Positions 1 through 64,000 of a DNA stretch of 64,000 nucleotides are shown here, piece after piece. Each line of letters begins with the position of its first letter. Positions within the stretch are counted from its first letter, which is position 1. Source of the stretch: Octopus sinensis (Eukaryota); assembly GCF_006345805.1 (NCBI RefSeq), contig NW_021832440.1, positions 183,145 through 247,144 of the forward strand, in the 5' to 3' direction. The notes under the pieces were generated by a model. It searched no databases and was not told where the DNA came from. It worked only from the letters and a program-made list of their open reading frames with translations. Made by a program: the position numbers and the translations under genes.

Positions 1-1660
1 CATGTTCATAGACGACATTAAGCTGTTCGCTCGGTCTTCAGAGATCCTTCACTCAATGGGTAAAGTCCTGAAAGGTTTCATGAAGGCCGTGGGGTTGGAG
101 CTCAACTACAACAAGTCGGCGACTAACACCCCTGTGTGTGGTGACCTAGTCAAAGTCTTGGAGGAACACCAAGGATATAAGTATCTTGGTGTGGTTGAGA
201 GTCCAGCCTCATTAATCACACCCGAAACGAGAAAGTGTGTAGTGGAGGGTGTGCGTAGTAGGGCGGCAATGTTATGTAAGACTCGGCTAATGCACGGAAC
301 TTATTTCATGCCTTGAACGAGTATGCCATCTCATTGCTAAACTACTACGTTGGCCTGATCGAATTCGAGCCGAGTGAGTACGATGAAATGGACCTTATTG
401 TCCGAAGAGTACTCCGAGAGAATCATGTCCACGTGTTGGCAAGCAATAAGGAGAGATTGTACTTGTCTCGCGGGCAGCTAGGACGTGGACTGAGTAACAT
501 CGTACACTTAAGTGAGCGAATTCTTACTAAGATGCACGACACCTTGTGGAGTGGGTCGAGTGTATCCCAAAGGAAGGCTGCCATCCTTGCTGCTGAAAAA
601 GCGCGTGGTACACACCTAGGGACCATAAAAGGCTATGTGTCGGCTAAGTATGGTCTAGGTGCTACCCAAGTTAATGTGAAGGAGTTGATCAAACTTCAAA
701 AGGAGTCTTTAATTAAAAAGATCAACTTAAAAGTCCTTCACAAGACTCTCTTTAGCAGCCTGGACAACCCGCACATTGACGTATCGTCGTCATCTACGTG
801 GCTGAAATATGGGAATAACTCTCCCCGATCAGAAGGGTTGTTCTCATATTTGCAGGATAGAAACTTTTTTAATGGTCAACGGAAACAGTGTAACCACTGT
901 AAGAGTAAGGCAATGACCGTTGACCATTTAGCCACGAAGTGCGGGAGTATGCTTTACCATGATTACACATGGAGGCATAACGAGGTGGTGAGGTCCCTCC
1001 ATCTTTTGCTCTGCAATAAGTACGGCTTGAGGCGGTCCAGAAAGTTGCGAACCCATCGAGTTCAATCGGTGTGTGAGAACTCGCGGGTGTGCATTAAGGT
1101 GGATACCCCCATACGCACCTCGATTGTTGTCCAGCACAACAGACCCGACATTGTGGTCCACGATAAGGGGAGATTGTTATCGTGGAGGTGGGCATCACGT
1201 GCCTAGACCGTTTGCAGATAGTGGAAGTGGAGAAAAGGAGGAAGTATGACCTCCTTGCAAACGAGCTAGGACTGATGCACCAGTGCAAAGTCCATGTCAT
1301 CCCGTGTGTGATGACATGGGATGGACTGGTCACCAAATACCACAAGCGGTACTTAAGACAGTTGGATGTAGATAAGTCTCTACAGGCTTATATACAGTCA
1401 ACTGTTCTTAAGAGGACTCTGGAGAGTGTTTCGTTTGATGCTCGCCGATCCAGCCCTTTCCTGACGTTTAGTCAGCAAGAGGCGCTGGACTGCACCTTCT
1501 CGAAGGTCTACAGTGCCAGAGAAGAGGAGGAAGAAGGGGAGGAGGTGCGTGGAGTGCCGCCTTCTGCTCACTTCGAAGGCTCTGGACTTAGTTAGTAAAA
1601 TTACTTAGTTAATTAGTTTCTTTCTTAATAAAAATAAAAAGTAAAAAAAAAAAAAAATAA
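1..1660 (+). mobile_element. Non-LTR retrotransposon, restriction-like endonuclease (RLE; R2/R4/NeSL-like) type, 3' part
   Basis: ORFs 2-316, 313-1206 and 1182-1595 read in order as: RT domain end (FIDDIKLF, GYKYLG), CCHC knuckle (CNHC..DHLATKC), RHNEV motif and PD-(D/E)xK nuclease (RPDIVV..EVGIT..EK..KY). Two frameshifts. An A-rich tail follows at ~1630-1660. Runs off the window start. Confidence 0.85.
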
Positions 1661-1989
1661 ATTATTTTATGGGATTCAATGGAAAACTTAAGTTATTTCA
1701 ATTTTAATTTTAAATCATGTTAAAATTTTAAATAATTTAAAAAAAAAAAAAAAAAAAAAAAATTTAATAAATATATTTGTTGATGACAGGCTTGTTAGGC
1801 GTCAAAGTCGCTCTCAGCGCTCGCGACATAATCTTTTCAACTTTTTAGAACTTTTTTATTAATAAGATTTTATTTTTTTATTATCAATATTTTTTTGCAA
1901 TGAAATGTTTTGTAGGAAAAATATTTGTTTTGTATTTAGATAATTGACCTGACCAATCTGGCGCCCCGGCCGGTCTGGACGGTGACATT

Positions 1990-2900
1990 AAATGTTAAAG
2001 AATCAGTTTTTTAGTTGAAAAAATATAGTATTTCTTTTTTGTCCATATACTCTTACTCTAACACCGAATTTCCCGAAAAACGTTAATTTTGCTCATTTAG
2101 TATATAATTGTGCATTTAAAATAAAAGTAAATTATTTCGAAGTCAACAAATGATTGCTTGTGTCGAACCATTAGTTGTAAAAACAATTATCGAAGACAAT
2201 TATTTAAAGAAATTGGGTACCCACCAGAACCAATAGTTAAGAAATGAGGGAGCTGGCTTATAGCTGTTTTTTTACTATACTACAAACTTGCCAAATGTTA
2301 TACACTTCCTTCGAAGGAGATTTTTTGCTTATTAAAAGAGTGAAAGAATGTTTATTTAGTTAACAACTTCATGAAGATCTAACGACGCTAATATCACAAT
2401 ATTCACCGTTATTACATTTGCTTGATGATTTAGAATCGACCAATTTTACTATAAAAAAGCATTCAATTATTTAAAAACATTGGATTTTAAAGAAGACGTG
2501 TGTGGAATAAAAAATTATATTATCGAAAGGATGAATTCCAATGATATCACAAAAATTGTGAATTTCGATGATCATTCCATTTCACCTTTAGATTATTCTT
2601 TGTTGATTGAATGTCAGGCAACATCGTGCGCAGTAGAACGATCATTTTCGATTCTTAACAAAATCTTAACCAAGGATAGGAATTTTAAAGTGGATAATGT
2701 AAAATATTACTTAATTGTAAATAACTCGATAAACGATGAATAAAAATACTTTAAATTTTCATAAACGTAGTTTATATATGAAAATAAAGTAGTATTTTTA
2801 CGGTCAATTATTTGGTCAATTTTTAAAATTTTAAGGTCAATTACATTGACTTTTTAAGGGAAATTTTTATTTTTTTAAGTCAATAAAAATGTTGCTCTAG
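1990..2900 (+). mobile_element. Degenerate hAT-superfamily transposase relic
   Basis: A PPEPIV..(R)WGSWL-like motif at ~2221-2260 and a C-terminal dimerisation motif SCAVERSFSILNKIL in ORF 2480-2743; many stops. Confidence 0.6.
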
Positions 2901-3009
2901 TTATTAGATTTACTTGATGATTTAGAATCGACCAATCTTACTATAAATAGAGCATAAAATTTTTTTTAAATTAGAATTCAAAAACTGAACACGTATTTAA
3001 TTAGTAGCA

Positions 3010-3125
3010 GAGGATAAGATGGAATGGCAATTCCCACGCAAAATGGCTATTGATATGCGTTGGAAAAGCCATGTCCGTTCCCGATGATCATTTCTCCTTC
3101 TGCTTGCCAGGTCCCCCAGTTTAAT
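3010..3125 (-). mobile_element. 3' terminal fragment of a CRE-like non-LTR element
   Basis: The minus strand translates NDHRERTWLFQRISIAILRGNCHSIL, the same C-terminal motif as at 25567-25700 and 43440-43710. Confidence 0.55.
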
Positions 3126-3129
3126 AAGT

Positions 3130-3390
3130 TAAATGATGATATCCTGCACTTTCAAGGAATTCCGAAGAATATCCTTTCCTTTGACCGATGATATGTTATT
3201 GGCCCACAAGAAAATAAATTTTATGATATCCTCCAAAGGTACTCTGGCTCCCTCTAGCCAAGTTCCTGTACATTTTTACAACGTATTTTATACCGGCTTT
3301 CAATCCAGAACTAGTTCTGCACTCTCTTTTGTGACAATACCATAACGGTGGCGTCTTTTGGTAAATTGAACAGGTTGAGTTCACGTCACA
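3130..3390 (-). mobile_element. N-terminal fragment of a Merlin/ISXO2-type transposase
   Basis: WYCHKRECR..SGLK then, after a frameshift, GTWLEGARVPLEDIIKFIFLWA. This resembles the Zn-ribbon/SIRxGTWF region seen in the Merlin element at 51639-52992. Confidence 0.5.
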
Positions 3391-3479
3391 TTTAAATTTA
3401 TAACACGTGGGATTATTATTTTATTTTATTGTAATTAATTATAAAACACATATATTATCACTGGAAAAAATAGTATTAT

Positions 3480-5135
3480 TTTGAAACTCGCTAAAAAGTG
3501 GCTGTAGACTACTACAAAAGTACCGGAATTTTTTAGTTCTGGGACCGAGGACTCCCGACGTCTCCACTGCGGTGAGATAATGCACTGTATTTCTTGATTT
3601 TTAGCGTTTCGGCCAGGTTAGCTGCGGAGCCCGGCTCTGCGGCCATTTTCGAAAGGGAAAGTCGTTAGGCCGTCAGGACGTTTACCATCCTCCCGAACCT
3701 GGCCGACCGGTTCCAACTGTGATGGGAATCCGGCAGTTTCAAGGGTCCGCTTAACTATGTCGTTCAGGGCAATGTGTCGGGGAAAGCGTCCGGAGCTTTT
3801 CTGGCACGATAATGGGTGCAATTCAAAGGGGTCAACAGTCGATCCACAGCGGCACCGGTGTTTTCGGCATACGTTTAGTCCCAGGCGCAATGAGACGACG
3901 ATCCTCAGGCAATCGTCGTTCAATAAGGTTCCAATAGATCCCATAGGGATAGCGGTCAACCAAGCCCCCGAATATGGTTGCGAGGGAGCCAATAAACAAG
4001 CCAAGTGATGTTGGTTAAACTTAGGCTTGAGGTTGTTCGACTTCTGATCACAGAGAATCCTGTCCCATTCGTCTTGTGCGTGTGTATTCTGTGGAAGCTC
4101 AAGAGACATCCCAAGCCAGCGACTTTCTGCGGCGACTGACTCTGAGTCCATAGGAGATTCGGTAACGGGTTGGAGAATCTCTTGGACAAGGGTGCTCGTG
4201 GCATGTGTAGGAGAAAGAAATGCTGGCAAAGAAAGGTCAGTGGCTGACCGCACACCGATGCCGCCACGACCGATGGGGAGTGTTGCCTGTTCCCAGCCAA
4301 GATCGTCAAAGAAGGCATTACATATTGATTCGAGGCAAGTCCTGAGAGCATGGTCGAATCTGGAGAGGCTTTCGGGATTGGCAAAGCATGGAGCGCTTCT
4401 AAGTGTAAACAATAGTTTGGGGATGGCGAAACAGTTCCTCAATAGAAACAGGGCCGAATGGGAATCGATGATACCAAGATTACGGGACATTGATACAAGG
4501 TTTGGTGTTTTTTCTGATAATATCCAAACGACACCGGTGTTAAAAATCGGGGAACCCAGAATCTTGAGATTACTGGGCGAGGTGACATGGATGTTGGGAA
4601 GTAATGATTCGATAGAACCATGGGCAACGGAGAAACGGTAGACATCATAACTGATGTTAAAGATTTCAGATTTTGGGGAATTGATTTCGAGGCCAATTGC
4701 GTTTAATGCAGAAATTAAAACTCTCAGGTCGTCAAGAACGGATTCGAGAGTACCTCCGATAGTGGCATCGTCCAAATACCACGCATTGAAAACGAAGGAT
4801 ACACTTCTGGCAACGGGATCGATTGCCAGGGCAAAGAGAAGAGGACCCAGAGGGTCGCTTTGTTGGACACCGTTGCAGGACGAGATTGAGTGATCGCCAG
4901 CGATAAGGAGGCTGGGGCGACCGTAAGTCAATGCGACCAGGCGGGCAATAAAAGGTGAACGCCGGATAATAGATTCAAATACTACGTCCCGACGAACGCT
5001 GTTAAAGGCGTTAATCAGGACCAGCTTGACTAGAAGGCAAGGGTTATTCGGCCTATTTTGTGAGGCGGAAATGAGCTTCCTTGTTGCATGGACTACGGCT
5101 TCACAGCCGCCTTGGACGCCGACTCCAAGTTGTAT
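3480..5135 (-). mobile_element. CRE-clade-like non-LTR retrotransposon (RT + Zn finger + RLE), 5' truncated
   Basis: ORF 3618-4931 has GVQQSDPLGPLLF, WYLDD, CRCG..HPLSC..RH and GKRPDGLT. Downstream frameshifted sequence gives AVETSGVLGP. Confidence 0.85.
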
Positions 5136-5139
5136 TGGG

Positions 5140-5350
5140 CAAAATTATTTGAAAAATTGGATTTTAAAAAAGACGATTGTGGAATACAAAATTAAAATTA
5201 ACAAAAGGATGAATTTTAATGATATCACAAAAATAAAGAATTTTAATAATCATTTCATTTTCGGATTTTTCTTTTTTGATTAAATGTCAGACTGCATCCT
5301 GCTCAGTGGAACGATCATTTTCGATTCTAAACAAAATCAATAAAAATGTT
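5140..5350 (+). mobile_element. Second fragment of the hAT-like relic
   Basis: Clear nucleotide similarity to ~2450-2670 (ttggattttaaa.aagac..., gaacgatcattttcgattct..acaaaat). Confidence 0.55.
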
Positions 5351-5707
5351 GCCCTAATTATTACGCATAAAATTAATAACAGCTTAGATAAACAATCAGA
5401 TATTTAGTTGACGTTAGCTTTTTATTCGTCATTTAATATTGGGATTTTAATTATACATTAATTTCTTTTTACACAAAGCAACAATTTTTGATTCTTTCTA
5501 AAAACCACAGATTATCAAGATAAGTGGATTTTTAATTCAAGGTTAATGTTAAATACTTTAATTATTATAACGTTGAAGTTAATTTCAAATATTATAAAAT
5601 CTCTTTTCCACTCTCCAAATATCAATAAATTGCCTAAAACATACTCGCTATAATTTTATCTTTTAATCATAAACGCAGGAAATATAATTGTTCACATAAA
5701 AATTGAT

Positions 5708-5749
<42 letters not shown>

Positions 5750-5760
5750 TATATTGTGGT

Positions 5761-8097
5761 ATGGACCTTGTAAATAACAAATTGGAATATAATTTGAACA
5801 TCGATTTGGAACTAGCTGACCTTCCCTTTCCAGGTGACCAAAATCTAGACAAGCAGCTGATATCGCCAATGATGACTTCTCCTTCTTTCCCTGAAGGAGG
5901 GTTTGGATGGTTAACAGTTATCGCCGCCTTTTTCTTAAATTTTACGGTGGATGGGATTATTGGTTCTGCTGGAATTGTCTTGCCCGAACTTCAGCGTTAC
6001 TACAACAGTTCGATCGAAGAAACAACATTAGTCGTGTCTTTGCTCATTCTCTTTACATACATTTCGTGTATTACTTTTGACTAACTAAATCTTCTTACAT
6101 AGCTCCAGTGACTGTTATCTTGATGGATAAACTAAAACCGCGAACTATTGTAATATTCTTTGGATTGATTGCTACTCTGTCAATGACATTGACTTATTTC
6201 GTTGTTTCCGTGAAACTCGCTGCCTTCACATTTGGAATACTTCCAGGTAACAAAAGTTCAATTTACTAAATTTTAGGCATCTCTTTCAGTATGTGTATAA
6301 TGTGTGCTCAAGTTATGATTAGTCTTTATTTTGATAAAAAACGGGCTTTGGCTTACAGTATTACAGGAGTCGGCGGCGGACTAGGATCCATTCTAATGCC
6401 CTTTCTAACTTCTACGATTGTTAAAATGCATGGATTTAGAGTCATTTTCTTTTTTTGGGGAGGACTTTGCTTTTTATTGTTTATTCTTGGACCATTATAT
6501 TTCCCTCTAAAATTGGCCAAGGATACCGAAAACGATCTCAAAAATCAACCAGATGAAACAATTGCTGATTTGGATGGTGATTCTTCTGCAGTAAATATGA
6601 GAGATCTGGGAAACGTCAGCATTGATCCTTGGTTAGAAACCACGAATCTTATTTCAGTAAAGAATCATTCGATGTGGATCAATTTTATCCTATTGAGAAA
6701 AGGTCAACCGACACTATCATTTGCAGCGACTCCAAGCCTCGAAAAATAAATTTCAAGACTTATTATCAGCAAAAAACAAAAGTTTTTATTTCTTAGATTG
6801 TTGGTAGAAAATTTATGAGAACTTTTCTTTTATGAATAATTTGAACAGAAACGCAACTTTTACCACGAAACCTGGAATATTTAGACAGGTCTCGACTGCC
6901 AAAGAATTGGAAGAGATATACAACGTCCTTAGTTCCCGACATAACTATGTTCCAAAAACCACTCCACAAAAGATCAATCATTTAAAGTCAAACGAAACTA
7001 GTTTTTATAATCAAGTCGTCAATTGCTATAATGGTAATTCAACATTCTCTGGTTTACTCTGTCGAATTAACGACGTAATTGAACGCTCGAAATCAAGAAA
7101 GAGAAATATCAAATTTAATAGTCACAGCGAAGGAGATATTTTCAGACTAAAATACGAAGATAAAAACATAATCGCTTCAGATAATCCTTTTATTGACAAA
7201 CAAACATTTAATTTCCTTAAGAAATGGATTGAAAACATGATGCTGAAACCTATGAACAGAGCAGATATATTTTACAAAGGATCTAGAAAACAAATGATGG
7301 AGGAAGGACTATTGAATGATGAATCCGATTTTCTCAATATCATCCACGTTCCTAAAATAGAAATACACAAGACTATTTTTGGCAATTTTACACATATCCT
7401 GTCTATTGTACTTGACTGGTCCATTTTCCGACTTGCTCGTCTCGTTCTTTATTATGTCTCCATCAGTTTGTTTAGTTGGGCCTCGTTTATTCTTATGGTT
7501 TTTATCGTACTTTTTGCAGAGGAATTTACGACTTTGGCGCAATACTTGCCATCTATCATTGGTTAATCTTAATATTATATTTTTAGGAGGAGGATCAGTA
7601 CTTGGGCAGCTCTTTTGCGGAGTGTTTGTTAGTATTTACGGAGTCACTCCGTTCAGGTTGAGTGAATTTGCTTTCTATCTCTCTGCCGTTTCTTGTGCTG
7701 TCATTGCTTTATTAGAAGGACATTTCTATCCATTAGCCGTGGTTTGCTTGTTTTTTGGTTTTACATATGGTCTGTAATTTTTTCTAAATATTTTTAGGGA
7801 TTTTATTGACTACGTGGCAGTCTATTTTGAGTGAAATTGTTGGTCTTCGAAGACTCACTTCTTCTCTATCCTTTTATCTTTTTTTCAAAGGAATATCCGT
7901 TTTTATTGGATTATCCACTTCAAGTTTACTCTCCATGTTTATTGTCATTTTTAGGCATGTTAAGCAAAAATATTGGCCTTAAAAACACATTTTATTTCGC
8001 ATCTGTTTTGCTTTTTGTATCAGCTATTGTACAGTCAAGTATGAGATGCATTAAATCTGATAAGTCTGATTTAAAAAATACTCAAATTTTATCTTAA
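5761..8097 (+). CDS. MFS transporter, monocarboxylate transporter (SLC16/MCT) family; multi-exon
   Basis: TM1 motif PEGGFGWLTV, YFDKKRALA loop and a long central loop. Frame is restored by GT-AG introns 6068-6102 (35 nt), 6247-6276 (30), 7562-7586 (25), 7770-7797 (28) and others not fully resolved. Confidence 0.9.
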
Positions 8098-8239
8098 AGA
8101 TTAATTTTAACTCGTAATTAATTTTTTGTTAACTCATCAAAGTTTATTCGATTTTAATTTTGAAATATATTAAAGAAGGAATTAAAAGTTAGATTAATTA
8201 AATTTCCTTTTTATCGAGCTGCTTAGGTCAAACAGATGT

Positions 8240-8700
8240 CAGAGAATACAAGTTCCCATTTAGATACCTGCTGAATGGAGTCCCGCAAGGCTCAGTGCTA
8301 TCGCCAACTTTCTTAAAGTTCTATTTAAGTGACGCACCAGTCACCAAGAATAAATTACTAGTCTCATTTGCCGACGACATAATCATTGCATCAAGAGATA
8401 GTAATCTATCAATGGCCACAAATTACTTACAATTTATCTGGATTCTATTGCTGCTTGATTATAAATCAAGCAGCTATCCATTTCAACATCTAAATCGAAC
8501 TAAACGCTCTTCACGACGAAACGTGATCTCAATCATGAACTCTTTGTATTTGAGAATCGTTTACCCATAAAAAAAACCCTAAATTTCGGATTTCATGAAC
8601 AATCTCTGAGTTTCCTACTTACATGAATACGATATTTACTAAAGCCAGGCGCAAGCTGAACGCATTACGTGCAGTCTATGGTTATTCTTTTGGATAAGAT
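8240..8700 (+). mobile_element. Degenerate LINE reverse-transcriptase fragment
   Basis: NGVPQGSVLSPT and FADD motifs; frameshifted and truncated. Confidence 0.65.
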
Positions 8701-9479
8701 TTTTGAAGAAAGTTGTTTGCAGCTAGCATGTGAGAGGAGTAAAGCAACGTAAATATATAAGTATTTATGCCTTAAATATTTTTCAAAAATGGCAAACTTC
8801 ATTTTTTAGAATTCCGCCTTATAGTTATCCTTATGGTAGAATTAGTTATTTTCAAAATATAAATAAACAGGATTAGTTAGCTTTTTTAATTCTCATTGTT
8901 CATTAAGTTTTAATTAACCTAGATTTATTATAAAATAAGCATATAAATATAAAATGTTTGATTTTATAATTAATTGAGTTTTTTTATTAGACAGAGATAA
9001 AAACACAGACAAAAATTATATAGAACTGCCGGCGTAAGATGGCCTGGCGGTTCCCCCGGAAGATCGCAAATGAGACTCTTCGGAGAAGATGCCGAGTATC
9101 GTAATTAATTAATTCTTAAAATTAGAAAGATTGAAAAAATCCTTAAAAAAGATAATTTTATTTTTGCTTATTGTTTTTTTAGTTTAAGCAAAAAACAACT
9201 TTTTGTTGTTAATTCGATTATCGATTTTTTAACTGTGATTTGTTTCGGAGTTTAACAGCAACCGCTTTTTTTCAACTTCGCCTCATTAAAAAGCGGTCAA
9301 AATAAATAATCCTTAAATAGATATAATTTTATAGTTTTCTCTCTAATTCTGAGAGAGTGTTGGGTAAAACATGAATCCGTGCGAAATTGATTTGATTGGA
9401 TAATAAGGTGATTGGTGCTGAGGACACAACTGCTGATTTTGGAAACGACATCATTATTGAGATTATTATTCAGCCGTTA

Positions 9480-10720
9480 AATTGGAAGATCTGTGGATGT
9501 TATGGCATATAATAACTTTTTCTTGAAAAAATTCTTTGCAGTACACAATGACCTCTGTAAGAAAGTTGTAAGTAGTTCTTTGTCGAAATGACCTATCTCA
9601 TTCTAAAAAAAGAAATTTGTGACTCACCTAACAACCTGAGGCCAATTATTTGCATGGAAAATATATATTAACTTGTAACATGTGTGAACAACAAATTGAG
9701 GACCTACATTGAATTATTCATTAAGCTAAATTTTTATCAAAAAGAAATTGGTGAAGTTAGAATGAAGAGGGATGGTTTGCAAGGTGATTCTTTATCGCCG
9801 CAAATCTTTGTGCTCGTCCTGGACCCCCTGAGTAGAATATTGAATGCAAATTTCCAAATGTATTAAGAACGCTCAGATATACTTAACGAACCACTTGTTA
9901 TTAATGGACGACCTAAAAGTGTTTGCACGGGAGGATGACACTGTAATTAGGTTGATGGCCGAGGTTGATAAATTCTTTCAAGCAACCCCATTGGACCAAA
10001 ATGTTGAAAAGTCTGAAACTAATCTTGAGAGGTTGAGTAAAAAAGCCACCCTGTTTGACAAAATAAATAATTATCGTTACTTTTGAGTATTGGAAAACAT
10101 GGATAGCAGCGTCCTGAAAAATAATACGATGACTTTAATCTCGGATGCAGTTAAAAGTAGGATTAATAGCCCGGCAGATTTGAAACTGAATTATGAAATT
10201 TTTTAAGGCTGTTAATGAGCATGCATTGTCGTTATATAAGTACGTATCCGGCTCACTGATATCGAACCATGTGAATTTGAAAATATTGGAAAGAATCTGC
10301 GCAAGATACGCCACTGAGCACGCATGAAACCTGGAAACAAAGATAGACTTTATTTTCTAACAGACCGACTAGGAGAGGGATTGGTTTCTGTGATGCATAA
10401 AAGTAAGCGAATGTTTCCCCAATCTGAACTCTCCAAGATCGGAGGGAATGCTGTGTATGATTCAGGACTGCAACGTATTTTTTGACAGCAGTGTTAGTAG
10501 TTGCAACCGTCGTATCATTGGTTCTCACAGGGATAGAATAATATTTAATTTTACAAGCACTATCATAAAAGTCGAAGATTCAACTCGTGTCTATGTCCAG
10601 ACGATCGTGATTAAAAAGACAAAAGAAAGCATGCGTCCGAAACACAAACTTTTAGCTACGCCGGCGAATCACCTAACAAGTTTCGCAATGAATGTTGGGA
10701 CAATCAATGAGCGACTGAAA
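9480..10720 (+). mobile_element. Degenerate RLE-type non-LTR retrotransposon related to the element at 1-1660
   Basis: NNLRPIIC, GLQGDSLSPQIFVL, NHLLLMDDLKVF, AVNEHALS-like and RLYF..T.LGRG-like motifs in colinear order, with many stops and frameshifts. Confidence 0.75.
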
Positions 10721-10923
10721 TAGACCCACTACGAGATATTAGTGGAACCTGTATTCCAGCCCATGAGCCTGAAAATAGGAAACGGCAAAGAAAATGAAGT
10801 TGAAATCAATACTATTTGGAAAAGATATTATTCCACTTTTAAAATTCCATTAATTTTTTTAAATCGTTAATTAGTAATTTAAAGATAAATAAATTATAAC
10901 GGGATGATGTGTACGTATTAAGA

Positions 10924-11482
10924 ATGGTAAGACTAAAAATCATCATTTGGATAGAACTGTGACAGAATCATTGAAAGACTAACAATATACTCAAAATTAA
11001 GATGGTTTTGTACATCACTTCTACTTCTATGCTTTGCATTGCGTATCATAATCGGTCAAGGCTGGTACGTGGTTGCCTATATTTTGGGCCTCCATTTGCT
11101 GAAATGGTTTGTTGAATTTATTTCTCCACGTTTTTTACCTGATGATAATTATAACCTCCCAAATCAAGTGGAAAAAGAATTTCGACCATTTGTAAGAATA
11201 CTTCCTGAATTCAAATTCTGGTAAATTTGTTTATTTTTTTTTGGTTGCGAGGAACTACATCCATTTCCATCGGACTCGTTTTGACTTTATTTAACTTTCT
11301 CGATATACCTGTATATGTTCCTATTCTTGCGGGCTACTTTCTCTTCTTATTATTTTTTACACTTTTCGGGCGTGTTAAGGTAATCAATGTAATTGTTTTT
11401 TTAGCATATGATCAATCACGGATACCTTCCCTTCGACGTTGGCAAGACAAAGTACACTCCAATTGACATTACAAGTATTTGA
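10924..11482 (+). CDS. RER1: ER retrieval receptor Rer1
   Basis: Spliced product MNCDRIIERLTIYSKLRW..QGWYVVAYILG..EFRPFVRILPEFKFW..DIPVYVPIL..KHMINHGYLPFDVGK. Introns are 10927-10954, 11221-11243 (ends TG, not AG) and 11380-11404. Confidence 0.92.
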
Positions 11483-11584
11483 ACTAATATTTTTTAATTT
11501 GATCTCGTTATACTAGTTCAAAATAATACTGAATCTATTTTACGTGTTCTATTCCGAATTTTTGATTCCATTGCAATGATAATA

Positions 11585-13330
11585 AGATCAATCAATCAAC
11601 AACTTTATTTAGGTAACAACGAATAGTATGTGGGGTAATAATTAATGAAACGGTAAGGCTTGCTTACCGACTTCTTCCGCGAAACAAAAAGAAAGGAGGG
11701 ACCCCAACCTCTCAGTATAGAATTACCTTTGCAGGTAAGTCCCAGTGACTGTTGACCAGAGTTTGTAGTTTTTGATGTTTTTTTCAACGATTTCCCCCAC
11801 CGTAGGCGTTTTAGCCTCGAGCCATGGGGGAATCGGCCATTCCAGGCTTTGGGAGTAGGCGATTTTTAACGCCAGTCTCCGAGTTTTCTCAAACTTCTCG
11901 ATAATGGAACTCCTCTTTCTAGAGAAGTACCATGCCTCTTTTCCAAATATAAGTCCTGGTAAGTACACCGTGTTAAAAACATAAAGGAAAGTATCTGGTT
12001 CCAGATTTAACTTTCTTAAGCAAAACAGTGCGTTTGTTGCTTTCTTTTTTTCGAATTTTCGCATTTTCAGTGTATTTACCATTTTCTTCAATTTGCAATC
12101 CCAGGTATTTTATTGAATGTTGTCGTGGTATGTTAGTAATCAGACAAGGTGAATTTTTAAGATTTCTACTTTCTGTGATTCTCAACAGGGCAGACTTCTC
12201 ACGTGCGACAACCAGCATGTTATTTCTGCACCAAACTTCGATTTCTTCCATATATGACAGCATTCGTTGTTCAGATAAGGCAGGTTTCGGTGAAGCATCG
12301 AGGATGACCACATCATCATTAGAATTTCCGTCCGTACATTGTTTGGGGAAGGTAGATTACTCATGACAATGTTAAATAACAGAGGACTGAGTACTGATCC
12401 CTGGGGGACACCTCTTTTTAATTTTAGCTCATCCGAGTCGTGGTTCAGTAAGCTTACCACCGATCGTCTGTCGCGGAGGAAGTCCTGTAACCATAGGAAC
12501 AGTTCTCTATCTATCTGACACTTCGCCAGATGTCTCAGAAGGCCAAAATGCCATACACTGTCGAATGCCTTCGAAATGTCAAGACAGGCCATCGTCAGAG
12601 ATCCCTTGGTATCCAGAGCCTTCATAATTAACGAATTTACCGTATAATGACAGTCCCCACAAGAGCGATTTCTGCGGAAACCCCACTGCACATTTTTTAG
12701 AATATTTTTGCTCTCCACATGTTCCGAGAGTCTCCACAGCATTATCCTTTCCATGATTCGGCTGATGGAAGGAATCAGGCTTATCGGCCTATAGCTTGTT
12801 GGCAAATAGCGAGGTTTTCCCGGCTTTAGTATCATCCTAACCTCCGTTAATTTCCAGGAGGAGGGGACGTATCCCAAATGAAGACTACAGGAGAAGAGAC
12901 ATCTCAAATATTCATAAAGTTCCCTCGGTGCTTCTTTGAACAATCGCATTGTTATCTTGTCTCTTCCCGGGGCATTATCCTTTGAGCATTTTATTGCGTC
13001 CTCCACGTCTTTGCAAGTTATAGCTTTCGTGCACAAAGGCAACAAGCTGAGGAGTCCATCCAATTCTTTTTTCATATGACACAGTGCTGGGCCAGATAAC
13101 TGTAAGTCCGGGTTGACCTCCTGAGTTTCTTTAAGACTGTCTCCAAATATATTTGGGATTTCTTCAAGAGAAGCGGGGGATCCATCTTGATTTAACAGTT
13201 TCGGTATTGTTTCCTCGGATTTTGAAGTGGATAATTTTCCGAAAACCTTCCAAAAGTTTGGATTTGCTTTATGTAATTTATTGCACTCAGCTTTCCATTT
13301 TTTATTCTCAGCAGCAATTGTGGTGAAACT
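11585..13330 (-). mobile_element. Jockey/CR1-group LINE, RT half, with 3' tail
   Basis: ORFs 12182-13390, 11973-12311 and 11723-12091 carry APGRD, YRPISL, QWGFR, LDISKAFDSV, GVPQGSVLSPLLF and IKYLG. The minus-strand 3' end has AATAAA followed by a (GATT)n microsatellite tail at ~11585-11612. Confidence 0.9.
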
Positions 13331-13499
13331 GATGGGAATGATAATAAGGTGAAACTGGTGGGAATGAAATATTCGTTTTATTTCAAACAATATTTTTACC
13401 AGAATTATATGTGGTACCGATAGTGTAAAAAGTTTTGTTTTTAAGAAAGTTTCTTCTCATTAAAAACCACCATACACTAAACTAAATTCCAAAGACAAT

Positions 13500-15670
13500 T
13501 TTAATATTTGTTGGATCTAATTTTGTGCTTACAGTACCGAAGAGCATCTTCGTAATATTGAAGCTCGGAATTTAGACAAAAATCGATCTTAACCACCAAC
13601 TGCCAAAAAGAATTAACGAGTAGTTATATTATTAGTGTATATTAAATTATTTAAAAAAGTGACAAGTTGTCTCAAATGCTTTAAATATTACATGATAAAA
13701 TAACCATTGAAAAAGCAACTAGAATCTGTTGTACTGAATGGAACTCTTGAAAGTATGCTAATTAAATACAAGCATGGGATGAAGGTATCTGGTGATAAAT
13801 ACGCCTCTGCTACCGACCAACTTGTGAAACTGACATGCTTTTGGGACACGTCAATTGAAGCTATGGGACATATAACAACTTTGTTTGGCGGAGAGTTAGA
13901 GAGCGATAAGAGTAAGGAACTAATAGCAGATTCTCCCCTTAAATGAAAGAGAGATTTCCAACAATAAAGCGTGAAAATGTTAATTAAATAATGTAACCTT
14001 AGTTAAATTTGATTTGGTTTCAACAAAATTTTTTGTAACTTAAAAAGTGACAAATCAATGAAATATATTAATAATAAAAGGAACAAGCCTGGCACAATAG
14101 GACAATTAGATTCGTGTTCATAAGGATTGTACAATTATCAACACACATTCCACTGATCAGTAAATTAATGATATCAGCATGAAAAATGAGTGAATTCCCC
14201 AATATTTGGTTCATTAGATCAGAAATTTTTATTTTGTTCATGATTGTGGTGGCTGTCACGTTATAATTGAACACATCTGCCATTGTTAGATGTAGTGAAA
14301 TTAGTAATACTAGACTCATTAGAGTCATATGTCCAGTGAATTCTGAAAAATTGACGATGCTTTTAGTTTTGCATTTATCAAATATTATATTATTCAAAAC
14401 AGATGCAACTTGCTTAAGTTTATCAACCAATAGAAAATATTTTTTGTGGTTATCAAAACTTTTAATATTTTCCCTTAAAAGATATTCACTAATTTTTATT
14501 GTGTCCGTAAAATCAGTTTCTTCTTGACCAACAAAAGCAATGACAACCAGCTTGTTAAAATTATTTTCTGAGGTAACCACAAGTAGATCATTAAGACTCA
14601 ACTTGCTAACTAAGTAACCAGCTAGCTTTGGCAAGCACATTGCCATTTGAGTAATCAAATATATTGTTGATTTTATAGAATTTTTACATGTCTTCAACTG
14701 AAGACTCCACTGTTCAAATGTCTTTACTGACGCTGCGGAGACTTTTAACCCGTAATTATGAAAGTCCTTTCCTTTTTTTGTTTTGATTGCTTTTGAGTAT
14801 ATGGGGTCCACAAATGCTTCAAGCAAAACAAATTCACGAACGGAAAGCTAAAATATTAAACTATAAGCAATTACTATTTGGAAAAACTTATCCCTTTTAG
14901 AAAAAGAAATTATATAATCATTTGTGGCTCCTACAATTTTAGAATTACTAGAAAAAGAAATATTGGTCTGGATAGAAAGTCTTTCCATGTTGAGGATTTT
15001 ATTTTTCAGCAAAACTAATTTTTCTACAATTTTGCATAGTTTCATATTAATTGGAATGGAGAAATCAAGTTGTTCAAATAGAATTTTAAGCATGGGGCTT
15101 GCGAAATAAAATTGTAACATTTCTGTAGGAATATCGTGATACAGTACTTCAGTTATATTAAAGGACGTCATATTAAACTTTTCAGATGAGCTATTAAAAC
15201 TTTGGCTTTTAAGCACATTATAAATATCTGTCTTTTCTTCAGTATTTTCCTAATTGATAATTAATTTTTTAGATTGTAATACGGTAAAGATGACGTTTTT
15301 TTGAATATAATCTGTAATCTGATAATAACTAATTTCAACAAAACATTACTGATTCAGATGATTCAATGTCATTTTCTGAAGAATTAAAAACCAATTGTGT
15401 GCTATTCAACTGATTTTTAGACAAAATGTCGCTGGGTATAATCTGCCTCCGTATTTCAGCAAATTCTGATTAATTATATCAACACTAAATACCTTCTGCT
15501 ATGTCAAAACTCTTGTGCTGCGAGTTTTCAGACTCATAAAAAAGTAAAAACTATTAACTTACCGAATCAATGCTTTCTTTTTGTGGTGGAAGAAACTCGA
15601 GTTCTTTAAGCTCGTCATTATGCTTTTTGATATCTCTTTGACAGTTTCTGCAGAAGTTTGGCATCCATAT
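13500..15670 (-). CDS. Hypothetical multi-exon protein (unrecognised)
   Basis: Long ORFs 14068-14826 and 14848-15216, plus upstream short exons joined by plausible ~22-30 nt GT-AG introns (e.g. gtaag at ~15562). No motif recognised; both ends are approximate. Confidence 0.55.
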
Positions 15671-16021
15671 ATTTTCTTTAAAATGTGTACACATTCAGTA
15701 AATTTAGAAGTTAATTTGCGCACCATGTAATATTATAAAAACTCAACCCGTAATTAATCGTAACTGTTACGGATAATAAGTTAAACAGTGGCAAATAGAC
15801 GCTTAATAAATATTGTTTAGAAAGTAATCGTCACGTTTCTGAAAGACTTTTGAATAGTTTCAAGTCAATCCAAGCAGTAAATCAGATCTTATCATGGAAC
15901 ATGAAAAATCGTAAATTAGACAAACGGAGATTGAACCTATAATCAACACGCAAAAATGGCATAGCTACAGTTTAAGTAAAAAATTCCCCAAGATCACACA
16001 AAAGTTAGAATCCAACAATTA

Positions 16022-16615
16022 CAGTGAAACCTTTTGAATCCACTGCTTCACGAATCTGTCGTTTCTCGAATCCGCTTGTTTTATTTAAAAATTTGAAATG
16101 TCATATAGATGATTCTCGAATCCGTTCTTTAAGCTAAGAAAATTTCATGAAGACAGTGGATCGGTAAATCGTGATAAAAAATCTATTGGTAATTTTAATG
16201 ACACAATTAGTTTAAAATTAAATAAATTGAATTGGAAAATGTTTATAATGTAGGTGAAACCGGTAATTGTTACAAGGCGATTCCTTCTAAAAGTGTGTGC
16301 ACTAAATCAAGGAATGAAATAAAATTGTCAAAGGATCGATTTTTATTACTATTATGGACTATTTGTTCCGGTTTGGATAAAAGAAAGCATGTAATAATAA
16401 GAATATTAAAAAGTCTAAGGTGTTTTAAAAATTTTAACTTTGTAAATCATGCTACTTATACCATTTAATAAAGAATGTATTAGCTGCGAAATGTTTAATA
16501 AATGTCTAAGTGATAGTGATTTTGATTGCGAATTTGCGAAGAAAAAATCTACTTTTAACAAACTTTCTCGAATCCGCTGATTTCTAAAATCCGACAATTT
16601 TTTGATCGGTCCCAA
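16022..16615 (+). mobile_element. Internally deleted, diverged copy of the Tigger/pogo element at 33554-35526
   Basis: Starts TA|CAGTGAAACC with TCGAATCCG-type repeats, then jumps into transposase sequence (YNVGETG..YKAIPSKSVCTKSR..KLSKDRF), then to the other subterminal region. The outermost right TIR is missing. Confidence 0.8.
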
Positions 16616-16649
16616 CTTCCTGGACATCACTTTTTTGCGATCTAGGATG

Positions 16650-17890
16650 CATGAGTAATTTTATAGAGTTCTTTGCTCATCTTTTTCGGCCAGCAAATTC
16701 GTATGAGTATTCTTACTTAATTGTTTTCTGTGAAAAGAGGTGAGTTGATTTAGTTCTTTGGCGGTTAGACCCCAGGTCCCCGTGTTGTAGAGCAGGATCG
16801 ATTCGACAAAGGTGTTCTACAGTCGAATTCAAATGCGGGTTCTTATTTACAGATCTTTTATATTTTATGAAAGAGGCAACAGCCATCACTTTCATTTAAA
16901 TAACATCCTCCGAGTTCCTAAGGATGGATCCAAATTTCTTGCATGTTTTTTACTTCTCCTTCTTTCTTGTCCCGAGGCGGGACATGGTAGTTTCTTTCGT
17001 TTTGCTTGGATGTAATACCAATAACAGTCCTTCAACAAATGAGGAATCACTTTTAATAAGTTTTCCATTAAGTTCTGATCTTGGTAAACAAAATCAATAT
17101 CGTCGGCGTAAATAACTTCTATCACGTTCATAAAACATTTATTTTTCCGAAGAAGTCTTAGAGCTTTGTCCAGGTAGATTATGAATAAGATCGGATATAA
17201 CGAGTCGTCCTGAGGTAGGCCAGTGTCGGTTTTAAACTTCACCGAGATATAATTTGCCACATACACTGATAGCGTATTCATGAGCATAACCAGGCGAAAC
17301 TTTAAAAATTTCCCTTCTTCTTTCCAGGTTTCTGAATTGGGATTTAGGTCAAATAAGCTGTGACATTTAAACGTCCTGGTCAAGACTATGCAGATCAACT
17401 CAACCACTTTGTCCGGCGCGTATTTAAATAATTCTGCCCTCACGTTGTCTGGTTTCGAAGCTCTTCCATTTTTAGCTTGCTCAAGGCTGAAATGACTTCA
17501 TAGCGCGTGATGTCTTTACTGAGTCCACTGGGAGTTTCTTTGAATTGTTCCAGATGGTCATTGAGATTTATTCATCCATTGTAAAAGGGTTCAATTTTGT
17601 TTGCTGATTTTTTTGTCATCAATTATGGTTTTTCCCGCATAATCGAACGTTTCGTGAAGCCTTAACTAACGAATAACTCCAAATAGTATGACCACTGAAA
17701 ATAGTATGACCATCCAAATAGTTTGCATTTGTTGCGTTTTCTTTTAAAGAATCGGTAAGGCTGATCAAATTTGACGATTCTTTTAGGAGACTGAGTTTCC
17801 TTTGTTCTTTTGCTAATTTGTCTATTTCTTTGTCAAAAGTCTCCTTGAATCTCTTAATTTTGGTAGAAATATATCTCTATAGTAGTCCGG
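16650..17890 (-). mobile_element. Degenerate RTE/L2-like LINE RT region
   Basis: EVISALSKLKNGRASKPDNVRAELFK, TGLPQDDSLYPILF and YADD motifs; heavily disrupted. Confidence 0.7.
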
Positions 17891-18429
17891 GAAACACATT
17901 AGAGTATTGTTTAACAGTTTGAGTATTTCCTCCCCATACTTTATACGGTTAGAAGCTGAAACACATAATATCTCCGCGGCTAATTTCCAGCCCCGTGTAC
18001 GAACTGCAAGTACTCCGGAGAATCCAAAGCATCGCTTTAGAATAAGATATGTCACCAGTAGTCGATGATCACTCGAGGTAATCGTGCCACTGTAAGTATG
18101 GAAGTTTGTGAGTAACGTCTTCTGTGTTTGTCTGCATAATATGTAATCGATTTAGTTAAATGTATGGACAAGATTTCTGTAGGAGCATCTCCTCTGGCCA
18201 GTCCATAGCATAACATTTCGAGCTGCAAGTCGAAATGCCGTGTTACAGAGGAACAGTCCAAAAGACTCCCCGGACAGATTTTTGATCTCGTGCTGGACTT
18301 CCTGGGGACCGACACGCATCCGTCCATCACCAATATCAACAAAAACTATTTGGAGGAAGATTTTTGCAACATTTAGCTGCCTGCCACTGACGAAAGGGTA
18401 ATTTTTGAAATCCACATTCTATAACTTCT

Positions 18430-18704
18430 AAGACTCAAGTTCAGTTTCCACTTTGCAGGCCCACGGCGCTAAAAAACCAATATCGTCTACACTTACAAGG
18501 TTGTCTTTTCGGGTCATTCCAAAGCCGTGAGGAGCAGCGAAATTTCCGTGATCCAGGACGAGGTGATCATGTTGTTGGGGGACTACCATGAGGCTGATTG
18601 GTGTTATGTAATATACCACACTCTACTCCCAGGTCATGAAACTCGACTCCAAGTTGACAGGGTACGTTGCGGGAGTTTTATACAACCAACTGATTAATAT
18701 TTAA
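18430..18704 (+). pseudogene. SH3-domain gene 3' end, copy 1 (frameshifted)
   Basis: Paralog of 31907-32189. Encodes EISVIQDEVIMLL..DWCY|VMKLDSKLTGYV after removing a 25-nt GT-AG intron; 1-bp deletion at ~18476. Confidence 0.6.
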
Positions 18705-18763
18705 CACTTAATTATAAGGTGGCTACCCTATAAAACAATACATCTACACTTCTTTAGACACCA

Positions 18764-19632
18764 ATGTCAGCAAATTGTTCACTAATTGAAATATCCAAAC
18801 TCCACCCACTTGCAAACCAACTCTCCGGCCACGGACTCGACTCCACTGCACTCAAATGTAGTCCTTATTTCACATCAAAGTCTTCTTTGAAATACCTGGT
18901 GGCTTCATTGCCAAACGACTTAAAAAGTATTCTCGCGGTTACCAGGAGGGTGACTTTTACCAAAATATTTCCCACTCTGCCGACCAGTTTTTCACCAAAT
19001 TGTCCTCATTTTCCCCCAAATTCCATGGCCTGGCGCATGACAAACAAGGAGGTGTGGCACTTCTTTATGTGCAGGGCAGTACATTTACTTGGAAAACATA
19101 TTCCGGAACTTCACCAAACCGACATCCGCCGACATCAAAATTGGGTTCCTCAAAAAAGAAAAGTACCCGGCAGCCGACCAAATCATGTTTCAAATAAGTG
19201 GAATGAAAGTATTCGAGAGGAAGCACTTTTAGGTCCACCAACCTGACGGATCCTGCCACACCCTCTACAAGTCGGACGGAGCCAACTGGACGAGCATACT
19301 ATCAGGGACGGTGAGGGGTCTTTGTCATTTCAGAGTTGCAAAAGTTTTTTCTGCAAGACCACAAGTTGGGGGACGGAAGGAGACGGAAAATATTGGCTGA
19401 GTTAAGGGACATGCTCACTCTTTTGAAGGCCCAGTCAGCATGGCACTTTGTTTCGAGTTCGGTAATAATCGCCTACGAGAACGAGAACGTGTCCAATTGG
19501 AGTGAGGGACAGGTGGCTGTCAACATCATTGACTTTTCCCACGCTTCTCCTGCCCAGTCGAGGGACATTTATTCAATCAATGGATTGGCTAATTTAATTA
19601 ATTTCATTTCGAATTTATTCGATTTGGTTTAA
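18764..19632 (+). pseudogene. Inositol polyphosphate kinase (IPK family), copy 1, with one frameshift
   Basis: Same motifs and introns as 32249-33118, but a 1-bp deletion at ~19281 (ggagccaa vs ggacgccaa) breaks the frame. This could be a sequence error. Confidence 0.8.
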
Positions 19633-20329
19633 TCAGACTCAATCACTTATTCTTTCATTTCACACAAATTCACTAATACATCTCCTAATTTGATTATTCT
19701 AATGACTATTCATTCAAAAAGATTACATCTAATTTATCTACCAAATAAAAAACAAGATTATAGTTAGATAGCAATTCTACATTTTGCAAATTTGCCATTC
19801 CTTTCCCAAAGAATTAATTTTATTTTAACACTTTCCAAATAATTTCTGGATAAATAACATTGAAAACGCCCAAAGATATATCAAAATATTCTGAGAAACT
19901 CTTATAATGTACACTCTAATTTGAAATAATAAATTAAGTAAGTTTATTCAAATTGTTTTTTATTTGTATCAAAGCATTATCTTTTAGGAGATTGTGTTTT
20001 CAATATTTTCCATAAGGTTTTCAGAATTATAACAGCATTAGTTCGGCTTTATCTCCTATTGATTGGGACAAGATACATAATTTCTAAAAATAAATACATC
20101 GTAGATTTACCATTAAGTTCATCTTCGACAAACGATGCCTCGTTATTTTTATCTAAATTATAAATAAGATTATAACCTGGTATTTCATGAATCACAGTGT
20201 TAACTCCAGAAATATCCCTAAACTTTTAAAGGGGGTCTCATTGATCGCCGAGTGGTGTGTCGTATTATAGGAAAAAGTTACTTTGTCTAAAAATTGTTTC
20301 CAATTTTTACGTATTTTCTTTATGTAGAG

Positions 20330-20730
20330 AAATTGTACAATAAGACCGGTTTCAGTAGCATGTTGTATAATTTGATTTTTAGAGAGGTCGAAATTTGTTT
20401 GTAATATGTCCGCTGTATTGTTTCCAATTTTTAGTTCCTTCTTTATTCATCAGTTTTGCCATACCACGTGTTAATGTTTGGTTAAAGCGCTCAATTACAC
20501 CCTAATTTATTTCAAATTTATAAACTTGTGACTGGGGATGGTTTGGTCTTCAATGAATATGTTTGATTTTATTTTCTCCACATATCTGATCCATCAGTTG
20601 ATTTTTGAATTCCAATCCGTTGTCTGTTTTAAAAATTTGACAATATCCAATTCTTCTAACATCAATAAGATCCGCCTGGAATCTTTTATTTGGACTTCTT
20701 GCCGTTACATGATAATTAGAATCGGATACC
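20330..20730 (-). mobile_element. Retroviral-type (rve) integrase core relic with internal deletion
   Basis: Minus strand gives ARSPNKRFQADLID, KTDNGLEFKN, RPNHPQSQ and GVIERFNQTL, i.e. the D, D and E catalytic motifs. Confidence 0.7.
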
Positions 20731-20949
20731 TAAGTATATTTAATCAAAAATACTTTTAACGGCCCAGCAAATTTAAAAATTTCGCAGTCTTTTTTAATTT
20801 GTTTGATAATAGGGCGTTTCACAGTAAAATAAAATTCACAGCACTTCTTATGAAGCTTTAGTATTCCCCAGTGACATTCTTGGTGAATATTTATTTATTA
20901 AAGACCAAACACGGGCAAAGTCAGTTAATTATAGTTATTCCCGTGATCG

Positions 20950-21160
20950 CCGATCCAAACGAGGGAGATCCTTCTGAAAGGTTCGATCCTGCCCGCATGA
21001 TCGGCCTGAGACGACGATGTCCCAGGGTCTGAGAGCTAGAAGTTCTTTTTCGGTAGGCATTAAGTGCCTCCTGAGCGTTGCCATATCCGATTGGAATTTT
21101 CCGAACTGACATGGTGGACCCCATAACGCCACGCTAAGACCGGAAGGTAATAGCGAATGC
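20950..21160 (-). mobile_element. Possible Ty3/gypsy RNase H relic
   Basis: GVMGSTMS..IPIGYG then, after a frameshift, PTEKELLAL, resembling the PIAYAS..TEKELLA motifs. Short and diverged. Confidence 0.4.
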
Positions 21161-21499
21161 CAGTGTCTTCATCTCCATTTAATTGTCCAAAAAGATAACA
21201 AATTTGTGTTTTTGGTTATTATCGTCCTTTAGATAGAGACTACGAATTAGGAATATCAAATATACCGATCATCAATTATCATAAATTGATTCGCTTTTTT
21301 AATAAGTTTGTATTTTTCGGATTTAGATGTAGTTTGTACGGGTATTTGGAGTAGTGCATTTAAAATATTTTTATATTCACTGTCATTTTTCACGTAACCT
21401 AAGGATTGAGACTATATTAATACAACAACTTTTGGAAGATACCTTTTTTTAATTAAAATGACTTAAACTGGTCGCCAGCGTGGTATGGTCGCCAGCTAT

Positions 21500-21750
21500 G
21501 GGCGCGACATATTCCATGCTCTGTGGGTTACCACAGCTGCCTCCATGCGTACTGCAAAGCCCATCTAATAATGGCGACAGTCTGACGGCGACAGGAGCAT
21601 TCGGTATCTGTTTATTGTTTCATTAACGCCATTAGGGACTTTGGTCTCCTGCAGACAGCATACAGACATTCCATATCTTTTTAAATCCGTACATAGGTGT
21701 TGTCTTTTTAATGCGGAGGTAAGTCCTCTTTCATTAAACGATCCAATAGA
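21500..21750 (-). mobile_element. LINE apurinic-like endonuclease N-terminal relic
   Basis: SFNERGL..KRQHL..DLKRYGMSVCCLQETK matches the NVRGL..LQETK signature. Confidence 0.65.
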
Positions 21751-21971
21751 AAAAAGGAAAGATTAAGTGCATTGGTCGAGGTGGTGACGTCCCTCTATTG
21801 CACACATGTCTTATTCAATCACTCCAACGGGTTGACTTTATTTATATAAGAAACGAGCATACTCTCTAAGGTTTCCTTTAATGGAAAAGGTATTTTAATT
21901 AATGAATTAAGTAAATATAAATAATAAAATTATACTTGTATAGTAGATTAAATAAAATCACATACACGTCG

Positions 21972-22870
21972 ATGTTGGATGATTATCTAAGTGCATACGA
22001 AAATAGCATTGAGTGTGTATAATTTATTTTGAAAAAAATATAGTTCATCCGTCGATTCCGAAAAATATTACCAAGTCTTGGGCGGATTGCTTTGCTTGGT
22101 ACATTTGTGGACGATTCGTTCCGGATGGTAACAAAGCATGGAGATCAGCGAAACTATTTTGTGAATGTATGGAAAATAGGAAGAGCAGTGGCTACATTTA
22201 TGATAATAATAAATTTATTGACTCAAATAATTCCCGTTGTGATGATAATGATGCGACGGAGAGTACGGATAGCCTGTTGTGTTCTGTTATTTAACATAAT
22301 ATATCAAGTATTATATTTACTAATCGTAGCACATCGTCTATCGGATGCGACTGTTTGCTATATTCAAGTTTGATAAGCGATAACCAGATAGAACCCTTTC
22401 CCTTTGCGGTGTTGTGCTACTCCTTTATGCTGAATCGTTTGTGGAGAAGATGACTAATGTGGCTGGTCTTCCAGAACTGCAAAACGATAAAGGGAAAGAG
22501 TATTTCAAACTTATTGGACGAATATTTGTTATACTCATCCTGTTCAGTCTTGTAGATACGTCAAGCATTTTAAGCTATGTACTATCATACTATAATATTT
22601 CAGGGAGTCATTGCGCCAATCTGTTCAATTCCTGCCATTATGCTTGTCCTCGGATATCGTGCTCAGTTTGCTTCTCTTCTCCTTTCAATTGTTCTCGTCG
22701 TTAATATGCTTGTTGCCCACCCTTTCTGGCTTCCCAGCCTTAACTCATATACGGCCGAGTATTACTCTTTTGAGTTTTTCCAATCCTTGTCTGCGCTTGG
22801 CGGATTTCTCATTGTTGTTGCTCATGGACCAGGAGTAATCAGTTTTGACGAGTTTAAAAAAATGGAATAA
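21972..22870 (+). CDS. SURF4: Surfeit locus protein 4 (ER cargo receptor)
   Basis: LPSLGRIALLGTFVDDSFRM..DQRNY..W, AGLP, HPFW, FFQSLSALGGFLIVVAHGPGVISFDEFKKME* with a C-terminal dilysine-type signal. First intron is 22017-22043 (27 nt). Confidence 0.93.
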
Positions 22871-23361
22871 TTCATATTCACTTTCCTCTCATAATCACTT
22901 TAATAATTTGGATTATAAAACCTATGTTTTTACGCTTACTTTGTCAATGTCACGTATGTGGATATAATATGAAATCTAAATACCTGCAAAGTCTTGAAAA
23001 TCGTTCTTTTTACTTGAAATTTGTTAAAAAATAAGACATTTCTATCGTTATGTTTAATAATATGTCATCACAAATAAAATCTTATTTTGACCTCAATGTT
23101 TTTTTTATTTCAGCATACTTTTTTTCATGACATCTTGACAAGTTTTTACATGAATAAAAGGATGTAATTATTCAAATTTTAAAATTTTATAATAATTTCC
23201 AAAAGCTTTAAATTCGTAATCAACATAATAAATTATAAGCCTGGTTAATTATTTAACAATTTCATGTTAAGTTCAAAATACGTTGTCAATAATCCAGATG
23301 TGGTTAGAAAAAACAAACATCTGTCGAATATTATATATATGCCATAACATTGCCGCCATAA

Positions 23362-24366
23362 ATGCTAGCAATATTATTCTTGCTGAACTTATCAAGTATT
23401 CTGAATTACTCCAGTAATCATAAAATAGACGCAGGAGATATATGTAAAAAGGGAAAATGCTATTCTCTTTTCCCAAATGATCTCCTTTCATTTTCAGAAG
23501 CCACAAATATGTGTTTAAAGTCAAAGAAATTCCCTCTTACGATAAAAGACAGTGATGAGCTTGGCACAATTTTGGGTGAGCGTATTCTGTATATTTTAAG
23601 AATTATTAACAATCACAAAATTTAATTCGATCGCTATCTGGCTTGGCTATAACGACATTATGATGGAGGGCTTATTTGTAGATCATAACGGGGATCCAAT
23701 GGCAATTGTTTATTATTAAAACTTTCAGACATATTCTAACTGGTACAAGACTGAGCCCAATAAACAAAATAAACGTGAAGACTGTGTAGGAATGGACATA
23801 AAAACCGGAAGATGGTTCGATTACCTCTGTTTTGCAAGACTACCATTTATATGCCAGTACACAAAGGATACTGCAACTACCACTCTTGCTTCAAGTGGAC
23901 AATAAATGTATATCTCGTAGAATTACAAGAAAAAAAACTCCCGGACCTAAAAATTAGTTTGCAAATGACTAAAACGTTCCCTGAAAACCCGGTAAAAATG
24001 GCCGCTGACGGGGATAAATCTACATGCGCCATTTCGAAAGGAAATTTTTATGCACAGATGAATTATTCGTTCAGCAAAACAGTTCTTCTTAAAAAGATCA
24101 TCATATACTCTGGAAAGACAACACTAGGTAGTTTCAGTTTCCTATAGTTTACAGAGCGTCCTCGTTACTTTGATATCATTGTGGTGACTCCTGAAAAAGA
24201 CAGAATACAATGCACTCGAATTACTGATGCTAAACTGCCCCCGAATTCTAAGAACGAATTCAAATGCAAAAAAGAAATATTAACAAACAAAATTATTTTT
24301 AAAAGTTACAAATTGCAGGCAACACTCTCATTTTGTGAACTAATAATCGAACACTCGACAAACTAA
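23362..24366 (+). CDS. Secreted C-type lectin + F-type lectin (FTP/F5-8C-like) two-domain protein, copy 1
   Basis: Signal peptide MLAILFLLNLSS. CTLD motifs: C..KCY, WLGYND, YSNW..EPN..EDCV, WFDYLC..LPFIC. A 26-nt intron (23895-23920) joins it in frame to a domain with AADGDKSTC..C..C..LSFCEL. Confidence 0.8.
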
Positions 24367-24499
24367 TACATTAAATTAACAAATTTAATATATAACTCAC
24401 TTTCTTATATAATTTATTTTATTTCAAAACAGGATTATACTCTTGCGCTCTGTCATTTAACTGCCTATGAGTCACATGCCGATGATTTCCACTAAACAT

Positions 24500-24770
24500 C
24501 TCTAATGACTCTCTAATCGCGGAACGATGCCTGTCCGGGTAGTAATCTACTCACCTCAAAATGGTTTAGTCATATCCGCTTTTTTTGAGTTTTATAAAAA
24601 TGTAGTTTCTGTCGAAATCCTGAAATCTTTGAAGAGATTGTTCGACGATATCTATCCGGTCTCAGGATGGACGAGAAATCCATCTATTCACTTCACATAC
24701 GGAAAAAGCCATGGCAGCTTTCCGTTTTAGACGTGCATCTGGACTCAAAAACCTTTATAGATTAAAAAAG
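24500..24770 (-). mobile_element. Degenerate LINE 3' fragment (RTE-like)
   Basis: IKVFESRC motif on the minus strand. Also present in the duplicate at ~54475-54744. Confidence 0.45.
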
Positions 24771-24787
24771 AGATCATAATATAAACC

Positions 24788-24832
24788 GTATGATCATACT
24801 TAGTCGTAAATACCCGTTCCCATCCGAACACG
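24788..24832 (+). pseudogene. 5' fragment of 5S rRNA gene
   Basis: gtatgatcatacttagtcgtaaatacccgttcccatccgaacacg matches the 5' ~45 nt of the 5S gene at 44893-45010, with a similar upstream flank. Confidence 0.75.
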
Positions 24833-24859
24833 CCACTTTCTACCAGACTCAAAAACCTT

Positions 24860-25328
24860 CAACCCCTTTTCTATCAATTATACATATTCATAAATTTCAA
24901 ATAAATATGATTAACATTACACTTTATTTGAATAAATGTCAAATTTAACATGGCAAAAGATGATTGGGCTATCAAGAAATATAATTTTTTTCTACAATAA
25001 TGTACGAATGACTATCTTTTGGTAGCTTGTTTTTTCTTTGAAATAATTGAATAGCATCATTTTAATAAAATTGGTTAATCAAGATAGAAGTAAATTGAGT
25101 AAACTAATAACTCTTATTGTTTCCAGTGCTGCGCAAGCTTTTCATGATCCATGCCATCGGGAAAGTGCATTTATAATAGTACTAAAATTATTACGTCGGT
25201 GAGGAAATACCATTCTTTGGACTTAAAATAATGAGTTGCAAAGGCCTCCCAAAGGGTACAAGTATGTAGAGATTTAGAAATTGTGACTGTTTTTCATCAA
25301 CAGGCGTCGGTGAACTATTTTTGATAAA
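24860..25328 (+). repeat. ~470-bp dispersed repeat of unknown nature (other copies ~46150-46615 and ~62279-62743)
   Basis: Directly alignable by eye (aacatgg..aaagatgattgggctatcaagaaat..ggcctcccaaagggtacaagtat..caacaggcgtcggtgaactattttt). Confidence 0.85.
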
Positions 25329-25565
25329 TCTTAATAATAAAATGGTATGGTGTGTGTCTGTCTGTCTGTCTGTGTGTGCACACCAACTTCAAATTGGCAA
25401 TACGATGTCCTCGACTTACATGATGAGGTCCTTAAAACCTTCCCCCAAAAAAAAATTAAAAAAAATTTTTCTGCATTTTGGTCAAAATGAACAACTACAA
25501 TGTCCTCGACTTACATGATGAGGTCCTTAAAACCTTCCCCCCAAAAAAAAATTAAAAAAAAATTT
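25329..25565 (+). mobile_element. Helitron 5' end with (GTCT)n microsatellite and two ~95-bp tandem units
   Basis: Begins A|TCTTAATAATAAAA, inserted at the A/T of gataaa|taaaa seen uninterrupted at ~46611-46621. The ~95-bp unit recurs three times in the Helitron at 47888-49766. Confidence 0.6.
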
Positions 25566-25566
25566 T

Positions 25567-25700
25567 CTCGCCTCACGCGCTGAAAGAGCCAGCTCGCCTC
25601 ACTCCGGTCATTTGTCTTCAAGGCGATTTTCTCGCCAAGCATTGGTAATAACTTCTCGGCCTCCTTACCGACCACGCCAGTGGTCTCAAAAGCAAAAAAA
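25567..25700 (-). mobile_element. CRE-like element C-terminal fragment
   Basis: FAFETTGVVG..NDRSEASWLFQRV (ORF 25511-25705). Confidence 0.6.
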
Positions 25701-26357
25701 AACAAGATCTATTTTTTTCATCATTGCCATAATAATTTTTTGGAACATGGTTTTATAAAATTTTCGGCCTCTCAACTGAGTGCTATAAAATAACTCACCT
25801 GTCTAAATTAGATTAATTCTATACTCTTGTATTGCACTTAAGAATATTTCAAGTAGATTGACACTCATTGTTTTTCTTCTTGGGCAATTAGATGATTTGC
25901 AAAGTGATACAATGATCTCTGCACCTTTCTTTTTTTATACATTGTCTGTATTTAACCACATGGAGTCTAAAGTAATTGTCATTGACAAAATACTCTTGCC
26001 GCATAGTTAAATATAATAAAATATTTACGTGTTAAGCACGTAATATTATTTTTTAAACTCTTCAATTCCAATTGATAAAATTAAGGCAGGTTCGAGGAAA
26101 TAAAACTACGCAGTTTAGGACGCCCTCCCAGCCTCGCGGATTGCCAAACAATTGTCACGGATTACGGCAGTTTGTTTTTAAATGAATAAAGTCATTTTTA
26201 TAAATTTCCCACAATTTAATAAATACAACTAACGACTTGAGGCGCGAGACACGTCCTGCTTTGAGGGTCATAGAGTTCATCATTATGACATTTGTGCTTT
26301 ATTTTTACCATTCCAACATCTTGACACTCAAAATATTCACTTGAACAAATATTTTCT

Positions 26358-27788
26358 TCATTTTGTGGATAAATCCCCACATCTTGGCACTCCTCTGAAT
26401 AACATCAACTTATTCCAACCAGAATCGTAGAGAACATCCTTAATGCTATCTCTCCCAACTAGTGACTCTATCCTAGGAATATAAAAATCGTCAATTCCGA
26501 TTTTATGCTCCTCGTCAGCCAAGAATAGTGTAGACGTCTTTAGTAGTCACAAAAGCTTACTTGAGAAAACGAATCTAGTTTTTTCCGAAAGACGGAAATG
26601 AGGGGGAATTGTTTTGATTGACAAAACTTGCCAGTGAAATCATCAAAATCAATAGTCCAAAGAGCAGCCCCGGCAAATCTCATAGCACAAATGTACTTTG
26701 CCTTCTCCTCCAAACTCTTTTCGCTCTCTAACGAAACCCAATATTCGTTTTGTGTTGCATACGCTGCACCAAAGTGAGAATCCCATTTGATATTCCAACG
26801 GCACACCTTTTTATTAAATTAATACATCACTTCATAGTAAGCAAGAATTCCGCTCATTTTTGTATAATTCCCAATTTTGTTGACTGCATGGCCAAGGCAC
26901 CCATCCCTGCTGACGAAAAGTAGAATCGTTCATATAGTCTGGCATATAGTGCTATTCCCACCAATAATTTGTTTCTCTTTATGTTCAGAGTGAGGAGCAC
27001 GTTGAACAAACTAGTCTAAAGAGGTTATCCAATCAATAACAATGCAGTTTTGTGCGCCACTGCAGTTTAGTGCGTTGTGGAATTGAGTAGTGTTTTCGTG
27101 GTGATGATTTAAATCAAATCCGTCAACTATTACGTAATCCACAATTCTAAATTTAAGAAAATAAATATACTACTCAGATAGTTTTTTTATTTTGTTTAAA
27201 TTTGTGCCCTTTACATGGGAAATAAGAAGTGTAGACATGCTTTTCTGAGTGGCCACTCTGCTTATGTACTTCATTGACCACAAAGGCGTACTTTTGCTAA
27301 CTTAATAACCACTTCAAGACCATCCGTTGAACCAAATATGTCAATTCCGTCAAAATTATGTCGCAACATAAAGTCGAGGGCGTTCCTAGCCAGAATCAAA
27401 AACCTTGAAGCTCCAAAAGGCATGAAATTTAGCTGAGGGATGCGAAGAGAAATCAACAACTTGACATTAAGGGAGATTTTGATAGCCAACAGCTGCTCGT
27501 ACATGTTCAGTTCTACAAAATAAAGTGTTCTTAGACCTGAGGAATGAGCGTCGTCTTGTCCGATGGGAATTATCTGCAATGTAGACGGGTCGATGTCAGC
27601 AAATGCGTAAATGAGGTGAGTACAGAGATTCTTCCGAATGTCCTCAGGCATCAAACGACTCCCGGACATGCTGTACTGTGCCCAGAAAGGGTAGTAGCAC
27701 ATTGTTTCTGCTCTTGATTATTAAAATTACTTGGCTTATTTTTAGACAGAGTTTGATAGAAATTAATCAAGATTACAAATAAGATCAT
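26358..27788 (-). CDS. Secreted GH18 chitinase-like protein with degenerate active site, copy 1
   Basis: Signal peptide MILFVILINF, then CYYPFWAQY, CTHLIYAFA, FDGIDIFGS (in place of DxxDxDxE), WVSLESEKSLEEKAKY and GAALWTIDFDDF. Several 20-30 nt introns. Confidence 0.85.
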
Positions 27789-28019
27789 TAAATTATTATA
27801 AAACGTGAGTTTAAATTGTATTAATTAATTATTAATCTTAGATTAACCCGGAAAAATTCAATTTAAATAGCATTTATACCATTTTTGAATGATATGCGAT
27901 AAGTACTGGTTTAAATCGGATTTAAAAATTAAGTCAGTTTTGATCTAAAACTACTAATGATCGAGAAAACGTTGCCTTCAGGAGCGCAATAGAGATTCAT
28001 TGGAAGAGCCATTGCTTCT

Positions 28020-28215
28020 CCCGATGCTTTCGTCGTCTTTTGGAGATCAGTTGCAGATTCTCCCAACGAGTTCCAGAATATTTCGGATATTTGTCTTCGA
28101 GAAAGTGTCCGTGGACGTAGAGTCCCACGCGAGGAATTTCCCATTAATCCACGGAAAACGGTGACTCCATTTCCCGTCTCCACGTTCAAGCCCAACATGT
28201 TCAAGTTCGGTGGCT
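28020..28215 (-). mobile_element. CRE-like endonuclease fragment
   Basis: LEHVGLERGDGK..FPWINGKFLAWDSTSTDT resembles the LE..GL.R.DG..PW..GK.LAWD.T..DT motif. Confidence 0.5.
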
Positions 28216-30214
28216 ATTGCTCTGTCCTCTTGACACCAAGATCCCGAGCAAGCTGTATATAATCGCCATCCTCTTCATTTTTATTTATAAGTGCTCTTCT
28301 TGTAGCCATATCTGGTTTAATTTTTTGTCGTATAGAGAAATGTCTGGCTTGCTATATGAATTTTGATTGGATTGGAATAGTATTATTAATAAGGAACAGT
28401 TTGAATGATATTTAAATATTCATCAAATTTTGATTTCTCAAAACAGAGATCGATAATTCTGATTTAATTTTTCAAAACAGGGATTAAATCGGGTTTGTAG
28501 TTGTTACGACATTCCCATATGTTTTTGTTGCTGCTATCGTAGAAAAATATCTTATTATTGGTAGTCATTGCTTAAAACAATAAAAATGATATTAAATCCA
28601 ATTTTTATATTAGATAGCGTGAAAATACGACATCATTCAGCATTCGGATGTAAATGAACTCACTCTACCGCTACACTTACGTAATCAAAAGGAATTCATA
28701 GGCGATTGCATTTGTGGCCAATTTCTCCAATTTGATCTACCAAGATTTTTACGTGCTAAAAATAAGCGTCTCTTCTTCATTTTTCTGATGAAGGAGGAAG
28801 ACAGTCAGCCGTATGTCCCAAGGCCAGGAAGTATTCCTTCGCGGAAATCAACAGTAGAATGAATGCTCGGAGACTGCTGAGGCACTTCTACAAACCTCAC
28901 CCAATCATCACAGTGCTGGAATACCTTTTCGGAAGCAGTTTTTCAGGTAATTTTATATAAATTATGGTCGAAAACACGGATCAAATTTCAATTTTTGTAG
29001 AATTGTAGGTCACTGAACCCGAGTTGCGCCAAATTTTCTAAAAATGTATTATTTATCGATTTTTTTTTTTTTTTATTCTTAAAATTTTTATAAATTATGA
29101 CGAATTCTAGGATTGTCAAATTTAAATTGACACTAGAATTTTTTTAAATCGAATCTTGGAATTAACGGATTTAAGAAAGGCGAATCTGGGGGAATTTACT
29201 GTACACTTAAATTCATTTTAACATGGATACAAAAACTTTCATTTCTATTGGAAGCATGTGTGGAGCCTATATGGTGAAGCTTCTTACTGAAACAGAATGA
29301 TTGTAAGAAAAAAAGTCCGAAGAGGCATAAAAGTGTCTCATTAAAAAACCAGTGTCTAATCGCCTAGGGAATCGTTATTTCTTTTGTTTGTTTTTAACAA
29401 TAATAATACTGATATGACTTTTAAAACGAACTAGTCTAAAATATTATTTGCTGCCACCGATCGAGTGTTCTTGGACATCAAAATATGTTTTTATGCCGGA
29501 ATAATTTCCAATTGATCCACCATGCCGCTGTGTTCTCTTCATGGACGACTCTTCTCCAATGGAAGGGAAGGTTTCCCGCACTGAACCGGTTGTTGGAGAC
29601 AGTAGGACTACTTATTATGTTGGCGAATGGACTGTTTTCAGCAATGTGAGTTTACAGGATTCCTTGTTAACTGATTTGTGTTCTCTTTGTGTGTGCTATA
29701 TGAGCATCATGTCTCTGTGGCACACCTCTTACATTGCCCGCAAGCAGGGTGTTTTCTTGTTCCTGTGGGTTCAGTGTGGCGTTTAATCCAAATTTTTCCC
29801 AGTCAGTAAGTCGCACACACTTAAATTAGAAAGAATCAATATGATCAAAGCAGAGTGTGCAAGTGACTTGATGAGTCTCATGCGTGGAATAGAGGAGCCC
29901 TTTGATACAAATGTTGTTTTGAATCCAATCCATATTTGCTAACTGACTTGGAGTTTGGCAAAACATCAAAGCATAATTCGGTCAATTTCCCATCTGATGA
30001 GTTATTCTGCTTCACTCACCAGTTTTGTCGGCTTGATTCTTGCGCTCTCTCCGTCTCGGACATATTCCAGTTTTCGCCCTATTTGGCCCAAAAATGGAGT
30101 CTGTGTGTCAATTATATTGTTTTTTTCTTAAATGGCGGGTAAACTAGTGACAAATTTCTCGCCCTTTTCAATTATTTCAATATGTTCTTTGTCAAAATGA
30201 ATATGTGGGTTCAT

Positions 30215-31445
30215 AAAATAAAAAACGAACATTACATTTTTCCTAAAATTTCAAAGAAACGAATCAAAAAAAATATCTAATTATCGGTATTTAAAAATGC
30301 GGAAAGACGTATCGCGAAATACAACGTATAACTAAAAGATCACTTGATACCATATCGAAAACAATTCGAAAATATAAACAAAATATTCCATGCACAAGAA
30401 AATATGGTTCTGGTCGTCCCCGGCTCCTAAATGAAGAAGATTTTAAAAAAATCAATAAGGCAAGGATTGAAGATCCAAATTTTAATTGCGTAAAATATGC
30501 GAAGGCACTGAAAGAAGAAACTGGGAAAAATGTAACACCTGAAACAATCAGAAATACACTAAAACAAAGAGGTTTCAAAGCATTTCCGCCTACTAAAAGA
30601 CCACATCTTTCTAAAAAACACAAAGAACAAAGAATGGAAATCTGTCAAAGATGGAATATGCTATTGGAATCACGTTATATTCAGCGACGAATGCAAATTC
30701 AACTTAGTAAACAACGACGGACGAAGATTTGTATAAAGACAACAATCCGAAAAGTTTGTTTCACGTAATATTACTGAAACCGTAAAATTTGGAAAAGGAA
30801 GTGTGATGATATGGGGTGCATTTACGTCTGAATATTTTAGTAATCTGGTTTGGATAAAAAAAATAATGAATGGATCATTGTATGTTAACGTTTTGGCAAA
30901 CAATTTGTTGCCATTTCTGGAAAAAATAGGATTATTGATCCAATTTTTCAACAGGACAACGACCCAAAACACACATGTGTGCTTGCAAAAATATTCTTTG
31001 AGACTAATAATATCGAATTGCTACCTTGGCCAGCGCAAAGCCCGGATCTTAACCCCATTGAACACGTATGGAGCTATATGAAGGCAAAAATAAGGGGAAA
31101 ATCGTATTCCAAAAAAGAGGAACTTTTTGAAGAATTACAAAAAATTTGGAATGAGATAGGAGTGGATTATGCAAAATCATTGGTAGAGTGAACGAATATT
31201 GTCTGTAATTGCGACACGTGGTGGGCATACTAAATTTTAATTTGTAAATAAAATTTTGTTCGTTTTTTATTTTTGTTCAGATTATACTTTTGCCGTAAAA
31301 AGGCGGTAAATATATTTTTTTTGCAAAAATAAAAATATTAGTTATTGTTTATATATTGTTAAAATTCTATTTAGATATTTTTTTTGATTCGTTTCTTGGA
31401 AATTTTAGGAAAAATGTAGTGTTCGTTTTTTATTTTGGTTTACTG
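30215..31445 (+). mobile_element. Tc1-family DNA transposon, frameshifted, left end clipped
   Basis: ~60-bp inverted repeats at 30215-30277 and ~31372-31436, with the right end ..tttactg|TA. Transposase motifs IFSDECKF, VMIWGAF, FQQDNDPKH and WPAQSPDLNPIEHVW. Confidence 0.9.
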
Positions 31446-31906
31446 TATATGCTTTGTCGCACTCGGAGTACTCACAACAGAATCTGAAAACAATAATAAA
31501 GAAAAAACTCCCGCATCAACTTAATCAAGAAACTGAAAGGAAACAGAATGAATTTTTGCAGTTGTCACAGGCCTAGGGTGTTACCAAGCCTAGGTGGCTA
31601 CACTTTCAGACTTTAAATAAAATTCAAAAAAATATTTGAATTCTATTTCAAAATCTATTTTGTCAAAATAAATATTATAAAATGACAAATACCTTACAGA
31701 ACAGAACAGAAATTTTTATTTTAAAGAACAAGAGACTGGTACAGAAATTTTTGACGTCGATACAACAAGACGGCAGCAATTGCTGACCCGTTGAGCAATA
31801 ACCTAGGGACGTGCCTAATCGCTGCATTGCACGCATTTTTGTACGTGCAATGTGATCATCAACTTACCGGACGGCTTAAAGAGCACTTGTAAAATCCACA
31901 TTCTAG

Positions 31907-32189
31907 GACTTCCAAGACTTAAGTTCAGTTTCCAATTTGCAGGCCCACGGCGCTAAAAAGGCCAAGATCGTCTACAATTACGAGGTTATCTTCTCGCGTC
32001 ACTCCAAAACTGTGGGCAGCAGAAACATTTCCGTGATCCAGGACGAGGTGATCATGTTGTTGGGGAATTATCATGAGGCTGATTGGTGTTATGTAATATA
32101 CCACACTCTACTTCCAGGTCATGAAACTCGACTCCATATTGACAGGGTACGTTGCGAGAGTTTTATACAACACAGTGATTAATATTTAA
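31907..32189 (+). CDS. SH3-domain protein, 3' exons (5' part not identified), copy 2
   Basis: AKIVYNYE..NISVIQDEVIMLLG..DWCY|VMKLDSILTGYVA after removing the 25-nt intron 32093-32117; SH3 consensus order. Confidence 0.7.
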
Positions 32190-32248
32190 CACTTAATTAT
32201 AAGGTGGCTACCCTATAAAACAATACATCCACACTTCTTTAGACACCA

Positions 32249-33118
32249 ATGTCAGCAAATTGTTCACTCATTGAAATATCCAAACTCCACCCACTTGCAA
32301 ACCAACTCTCCGGCCACGGACTCCACTCCACTGCACTCAAATGTAGTCCCCATTTTACATCACAGTCTTTTTTGAAATACCTGGCGGCTTCATTGCCAAA
32401 CGACTCAAAAAGTATTCCCGCGGCTACCAGGAGGCTGACTTTTATCAAAATATTCCCCACTCTGTCGACCAGTTTTTCACCAAATTGTCCTCATTTTTTC
32501 CCAAATTTCATGGACTGGCGCATGACGAAGAAGGAGGTGTGGCACTTTTTTATGTGCAGGGCAGTACATTTACTTGGAAAACATATTCCGGAACTTCACC
32601 AAACCGACATCCGCCGATATCAAAATTGGGTTCCTCAAAAAAGAAAAGTACCCGGCAGCCGACCAAATCATGTTTCAAATAAGTGGAATGAAAGTATTTG
32701 AAAGGTAGCACTTGTAGGTCCACCAACCTGACGAATCGTGTCACACCCTCTACAAGTCGGACGGACGCCAACTGGACAAGCATACTATCAGGGACGGTGA
32801 GAGGTCTTTGTCATTTCAGAGTTGCAAAAGTTTTTTCTGCAAGACCACAAGTTGGGGGACGGAAGGAGGCGGAAAATATTGGCAGAGTTAAGGGAAATGC
32901 TCACTCTTTTGAAGGCCCAGTCAACATGGCACTTTGTTTCGAGTTCGGTAATAATCGCCTACGAGAACGAGAACGTGTCCAATTGGAGTGAGGGACAGGT
33001 GGCTGTCCACATCATTGACTTTTCTCACGCTTCTCCTGCCAAGTCGAGGGACATTTATTCAATCAATGGGTTGGCTAATTTAATTAATTTCATTTCGAAT
33101 TTATTCGATTTGATTTAA
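32249..33118 (+). CDS. IPMK: Inositol polyphosphate multikinase-like (IPK family), intact copy
   Basis: PLANQLSGH, EADFY, PTSADIKIG (PxxxDxKxG), FQISGMKV, SSSVIIAYE (SSLL) and IIDFSH (IDF) motifs. Four ~23-nt introns (e.g. 32343-32365) give an open frame. The subfamily assignment is tentative. Confidence 0.9.
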
Positions 33119-33259
33119 TCAGACTCAATAACTTATTCTTTCAATTCAAACAAATTCACTAATACATCTCCTAATTTGATTATTCTAATGACTGTTCGTT
33201 CAAAAAGATTACATCTAATTTATCCACCAAATAAAAAACAAGAATATAGTTAGATTGCA

Positions 33260-33341
33260 TTTAGTTAACGGAATTACTAAATTAATGTATGTAAAGCAGA
33301 AGAACTGATGGCGATCCAGTTTCCCCTCACTGCAAAAAAAA
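33260..33341 (+). mobile_element. 82-bp retroposed insertion with A-tail and 12-bp target-site duplication
   Basis: TSD agttagattgca at 33248-33259 and 33342-33353. The insert ends in an A-run. The paralogous site at ~19762-19775 is empty. Confidence 0.75.
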
Positions 33342-33553
33342 AGTTAGATTGCAATTCTACATTTTTCAAATTTCCCATTCCTTTCCCAAAGAATTAATTT
33401 TATTTTAACACTTTCCAGATAATTTCTGGATAAATAATATTGAAAACGCCCAAAGATATATCAAGATATTCTGAGAAACTCAATAACGTACACTCTAATT
33501 TGAAATAATAAATAAAGCAAGTTTGTTCAAATTTTTTTTTTAAGAAACAAGTA

Positions 33554-35526
33554 CAGTAAAACCTCTCGAATCCGCCGATTTTGGGACCGACCAAAAAATC
33601 GGCGGATTCGAGAAATCGGCGGATTCGAGAGGCAATTTAAATAATATTTTATAGTTGAAACATGAACTCACAATATAGATTAAGTATTTCTTTTCATATA
33701 CAAATGACTGAATACATAAAATTATTTATATTCAAAAAAATCAGAAATTTTATTTTTTTTAATTGATTTTCTTAGCATTTCCCCAATTCGCATAATATTT
33801 TCATGATCATCTATATCTGCATTTATCTAAGAAGCATAAGTTTTAATGATCTCTAGAGCTCTGAAGGCTTCTGAGAGATCAACTTTTTTCTCATTTGATT
33901 CCTCTTCAATCATTGTTTCCTAAGTATAATTATTAAATAAAATCACTAACTGATTGAACTTTTTTTGACTGTAATGTACTAGCTTGTTCAGATTTGTCTA
34001 AAAATTCGATTAGCTCTTCATTTTCAGTATATCCGTAATCAACAAATTCACTATAAGATATTGGATCGTCAATTTGAAATTTCTTAATTATTTCTTCATA
34101 ATTATTTTCTTAGTTCTTAGATTCACTGTTGATTGTGATTGTTTCACATTTTATCCATTGTGCATGACGGAAACAATTTTTGATGGTCGTAGGAGTAACT
34201 TTATTCCAAGCGAAGAATGTTAATGTCGCAGCAGTTTTAAGGGTGATTCCATTAATTGCATTCTGACAATTTTCCCCTGCCTCAACCTTTTCGATTATAT
34301 CATTTATTTTCAAATTGGTAAATTCGGCTTTAAAGCATTTTATAATTCCTTGATCCATTGGTTGTAAGAGCGAAGATGTTCTAGAAGGCAAAAAAAGAAT
34401 TTCAATTGAGTTTAACGTGACAATAATTTGATGAGATGGACATTGATCTATTACAAGTAGAATTTTTCTTTTTTTCTTCGCAAGTTCACAATCAAAATCA
34501 CTGAGCCACTTGTTAAAAATTTCACGGTTCATCCATGCCTTATTGGAATGGGTGTAGGTAACATATTTTCCAATGTTGAAATTTTTAAAACACCTTGGAC
34601 TTTTGAATCTTCCTATCATTACAGGCCTTCTTTTATCGGAACCAGAACAATTTGCACATAATAGTAACGAAAATCGATCCTTCGACAACTTTATTCCAGG
34701 CCGTGATTTAGTGCACACACTTTTGGAAGGAATCGCCTTGTAAAAAACACCAGTTTCATCTGCATTATAAACATTGTCCAATCCATATTGTTCAATTTTT
34801 AAACTCATTGTTTCATTAAAATCAGTAATAGATTTTTCATCATGATTTACTGATCCACTGTCTCCGTGAAATTTTCTTAACTTGATACCATTTCGTAATT
34901 TAAACTTTTCTAGCCACCCACGACTTGCTTTAAATTCTGGAAAATTTTTTCAAAATTTAAGAGCTTTTGCAATTAACATCGAATCTGATAGAATTGCTCC
35001 ACTAGATTCCATTAAGTTAATCCATGTTATCATCGCTACATCAATTTCATTAAATTTGAGTTTTGGAATTCTCGTTATGTTTAATTTTTTGATGTCAGTC
35101 CTATTCAAAAGGTCCGATTTTGATTTAAGGTCGTTTATAGTTCTCGGAGAAATTTTCTTTTTTAACCGTGAAGAAAAAATCCTGGAAATTTGAGGTGCAG
35201 AAACGAATGGGTTGTCAGAAATATAACGTAGTATAGAAATTTTTTCGTTGATAGAAAGTCTAACACAACGACGCATCACAAAAATACAATTTAACGTGTA
35301 ATGAGAATTTTAAAATGTTAATTAATTTAACTTACAATTAGATAAAAAAATTATTTTTCATAATACTTGAGGAGCGGATTCGAGAAACAAGCGGATTCAA
35401 GAATCATTCATAGGAAATTTCAAATTTTTGATTAAAACAAGCGGATTCGAGAAGCGGCGGATTCGAGAAGCGGCGGATTCGAGAAGCGGCGGATTCGAGA
35501 AGCAGCGGATTCGAGAGGTTTCACTG
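33554..35526 (-). mobile_element. Full-length Tigger/pogo DNA transposon (1973 bp), transposase inactivated by stops
   Basis: TA TSD at both ends and 22-bp TIRs (CAGTAAAACCTCTCGAATCCGC / GCGGATTCGAGAGGTTTCACTG, 21/22 match). Subterminal GGCGGATTCGAGAA repeats. CENP-B HTH plus DDE motifs (YNADETG, IDQCPSH, QPMDQG). ORFs 34950-35279 and 34110-34808 are in frame across one TGA. Confidence 0.95.
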
Positions 35527-36890
35527 TATTTAATTACAAGTTAATTAATTAAAAGCTTCATGGACGGTTTGTTCAAATTGTTTTTTATTTGTATCAAAGC
35601 ATTCCACGTGTATCATCTTTTATGAGATTTTGTTTTCAATATTTTTCATAAGGTTTTCAGAATTATAACAGCATTCGTTCGGCTTTATCTCCTACTGATT
35701 GGGACAAGACACATAAACCCTTTAGCTGGTGGAAATCGTATGTTTACTGATCTAAACATCTACATTTCAGTGGACAATTTCTTTCACACTGGTATTTAGG
35801 TTTATAACAAAATAAGTTTTCATCTATTTGCACAAGTTATTCTCGAGAACAGTTAAATATAAAAAAAATTAATAGTCAATGTTATTAAAACAATCCTGAA
35901 TCCTCTGCTCGAGAAAGTCGAATTGTTGAGTAATATGCCGCTGAGTCATCTCAGAATGATTGTCAAACTTGAAGTTGGAAATGTTGCCAAGAATTTGAGG
36001 TTGATCGAGAGAATGGCGAATAATGTTCCACGTGAGCTTTTTAGTACTGCTGACGGCCTTGGATGTTCTTGAGCATGACAGTCTTGTAGAAAGGAATTAC
36101 CTGTGCGAGTGAGTGCGAAGGAGACCTATCGTATTGTTAGTAACTATTCTGCCGTAGTAACCAACTCTTTGATAATAAAAGGAGGGACCTTGCCGACTAA
36201 TTGGATGACTCCAGTTCTTACTCCTCCCGTAGAGTGTCAATGTTGAATTTAGCTAAAATAGTTACGAAATTGTACAAAATCTTACACAGAAAATACAAAA
36301 CGGAGAAAAGATGAGTCCTATTGCACAAATAATGGCTTTTATTATATTTTTAGATCAAGGACGGGGATGCAGTGCTCGACGACCCGGCCATAATTGGAGT
36401 GTGCTGCAGTGTATTCTATGACTGGTTGGTGAAGGAGGGAGAAAGGAAATGTGTATTAATCGACATTCAGGGAGTGGAGATGACTACTCCCAGTCACACA
36501 TCTGCTCTCCTCTAGCTTTGAATGTGCCCAACACATTTCTCAATGAGAGCACTCTCAGTGACCACTCGGTGATGGCACTTCTCTCCACCCAACGGGACAA
36601 AGATGTGTTGCCACTGCGCTTCCAAGTGGAGCACGTGGTGTTGGTGGGGTATTCGGGGAGAGTGAGAGAGAGTTGGACACTCTGGTGACACTCGCAAATG
36701 CATTCGGAAGGGTTGATCACCCCCTCTACCTCAGTACTTTAGTCGGGACACTCACCACACCATTTCCTACGTTTGAGTGTTGTAAGCTCCGTTTTGTTTG
36801 AGTTTACGGATAAAACAATTCAGAAAATACGTGTCAAAGTTCGTTGAGAATGTACTAAAGTGTTTAAATATCCTCGGAAACCGAATAAAT

Positions 36891-37300
36891 CAGGGGTGCC
36901 AAACTCATTTCGCAAGAAAAACTAAATTATTCAATCATCGCCCTTTAATTTTGGTGAGAGCTGCTTCCAGAGGATTGACATCTTTTTTAGATACAATTTT
37001 TGAGTCAGGCTGAGCTATTTGTGTAGTTCCGACTTTTATTAAAGAGGATAAATGTTCATCAGTTAGTCTTGTTCTTTGAGCAGTTTTTGTCAATTTCATA
37101 AATGATAAAATTATGTCGGAAGACATTCGGCTTGACTTCTTGAGGCGATTTCTCTCCTTGTTCAGGACGGATCTTCTTCGGCTACAAGCAGCGTGAAGTG
37201 GACGTTTAGGTATAGCCATTGCTCTTGCTTCCAGAATGATTTTCGAGAAGAAGCCAATGGCCTTGTCGAGAGACCTAAAGTTGCACAGGGTTGAACATAA
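36891..37300 (-). mobile_element. hAT (Charlie/Buster-like) 3' end fragment
   Basis: Terminal CAGGGGTGCCAAACTC at 36891 and the C-terminal motif FMKLTK..RTRLTDEHL..PD. No partner TIR found. Confidence 0.6.
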
Positions 37301-37405
37301 TTAACTTCTTTTTAATTTACATTTTTTTATTTTATAAACAAATATTTTATTTAATAAAATATTCTATATAAATTATTGTTTTTATGCTGTTGTTGTGCTC
37401 GTGAT

Positions 37406-37840
37406 ATGGTTGTTTTTATAATTGGGTAATTTTGTGAATAGTCAGAAGACGACGACAATATTGACATCTACCAAGGGAAAACATCTGGCTTATTCATAAA
37501 AGAATGTATTATATAATATTAACACTATACTAGTACGACAAATGATGTATGGCTTTGGAGATGACAAGAACCCATGTACCCAGTCAGTCACCATGCTCGA
37601 AAACCTGATTCAGTTATTTATTACTAACATTGTTATTGATGGCCATTAATTGACTTGTAGACCAGGAGAGCCCTCAAAGTTGGGACACCAGGCAAGGTGA
37701 CGGTTGATGACATTTTGTTTGTGGTCAGAAATGATCGAGTCAAATATTCCCGCGCGCGGGAATTGCTACATATGCATGCTAAACTCAAAAAGGCACGGAA
37801 GGCTTTTGAGGACAATAATTATTCGAATTTATTAAAATGA
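37406..37840 (+). CDS. TAF13: TFIID subunit 13
   Basis: LFIKELRQMMYGFGDDKNP..SVTMLENL..GKVTVDDILFVVRND..RARELL..LKKARKAFE. Introns 37409-37441, 37506-37533 and 37632-37660. Confidence 0.93.
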
Positions 37841-37999
37841 TTTTTTATTTTAAATTTTATTTGCGGTAGAAAATAGAATTTATGATCATTATTATTTAAA
37901 TTTTTGTAGAACTTAAAATGATAGAATTTAGTTTAATTTATTTAATTATTCTTTATTATGTATAAATAATTAAATATTAATTCGATTTAAAGACTACTG

Positions 38000-38900
38000 A
38001 ATAAAGTCATAGAACAGTCCGCAAAGGAAACGGTACGAGATGACTGAAAAGTTCGCCAGAAACTAAATGCAGAGGTCCCTCTAACAAAAGTATGTGCTTC
38101 CCTAAGAAGATTCATAAACCCGGAGAGATTTAAATCGGGTGAGGATAATGCGGCTCCCTTCACCAACAAATTGATAAAGTTCTACGCTGGGATCAGCAAC
38201 ATCCCCCACAGGAAATATGATAAACCATGCTTGAAGTCGTTGAAACCTCGAAAATGTCGGGACATGATAATCCTCACCCATGAGGAGGTGTCTCAGACTA
38301 TCAGAAATTTAAGAAGCACTGGCTCTTGTGGACCTGACGGAATTCCTACTATTCTGGTGAAAAACGTAGGACAGGTGGCAATATCAGCTCTTTGTCAAAT
38401 TTACAACTTCTCTATAAACAACAACTCAATACCCACATTGTGAAAAATGGCACACATTTGTCCTATTCTGAAGCCAGGGAGATCAAAAGACAACCCGGCG
38501 TCCTACAGGCCAATATCTCTTCTCTGTGTCCTATCCAAAGTTCCGGAAAAACTTATACTCAACCATCAAAGAATATCTCCCGGGTTGGATTTTCAACATT
38601 CAAAATAATCCCCAAAACCTCAGTACAATACAATAATATCCACACTAACAGGGAAGTATTCAATATTTCTGATTCCTTCACAATGTCTATAAAAGCCAAG
38701 GATTACGTCATATCCTGGACAGACTTTGACCGAGACATGCACAAATTAGGGCAAGGGGCATTTGGAATCATCTACAAAGCAGTCCACACGGAAACTCAGT
38801 TCCCAATGGCCATAAAATTACCCCACCACGTGCTTAGAACAGCTCTAACAGCATGCTCGTCTGCGGAATCTGTCGATCGGGGACTGCATAATACGGAATA
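38000..38900 (+). mobile_element. Degenerate Jockey-like LINE RT fragment with an embedded kinase-like segment
   Basis: GSCGPDGIP, PILKPG and SYRPISLL motifs. 38683-38822 instead reads like a protein-kinase N-lobe (see findings). Confidence 0.7.
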
Positions 38901-39271
38901 TTTCTATGGGACGTATCTCAGAAAAATTTTGCTATTGAAAACGGCCGTCTCTGGATTAACAATTGAAGAGAAAATTAATACATTCATACGAGTGAGAAAG
39001 TAGCTGCCATGAGACATCAGTGGAACCTGCTGGGCACATTGAAGTTGTATCCTGGTCATGAGTCTGGCGGAAGGAGGAGAAGCAAGAAGAGTTAGTAAGA
39101 TGAATTTATCAAAGTCACATATCAATTTGAATATAAAAACTTATTTTTTCAGACTTTCTTGGTCACTAATAAAAGGGAATTTAATTTGAATTAAGATGTA
39201 TTTTATTAATAATAACATTTAATAATTAAAATTTTCTCTTTTTGTTGCGCAATATTTTTAATATATATTTC

Positions 39272-42200
39272 ATGCAAGATCATAACAAATCTAAATTGTC
39301 AATTTCGTCTGTCTCGCAACAAAATGATCAGATTTATTCTCCAGCTCAATCAAACCAGATAACTCCAGAAGAAAGAGAAAACTGTCGAAAGTGGCTGTAC
39401 TAGGCCTTTTTTATTTTATTTAGCACAAATAAATTAATTGATAATAATACAGCTTACTCTTCTGAATTAACCAATATTGTAGCCCGTGAAGAAATGGAGA
39501 TATTTGAGATATCTCTTGGCAGAGTTTGCTAAAGTGAATTAATTGGTAGGTTGATTACCGAAACCGTTTGCTCGAAGTATTGCAGAGTTACAAAATAGTC
39601 CTGGAAGCATGATAAACCTGAGAGCCCACGTAGATGAAAAGAAGACCAAAAAAAGTAAGTGAATGCGATGAAATTGTGAGATGTCAGCAGTGAAGACATA
39701 AGCGAGAATTTTTGAAAGTTGTAGATATCCTGTGGGATTCCGTCCCCGATTCATTCGTTTTCCGTTACCCTGTGGATCCTGTAAAAGACATGGCTGAGGT
39801 TGATTTTTGGTCGGATTCCAGGATTATTATGACATAATAAAATCCCCAATGGATTTGTCGACACTCAAAAGCAATTTGTCTGGGAAGATGTTACACTTGT
39901 CCGTGGAAATTGATTGATGATGTTAATCTCATTTTTTCAAACGCACGGAAATACAACGGATCGAAGAGTAATATAACTCGAGCGGCAATGAGAGTAGAAA
40001 AGAGGTTACATGAGTAGTTGTCAGCAAAATTTAACGAAGTGGGAGATGAGGCGATGAATAGATTGGGCTACTGCTGTTCGAGGACTTATTTATTTAACCT
40101 TCGTGTGCTTTACTGCTGTACTTCTTTAAGTTGTCAGATTGGGGCAGATGCTGATTATTTCTCATATAAAAAGTATATATTCAAAATTTATGTAAGGGAG
40201 GAGGAGGAATACGTGTGTTGTGTCAAGTGCTTTAATTCGGCCGAGGAGCAAATCACCATATCACCTGACTCGACTCAACTCCCCAAACAAGACTTTGTCC
40301 AAGCCAAAAATAATGTAAGAGAGCCTGAGCCTTTCGTGGATTGTGTTGAGTGTGGTCGCCGTGTGCACCAAGTGTGCGTACTTTACCACGAGGAACTTTA
40401 TTCTGGGGGGTTTGTGTGTCGCATGTGTATGGAGAGTGCTTTTTCACCAAAGTTTACATGCAGAAGTAAGTCTATGTCTGATTTGTAGACCTTCCTCAAA
40501 CGAGGTTGAGCGTGTATATTGAAGAGAGAATTAATACCTTTCTACGAGCGGAGAGTGGTGGGATTGATTTTGGGACGGTCTTGGTGAGGGTCGTCTCCTC
40601 CACCATAAAAGAGTGCAGTGTGAAGCCTCTGTTCAAGTCAAAGTTCGGGGTAGACATGCCGGACGTATTTCCATACAGAGCAAAGACTCTTTTTGTGTTC
40701 CAGGTGCGTGGTGGGAGGGAACTGGCATTCTTTGCCTTCCATACACAGGAGTACGACTCGGAGTGTCCTGAACCTAATAAGCGGTATATCTATATCTTAA
40801 TTGAAGGCGTGTATACATCTCCTATCTTGACTCAGTACACTTCTTTGAGCCAAAATTCATCCGGACTCGGTGTATCACGAAATTCTAATTTCTTACATGG
40901 ATTACGTACGTAAACTGGGGTTTGGAGTGAATTGAATGTTAGTTACGCGTGGGTGCACATCTGGGCATGCCCTCCAGGTGATAGAGACGACTACATATTC
41001 TACTGCCATCCTTTTGAGCAAAAGACTCCTACGGCTAAACGTTTGATTGAATGGTACAAAGTAATTCTTAACAATGCGATAAACCAGAAGGCAATTCGTT
41101 CATACCAAGTAAGTTTGTTTTGCTAAGTGGTAGGACCTACACAGTTGTGCGCATGAGAACGCAATAACTTGTCCAACTCAAATCCCGTATATGGATGGAG
41201 ATTTCTGGCCCGCTAGAATAGAGGAAATGATCAAAAGTGACGAGGAATGTAAAAAAGAGAAAAAAAGTAGTTTGTCGGACAAGTTGATGAACATGCTTGA
41301 CAAGCAGCGAAGTGGCTTCTTTGTTATTGAATTGCATTCGAGCAGACTGAATTGTCACCTCACAACAATCGTCGACCCTGATCCTCCGATGAAGTGTGAG
41401 CTCATCGACAGTCGCGATTCTTTCCTTACCTTTTGTCGAGATAAAAACTACGAGTTCTCCACCAAAAGAAGAGCCTTTTATTCTACTCAAGCCATCGTAG
41501 TTGAGTTGTGTCTCCATCACTTGATGTTTCACTGCAACAATTGCCAAAAGGGATTGTACATGAAAGACATCATTGTAATCAGTGCAGCGACTTTGACTTG
41601 TGCCAAATTTGTGCAGAAAATAATTCGCATCCTCATCCTTTAGTCAGAATTGGCCTCGATAAAGCAACACCACTCCACCATAATTACAGATGCAGCAATA
41701 GAAAAGTGGAAGGGTAAAGTGGGACACACTGTTTTCTGCCACGACTCAAAATGTGGACGGCCTCTCTGTTCTCAGTATCGAGAATGTCTACTTCCACATT
41801 ATATGAATAACATGTGTCCTCATCGTCAGACATGCAAACTTTGTAGAATTATTATTCGAATTTATGAGACACATATTTTGGACTGCACTAACCAGCATTG
41901 TGGAGCTAAATTGTGTAATTTGTTCAAAAGACGCTTAAAAAGTATGCAAGCACGGAAACATGCAAGAGAACAAGATCAACTTTTGAGAAGAATGAACACT
42001 ATGAAAATTGCCAATGGAGATAAACAACTTCTGAAAACTAATCAGCCAATTACTCGCACACAAAATCCCTTAATGCCTAACTCTCCTTTCCTAATTCCTC
42101 AGCCCAAACGTCCTCTTCTCATTCAAACCAATTCTGCAGTACGCTTGTCTCCTATTAATTCACCCCTCCCAGACTTGAGTATCAAGAATAAGTTACGAAA

Positions 42201-42312
42201 CGGTCGATTTCCTGATTTTTCCGAATTGGAGCAGCGACTCAACTGTGAGCCCGATGCTGCTGAGAAGGAATGGACGGATAGTCAAATCATTCGCTTCTAT
42301 CAACCAGATTGA
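39272..42312 (+). CDS. CREBBP: p300/CBP histone acetyltransferase, miniaturised, copy A (several 1-bp indels)
   Basis: Degenerate KIX-like segment, bromodomain ([26 protein letters not shown]), RING/PHD ([23 protein letters not shown]), KAT11 HAT ([34 protein letters not shown]), ZZ and TAZ2. Multiple 23-24 nt introns. Confidence 0.95.
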
Positions 42313-42519
42313 TTATTTTTGTTTTAAATACATTTTATTCTTAATTCAATAATTTTGATGTTATATCATAACCTTTTGTAACATATCTGAAAATTCTTTC
42401 CCGTCGAATCTACTTTTTGTTAATTTAATATTTAATCAACGCAATCTTGATTTTTATACTTTTCGATTTTCATAGTATAGCTTTATTTAAAAATCATTCT
42501 CTCTAAAGTGTTTTAAAAT

Positions 42520-43390
42520 GTTGTCACCACTCTATCGCATGTAAATAAAATAGGGATTACCCCGACATTTGTGTTCTGAACCTTCCAGTGCACTAAAAAT
42601 TACCTCTGGATGTTATGATTTTCACTTAGATTGCTTTCAGTTCATTTGACATTAATTTTATGAAATGATCGGATGAAATTGTTTCCATAGGTCAGCCACC
42701 TCCAAGATTCATTAACATCAATTTAAGTATTCATAGACATTGGACCAAAATAGAGTGCAGATGCTTTATTTTTTAGTAAATATTCACGTTGGATTTTTAT
42801 CAAATTCAATATTGTCAATTTACTTAAATTTCAAGTATTTTATTTTCAAGATAAGAATACTGAGAAATCTTCCTTTGTTTGCCGGTTGAAATTGGATATG
42901 ACTGTCCATAAGTATTTGACAGATATTCTAATCACTTTTTCGAATTCTCAGAGCTCAATACCGGGTGAAAGTTGAATGTTTGAGGATAACTCTCTTAAAG
43001 AAAGTTGAATGTAATAGTTTTGATTTAATAACTACTTAATACGGTTTATATACAATTTAGTGTAAACTTTCAAATGGTACTTGAAAGTGAGAAATCTTGC
43101 AATCGTAGATTTTCTACTTTCAAGACCAGCAAGATTCCCACTTTTCTTGAGCAAAACTGGATTTCTAAATATACAAATACCTACAGAACAGTCATTGCTT
43201 GCTCTCGTGTCTATTAATTGCGGTCAATGATTATTGTTTTTTACCGCCGCGGGAATTGAGCCTCGAAGAGCCTAAGATCGTTTTGAGATCAAAAAACCTT
43301 CATGGCTCCTCTGAATTAGTCCCAAACGGATCATTTTCAAGAACTCTTGTCTTTAAAAAGTCGAATAAACCGAAATTATCTGACATCACA
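42520..43390 (-). pseudogene. Possible highly decayed ornithine decarboxylase/antizyme-inhibitor family gene
   Basis: Colinear weak motifs across frames: FFDLKTIL, AAVKNN (cf. YAVKCN), NDCSV (cf. FDCAS), VIRI, MNLGGG*P at 42692-42709 (cf. LDIGGGFP) and VKIITSRGNF (cf. IIAEPGRY). Confidence 0.35.
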
Positions 43391-43439
43391 GCAATTTTTT
43401 TATAATCAAATTAGTAATAACATTAAGTAATTAGTCAAC

Positions 43440-43710
43440 TTTACGACATTGTCAGGAGGGCTCTAAAGTTGGCTGGTTTCCCTTGAATACCTGTGTATTT
43501 CAGACTCTTTTGAGTTTGCTCCTCTTGCCTTTGAAACCTCAAGAATCTTCGGCAAGGCCGCGACTCAACTCCTCACTGACATTGTTAGGAGGATATCCTC
43601 GATAACAAACGACCGGAGGGAGACGAGCTGGCTCTTTCAGCGAATCTTGGTTGCTGTGCTCTGCGGAAACTGCCATTCAATACAAAATGGGGTGTCGTTG
43701 ATCTGACCCT
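43440..43710 (+). mobile_element. Internally deleted CRE-like 3' fragment
   Basis: DIVRRALKLAGFP joined to FAPLAFETS..NDRRETSWLFQRILVAVLCGNCHSI. Confidence 0.65.
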
Positions 43711-44039
43711 TAGGCTTTTGACTGTTCTTTGAGTTACTTATTTTTTCTGTTCTCATTATCATCTACAAAAAAAGCTAGAAAGTTCACTACACAAGTTATT
43801 CAAAAATTATAGTCCAATTTTACAAACATTTATTCCAGGCATTCCGATCGTCACGGCACCCGCCTTCAATTTCAACACCTGGTCAACTACATGATCTCTC
43901 TCCAATCACAATGAACCGTAAAGATAAACTGTGGACAACCCAGGCTATACAAAGTGAAGAAGGGAATATATTGTCGTCTAGGTAGACAGATCTATTGATA
44001 GGGATGCACTCCGAGGGGTGTAATGTCACCCTGGAATTA

Positions 44040-44510
44040 TTTATTCCACAGTTGAAGATTGGAACAGAAGTCCGACCCGTACTGAAATCAGATCCGCCAT
44101 ACTATACCTTAGTGTTAATCTCAACATTAAATCTCATTTCGTGAGAGTTTCGGATGTTTCAGTTACTGATGTTGCTGGAAGATACAAGACAGGGGACACG
44201 AAAATAGACCTCCTTGACAATGATAAGCAAATAACAGTCAATCATAAAAGACTCCTCCAATACAAAACGTGTTTAAATCTTGATCAAAATGACCCCAAAG
44301 CGAACCCATTACCGGAAATCTATCCAAAGAAAATATAGGAAAAAAGGTGCCACGTTTCAAAGCTTGAAGAGAAATTGATTGAATGGATGGAGGAAATGAA
44401 GTCGAAAGTTACATTCCAAAAAAGAAAGGAAACATTTTTGCGGATAGTTACAACTATGTAATTTCAAAAATTCTAATGGATTCTTGAAGATGTTTTGAGA
44501 ATTGAGTATA
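44040..44510 (+). mobile_element. Mixed relics: LTR-integrase GPY/F-like tail followed by a Tigger-like HTH fragment
   Basis: GRYKT..VNHKRLLQY, then KLEEKLIEWMEEM..NFKNSNGF. Short and degenerate. Confidence 0.4.
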
Positions 44511-44892
44511 CGGAAAATCAAACATTTATTGTCATCATTCAGACTTACCGGGACGCCAGATCGGTCAGGTCAATTATCTAAATACAAAACAAATACTTTT
44601 CCTACAAAAAGTTCTAAAAACTTAAAAAGATTTGATTCTATGGTCTCAGTTTGCCGATTTTCGATCGGCTTTACAAGATGACGTGAAACCGTACCGAGCA
44701 AAAATTTGTAATTTATTTTAGTTAAAATGCATTATTCTTTCAAATTAAAGATTTATTCAGGGGTTATAGCACAGCCGAACGGATTGCTTGCGCGTTTATT
44801 TTAGTTATTGATTATAACACCCACCCTATCTATTGGAATTATATAGCAAAAATGTGCGTGCTATACTCGAGAAATACTGTATTGTGAAAAAA

Positions 44893-45010
44893 TTGTACGA
44901 CACTGATTGTTCCCAGGCGGTCACCCAGCCAAGTACTAGAACAGCCTGTAATCGCTTAACTGCCGTGTTCGGATGGGAACGGGTATTTACGACTAAGTAT
45001 GATCGTACAG
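44893..45010 (-). rRNA. 5S: 5S rRNA gene (118 nt) with Pol III T6 terminator
   Basis: Minus strand CTGTACGATCATAC..CCCATCCGAAC..GTTAAG..CTAGTACTTGGCTGGGTGACCGCCTGGGAAC..GTCGTACAA then TTTTTT. Helix I (TGTACGAT/GTCGTACA), helix II (TAGTCG/CGATTA) and helix III (CCGT/ACGG) pair. Confidence 0.9.
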
Positions 45011-45029
45011 TTTTTCGATAATGATATCC

Positions 45030-46125
45030 TTTTTAAATAAATCTATATTCATATACATCCGAAAACTGAAAGAAAGAAAATATTGATAGAGGAAGAAATT
45101 TTGATTTTAGTAGAACTATCATCAAATAATACCCCTCATAAAAGTGCCAAAACTCTTAGCATCGAAATTAAAACTATGTTCAAACAAAAATTTCAACAAG
45201 AATAGTGTCTCGAGTTTTAAATAAGAAAGGATTATATGGCCGAGCTGCTAAAAGAAAACCTCTTTTATCCACAAAAAATATAATTTTAAGACGTGAAATT
45301 ACGAAATCATTTTTAAGCATTTCCGACGAGACATGGAAGTCGGTAATTTTTACTGATGAATGGTCTTTTGATATTTTTAATATCAATAAGCATCAAATAG
45401 TGTATAGAGAAAATGGTTCTGCATACAAAAAATGCAATATTATCCCAACTGTAAAATTCGGTGGTGGAAAAGTAATGGTCTGGGGCAGTTTCTAGTATAA
45501 CGGAGTCGGTAATCTTGTTTTTATTGATGAAATTCTTAATGGCGCAAAATATATTAATATTTTATCTAATAATATATTCGAATGTGCCAAAAAATTCGGG
45601 ATAGACTCATTTATTTTACAACAGGATAATGCACCTTGCCATAAATATAAAATGATACAAGATTATATTAAAGAAAAAAACATTATTTTACTTCAATGGC
45701 CTGCTCGATCACCGGATCTAAACCCGATAGAACATCTATGGACAGAAATGAAGAGAGAATTATCAAAAAATGTAGTCAAAAACAAAAATGAACTAAAGGA
45801 CAAATTAACAGAAATATGGAATAATATATCACCAGAATTATTGAAAAAACTAGTAATGTCTATGAAAAATAGATGTTATAAAATTTTCAGTGCAAATGGT
45901 GGACATATTAACTACTAAATGACTTGTTTTTATTTTTGTCCGGTTTTACATGTCTTAAGTAAATTGAAATTCTGCTTTAAATATTAGTTCTATAATAGTA
46001 TAATTAATAATTATTACACAATTATTATTATTAAGTAAAAATATTAAGCTTAAGTTTTTGATTTTTCATATTTAATTAATAAAATCATCAAAAATAGCTT
46101 GTCCGGTTTTCAGTGACGAGGGGTG
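45030..46125 (+). mobile_element. Tc1-family transposon, 5' truncated
   Basis: VIFTDEWSF, VKFGGGKVMVWG, QQDNAPCH and WPARSPDLNPIEHLW motifs. Right end ..cagtgacgaggggtg|TA. Confidence 0.85.
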
Positions 46126-47439
46126 TATATTAATATCTGGTATTCTTTTCAACTCCTTTTCTATCAATTATATTTTCATAAATTTCAAATAAATATGATT
46201 AAAATTACACTTTAATTGAATAAATGTTAATTTAACATGGCTAAAGATGATTGGGCTATCAAGAAATATAATTTTTTTCTACAATAATGTACGAATGACT
46301 ATCTTTTGGTAGCTTGTTTTTTCTTTGAAATGATTGATTAGCATCATTTTAATAAAATTGGTTAATCAAGATAGGAGTAAATTGACTAAACTAATAACTC
46401 TTATTGTTTCCTGTGCTGCGCAAGCTTTTTCATGATCCATGCCATCGAAAAAGTGCATTTATAATAGTACTAAAATTATTACGTCGGTGAGGAAAGACCA
46501 TTCTTTGGACTTAAAACAACAAGTTACAAAGGCCTCCCAAAGGGTACAAGTATAGAGAAATTTAGAAATTGTAACGGTTTTTTATCAACAGGCGTCGGTG
46601 AACTATTTTTGATAAATAAAAAAATAAATTTGCTCAAATATTGCGAAATCCTAGAAAAATATCTGTTACATTGAGCTACTAAATTGAATTTAACACACAA
46701 CTGGAGATTCAAACATGACAACGATTCAAAACACAAGTAAAAATGACTGCTGAATGGTAAATGTATTAGAATGACCAAGTCTATCGCCAGATTTCATTCC
46801 AATCAAACATTTGTTTGATACTCTCGCCGCTGCTAAATTTTTCTCTTCATATTAATACTCTAATTGAAACTCTCATAATTTTTATACTTAGTATTTGATA
46901 GCACACCGCATAGGTTATTGTCGAAATCGGGTCTATTAAGTTATGTGGGTGTTCATTGATATACTTAACTAACACACGACTACTTAACTGGATATACTTA
47001 ACTGGATGTCTTCCAATTTCTATTCATTTCCATTCTTTCTAGTTTCATTTATGATATTATTACTAATTAGCTCATCCTTACAAAAGTTAACAATTACTGT
47101 AAATAAAAATATCCTTTCAAGGTATTTCCTAAAACATATCAAAAATCTTTTCAACAGTCCTGGTTTATATCCAATAAGAAACTTGTCTCTAAAAAATCGT
47201 ACATCTCAAGTGATTTATATTTATAAGACAATAAAATGATCTTACAAAAATAGTGAAAAGTTCCCAAGTTTAAGGGAGAATTTTTAAGGTCAATTTTTTT
47301 CTGCAGAAGTCTTCCAATTAAATTATTAAACAGTCTAAAATTTTTGTGAAATGATAATGTAAATTTATTAAGTTTCGCGTAAATGAAAACTAAATATGCA
47401 ATTCTCTATAACAAAAGATTGGTTTCCTAATTTGTACGT

Positions 47440-47620
47440 GTGTGGACTCTTTCTCGCCTCAGAACGTTCTGATGTCCGCATCCGCCCATGGTTCTATTGC
47501 CACAACCTCGGAATGCAAAAAGATGCGGAAGTACTCCTTACTTATGGAAAAGTTCCAATTCCTCCCATTCGCAGTTGAGACTTCCGGTTCCTTGGGCGGT
47601 AAGGCAATCAGCTTCGTTCA
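47440..47620 (+). mobile_element. CRE-like C-terminal fragment
   Basis: A..SECKKMRKYSLL..FLPFAVETSGSLG. Confidence 0.6.
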
Positions 47621-47734
<114 letters not shown>

Positions 47735-47887
47735 TCAACATCAGTGAACTCGTCAATTTTAATGGCAGAACCATTAGAATTATTTAATCTAATCAGTAAC
47801 TGCGTTTCGATATTTTGTGAAAGTTCCTGAATTCCCCTTGAAATAGTTTTATTTTTTATTTTTTTCGCCGAAAGCTTTTATTGAATA

Positions 47888-49766
47888 CTAGCTCGGCAGC
47901 TCGCTTCGCTCACCGCGACCTAGCTCCTGCGGAGGGCCTGTTTCATCAAACAACTATAAGTTTATGTAGATGTATAAAACTACCTGTTTTAATGTAACCC
48001 TATTCTATCGCCTGTTGATAAACGATGTTTGTCGTCCTCCTTCCTTGGCATATATGAATAAATTTTCTCTTCTGCCTACCCTCGAGCATCCCACATACAG
48101 CTGTCCATGTGAAAAGCACTCACTCTCTAAAAATAACCCAACTACCTTTAATGACTGTCCCTGGGCCTTGTTTATTGTCATTGCAAAACTCATCCTCAAA
48201 GGAAATTGCAGCCTTTTAAATCTAAATGGTAATTCATCAGAAATTATCGGAATTCGTGGAATATAAACATCCTCACCTCTATACTTACCTGTTAATATCG
48301 TCGCCTCTATAACGTTAGCCATCAAATTTTTGATAACTAACCTCGTTCTGGCTGTTGCATAATTTAGGTGGCGCAAGATTTCGTAATAAAACCACTGGAC
48401 GCCTATCTTAACTTTAAAAATGATTCGGCATTCCAGAGGGATCTAAGGAGTTTAAAAATTCAATCCGGTTGAATTTGTAAAAAATAACAAAAAAAATAAA
48501 AAAAACAAATAAAAATAAATAATTTAAAAATAAAAAACCAAAAAAAAACTTTAAAAATTTGTAAAATAGTATAAACAAAAAAATCTCTGCCGCCACGGCA
48601 ACAACCTGTCTAATTTTTTAACAGCCAATTAAGATAATGCCTTTATAGTCCGAAGATTTAGCTTAGTGACCTTGATTAAACAAACACTGGCGGAAATGAG
48701 GCAGGCGGAAATGGGGCGGCCGGAGATGGGGCAGGCGGAAATGCGGCAGGCAGAGTAGCAGCAGCCAAAAAAGCGAACACAAAAAAGATTTAATTAATTA
48801 CCTTAAGCGGACCGTTTTTTTCTTCAGCTTCGTTTTTCCTCCTCGGTTATCTATTTAAAAATTATTTGTGAATAATACAAAATATTAGGAAAAAAAGGCA
48901 TACAGAAAATATTCTATCTTTACGAAAAACTTCTTTCTTAAGGTCGTCTTCCCTCCTTCGGTTATCTATTGAAAAAATTATTTTTGAATAATAAAAAGTT
49001 TAGGAAAAAGGCATACCGAAAATAAATTCTATCTTACGAAAACTTAACTAAATAGTTAATATTTTTACGCAAATTCTTCTGATTGCGCTGTCAATTGGTG
49101 GTAAATTGTGTTTAATGATTGTGCTAATGTGGTTTCAACTATCAAAGTGTTTTTCAAAATCTGTTAATTGCACACTCTATTCAAGGTCGTGCGTCAATTG
49201 GTGGTAAATTGTGTCAAGGATTGTGCTAATGTTGTTTCAACTATCAAAGTGGTTTTCAAAATCTGTTAATTGCACACTCTATTCAAAGTCGTTGCAATCT
49301 GTAATTGCACATTCTGTCAAAGTCAAATTGATAATAGCTTTAATTTTGATTCATGTCGATAATGATATATGCATTTAATTTAAAGAGAAAAACATAGGAT
49401 GAATTGAATTTCTTTCTCGCGAATAATTAGGAGTTCATCAGTGTTAATATTCTCGCTGTCGTTTTCATCAAGGATATTCTTAATACGTGAGATTTTCGCC
49501 TCGAAGGTTTTAATGGACCTCATCATGAATGTCGAGGACATTAACGTTGTTCATTTTAATCAAATGCAGAAAATAATTTTTTGATTTTTGGCGGAAGGTT
49601 TCAAGGACCTTATCATGTAAGTCGAGGACATCGTAGTTGTTCATTTTAACCAAAATGCAGAAAATTTTTTTTAATTTTTTTTTGGGGGAAGGTTTTAAGG
49701 ACCCCATCATGTAAGTCGAGACTTCGTAGTTGTTCATTTTAACCAAACTGCAGAAAATTTTTTTTA
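47888..49766 (-). mobile_element. Helitron, 3' portion (PIF1 helicase end + internal tandem repeats)
   Basis: ORF 48005-48376 has IPRI..RLQFPLRMSFAMTINKAQGQSL..FSHGQLYVGCSRV. The 3' terminus is a GC-rich hairpin-like segment then CTAG|T at 47888-47891. Internal tandem units of 15, ~116, ~105 and ~95 bp. Confidence 0.8.
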
Positions 49767-49978
49767 CAAACAGTTGTCACGGATTACGGCAGTTTGTTTT
49801 AAATGAATAAAGTCATTTTTATAAATTTCCCACAATTTAATAAATACAACTAACGACTTGAGGCGCGAGACACGTCCTGCTTTGAGGGTCATAGAGTTCA
49901 TCATTATGACATTTGTGCTTTATTTTTACCATTCCAACATCTTGACACTCAAAATATTCACTTGAACAAATATTTTCT

Positions 49979-51412
49979 TCATTTTGTGGATAAATCCCCA
50001 CATCTTGGCACTCCTCTGAATAACATCAACTTATTCCAACCAGAATCGTAGAGAACATCCTCAATGCTATCTTTCCCAACTAGTGACTCTATCCTAGGAA
50101 TATAAAAATCGTCAATTCCGATTTTATACTCCTCGTCAGCCAAGAATAATCTTGACGTCTTTAATAGTCCCAAAAGCTTACTTGAGAAAACGAATCTAGT
50201 TTTTTCCGAAAAGCGGAAATGAGGGGGAATTGTTTTGATTGGCAAAACTTGCCAGTGAAATCATCAAAGTCAATAGTCCAAAGAGCAGCCCCGGCAAATC
50301 TCATAGCACAAATGTACTTTGCCTTCTCTTCCAAACTCTGTTCGCTCTCTAACGAAACCCAATATTCGTTTTGTGTTGCATACGCTGCACCAAAGTGAGA
50401 ATCCCATTTGATATTCCAACGGCACACCTTTTATTAAATTAATACATCACTTCATAGTAAGCGAGAATTCCGCTCATTTTTGTATAATTCCCAATTTTTG
50501 TTGACTGCATGGCCAGGGCACCTATCTCTCCTGACGAGGAGTAGAATCGTTCATATAGTCTGGCATATAGTGCTATTCCCACCAATAATTTGTTTCTCTT
50601 TATGTTCAGAGTGAGGAGCACGTTGAACAAACTAGTCTAAAGAGGTTATACAATCAATAACAATGCAGTTTTGTGCGCCACTGCAGTTTAGTGCGTTGTG
50701 GAATTGAGTAGTGTTTTCGTGGTGATGATTTAAATCAAATCCGTCAACTATTACGTAATCCACAATTCTAAATTTAAGAAAATAAATATACTACTCAGAT
50801 AGTTTTTTTTTATTTTGTTTAAATTTGTCTCCTTTACATGGGAAATGAGAAGTGTAGACATGCTTTTCTTAGTGGCCACTCTGCTTATGTACTTCATTGA
50901 CCACAAAGGTGTACTTTTGCTAACTTAATAACCACTTCAAGACCATCCGTTGAACCAAATATATCAATTCCGTCAAAATTATGTATGTCGCACATAAAGT
51001 CGAGGGCGTTCCTAGCCAGAATCAAAAACCTTGAAGCTCCAAAAGGCATGAAATTTAGCTGAGGGATGCGAAGAGAAATCAATAACTTGACATTAAGGGA
51101 GATTTTGATAGCCAACAGCTGCTCGTACATGTTCAGTTCTACAAAATAAAGTGTTCTTAGACCTGAGGAATGAGCGTCGTCTTGTCCGATGGGAATTATC
51201 TGCAATGTAGACGGGTCGATGTCAGCAAATGCGTAAATGAGATGAGTGCAGAGATTCTTCCGAATGTCCTCAGGCATCAAACGACTCCCGGACATGCTGT
51301 ACTGTGCCCAGAAAGGGTAGTAGCACATTGTTTCTGCTCTTGATTATTAAAATTACTTGGCTTATTTTTAGACAGAGTTTGATAGAATTAATCATGATTA
51401 CAATAAGATCAT
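49979..51412 (-). CDS. GH18 chitinase-like protein, copy 2 (1-bp indels near start and in the FDGID region)
   Basis: Duplicate of 26145-28014 at 49767-51638. Same motifs; scattered substitutions; status uncertain. Confidence 0.8.
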
Positions 51413-51638
51413 TATATTATTATAAAACGTGAGTTTAAATTGTATTAATTAATTATTAATCTTAGATTAACCCGAAAAAATTCAATTTAAATAGCATTTA
51501 TACCATTTTTGAACGATATGCGATAAGTACTGGTTTAAATCGGATTTAAAAATCAAGTTAGTTTTGATCTAAAACTACTAATGATCGAGAAAACGTTGCC
51601 TTCAGGAGCGCAATAGAGATTCATTGGAAGAGCCATTG

Positions 51639-52992
51639 GGCGATATCGTGTTTTAGCGTCTTAAAATCATAAGGGACCAATTTTGATTAGAAATCGCAAA
51701 TAAATTAATATTATTATATTATTTTTTAAAATTATTATAATTATCAAATAATTATTATCTGCAACGCTTATCAGTATTTTTGAATGATGTCTCGTGGAAG
51801 GCCGTCTGCATCGACTATTATTGTTAATAATACTCAACCAACATATGATTTGTTACTATTTGAATTGAATCACCGAGATTTTGTGGAAATAACAATGACC
51901 ACGCAAGATACGGTCAATTGGTTGGCTCAATATCAGCTAATCAAAAATTCGATGAAATGCGAAAACTGCAGCACGGATTGCCGTCTTCTTTCAGACAAAT
52001 CCCGACTCGAAAATTAAAATGGAAATGTAAAACATGCAATTTCTCAAAATCGATTCGAGATGGCAGCTTTTTCTCACATAGTCATTTTGAATTGAAGGAA
52101 ATTTTGGACTATATCTATTTTGGGCACTCAATTCAGAAACGATTATCTGCAGCAAAGAAACTCGATCAGACTTTAAAAAAACATCAATTGATTGGGGCAA
52201 CTTTTTACGTGATGTATGCGTAAAGTGTGTCGAGGACCATCCTTGTTCTCTTGGTGGAATTAACCCAGAAACTATGTTGCAAATTGTCGTAGAAGTGGAT
52301 GAAACAAAATATTTTCATCGAAAATACGCAAGAGGTACCTGGCACGAAGGGCATTGGGTTGTTGGTGGAAAAGAGAGGGGCAACCCTAGGAATATTTTTC
52401 TGGTCGAAGTTCCTGATCGGAGTCGAGACACGCTGATTCCAATAATCCAAACTCATGTACAGACCGGATCGATATCTGTACGGATTATTGGCCAGCCTAC
52501 AATAGAATCGAATTGTTAGGATATTCCGATCATTTAAGAGTCAACCACAGCCGCAATTTTGTTGACCAGAACAATCGCTCCACACATACGCAGGGAATCG
52601 AGTCATTGTGGTCTCACGCCAAGAAAAAGCTAAAAAGGATGAATGGGACATCCCGTGTTCTTTTTAATTCTTATCTGGCGGAATTTGAATGGCGGTGGAG
52701 AAATGATACGTATCCCTGTGGAGGCGAGAATGCATTTATTAAAATGTTAATAACTATTAATTCTCAGTATCCTTTGTCTTAATAATTCGAGTTTTTCACT
52801 GTTTTCATGTTTTACTAAGTTACTGTAAAAATGTAGTTTTAAAAAAATTTAAATTTAGGGTTGCCACAGTATTGTACATATAAATTTAATTATAATAATT
52901 TTTAAAAAATAATATAATAACATTAATTTATTTGCGATTTCTAATCAAAATTGGTCCCTTATGATTTTAAGACGCTAAAACACGATATCGCC
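51639..52992 (+). mobile_element. Merlin (ISXO2/IS1595-like) DNA transposon, 1354 bp, frameshifted
   Basis: ~104-bp near-perfect TIRs starting GGCGATATCGTGTTTTAGCG. Motifs CENC/WKCKTC Zn ribbon, VEVDETKY, WVVGG, VNHS.NFVD and HTQGIESLW. No TSD. Confidence 0.92.
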
Positions 52993-53033
52993 GGTTATCT
53001 TCTCGCGTCACTCTAAAACCGTGGGCAGCAGAA
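52993..53033 (+). repeat. ~40-bp fragment of the SH3 gene
   Basis: ggttatcttctcgcgtcactctaaaaccgtgggcagcagaaa matches 31984-32025 with 2 mismatches. Confidence 0.8.
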
Positions 53034-53335
53034 AAATTGATTGTATTCGTTAATATTTCTGACGTAACCCTTAAACCCAGACATCACAAAGTGTGAGAAA
53101 CCACGCTGTTAAAATTAATATACTTTTGGGTAAGCCATTTTTAAAAGATAATTCAAATGTAATTTTTAATTAGAATAATTGATTAATCTACACTCTTCCA
53201 TATATAAATTGCTATATTCAATATTTAATACGTTTTCTACGGTTTCCATAAAAACACGTAAAAGTACAGGCTGCCCATAGCGACATAGTTGCCCATGTCA
53301 CATATTATATATATGCCATAACATTGCGGCCATAA

Positions 53336-54340
53336 ATGCTAGCAATATTATTCTTGCTGAACTTATCAAGTATTCTGAATTAGTCCAGTAATAATAAAAT
53401 AGAGGCAGGAGATATATGTAAAAAGGGAAAATGCTATTTTCTTTTCCCAAATGATCTCCTTTCATTTTCAGAAGCCACAAATATGTGTTTAAAGTCAAAG
53501 AAATTCCCTCTTACGATAAAAGACAGTGATGAGCTTGGCACAATTTTGGGTGAGCGTATTCAGTATATTTTAAGAATTATTAAAAATCATAAAATTTAAT
53601 TCGATCGCTATCTGGCTTGGCTATAACGACATTATGATGGAGGGCTTATTTGTAGATCATAACGGGGATTCAATGGCAATTGTTTATTATTAAAATCTTC
53701 AGACATATTCTAACTGGTACAAGACTGAGCCCAATAAACAAAATAAACGTGAAGACTGTGTAGGAATGGACATAAAAACTGGAAGATGGTTCGACTACCT
53801 CTGTTTTGCAAGACTACCTTTTATATGCCAGTACACAAAGGATACTGCAACTACCACTCTTGCTTCAAGTGGACAATAAATGTATATCTTGTAGAATTAC
53901 AAGAAAAAAAACTCCCAAACCTAAAAATTTTTTTGCAAATGACTAAAACGTTCTCTGAAAACCCGGTAAAAATGGCCACTGACGGGGATAAATCTACATG
54001 CGCCATTTCGAAAGGAAATTTTTATGCACAGATGAATTATTCGTTCAGCAAAACAGTCCTTCTTAAAAAGATTATCATATACTATGGAAATACAACACTA
54101 GGTAGTTTCAGTTTCCTCTAGTTTACAGAGCGTCCTCGTTACTTTGATATCTTTGTGGTGACTCCTGAAAAAGGCATAATACAATGCACTCGAATTACTG
54201 ATGCTAAATTGCCCCCGAATGCTAAGAACGAATTCAAATGCAAAAAAGAAACATTAACAAACAAAATTATTTTTAAAAGTTACAAATTGCAGGAAGCACT
54301 CTCATTTTGTGAACTAATAATCGAACACTCGACAAACTAA
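53336..54340 (+). pseudogene. C-type + F-type lectin, copy 2, nonsense at codon 16
   Basis: Duplicate of ~23328-24759. TAC to TAG at 53381-53383 is a substitution, not an indel. Confidence 0.8.
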
Positions 54341-54779
54341 TACATTAAATTAACAAATTTAATATATAACTCACTTTCTTATATAATTTATTTTATTTCA
54401 AAACAGGATTATACTCTTGCGCTCTGTCATTTAACTGCCTATGAGTCACATGCCGATGATTTCCACTAAACATCTCTAATGACTCTCTAATCGCGGAACG
54501 ATGCCTGTCCGGGTAGTAATCTACTCACCTCAAAATGGTTTAGTCATATCCGCTTTTTTGAGTTTTATAAAAATAGTTTCTGTCGAAATCCTGAATCTTT
54601 GAAGAGATTGTTCGACGATATCTATCCGGTCTCAGGATGGACGAGAAATCCATCTATTCACTTCACACACGAAAAAAGCCATGGCAGCTTTCCGTTTTAG
54701 ACGCTCTCCGTTTTAGACGTGCATCTGGACTCAAAAACCTTTATATTTGTCTATCATACACCTATTTTTCCAGTCTTTT

Positions 54780-54945
54780 ATTTAAACTGTAAGCGTGGTA
54801 CTTTTAAACAGTATCAGAATATCGTCTCAGAATTAGAAAGAATTCGCCGCCACACGCTGAAACTAGCATTTAAACATAGGCTGAACGATCATATTCCCGG
54901 ATGGGTAGATCGTGGGATCCCTACAGTAGAAGAGATTAAGTAATA
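54780..54945 (+). mobile_element. 3' fragment of a LINE related to the 11585-13330 family
   Basis: LERIRRHTLKLAF..IPGWV..PTVEE parallels FEKTRRLALKIAY..IPPWL..PTVGE. Confidence 0.55.
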
Positions 54946-55397
54946 TATTCAGTTTTACGTGAAACGAATTTTCAGGCGATAAGATCACAAATACAGTGCA
55001 AAAATGAACTCACTTTCTTTCGATGAGACGTATCTCAGAAAAATTTTGCTATTGAAAACGGCCGTCTTGATTATCTCTGGATTAACAATTGAAGAGATAA
55101 TTAATACATTCATACGAGTTGAGAAAACCTGCCATGAGACATCAGTGGAACCTGCTGGGCACATTGAAGTTGTATTCTGGCCCATGAGCCTGGCGGAAGG
55201 AGGAGAAGCAAAAAGAGTTGTTAAGAGGAATTTATCAAAGTCACATATCAATTTGAATATAAAAACATATTTTTTCAGACTTTCTTGGTCACTAATAAAA
55301 GGGAAATTAATTTGAATTAAGATGTATTTTATTAATAATCAAATTTAATAATTAAAATTTTCTCTTTTTGTTGCGCAATATTTTTAATATATATTTC

Positions 55398-58300
55398 ATG
55401 CAAGATCATAACAAATCTAAATTGTCAATTTCGTCTGTCTCGCAACAAAATGATCAGATTTATTCTCCAGCTCAATCAAACCAGATAACTCCAGAAGAAA
55501 GAGAAAACTGTCGAAAGTGGCTGTACTAGGCCTTTTTTATTTTATTTAGCACAAATAAATTAATTGATAATAATACAGCTTACTCTTCTGAATTAACCAA
55601 TATTGTAGCCCGTGAAGAAATGGAGATATTTGAGATATCTCTTGGCAGAGTTTGCTAAAGTGAATTAATTGGTAGGTTGATTACCGAAACCGTTTGCTCG
55701 AAGTATTGCAGAAGTTACAAAATAGTCCTGGAAGCATGATAAACCTGAGAGCCCACGTAGATGAAAAGAAGACCAAAAAAAGTAAGTGAATGCGATGAAA
55801 TTGTGAGATGTCAGCAGTGAAGACATAAGCGAGGAATTTTTGAAAGTTGTAGATATCCTGTGGGATTCCGTCCCCGATTCATTCGTTTTCCGTTACCCTG
55901 TGGATCCTGTAAAAGACATGGCTGAGGTTGATTTTTGGTCGGATTCCAGGATTATTATGACATAATAAAATCCCCAATGGATTTGTCGACACTCAAAAGC
56001 AATTTGTCTGGGAAGATGTACACTTGTCCGTGGAAATTGATTGATGATGTTAATCTCATTTTTTCAAACGCACGGAAATACAACGGATCGAAGAGTAATA
56101 TAACTCGAGCGGCAATGAGAGTAGAAAAGAGGTTACATGAGTAGTTGTCAGCAAAATTTAACGAAGTGGGAGATGAGGCGATGAATAGATTGGGCTACTG
56201 CTGTTCGAGGACTTATTTATTTAACCTTCGTGTGCTTTACTGCTGTACTTCTTTAAGTTGTCAGATTGGGGCAGATGCTGATTATTTCTCATATAAAAAG
56301 TATATATTCAAAATTTATGTAAGGGAGGAGAGGAATACGTGTGTTGTGTCAAGTGCTTTAATTCGGCCGAGGAGCAAATCACCATATCACCTGACTCGAC
56401 TCAACTCCCCAAACAAGACTTTGTCCAAGCCAAAAATAATGTAAGAGAGCCTGAGCCTTTCGTGGATTGTGTTGAGTGTGGTCGCCGTGTGCACCAAGTG
56501 TGCGTACTTTACCACGAGGAACTTTATTCTGGGGGGTTTGTGTGTCGCATGTGTATGGAGAGTGCTTTTTCACCAAAGTTTACATGCAGAAGTAAGTCTA
56601 TGTCTGATTTGTAGACCTTCCTCAAACGAGGTTGAGCGTGTATATTGAAGAGAGAATTAATACCTTTCTACGAGCGGAGAGTGGTGGGATTGATTTTGGG
56701 ACGGTCTTGGTGAGGGTCGTCTCCTCCACCATAAAAGAGTGCAGTGTGAAGCCTCTGTTCAAGTCAAAGTTCGGGGTAGACATGCCGGACGTATTTCCAT
56801 ACAGAGCAAAGACTCTTTTTGTGTTCCAGGTGCGTGGGGGAGGGAACTGGCATTCTTTGCCTTCCATACACAGGAGTACGACTCGGAGTGTCCTGAACCT
56901 AATAAGCGGTATATCTATATCTTAATTGAAGGCGTGTATACATCTCCTATCTTGACTCAGTACACTTCTTTGAGCCAAAATTCATCCGGACTCGGGTGTA
57001 TCACGAAATTCTAATTTCTTACATGGATTACGTACGTAAACTGGGGTTTGGAGTGAATTGAATGTTAGTTACGCGTGGGTGCACATCTGGGCATGCCCTC
57101 CAGGTGATAGAGACGACTACATATTCTACTGCCATCCTTTTGAGCAAAAGACTCCTACGGCTAAACGTTTGATTGAATGGTACAAAGTAATTCTTAACAA
57201 TGCGATAAACCAGAAGGCAATTCGTTCATACCAAGTAAGTTTGTTTTGCTAAGTGGTAGGACCTACACAGTTGTGCGCATGAGAACGCAATAACTTGTCC
57301 AACTCAAATCCCGTATATGGATGGAGATTTCTGGCCCGCTAGAATAGAGGAAATGATCAAAAGTGACGAGGAATGTAAAAAAGAGAAAAAAAGTAGTTTG
57401 TCGGACAAGTTGATGAACATGCTTGACAAGCAGCGAAGTGGCTTCTTTGTTATTGAATTGCATTCGAGCAGACTGAATTGTCACCTCACAACAATCGTCG
57501 ACCCTGATCCTCCGATGAAGTGTGAGCTCATCGACAGTCGCGATTCTTTCCTTACCTTTTGTCGAGATAAAAACTACGAGTTCTCCACCAAAAGAAGAGC
57601 CTTTTATTCTACTCAATCCATTGTAGTTGAGTTGTGTCTCCATCACTTGATGTTTCACTGCAACAATTGCCAAAAGGAGATTGTACATGAAAGACATCAC
57701 TGTAATCAATGCAGCGACTTTGACTTGTGCCAAATTTGTGCAGAAAATAATTCGCATCCTCATCCTTTAGTCAGAATTGGCCTCGATAAAGCAGACACCT
57801 CCACCATAATTACAGATGCAGCAATAGAAAAGTGGAAGGGTAAAGTGGGACACACTGTTTTCTGCCACGACTCAAAATGTGGACGGCCTCTCTGTTCTCA
57901 GTATCGAGAATGTCTACTTCCACATTATATGAATAACATGTGTCCTCATCGTCAGACATGCAAACTTTGTAGAATTATTATTCGAATTATGAGACACATA
58001 TTTTGGACTGCACTAACCAGCATTGTGGAGCTAAATTGTGTAATTTGTTCAAAAGACGCTTAAAAAGTATGCAAGCACGGAAACATGCAAGAGAACAAGA
58101 TCAACTTTTGAGAAGAATGAACACTATGAAAATTGCCAATGGAGATAAACAACTTCTGAAAACTAATCAGCCAATTACGCGCACACAAAATCCCTTAATG
58201 CCTAACTCTCCTTTCCTAATTCCTCAGCCCAAACGTCCTCTTCTCATTCAAACCAATTCTGCAGTACGCTTGTCTCCTATTAATTCACCCCTCCCAGACT

Positions 58301-58437
58301 TGAGTATCAAGAATAAGTTACGAAACGGTCGATTTTCTGATTTTTCCGAATTGGAGCAGCGACTCAACTGTGAGCCCGATGCTGCTGAGAAGGAATGGAC
58401 GGATAGTCAAATCATTCGCTTCTATCAACCAGATTGA
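55398..58437 (+). CDS. CREBBP: p300/CBP, miniaturised, copy B (different 1-bp indels from copy A)
   Basis: Same domains as 39272-42312; frameshifts at ~56330, ~56838 and ~57988 where copy A is in frame. Confidence 0.95.
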
Positions 58438-61019
58438 TTATTTTTTGTTTTAAATACATTTTATTCTTAATTCAATAATTTTGATGTTATATCATAACCT
58501 TTTGTAACATATCTGAAAATTCTTTTCCCGTCGAATCTACTTTTTTGTTAATTTAATATTTAATCAACGCAATCTTGATTTTTATACTTTTCGATTTTCA
58601 TAGTATAGCTTTATTTAAAAATCATTCTCTCTAAAGTGTTTTAAAATGTTGTCACCACTCTATCGCATGTAAATAAAATAGGGATTACCCCGACATTTGT
58701 GTTCTGAACCTTCCAGTGCACTAAAAATTACCTCTGGATGTTATGATTTTCACTTAGATTGCTTTCAGTTCATTTGACATTAATTTTATGAAATGATCGG
58801 ATGAAATTGTTTCCATAGGTCAGCCACCTCCAAGATTCATTAACATCAATTTAAGTATTCATAGACATTGGACCAAAATAGAGTGCAGATGCTTTATTTT
58901 TTAGTAAATATTCACGTTGGATTTTTATCAAATTCAATATTGTCAATTTACTTAAATTTCAAGTATTTTATTTTCAAGATAAGAATACTGAGAAATCTTC
59001 CTTTGTTTGCCGGTTGAAATTGGATATGACTGTCCATAAGTATTTGACAGATATTCTAATCACTTTTTCGAATTCTCAGAGCTCAATACCGGGTGAAAGT
59101 TGAATGTTTGAGGATAACTCTCTTAAAGAAAGTTGAATGTAATAGTTTTGATTTAATAACTACTTAATACGGTTTATATACAATTTAGTGTAAACTTTCA
59201 AATGGTACTTGAAAGTGAGAAATCTTGCAATCGTAGATTTTCTACTTTCAAGACCAGCAAGATTCCCACTTTTCTTGAGCAAAACTGGATTTCTAAATAT
59301 ACAAATACCTACAGAACAGTCATTGCTTGCTCTCGTGTCTATTAATTGCGGTCAATGATTATTGTTTTTTACCGCCGCGGGAATTGAGCCTCGAAGAGCC
59401 TAAGATCGTTTTGAGATCAAAAAACCTTCATGGCTCCTCTGAATTAGTCCCAAACGGATCATTTTCAAGAACTCTTGTCTTTAAAAAGTCGAATAAACCG
59501 AAATTATCTGACATCACAGCAATTTTTTTATAATCAAATTAGTAATAACATTAAGTAATTAGTCAACTTTACGACATTGTCAGGAGGGCTCTAAAGTTGG
59601 CTGGTTTCCCTTGAATACCTGTGTATTTCAGACTCTTTTGAGTTTGCTCCTCTTGCCTTTGAAACCTCAAGAATCTTCGGCAAGGCCGCGACTCAACTCC
59701 TCACTGACATTGTTAGGAGGATATCCTCGATAACAAACGACCGGAGGGAGACGAGCTGGCTCTTTCAGCGAATCTTGGTTGCTGTGCTCTGCGGAAACTG
59801 CCATTCAATACAAAATGGGGTGTCGTTGATCTGACCCTTAGGCTTTTGACTGTTCTTTGAGTTACTTATTTTTTCTGTTCTCATTATCATCTACAAAAAA
59901 AGCTAGAAAGTTCACTACACAAGTTATTCAAAAATTATAGTCCAATTTTACAAACATTTATTCCAGGCATTCCGATCGTCACGGCACCCGCCTTCAATTT
60001 CAACACCTGGTCAACTACATGATCTCTCTCCAATCACAATGAACCGTAAAGATAAACTGTGGACAACCCAGGCTATACAAAGTGAAGAAGGGAATATATT
60101 GTCGTCTAGGTAGACAGATCTATTGATAGGGATGCACTCCGAGGGGTGTAATGTCACCCTGGAATTATTTATTCCACAGTTGAAGATTGGAACAGAAGTC
60201 CGACCCGTACTGAAATCAGATCCGCCATACTATACCTTAGTGTTAATCTCAACATTAAATCTCATTTCGTGAGAGTTTCGGATGTTTCAGTTACTGATGT
60301 TGCTGGAAGATACAAGACAGGGGACACGAAAATAGACCTCCTTGACAATGATAAGCAAATAACAGTCAATCATAAAAGACTCCTCCAATACAAAACGTGT
60401 TTAAATCTTGATCAAAATGACCCCAAAGCGAACCCATTACCGGAAATCTATCCAAAGAAAATATAGGAAAAAAGGTGCCACGTTTCAAAGCTTGAAGAGA
60501 AATTGATTGAATGGATGGAGGAAATGAAGTCGAAAGTTACATTCCAAAAAAGAAAGGAAACATTTTTGCGGATAGTTACAACTATGTAATTTCAAAAATT
60601 CTAATGGATTCTTGAAGATGTTTTGAGAATTGAGTATACGGAAAATCAAACATTTATTGTCATCATTCAGACTTACCGGGACGCCAGATCGGTCAGGTCA
60701 ATTATCTAAATACAAAACAAATACTTTTCCTACAAAAAGTTCTAAAAACTTAAAAAGATTTGATTCTATGGTCTCAGTTTGCCGATTTTCGATCGGCTTT
60801 ACAAGATGACGTGAAACCGTACCGAGCAAAAATTTGTAATTTATTTTAGTTAAAATGCATTATTCTTTCAAATTAAAGATTTATTCAGGGGTTATAGCAC
60901 AGCCGAACGGATTGCTTGCGCGTTTATTTTAGTTATTGATTATAACACCCACCCTATCTATTGGAATTATATAGCAAAATGTGCGTGCTATACTCGAGAA
61001 ATACTGTATTGTGAAAAAA

Positions 61020-61137
61020 TTGTACGACACTGATTGTTCCCAGGCGGTCACCCAGCCAAGTACTAGAACAGCCTGTAATCGCTTAACTGCCGTGTTCGGA
61101 TGGGAACGGGTATTTACGACTAAGTATGATCGTACAG
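61020..61137 (-). rRNA. 5S: 5S rRNA gene, copy B
   Basis: Appears identical to 44893-45010, with the T6 terminator. Confidence 0.9.
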
Positions 61138-61156
61138 TTTTTCGATAATGATATCC

Positions 61157-62252
61157 TTTTTAAATAAATCTATATTCATATACATCCGAAAACTGAAAGA
61201 AAGAAAATATTGATAGAGGAAGAAATTTTGATTTTAGTAGAACTATCATCAAATAATACCCCTCATAAAAGTGCCAAAACTCTTAGCATCGAAATTAAAA
61301 CTATGTTCAAACAAAAATTTCAACAAGAATAGTGTCTCGAGTTTTAAATAAGAAAGGATTATATGGCCGAGCTGCTAAAAGAAAACCTCTTTTATCCACA
61401 AAAAATATAATTTTAAGACGTGAAATTACGAAATCATTTTTAAGCATTTCCGACGAGACATGGAAGTCGGTAATTTTTACTGATGAATGGTCTTTTGATA
61501 TTTTTAATATCAATAAGCATCAAATAGTGTATAGAGAAAATGGTTCTGCATACAAAAAATGCAATATTATCCCAACTGTAAAATTCGGTGGTGGAAAAGT
61601 AATGGTCTGGGGCAGTTTCTAGTATAACGGAGTCGGTAATCTTGTTTTTATTGATGAAATTCTTAATGGCGCAAAATATATTAATATTTTATCTAATAAT
61701 ATATTCGAATGTGCCAAAAAATTCGGGATAGACTCATTTATTTTACAACAGGATAATGCACCTTGCCATAAATATAAAATGATACAAGATTATATTAAAG
61801 AAAAAAACATTATTTTACTTCAATGGCCTGCTCGATCACCGGATCTAAACCCGATAGAACATCTATGGACAGAAATGAAGAGAGAATTATCAAAAAATGT
61901 AGTCAAAAACAAAAATGAACTAAAGGACAAATTAACAGAAATATGGAATAATATATCACCAGAATTATTGAAAAAACTAGTAATGTCTATGAAAAATAGA
62001 TGTTATAAAATTTTCAGTGCAAATGGTGGACATATTAACTACTAAATGACTTGTTTTTATTTTTGTCCGGTTTTACATGTCTTAAGTAAATTGAAATTCT
62101 GCTTTAAATATTAGTTCTATAATAGTATAATTAATAATTATTACACAATGATTATTATTAAGTAAAAATATTAAGCTTAAGTTTTTGATTTTTCATATTT
62201 AATTAATAAAATCATCAAAAATAGCTTGTCCGGTTTTCAGTGACGAGGGGTG
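61157..62252 (+). mobile_element. Tc1-family transposon, 5' truncated, copy B
   Basis: Duplicate of 45030-46125. Confidence 0.85.
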
Positions 62253-63748
62253 TATATTAATATCTGGTATTCTTTTCAACTCCTTTTCTATCAATTATAT
62301 TTTCATAAATTTCAAATAAATATGATTAAAATTACACTTTAATTGAATAAATGTTAAATTTAACATGGCTAAAGATGATTGGGCTATCAAGAAATATAAT
62401 TTTTTTCTACAATAATGTACGAATGACTATCTTTTGGTAGCTTGTTTTTTCTTTGAAATGATTGATTAGCATCATTTTAATAAAATTGGTTAATCAAGAT
62501 AGGAGTAAATTGACTAAACTAATAACTCTTATTGTTTCCTGTGCTGCGCAAGCTTTTTCATGATCCATGCCATCGAAAAAGTGCATTTATAATAGTACTA
62601 AAATTATTACGTCGGTGAGGAAAGACCATTCTTTGGACTTAAAACAACAAGTTACAAAGGCCTCCCAAAGGGTACAAGTATAGAGAAATTTAGAAATTGT
62701 AACGGTTTTTTATCAACAGGCGTCGGTGAACTATTTTTGATAAATAAAAAAATAAATTTGCTCAAATATTGCGAAATCCTAGAAAAATATCTGTTACATT
62801 GAGCTACTAAATTGAATTTAACACACAACTGGAGATTCAAACATGACAACGATTCAAAACACAAGTAAAAATGACTGCTGAATGGTAAATGTATTAGAAT
62901 GACCAAGTCTATCGCCAGATTTCATTCCAATCAAACATTTGTTTGATACTCTCGCCGCTGCTAAATTTTTCTCTTCATATTAATACTCTAATTGAAACTC
63001 TCATAATTTTTATACTTAGTATTTGATAGCACACCGCATAGGTTATTGTCGAAATCGGGTCTATTAAGTTATGTGGGTGTTCATTGATATACTTAACTAA
63101 CACACGACTACTTAACTGGATATACTTAACTGGATGTCTTCCAATTTCTATTCATTTCCATTCTTTCTAGTTTCATTTATGATATTATTACTAATTAGCT
63201 CATCCTTACAAAAGTTAACAATTACTGTAAATAAAAATATCCTTTCAAGGTATTTCCTAAAACATATCAAAAATCTTTTCAACAGTCCTGGTTTATATCC
63301 AATAAGAAACTTGTCTCTAAAAAATCGTACATCTCAAGTGATTTATATTTATAAGACAATAAAATGATCTTACAAAAATAGTGAAAAGTTCCCAAGTTTA
63401 AGGGAGAATTTTTAAGGTCAATTTTTTTCTGCAGAAGTCTTCCAATTAAATTATTAAACAGTCTAAAATTTTTGTGAAATGATAATGTAAATTTATTAAG
63501 TTTCGCGTAAATGAAAACTAAATATGCAATTCTCTATAACAAAAGATTGGTTTCCTAATTTGTACGTGTGTGGACTCTTTCTCGCCTCAGAACGTTCTGA
63601 TGTCCGCATCCGCCCATGGTTCTATTGCCACAACCTCGGAATGCAAAAAGATGCGGAAGTACTCCTTACTTATGGAAAAGTTCCAATTCCTCCCATTCGC
63701 AGTTGAGACTTCCGGTTCCTTGGGCGGTAAGGCAATCAGCTTCGTTCA

Positions 63749-63862
<114 letters not shown>

Positions 63863-64000
63863 TCAACATCAGTGAACCCGTCAATTTTAATGGCAAAACC
63901 ATAAGAATTATGTAATCTAATCAGTAACTGCGTTTCGATATTTTGTGAAAGTTCCCGAATTCGCCTTGAAATAGTTTTATTTTTTATTTTTTTCGCCGAA

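What the first reader, a model, noticed from the sequence alone, without database searches (positions are those of the whole stretch)
39272..42312. Miniaturised p300/CBP that has lost almost all of its autoinhibitory loop
Seen: the whole gene fits in 3041 bp including introns, so the protein is under ~1000 aa. It keeps bromo, RING/PHD, HAT, ZZ and TAZ2, with catalytic motifs YLDS, HIWACPP and EWY. Between DFWP and FFV there are only 35 residues ([35 protein letters not shown]). Known: human p300/CBP are ~2400 aa, and this interval is ~85 aa (recalled) containing the lysine-rich autoinhibitory loop, whose deletion or autoacetylation activates the enzyme. I see no TAZ1 and no Q-rich/NCBD tail. 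Inference: this may be a naturally loop-less, possibly constitutively active or differently regulated KAT3 in a reduced parasite genome.
Basis: partly seen in the sequence, partly recalled or inferred. Interest (0 to 1): 0.75.

Follow-up and report, generated by a model that had tools for sequence, protein, structure and literature searches.

The report
Compact p300/CBP gene, loop nearly gone
A dicyemid-type parasite genome carries two near-identical copies of a very small p300/CBP acetyltransferase gene whose lysine-rich self-inhibiting loop is cut from about 61 to 12 residues; both copies are frameshifted as assembled, and a related genome keeps a normal-loop version, so this is a moderately interesting natural variant, not proof of an always-on enzyme.

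Summary
Window 39272-42312 (+) is a p300/CBP (KAT3) homologue (E 1e-167 to the human cores) with bromodomain, RING, PHD, HAT, ZZ and TAZ2. It has ten GT..AG introns of 23-33 nt. The DFWP-to-FFV interval is 35 aa in one open exon, against 84 in human and a median of 85.5 in 70 homologues.

- Copy A cannot be read as it stands; it needs six single-base corrections.
- A second copy lies at 55398-58437, inside a 9-kb repeat that is 99.4% identical. It is in frame at those six sites but broken at three others. Choosing the in-frame copy at each site gives a clean 930-aa ORF. The first 2.2 kb holds six indels and no substitutions, so assembly error is the likelier cause.
- The closest relative sits on a dicyemid-like contig filed under Octopus sinensis. 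It keeps TAZ1 and a 76-aa lysine-rich loop, so the window gene is probably a stripped-down paralogue.

No TAZ1, KIX or NCBD was found anywhere in the 64 kb. Loops of 34-40 aa occur in four other homologues, so they are rare but not unique. A KKEKK remnant, RING and TAZ2 remain. Constitutive activity is untested.

The parts
39272..42312 (+). Copy A of the compact p300/CBP (KAT3) gene: 11 exons, 10 tiny introns, from the ATG to the stop at 42310-42312. This is the finding's gene.
   Evidence: As assembled, the spliced reading stops at codon 93.
55398..58437 (+). Copy B of the same gene. It has the same 10 introns, starting at 55517, 55650, 55782, 55927, 56121, 56300, 56592, 56909, 57046 and 57235.
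   Evidence: As assembled, the spliced reading stops at codon 296.
38901..47872 (.). Repeat unit 1 of a segmental duplication of at least 9 kb. It carries copy A.
   Evidence: blastn of the window against itself: 99.37% identity over 8992 bp, 28 mismatches, 20 gap openings.
55018..64000 (.). Repeat unit 2. It carries copy B and runs to the end of the window.
39391..39423 (+). Intron 1 (33 nt, GTGGCT..TAG). This is the least certain part of the model. It removes the only in-frame stop between the ATG and exon 2.
   Evidence: inference from reading frame only.
39524..39549 (+). Intron 2 (26 nt).
39655..39680 (+). Intron 3 (26 nt).
39799..39821 (+). Intron 4 (23 nt), inside the bromodomain.
   Evidence: the alignment to human p300 runs straight across the splice.
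39994..40017 (+). Intron 5 (24 nt).
40173..40196 (+). Intron 6 (24 nt).
40466..40488 (+). Intron 7 (23 nt).
40784..40806 (+). Intron 8 (23 nt).
40920..40942 (+). Intron 9 (23 nt).
41109..41133 (+). Intron 10 (25 nt), after ..RSYQ. The relative L001 has an intron at the same position.
39733..39987 (+). Bromodomain (aa 127-203 of the 930-aa model).
   Evidence: Pfam PF00439, E 1.2e-17; coordinates.
40054..40170 (+). Atypical RING of CBP/p300 (aa 218-256).
   Evidence: Pfam PF06001, E 1.6e-8.
40324..40431 (+). PHD of p300 type (aa 300-335).
   Evidence: Pfam PF23570, E 8.2e-13.
40465..41211 (+). HAT domain up to DFWP (aa 347-564), including YLDS, RT..VYHEIL, HIWACPP and EWY.
   Evidence: Pfam PF08214, E 2.4e-42; alignment to human p300/CBP.
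41212..41316 (+). The 35-aa DFWP-to-FFV interval, [35 protein letters not shown]. In copy B it lies at 57338-57442 and is identical.
   Evidence: (no A/B difference between 40869 and 41490).
41239..41274 (+). The 12-residue remnant [12 protein letters not shown]. It occupies the place of the roughly 61-residue lysine-rich loop of human p300, the segment that crystallised cores replace with SGGSG.
   Evidence: Comparison with P0001 (loop-deleted construct, 28-aa interval) and P0003 (native, 84 aa).
41317..41505 (+). C-terminal part of the HAT domain (FFVIELH..IVDPDP..DSRDSFL..).
41521..41636 (+). ZZ zinc finger (aa 668-706).
   Evidence: Pfam PF00569, E 2.6e-7.
41716..41937 (+). TAZ2 (aa 733-806). 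It is divergent, but the three H-C-C-C motifs are kept.
   Evidence: phmmer alignment to human; tblastn E 5e-8; Pfam zf-TAZ only E 0.062.
41938..42309 (+). C-terminal tail of 124 aa with no recognisable NCBD/IBiD or Q-rich region.
39585..39585 (+). Copy A frameshift 1: one A missing relative to B.
39705..39705 (+). Copy A frameshift 2: one G missing relative to B.
39891..39891 (+). Copy A frameshift 3: one extra T, in the bromodomain.
40868..40868 (+). Copy A frameshift 4: one G missing, in ..IRT/VYHEIL of the HAT domain.
41551..41551 (+). Copy A frameshift 5: one A missing, in ZZ.
41667..41672 (+). Copy A frameshift 6: a complex difference with a net +1, between ZZ and TAZ2.
56329..56329 (+). 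Copy B frameshift 1: one G missing (equivalent to A 40203).
56837..56837 (+). Copy B frameshift 2: one T missing (equivalent to A 40712), in the HAT domain.
57986..57986 (+). Copy B frameshift 3: one T missing (equivalent to A 41861), in TAZ2.

Best explanation
What it is. The window comes from a dicyemid-type parasite genome. It holds two near-identical copies, inside a segmental duplication of at least 9 kb, of a compact KAT3 (p300/CBP) gene of about 930 codons with ten introns of 23-33 nt.

Domain content. The protein is reduced to bromodomain, RING, PHD, HAT, ZZ and TAZ2. It has no TAZ1, no detectable KIX and no NCBD or Q-rich tail. The lysine-rich autoinhibitory loop is cut to 12 residues ([12 protein letters not shown]).

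Frameshifts. The nine single-base frameshifts, six in copy A and three in copy B, are most likely indel errors of a long-read-derived assembly. The underlying gene is then intact.

How it probably works (inferred, not shown).
- The enzyme is catalytically competent, because the acetyl-CoA, catalytic and acidic substrate-groove residues are kept.
- It can still be restrained by RING and TAZ2.
- It can no longer use a long, flexible, poly-lysine pseudosubstrate loop that must be trans-autoacetylated. That layer of control is weak or absent.
- It can be recruited only through the bromodomain, ZZ and TAZ2.

Origin. It is probably a divergent second paralogue. A related dicyemid-like genome encodes a compact but complete CBP with TAZ1 and a 76-aa lysine-rich loop.
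For: Identity and domains.

Gene model: choosing the in-frame copy at each of the nine indels and removing ten GT..AG introns gives one ORF of 930 codons that ends at the same stop.

Loop:
- It is 35 aa in a stop-free exon and identical in both copies.
- Human has 84 aa; 70 homologues have a median of 85.5 and an interquartile range of 76-96.

Conserved catalytic and groove residues: [28 protein letters not shown] (E1505 is D here) and DSRDSF (the D1625/D1628 equivalents).

No TAZ1, KIX or NCBD:
- tblastn of the human domains against all 64 kb found nothing, while the TAZ2 control scored E 5e-8.
- Pfam on the + strand of 33000-39300 and 42313-44890 found nothing relevant.
- tblastn with the relative's own TAZ1 and KIX-like stretches found nothing.
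- An unrelated TAF13 gene lies 1.4 kb upstream on the same strand.

Frameshifts are technical:
- In the first 2.2 kb of the gene the copies differ by six 1-nt indels and no substitutions.
- Over the central 8.5 kb there are 14 indels against about 9 substitutions, and the flank indels are all homopolymer-length changes.
- At every indel one copy keeps the frame that matches p300.
- Of the six simple substitutions between the copies, four look synonymous by eye.
- A published dicyemid assembly with matching GC (36.7%) and repeat content merged Illumina and PacBio RS II/Falcon assemblies (PMC6736024).

Relative with a full loop and TAZ1: L001, which encodes XP_029655242.1.

The two genomes are close: the window's LINE reverse transcriptase is 86-88% identical to 'Octopus sinensis' proteins on 200-490-kb contigs. 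The two KAT3 genes are only 44-51% identical.
Against: - No transcript or read evidence is available, and neither assembled copy is intact.
- Indel density is about three times higher in the coding sequence than in the 5.4-kb flank. Simple random error does not explain this.
- About 1.7 kb of other conserved coding sequence in the window (TAF13, SURF4-like, RER1-like) shows at most one suspect junction.
- Catalytic competence and loss of loop control are inferred from sequence only.
- A KKEKK cluster remains and could still be acetylated.
- Paralogy against deep orthology is not settled, because the source genome beyond this window could not be searched.
Confidence: 0.55

Rival explanations
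1. Both copies are real pseudogenes. A duplicated, fast-evolving KAT3 paralogue that had already shed TAZ1, KIX and the loop is now decaying, and the frameshifts are true mutations.
For: - Both copies are frameshifted at several sites.
- Indels are denser in the coding sequence than in the flank.
- A related genome has a complete CBP that could cover the function.
- The locus is rich in transposable-element ORFs and rearranged.
Against: - Six indels with no substitutions in 2.2 kb is not a natural mutation spectrum.
- There are no in-frame stops or lost catalytic residues once the frames are followed.
- Substitutions between the copies are mostly synonymous by eye.
- Pseudogene status does not explain the excess of indels over the flank either.
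Confidence: 0.2
2. The gene is the single KAT3 orthologue of its species. The octopus-assembly relative (L001) is then the orthologue from a deeply diverged dicyemid, and this whole lineage, not a spare paralogue, runs on a KAT3 without TAZ1, KIX or a long loop.
For: - The window gene and L001 are each other's closest relatives, 51% against 42-46% to human in the C-terminal HAT-ZZ block.
- They share derived motifs and the intron after RSYQ.
- Only one short repeat (90 bp, 84%) is shared at the DNA level between the window and L001.
- The window's SURF4-like protein found no near-identical protein in the database.
Against: - LINE reverse transcriptases are 86-88% identical between the two genomes. 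That fits congeners, for which 44-51% identity in a conserved enzyme core would be far too low for orthologues.
- CBP paralogue expansions are documented in platyhelminths (bioRxiv 10.1101/2020.09.08.287045).
Confidence: 0.2
3. The short loop is an assembly artefact: the A-rich, low-complexity DNA that encodes a lysine-rich loop collapsed during assembly.
For: The region contains A6 and A7 runs, and the assembly clearly has indel problems.
Against: - Both copies agree base for base across the interval and stay in frame.
- An in-frame loss of about 125-150 nt in two separately assembled copies is unlikely.
- The flanking helices align to human without gaps.
Confidence: 0.03

Closest known systems
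Human p300/CBP catalytic core (bromodomain-RING-PHD-HAT-ZZ-TAZ2; for example PDB 8HAG, 8HAL, 4BHW, 6GYR)
   Same: Same domain order. E 1e-167. About 48% identity over HAT-ZZ. The catalytic and acidic-groove residues, RING, ZZ and the three zinc sites of TAZ2 are conserved.
   Different: 930 aa against about 2400 aa. No NRID, TAZ1, KIX, NCBD or Q-rich regions. The DFWP-to-FFV interval is 35 aa against 84. The position equivalent to K1499 is not lysine. Ten introns of 23-33 nt.
Engineered loop-deleted p300 cores used for crystallography and cryo-EM (loop replaced by SGGSG; P0001 = PDB 7W9V chain K; 4BHW type)
   Same: The interval is 28 aa in the construct and 35 aa here. The flanking helices align residue for residue. 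In this respect the natural protein resembles the deletion construct.
   Different: The natural remnant is [12 protein letters not shown], with four lysines, rather than a Gly/Ser linker. Its activity has not been tested. The human deletion is known from the literature to relieve autoinhibition (PMC12547938).
XP_029655242.1 'CREBBP-like [Octopus sinensis]' on contig VCDQ01001334.1 (locus L001), a dicyemid-like sequence
   Same: It is the nearest relative, at 44-51% identity. It shares tiny introns, the motifs FFVIELH, RSYQ and TFCRD[KR]NYEFS[ST]KRRA, and the intron after RSYQ. It is also compact, about 4 kb from TAZ1 to the stop.
   Different: It keeps TAZ1 (Pfam zf-TAZ, E 4.6e-5) and a weak KIX-like stretch (KIX_2, E 0.17). 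Its loop interval is 76 aa and lysine-rich, and it is split by a 28-nt intron.
Other natural short-loop KAT3 homologues: Stegodyphus dumicola CBP-like isoform X3 (37 aa); Mesorhabditis spiculigera (49-52 aa); unnamed Logan, ENA, JGI and EukProt proteins (34-50 aa)
   Same: They have short DFWP-to-FFV intervals with conserved flanks.
   Different: They are unrelated lineages. Most are fragments or isoform models. None has been studied. Lysine content varies from 1 to 11.
Platyhelminth CBP paralogue families (2 in Schistosoma mansoni, 5 in planarians)
   Same: They are a precedent for KAT3 duplication and functional divergence in spiralians, including parasites.
   Different: Those paralogues are reported to keep most of the conserved domains. 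Loop length was not examined in that work.

Membership tests
KAT3 (p300/CBP) acetyltransferases | HAT_KAT11 catalytic domain with the p300 catalytic and cofactor residues (YLDS, R-T, HIWACPP, EWY) | tested here: met
   Pfam PF08214, E 2.4e-42. Residue-level alignment to human p300/CBP. Motif coordinates.
KAT3 (p300/CBP) acetyltransferases | Bromodomain, atypical RING and PHD immediately N-terminal to the HAT domain | tested here: met
   PF00439 (E 1.2e-17), PF06001 (E 1.6e-8) and PF23570 (E 8.2e-13), in that order.
KAT3 (p300/CBP) acetyltransferases | ZZ and TAZ2 zinc fingers C-terminal to the HAT domain | tested here: met
   ZZ: PF00569, E 2.6e-7. TAZ2: aligned to human, tblastn E 5e-8, three H-C-C-C motifs read directly from the sequence. 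Pfam zf-TAZ reaches only E 0.062, below its cut-off.
KAT3 (p300/CBP) acetyltransferases | Lysine-rich autoinhibitory loop of about 60 residues inside the HAT domain | tested here: not met
   Twelve residues with four lysines stand in its place. The interval is 35 aa, against 84 in human and a median of 85.5 in 70 homologues.
Metazoan full-length CBP/p300 architecture | TAZ1 domain | tested here: not met
   No hit in 64 kb with human TAZ1 or with the relative's TAZ1, apart from the gene's own TAZ2. No Pfam hit on the + strand of 33000-39300. The N-terminus before the bromodomain is only about 125 aa.
Metazoan full-length CBP/p300 architecture | KIX domain | tested here: not met
   No Pfam, phmmer or BLASTP signal. 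A resemblance of aa 28-95 to KIX helices seen by eye scores at noise level: 13.9-15.8 bits against a shuffled median of 16.5.
Metazoan full-length CBP/p300 architecture | NCBD/IBiD and Q-rich C-terminal region | tested here: not met
   The tail after TAZ2 is 124 aa. There is no tblastn or Pfam signal in the gene or in the 2.6 kb downstream.
Functional (expressed, intact) gene | Uninterrupted reading frame in the genome sequence | tested here: inconclusive
   Copy A stops at codon 93 and copy B at codon 296. A composite of the two is intact over 930 codons. The pattern of differences points to assembly indel errors.
Functional (expressed, intact) gene | Transcription, and splicing as modelled | not testable with these tools
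   No reads or transcripts of the source organism were reachable. No protein closer than 57% identity exists in the searched collections.
Autoacetylation-independent ('constitutively active') KAT3 | HAT activity without a lag and without stimulation by prior autoacetylation | not testable with these tools
   Needs a biochemical assay.

The most novel reading that the evidence does not exclude
Dicyemids keep two kinds of KAT3. One is a compact but complete CBP. The other is a 'core-only' paralogue, duplicated next to 5S rRNA genes, that has shed every transcription-factor docking domain except TAZ2 and nearly all of the pseudosubstrate loop. It would work as a free-running acetyltransferase that does not depend on autoacetylation: a natural equivalent of the loop-deleted p300 used in structural work.
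Probability: 0.15. Interest if true: 0.55.

Novelty: new variant of a known kind. Interest (0 to 1): 0.35.

Why it matters
The autoinhibitory loop is central to current models of p300/CBP activation: trans-autoacetylation after transcription-factor dimerisation, enhancer-RNA binding, and bromodomain binding to the acetylated loop. A natural enzyme that keeps the whole catalytic core, RING and TAZ2 but has only 12 loop residues would show how much regulation survives without the loop, especially with a long-loop relative in the same lineage for comparison. It would also give a small, possibly well-behaved core for biochemistry.

The practical lessons are more immediate. The gene cannot be taken from this assembly as it stands. 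Dicyemid sequences are also filed as octopus proteins in public databases.

Tried and rejected
- KIX remnant. By eye, aa 28-95 (ITPEER.., NIVA.., FE....R.DY...LLE.L.KLQ) resembled KIX helices 1-3. phmmer against PDB, BLASTP against human KIX, Pfam and tblastn against the relative's KIX-like stretch with a shuffle control all gave noise. Dropped.
- Hidden upstream exons. Nothing was found with human or L001 TAZ1/KIX queries anywhere in the window. TAF13 lies in between.
- Rescue of the frameshifts by alternative splice sites. I checked this by hand for copy B at 56329 and copy A at 39585, 39705 and 39891. No GT..AG combination restores the frame.
- A 23-nt GT..AG stretch inside the loop (41236-41258). 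Splicing it out would shift the frame into a stop, so it is not an intron.
- Independent sequence of this gene. No protein above 57% identity was found among the 5.8 billion clusters, and none above 47% among the 1.84 billion representatives.
- Orthologue yardstick. A SURF4-like query gave no hits at all. That search was wasted and does not bear on the ortholog-versus-paralog question.
- Supplements of the D. japonicum genome paper hold nothing on KAT11, TAZ, KIX or CREB.
I used the exon ORF 57260-58060 instead. For the same reason I did not attempt a structure prediction of the whole HAT domain.
- Frameshift survey of other genes. Only about 1.7 kb (TAF13, SURF4-like, RER1-like) could be checked, which is too little to measure the assembly's error rate.
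Full report
**What is at the coordinates**

Window 39272-42312 (+) encodes a clear p300/CBP (KAT3) homologue.
- A hand-spliced draft matched the solved human CBP and p300 cores at E 1.6e-167 and 2.6e-167. The alignment runs from the bromodomain to TAZ2.
- The HAT-ZZ part is 48% identical to the human p300 core.
- Exons are separated by GT..AG introns of 23-33 nt.
- Pfam on the reconstructed protein finds Bromodomain, RING_CBP-p300, PHD_P300, HAT_KAT11 and ZZ in the canonical order.
- TAZ2 is too divergent for Pfam (E 0.062). It aligns to human TAZ2 and keeps all three H-C-C-C zinc motifs.

**The loop**

DFWP (41200-41211) and FFV (41317-41325) lie in one stop-free exon, 41134-41640. Native human p300 has 84 residues there. 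The crystallisation constructs, in which the loop is replaced by SGGSG, have 28.

With the flanking helices aligned without gaps, the window protein has 12 residues, [12 protein letters not shown], where human p300 has about 61.

I took every database homologue that spans both anchors (n = 70). The search that supplied most of them used a short-loop query and ranks by similarity, so the sample is biased towards short loops.
- Median 85.5 aa; interquartile range 76-96.
- 61 of 70 are at least 65 aa.
- 8 are 50 aa or less, and 4 are 40 aa or less.
- The short ones are a spider isoform model (Stegodyphus dumicola, 37 aa), a nematode (Mesorhabditis spiculigera, 49-52 aa) and unnamed eukaryotic fragments.

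The window's loop length is therefore at the extreme of the distribution but not unique.

A tblastn of the human core showed a second copy near 55.8-58 kb. The segments 38901-47872 and 55018-64000 (the window end) are 99.37% identical, with 28 mismatches and 20 gap openings.

| | Copy A (39272-42312) | Copy B (55398-58437) |
|---|---|---|
| Stop after intron removal | codon 93 | codon 296 |
| 1-nt indels that break the frame | 39585, 39705, 39891, 40868, 41551, 41667-72 | 56329, 56837, 57986 |

At each of the nine indels within the gene, one copy keeps the frame that matches p300. Taking the in-frame copy at each site gives a single ORF of 930 codons, from the ATG to the shared stop. The loop region is identical in both copies.

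**Are the frameshifts real?**

I think they are mostly technical, for these reasons.
- In the first 2.2 kb of the gene the copies differ by six 1-nt indels and no substitutions.
- Over the central 8.5 kb there are 14 indels against about 9 substitutions.
- The indels in the flank are all homopolymer-length changes.
- Even with a generous natural ratio of one indel to four substitutions, six indels out of six events has probability of about 6e-5. This is my own calculation on the data.
- Four of the six simple substitutions look synonymous by eye.
- No catalytic residue is lost.

The published Dicyema japonicum assembly merged Illumina/Platanus and PacBio RS II/Falcon assemblies, and I found no mention of polishing in the text. 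Its GC content is 36.7% and its repeat content 48.9%, with many LINE copies (PMC6736024). The window matches this description. I cannot prove the window comes from that assembly.

Two things argue against a purely technical cause.
- Indels are about three times denser in the coding sequence than in the 5.4-kb flank.
- The little other conserved coding sequence I could check, about 1.7 kb of TAF13, SURF4-like and RER1-like genes, shows at most one odd junction.

Twin pseudogenes therefore stay a live rival, at about 0.2.

**Missing domains**

- The N-terminus before the bromodomain is about 125 aa. Intron 1 is modelled from reading frame alone.
- Human TAZ1, KIX and NCBD find nothing in 64 kb on either strand, while the TAZ2 control is found at E 5e-8.
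- Pfam on all three + frames of 33000-39300 and 42313-44890 finds only a TAF13 gene at 37533-37828 and a weak kinase fragment.
- The TAZ1 and KIX-like stretches of the closest relative find nothing either.
- A resemblance of aa 28-95 to KIX, seen by eye, did not survive testing.

**Organism and closest relative**

Introns under 30 nt are reported in animals only for dicyemids and myxobolid myxozoans (PMC13644364; PMC6543705).

The best hit in 1.84 billion representative proteins is XP_029655242.1, 'CREBBP-like [Octopus sinensis]' (47% identity). Its locus, L001, lies on the 382-kb contig VCDQ01001334.1. It has 35% GC and the same tiny introns. It is therefore dicyemid-like DNA inside an octopus assembly, and octopuses are the hosts of dicyemids.

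The window's intact LINE reverse transcriptase (3621-5144, minus strand) is 86-88% identical to two other 'Octopus sinensis' proteins on contigs of 203 and 491 kb. The window's organism is thus close to that dicyemid.

**What the relative shows**

In L001 the gene has:
- a TAZ1 about 700 nt upstream of the bromodomain (Pfam zf-TAZ, E 4.6e-5);
- a weak KIX-like stretch (KIX_2, E 0.17);
- a DFWP-to-FFV interval of 76 aa, rich in lysine (..KRPNSKTEAKKSKKTKSKIRRK..) and split by a 28-nt intron.

Compact size is therefore a trait of the lineage. Loss of TAZ1 and of the loop is specific to the window gene.

The two genes are each other's nearest relatives, but only 44-51% identical, while the transposable elements of the two genomes are 86-88% identical. 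I therefore favour ancient paralogy, at roughly 60:40 over deep orthology. CBP paralogue families are known in platyhelminths.

**Mechanism**

What is shown is the domain content, the conserved catalytic and acidic-groove residues, and the 12-residue remnant.

Established knowledge from PMC12547938 and from the abstract of PMC10475075:
- The hypoacetylated loop, with 13 lysines, occupies the substrate site.
- Trans-autoacetylation raises activity 4- to 10-fold.
- RING and TAZ2 also block the pocket.

Inference: with so short a connection the pseudosubstrate mechanism is weak or absent, while control by RING and TAZ2 and recruitment through the bromodomain, ZZ and TAZ2 remain. 'Constitutively active' goes beyond the evidence.

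**Verdict**

- The gene is a new variant of a known kind, in a locus of doubtful sequence quality.
- Interest is moderate (0.35).

Noticed in passing
window 44892-45010 (-) and 61019-61137 (-): There is a full-length 5S rRNA gene (Rfam, 99.5 bits) in each copy of the 9-kb repeat, about 2.6 kb downstream of each p300/CBP copy. Related fragments lie at about 24762-24838 (87% to a stretch that overlaps the 5S gene) and 1908-1996 (89% to nearby flank).
   Followed up: partly
locus L001 (GCA_006345805.1, contig VCDQ01001334.1, 203144-225038); proteins P0121, P0271, P0272: Contigs of 200-490 kb in the Octopus sinensis assembly look like dicyemid DNA. L001 itself has 35% GC and 25-28-nt introns. The contigs that carry P0271 and P0272 are inferred only from LINE proteins 86-88% identical to the window's. 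Their gene models are filed as octopus proteins (for example XP_029655242.1, LOC115229755, LOC115228431). The CREBBP-like model is truncated because tiny introns were not modelled.
   Followed up: partly
L001 10110-10460: In the relative, a 28-nt intron sits inside the lysine-rich loop, within the stretch that is missing from the window gene. The deletion may have removed this intron together with the coding sequence on both sides.
   Followed up: no
window 37533-37828 (+): There is a TAF13 (TFIID 18 kDa) gene in two exons with one tiny intron, 45-61% identical to human. It lies about 1.4 kb upstream of copy A on the same strand.
   Followed up: partly
window 10970-11440 (+), junction 11219-11244: An RER1-like gene. 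The intron after ..EFKFW restores the frame only if it ends in TG instead of AG (gtaaatttgtttatttttttttg, 23 nt). This is either a non-canonical acceptor or a base error next to a T9 run.
   Followed up: partly
window 22044-22861 (+): A SURF4-like gene in at least three exons, 31-38% identical to human. It is so divergent that a word-indexed search of 5.8 billion protein clusters returned nothing.
   Followed up: partly
window 18408-19773 / 31892-33259; 23322-24733 / 53296-54703; 26145-28014 / 49767-51638: Older segmental duplications (94%, 97% and 97% identity), in a different order in the two halves of the window. By eye they carry an inositol-phosphate-kinase-like gene, an unidentified ORF set, and chitinase-like (GH18-type) ORFs on the minus strand. 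The families were not tested.
   Followed up: no
window 3621-5144 (-), 12185-13456 (-), 30295-31188 (+), 45172-45915 (+) and 61299-62042 (+): The window holds many transposable-element ORFs: an uninterrupted 508-aa LINE reverse-transcriptase ORF, a second reverse-transcriptase ORF of 424 aa, and Tc1/mariner-type transposase fragments. One of these fragments lies inside each 9-kb repeat.
   Followed up: partly
window 38680-39003 (+): A short protein-kinase-like fragment (GQGAFG..AIK; Pfam Pkinase, E 0.025) ends 270 nt before copy A's ATG. The boundary of the 9-kb duplication (38901) falls inside it, and the first 300 bp of the repeat are about 6% diverged, against about 0.1% further in.
   Followed up: no
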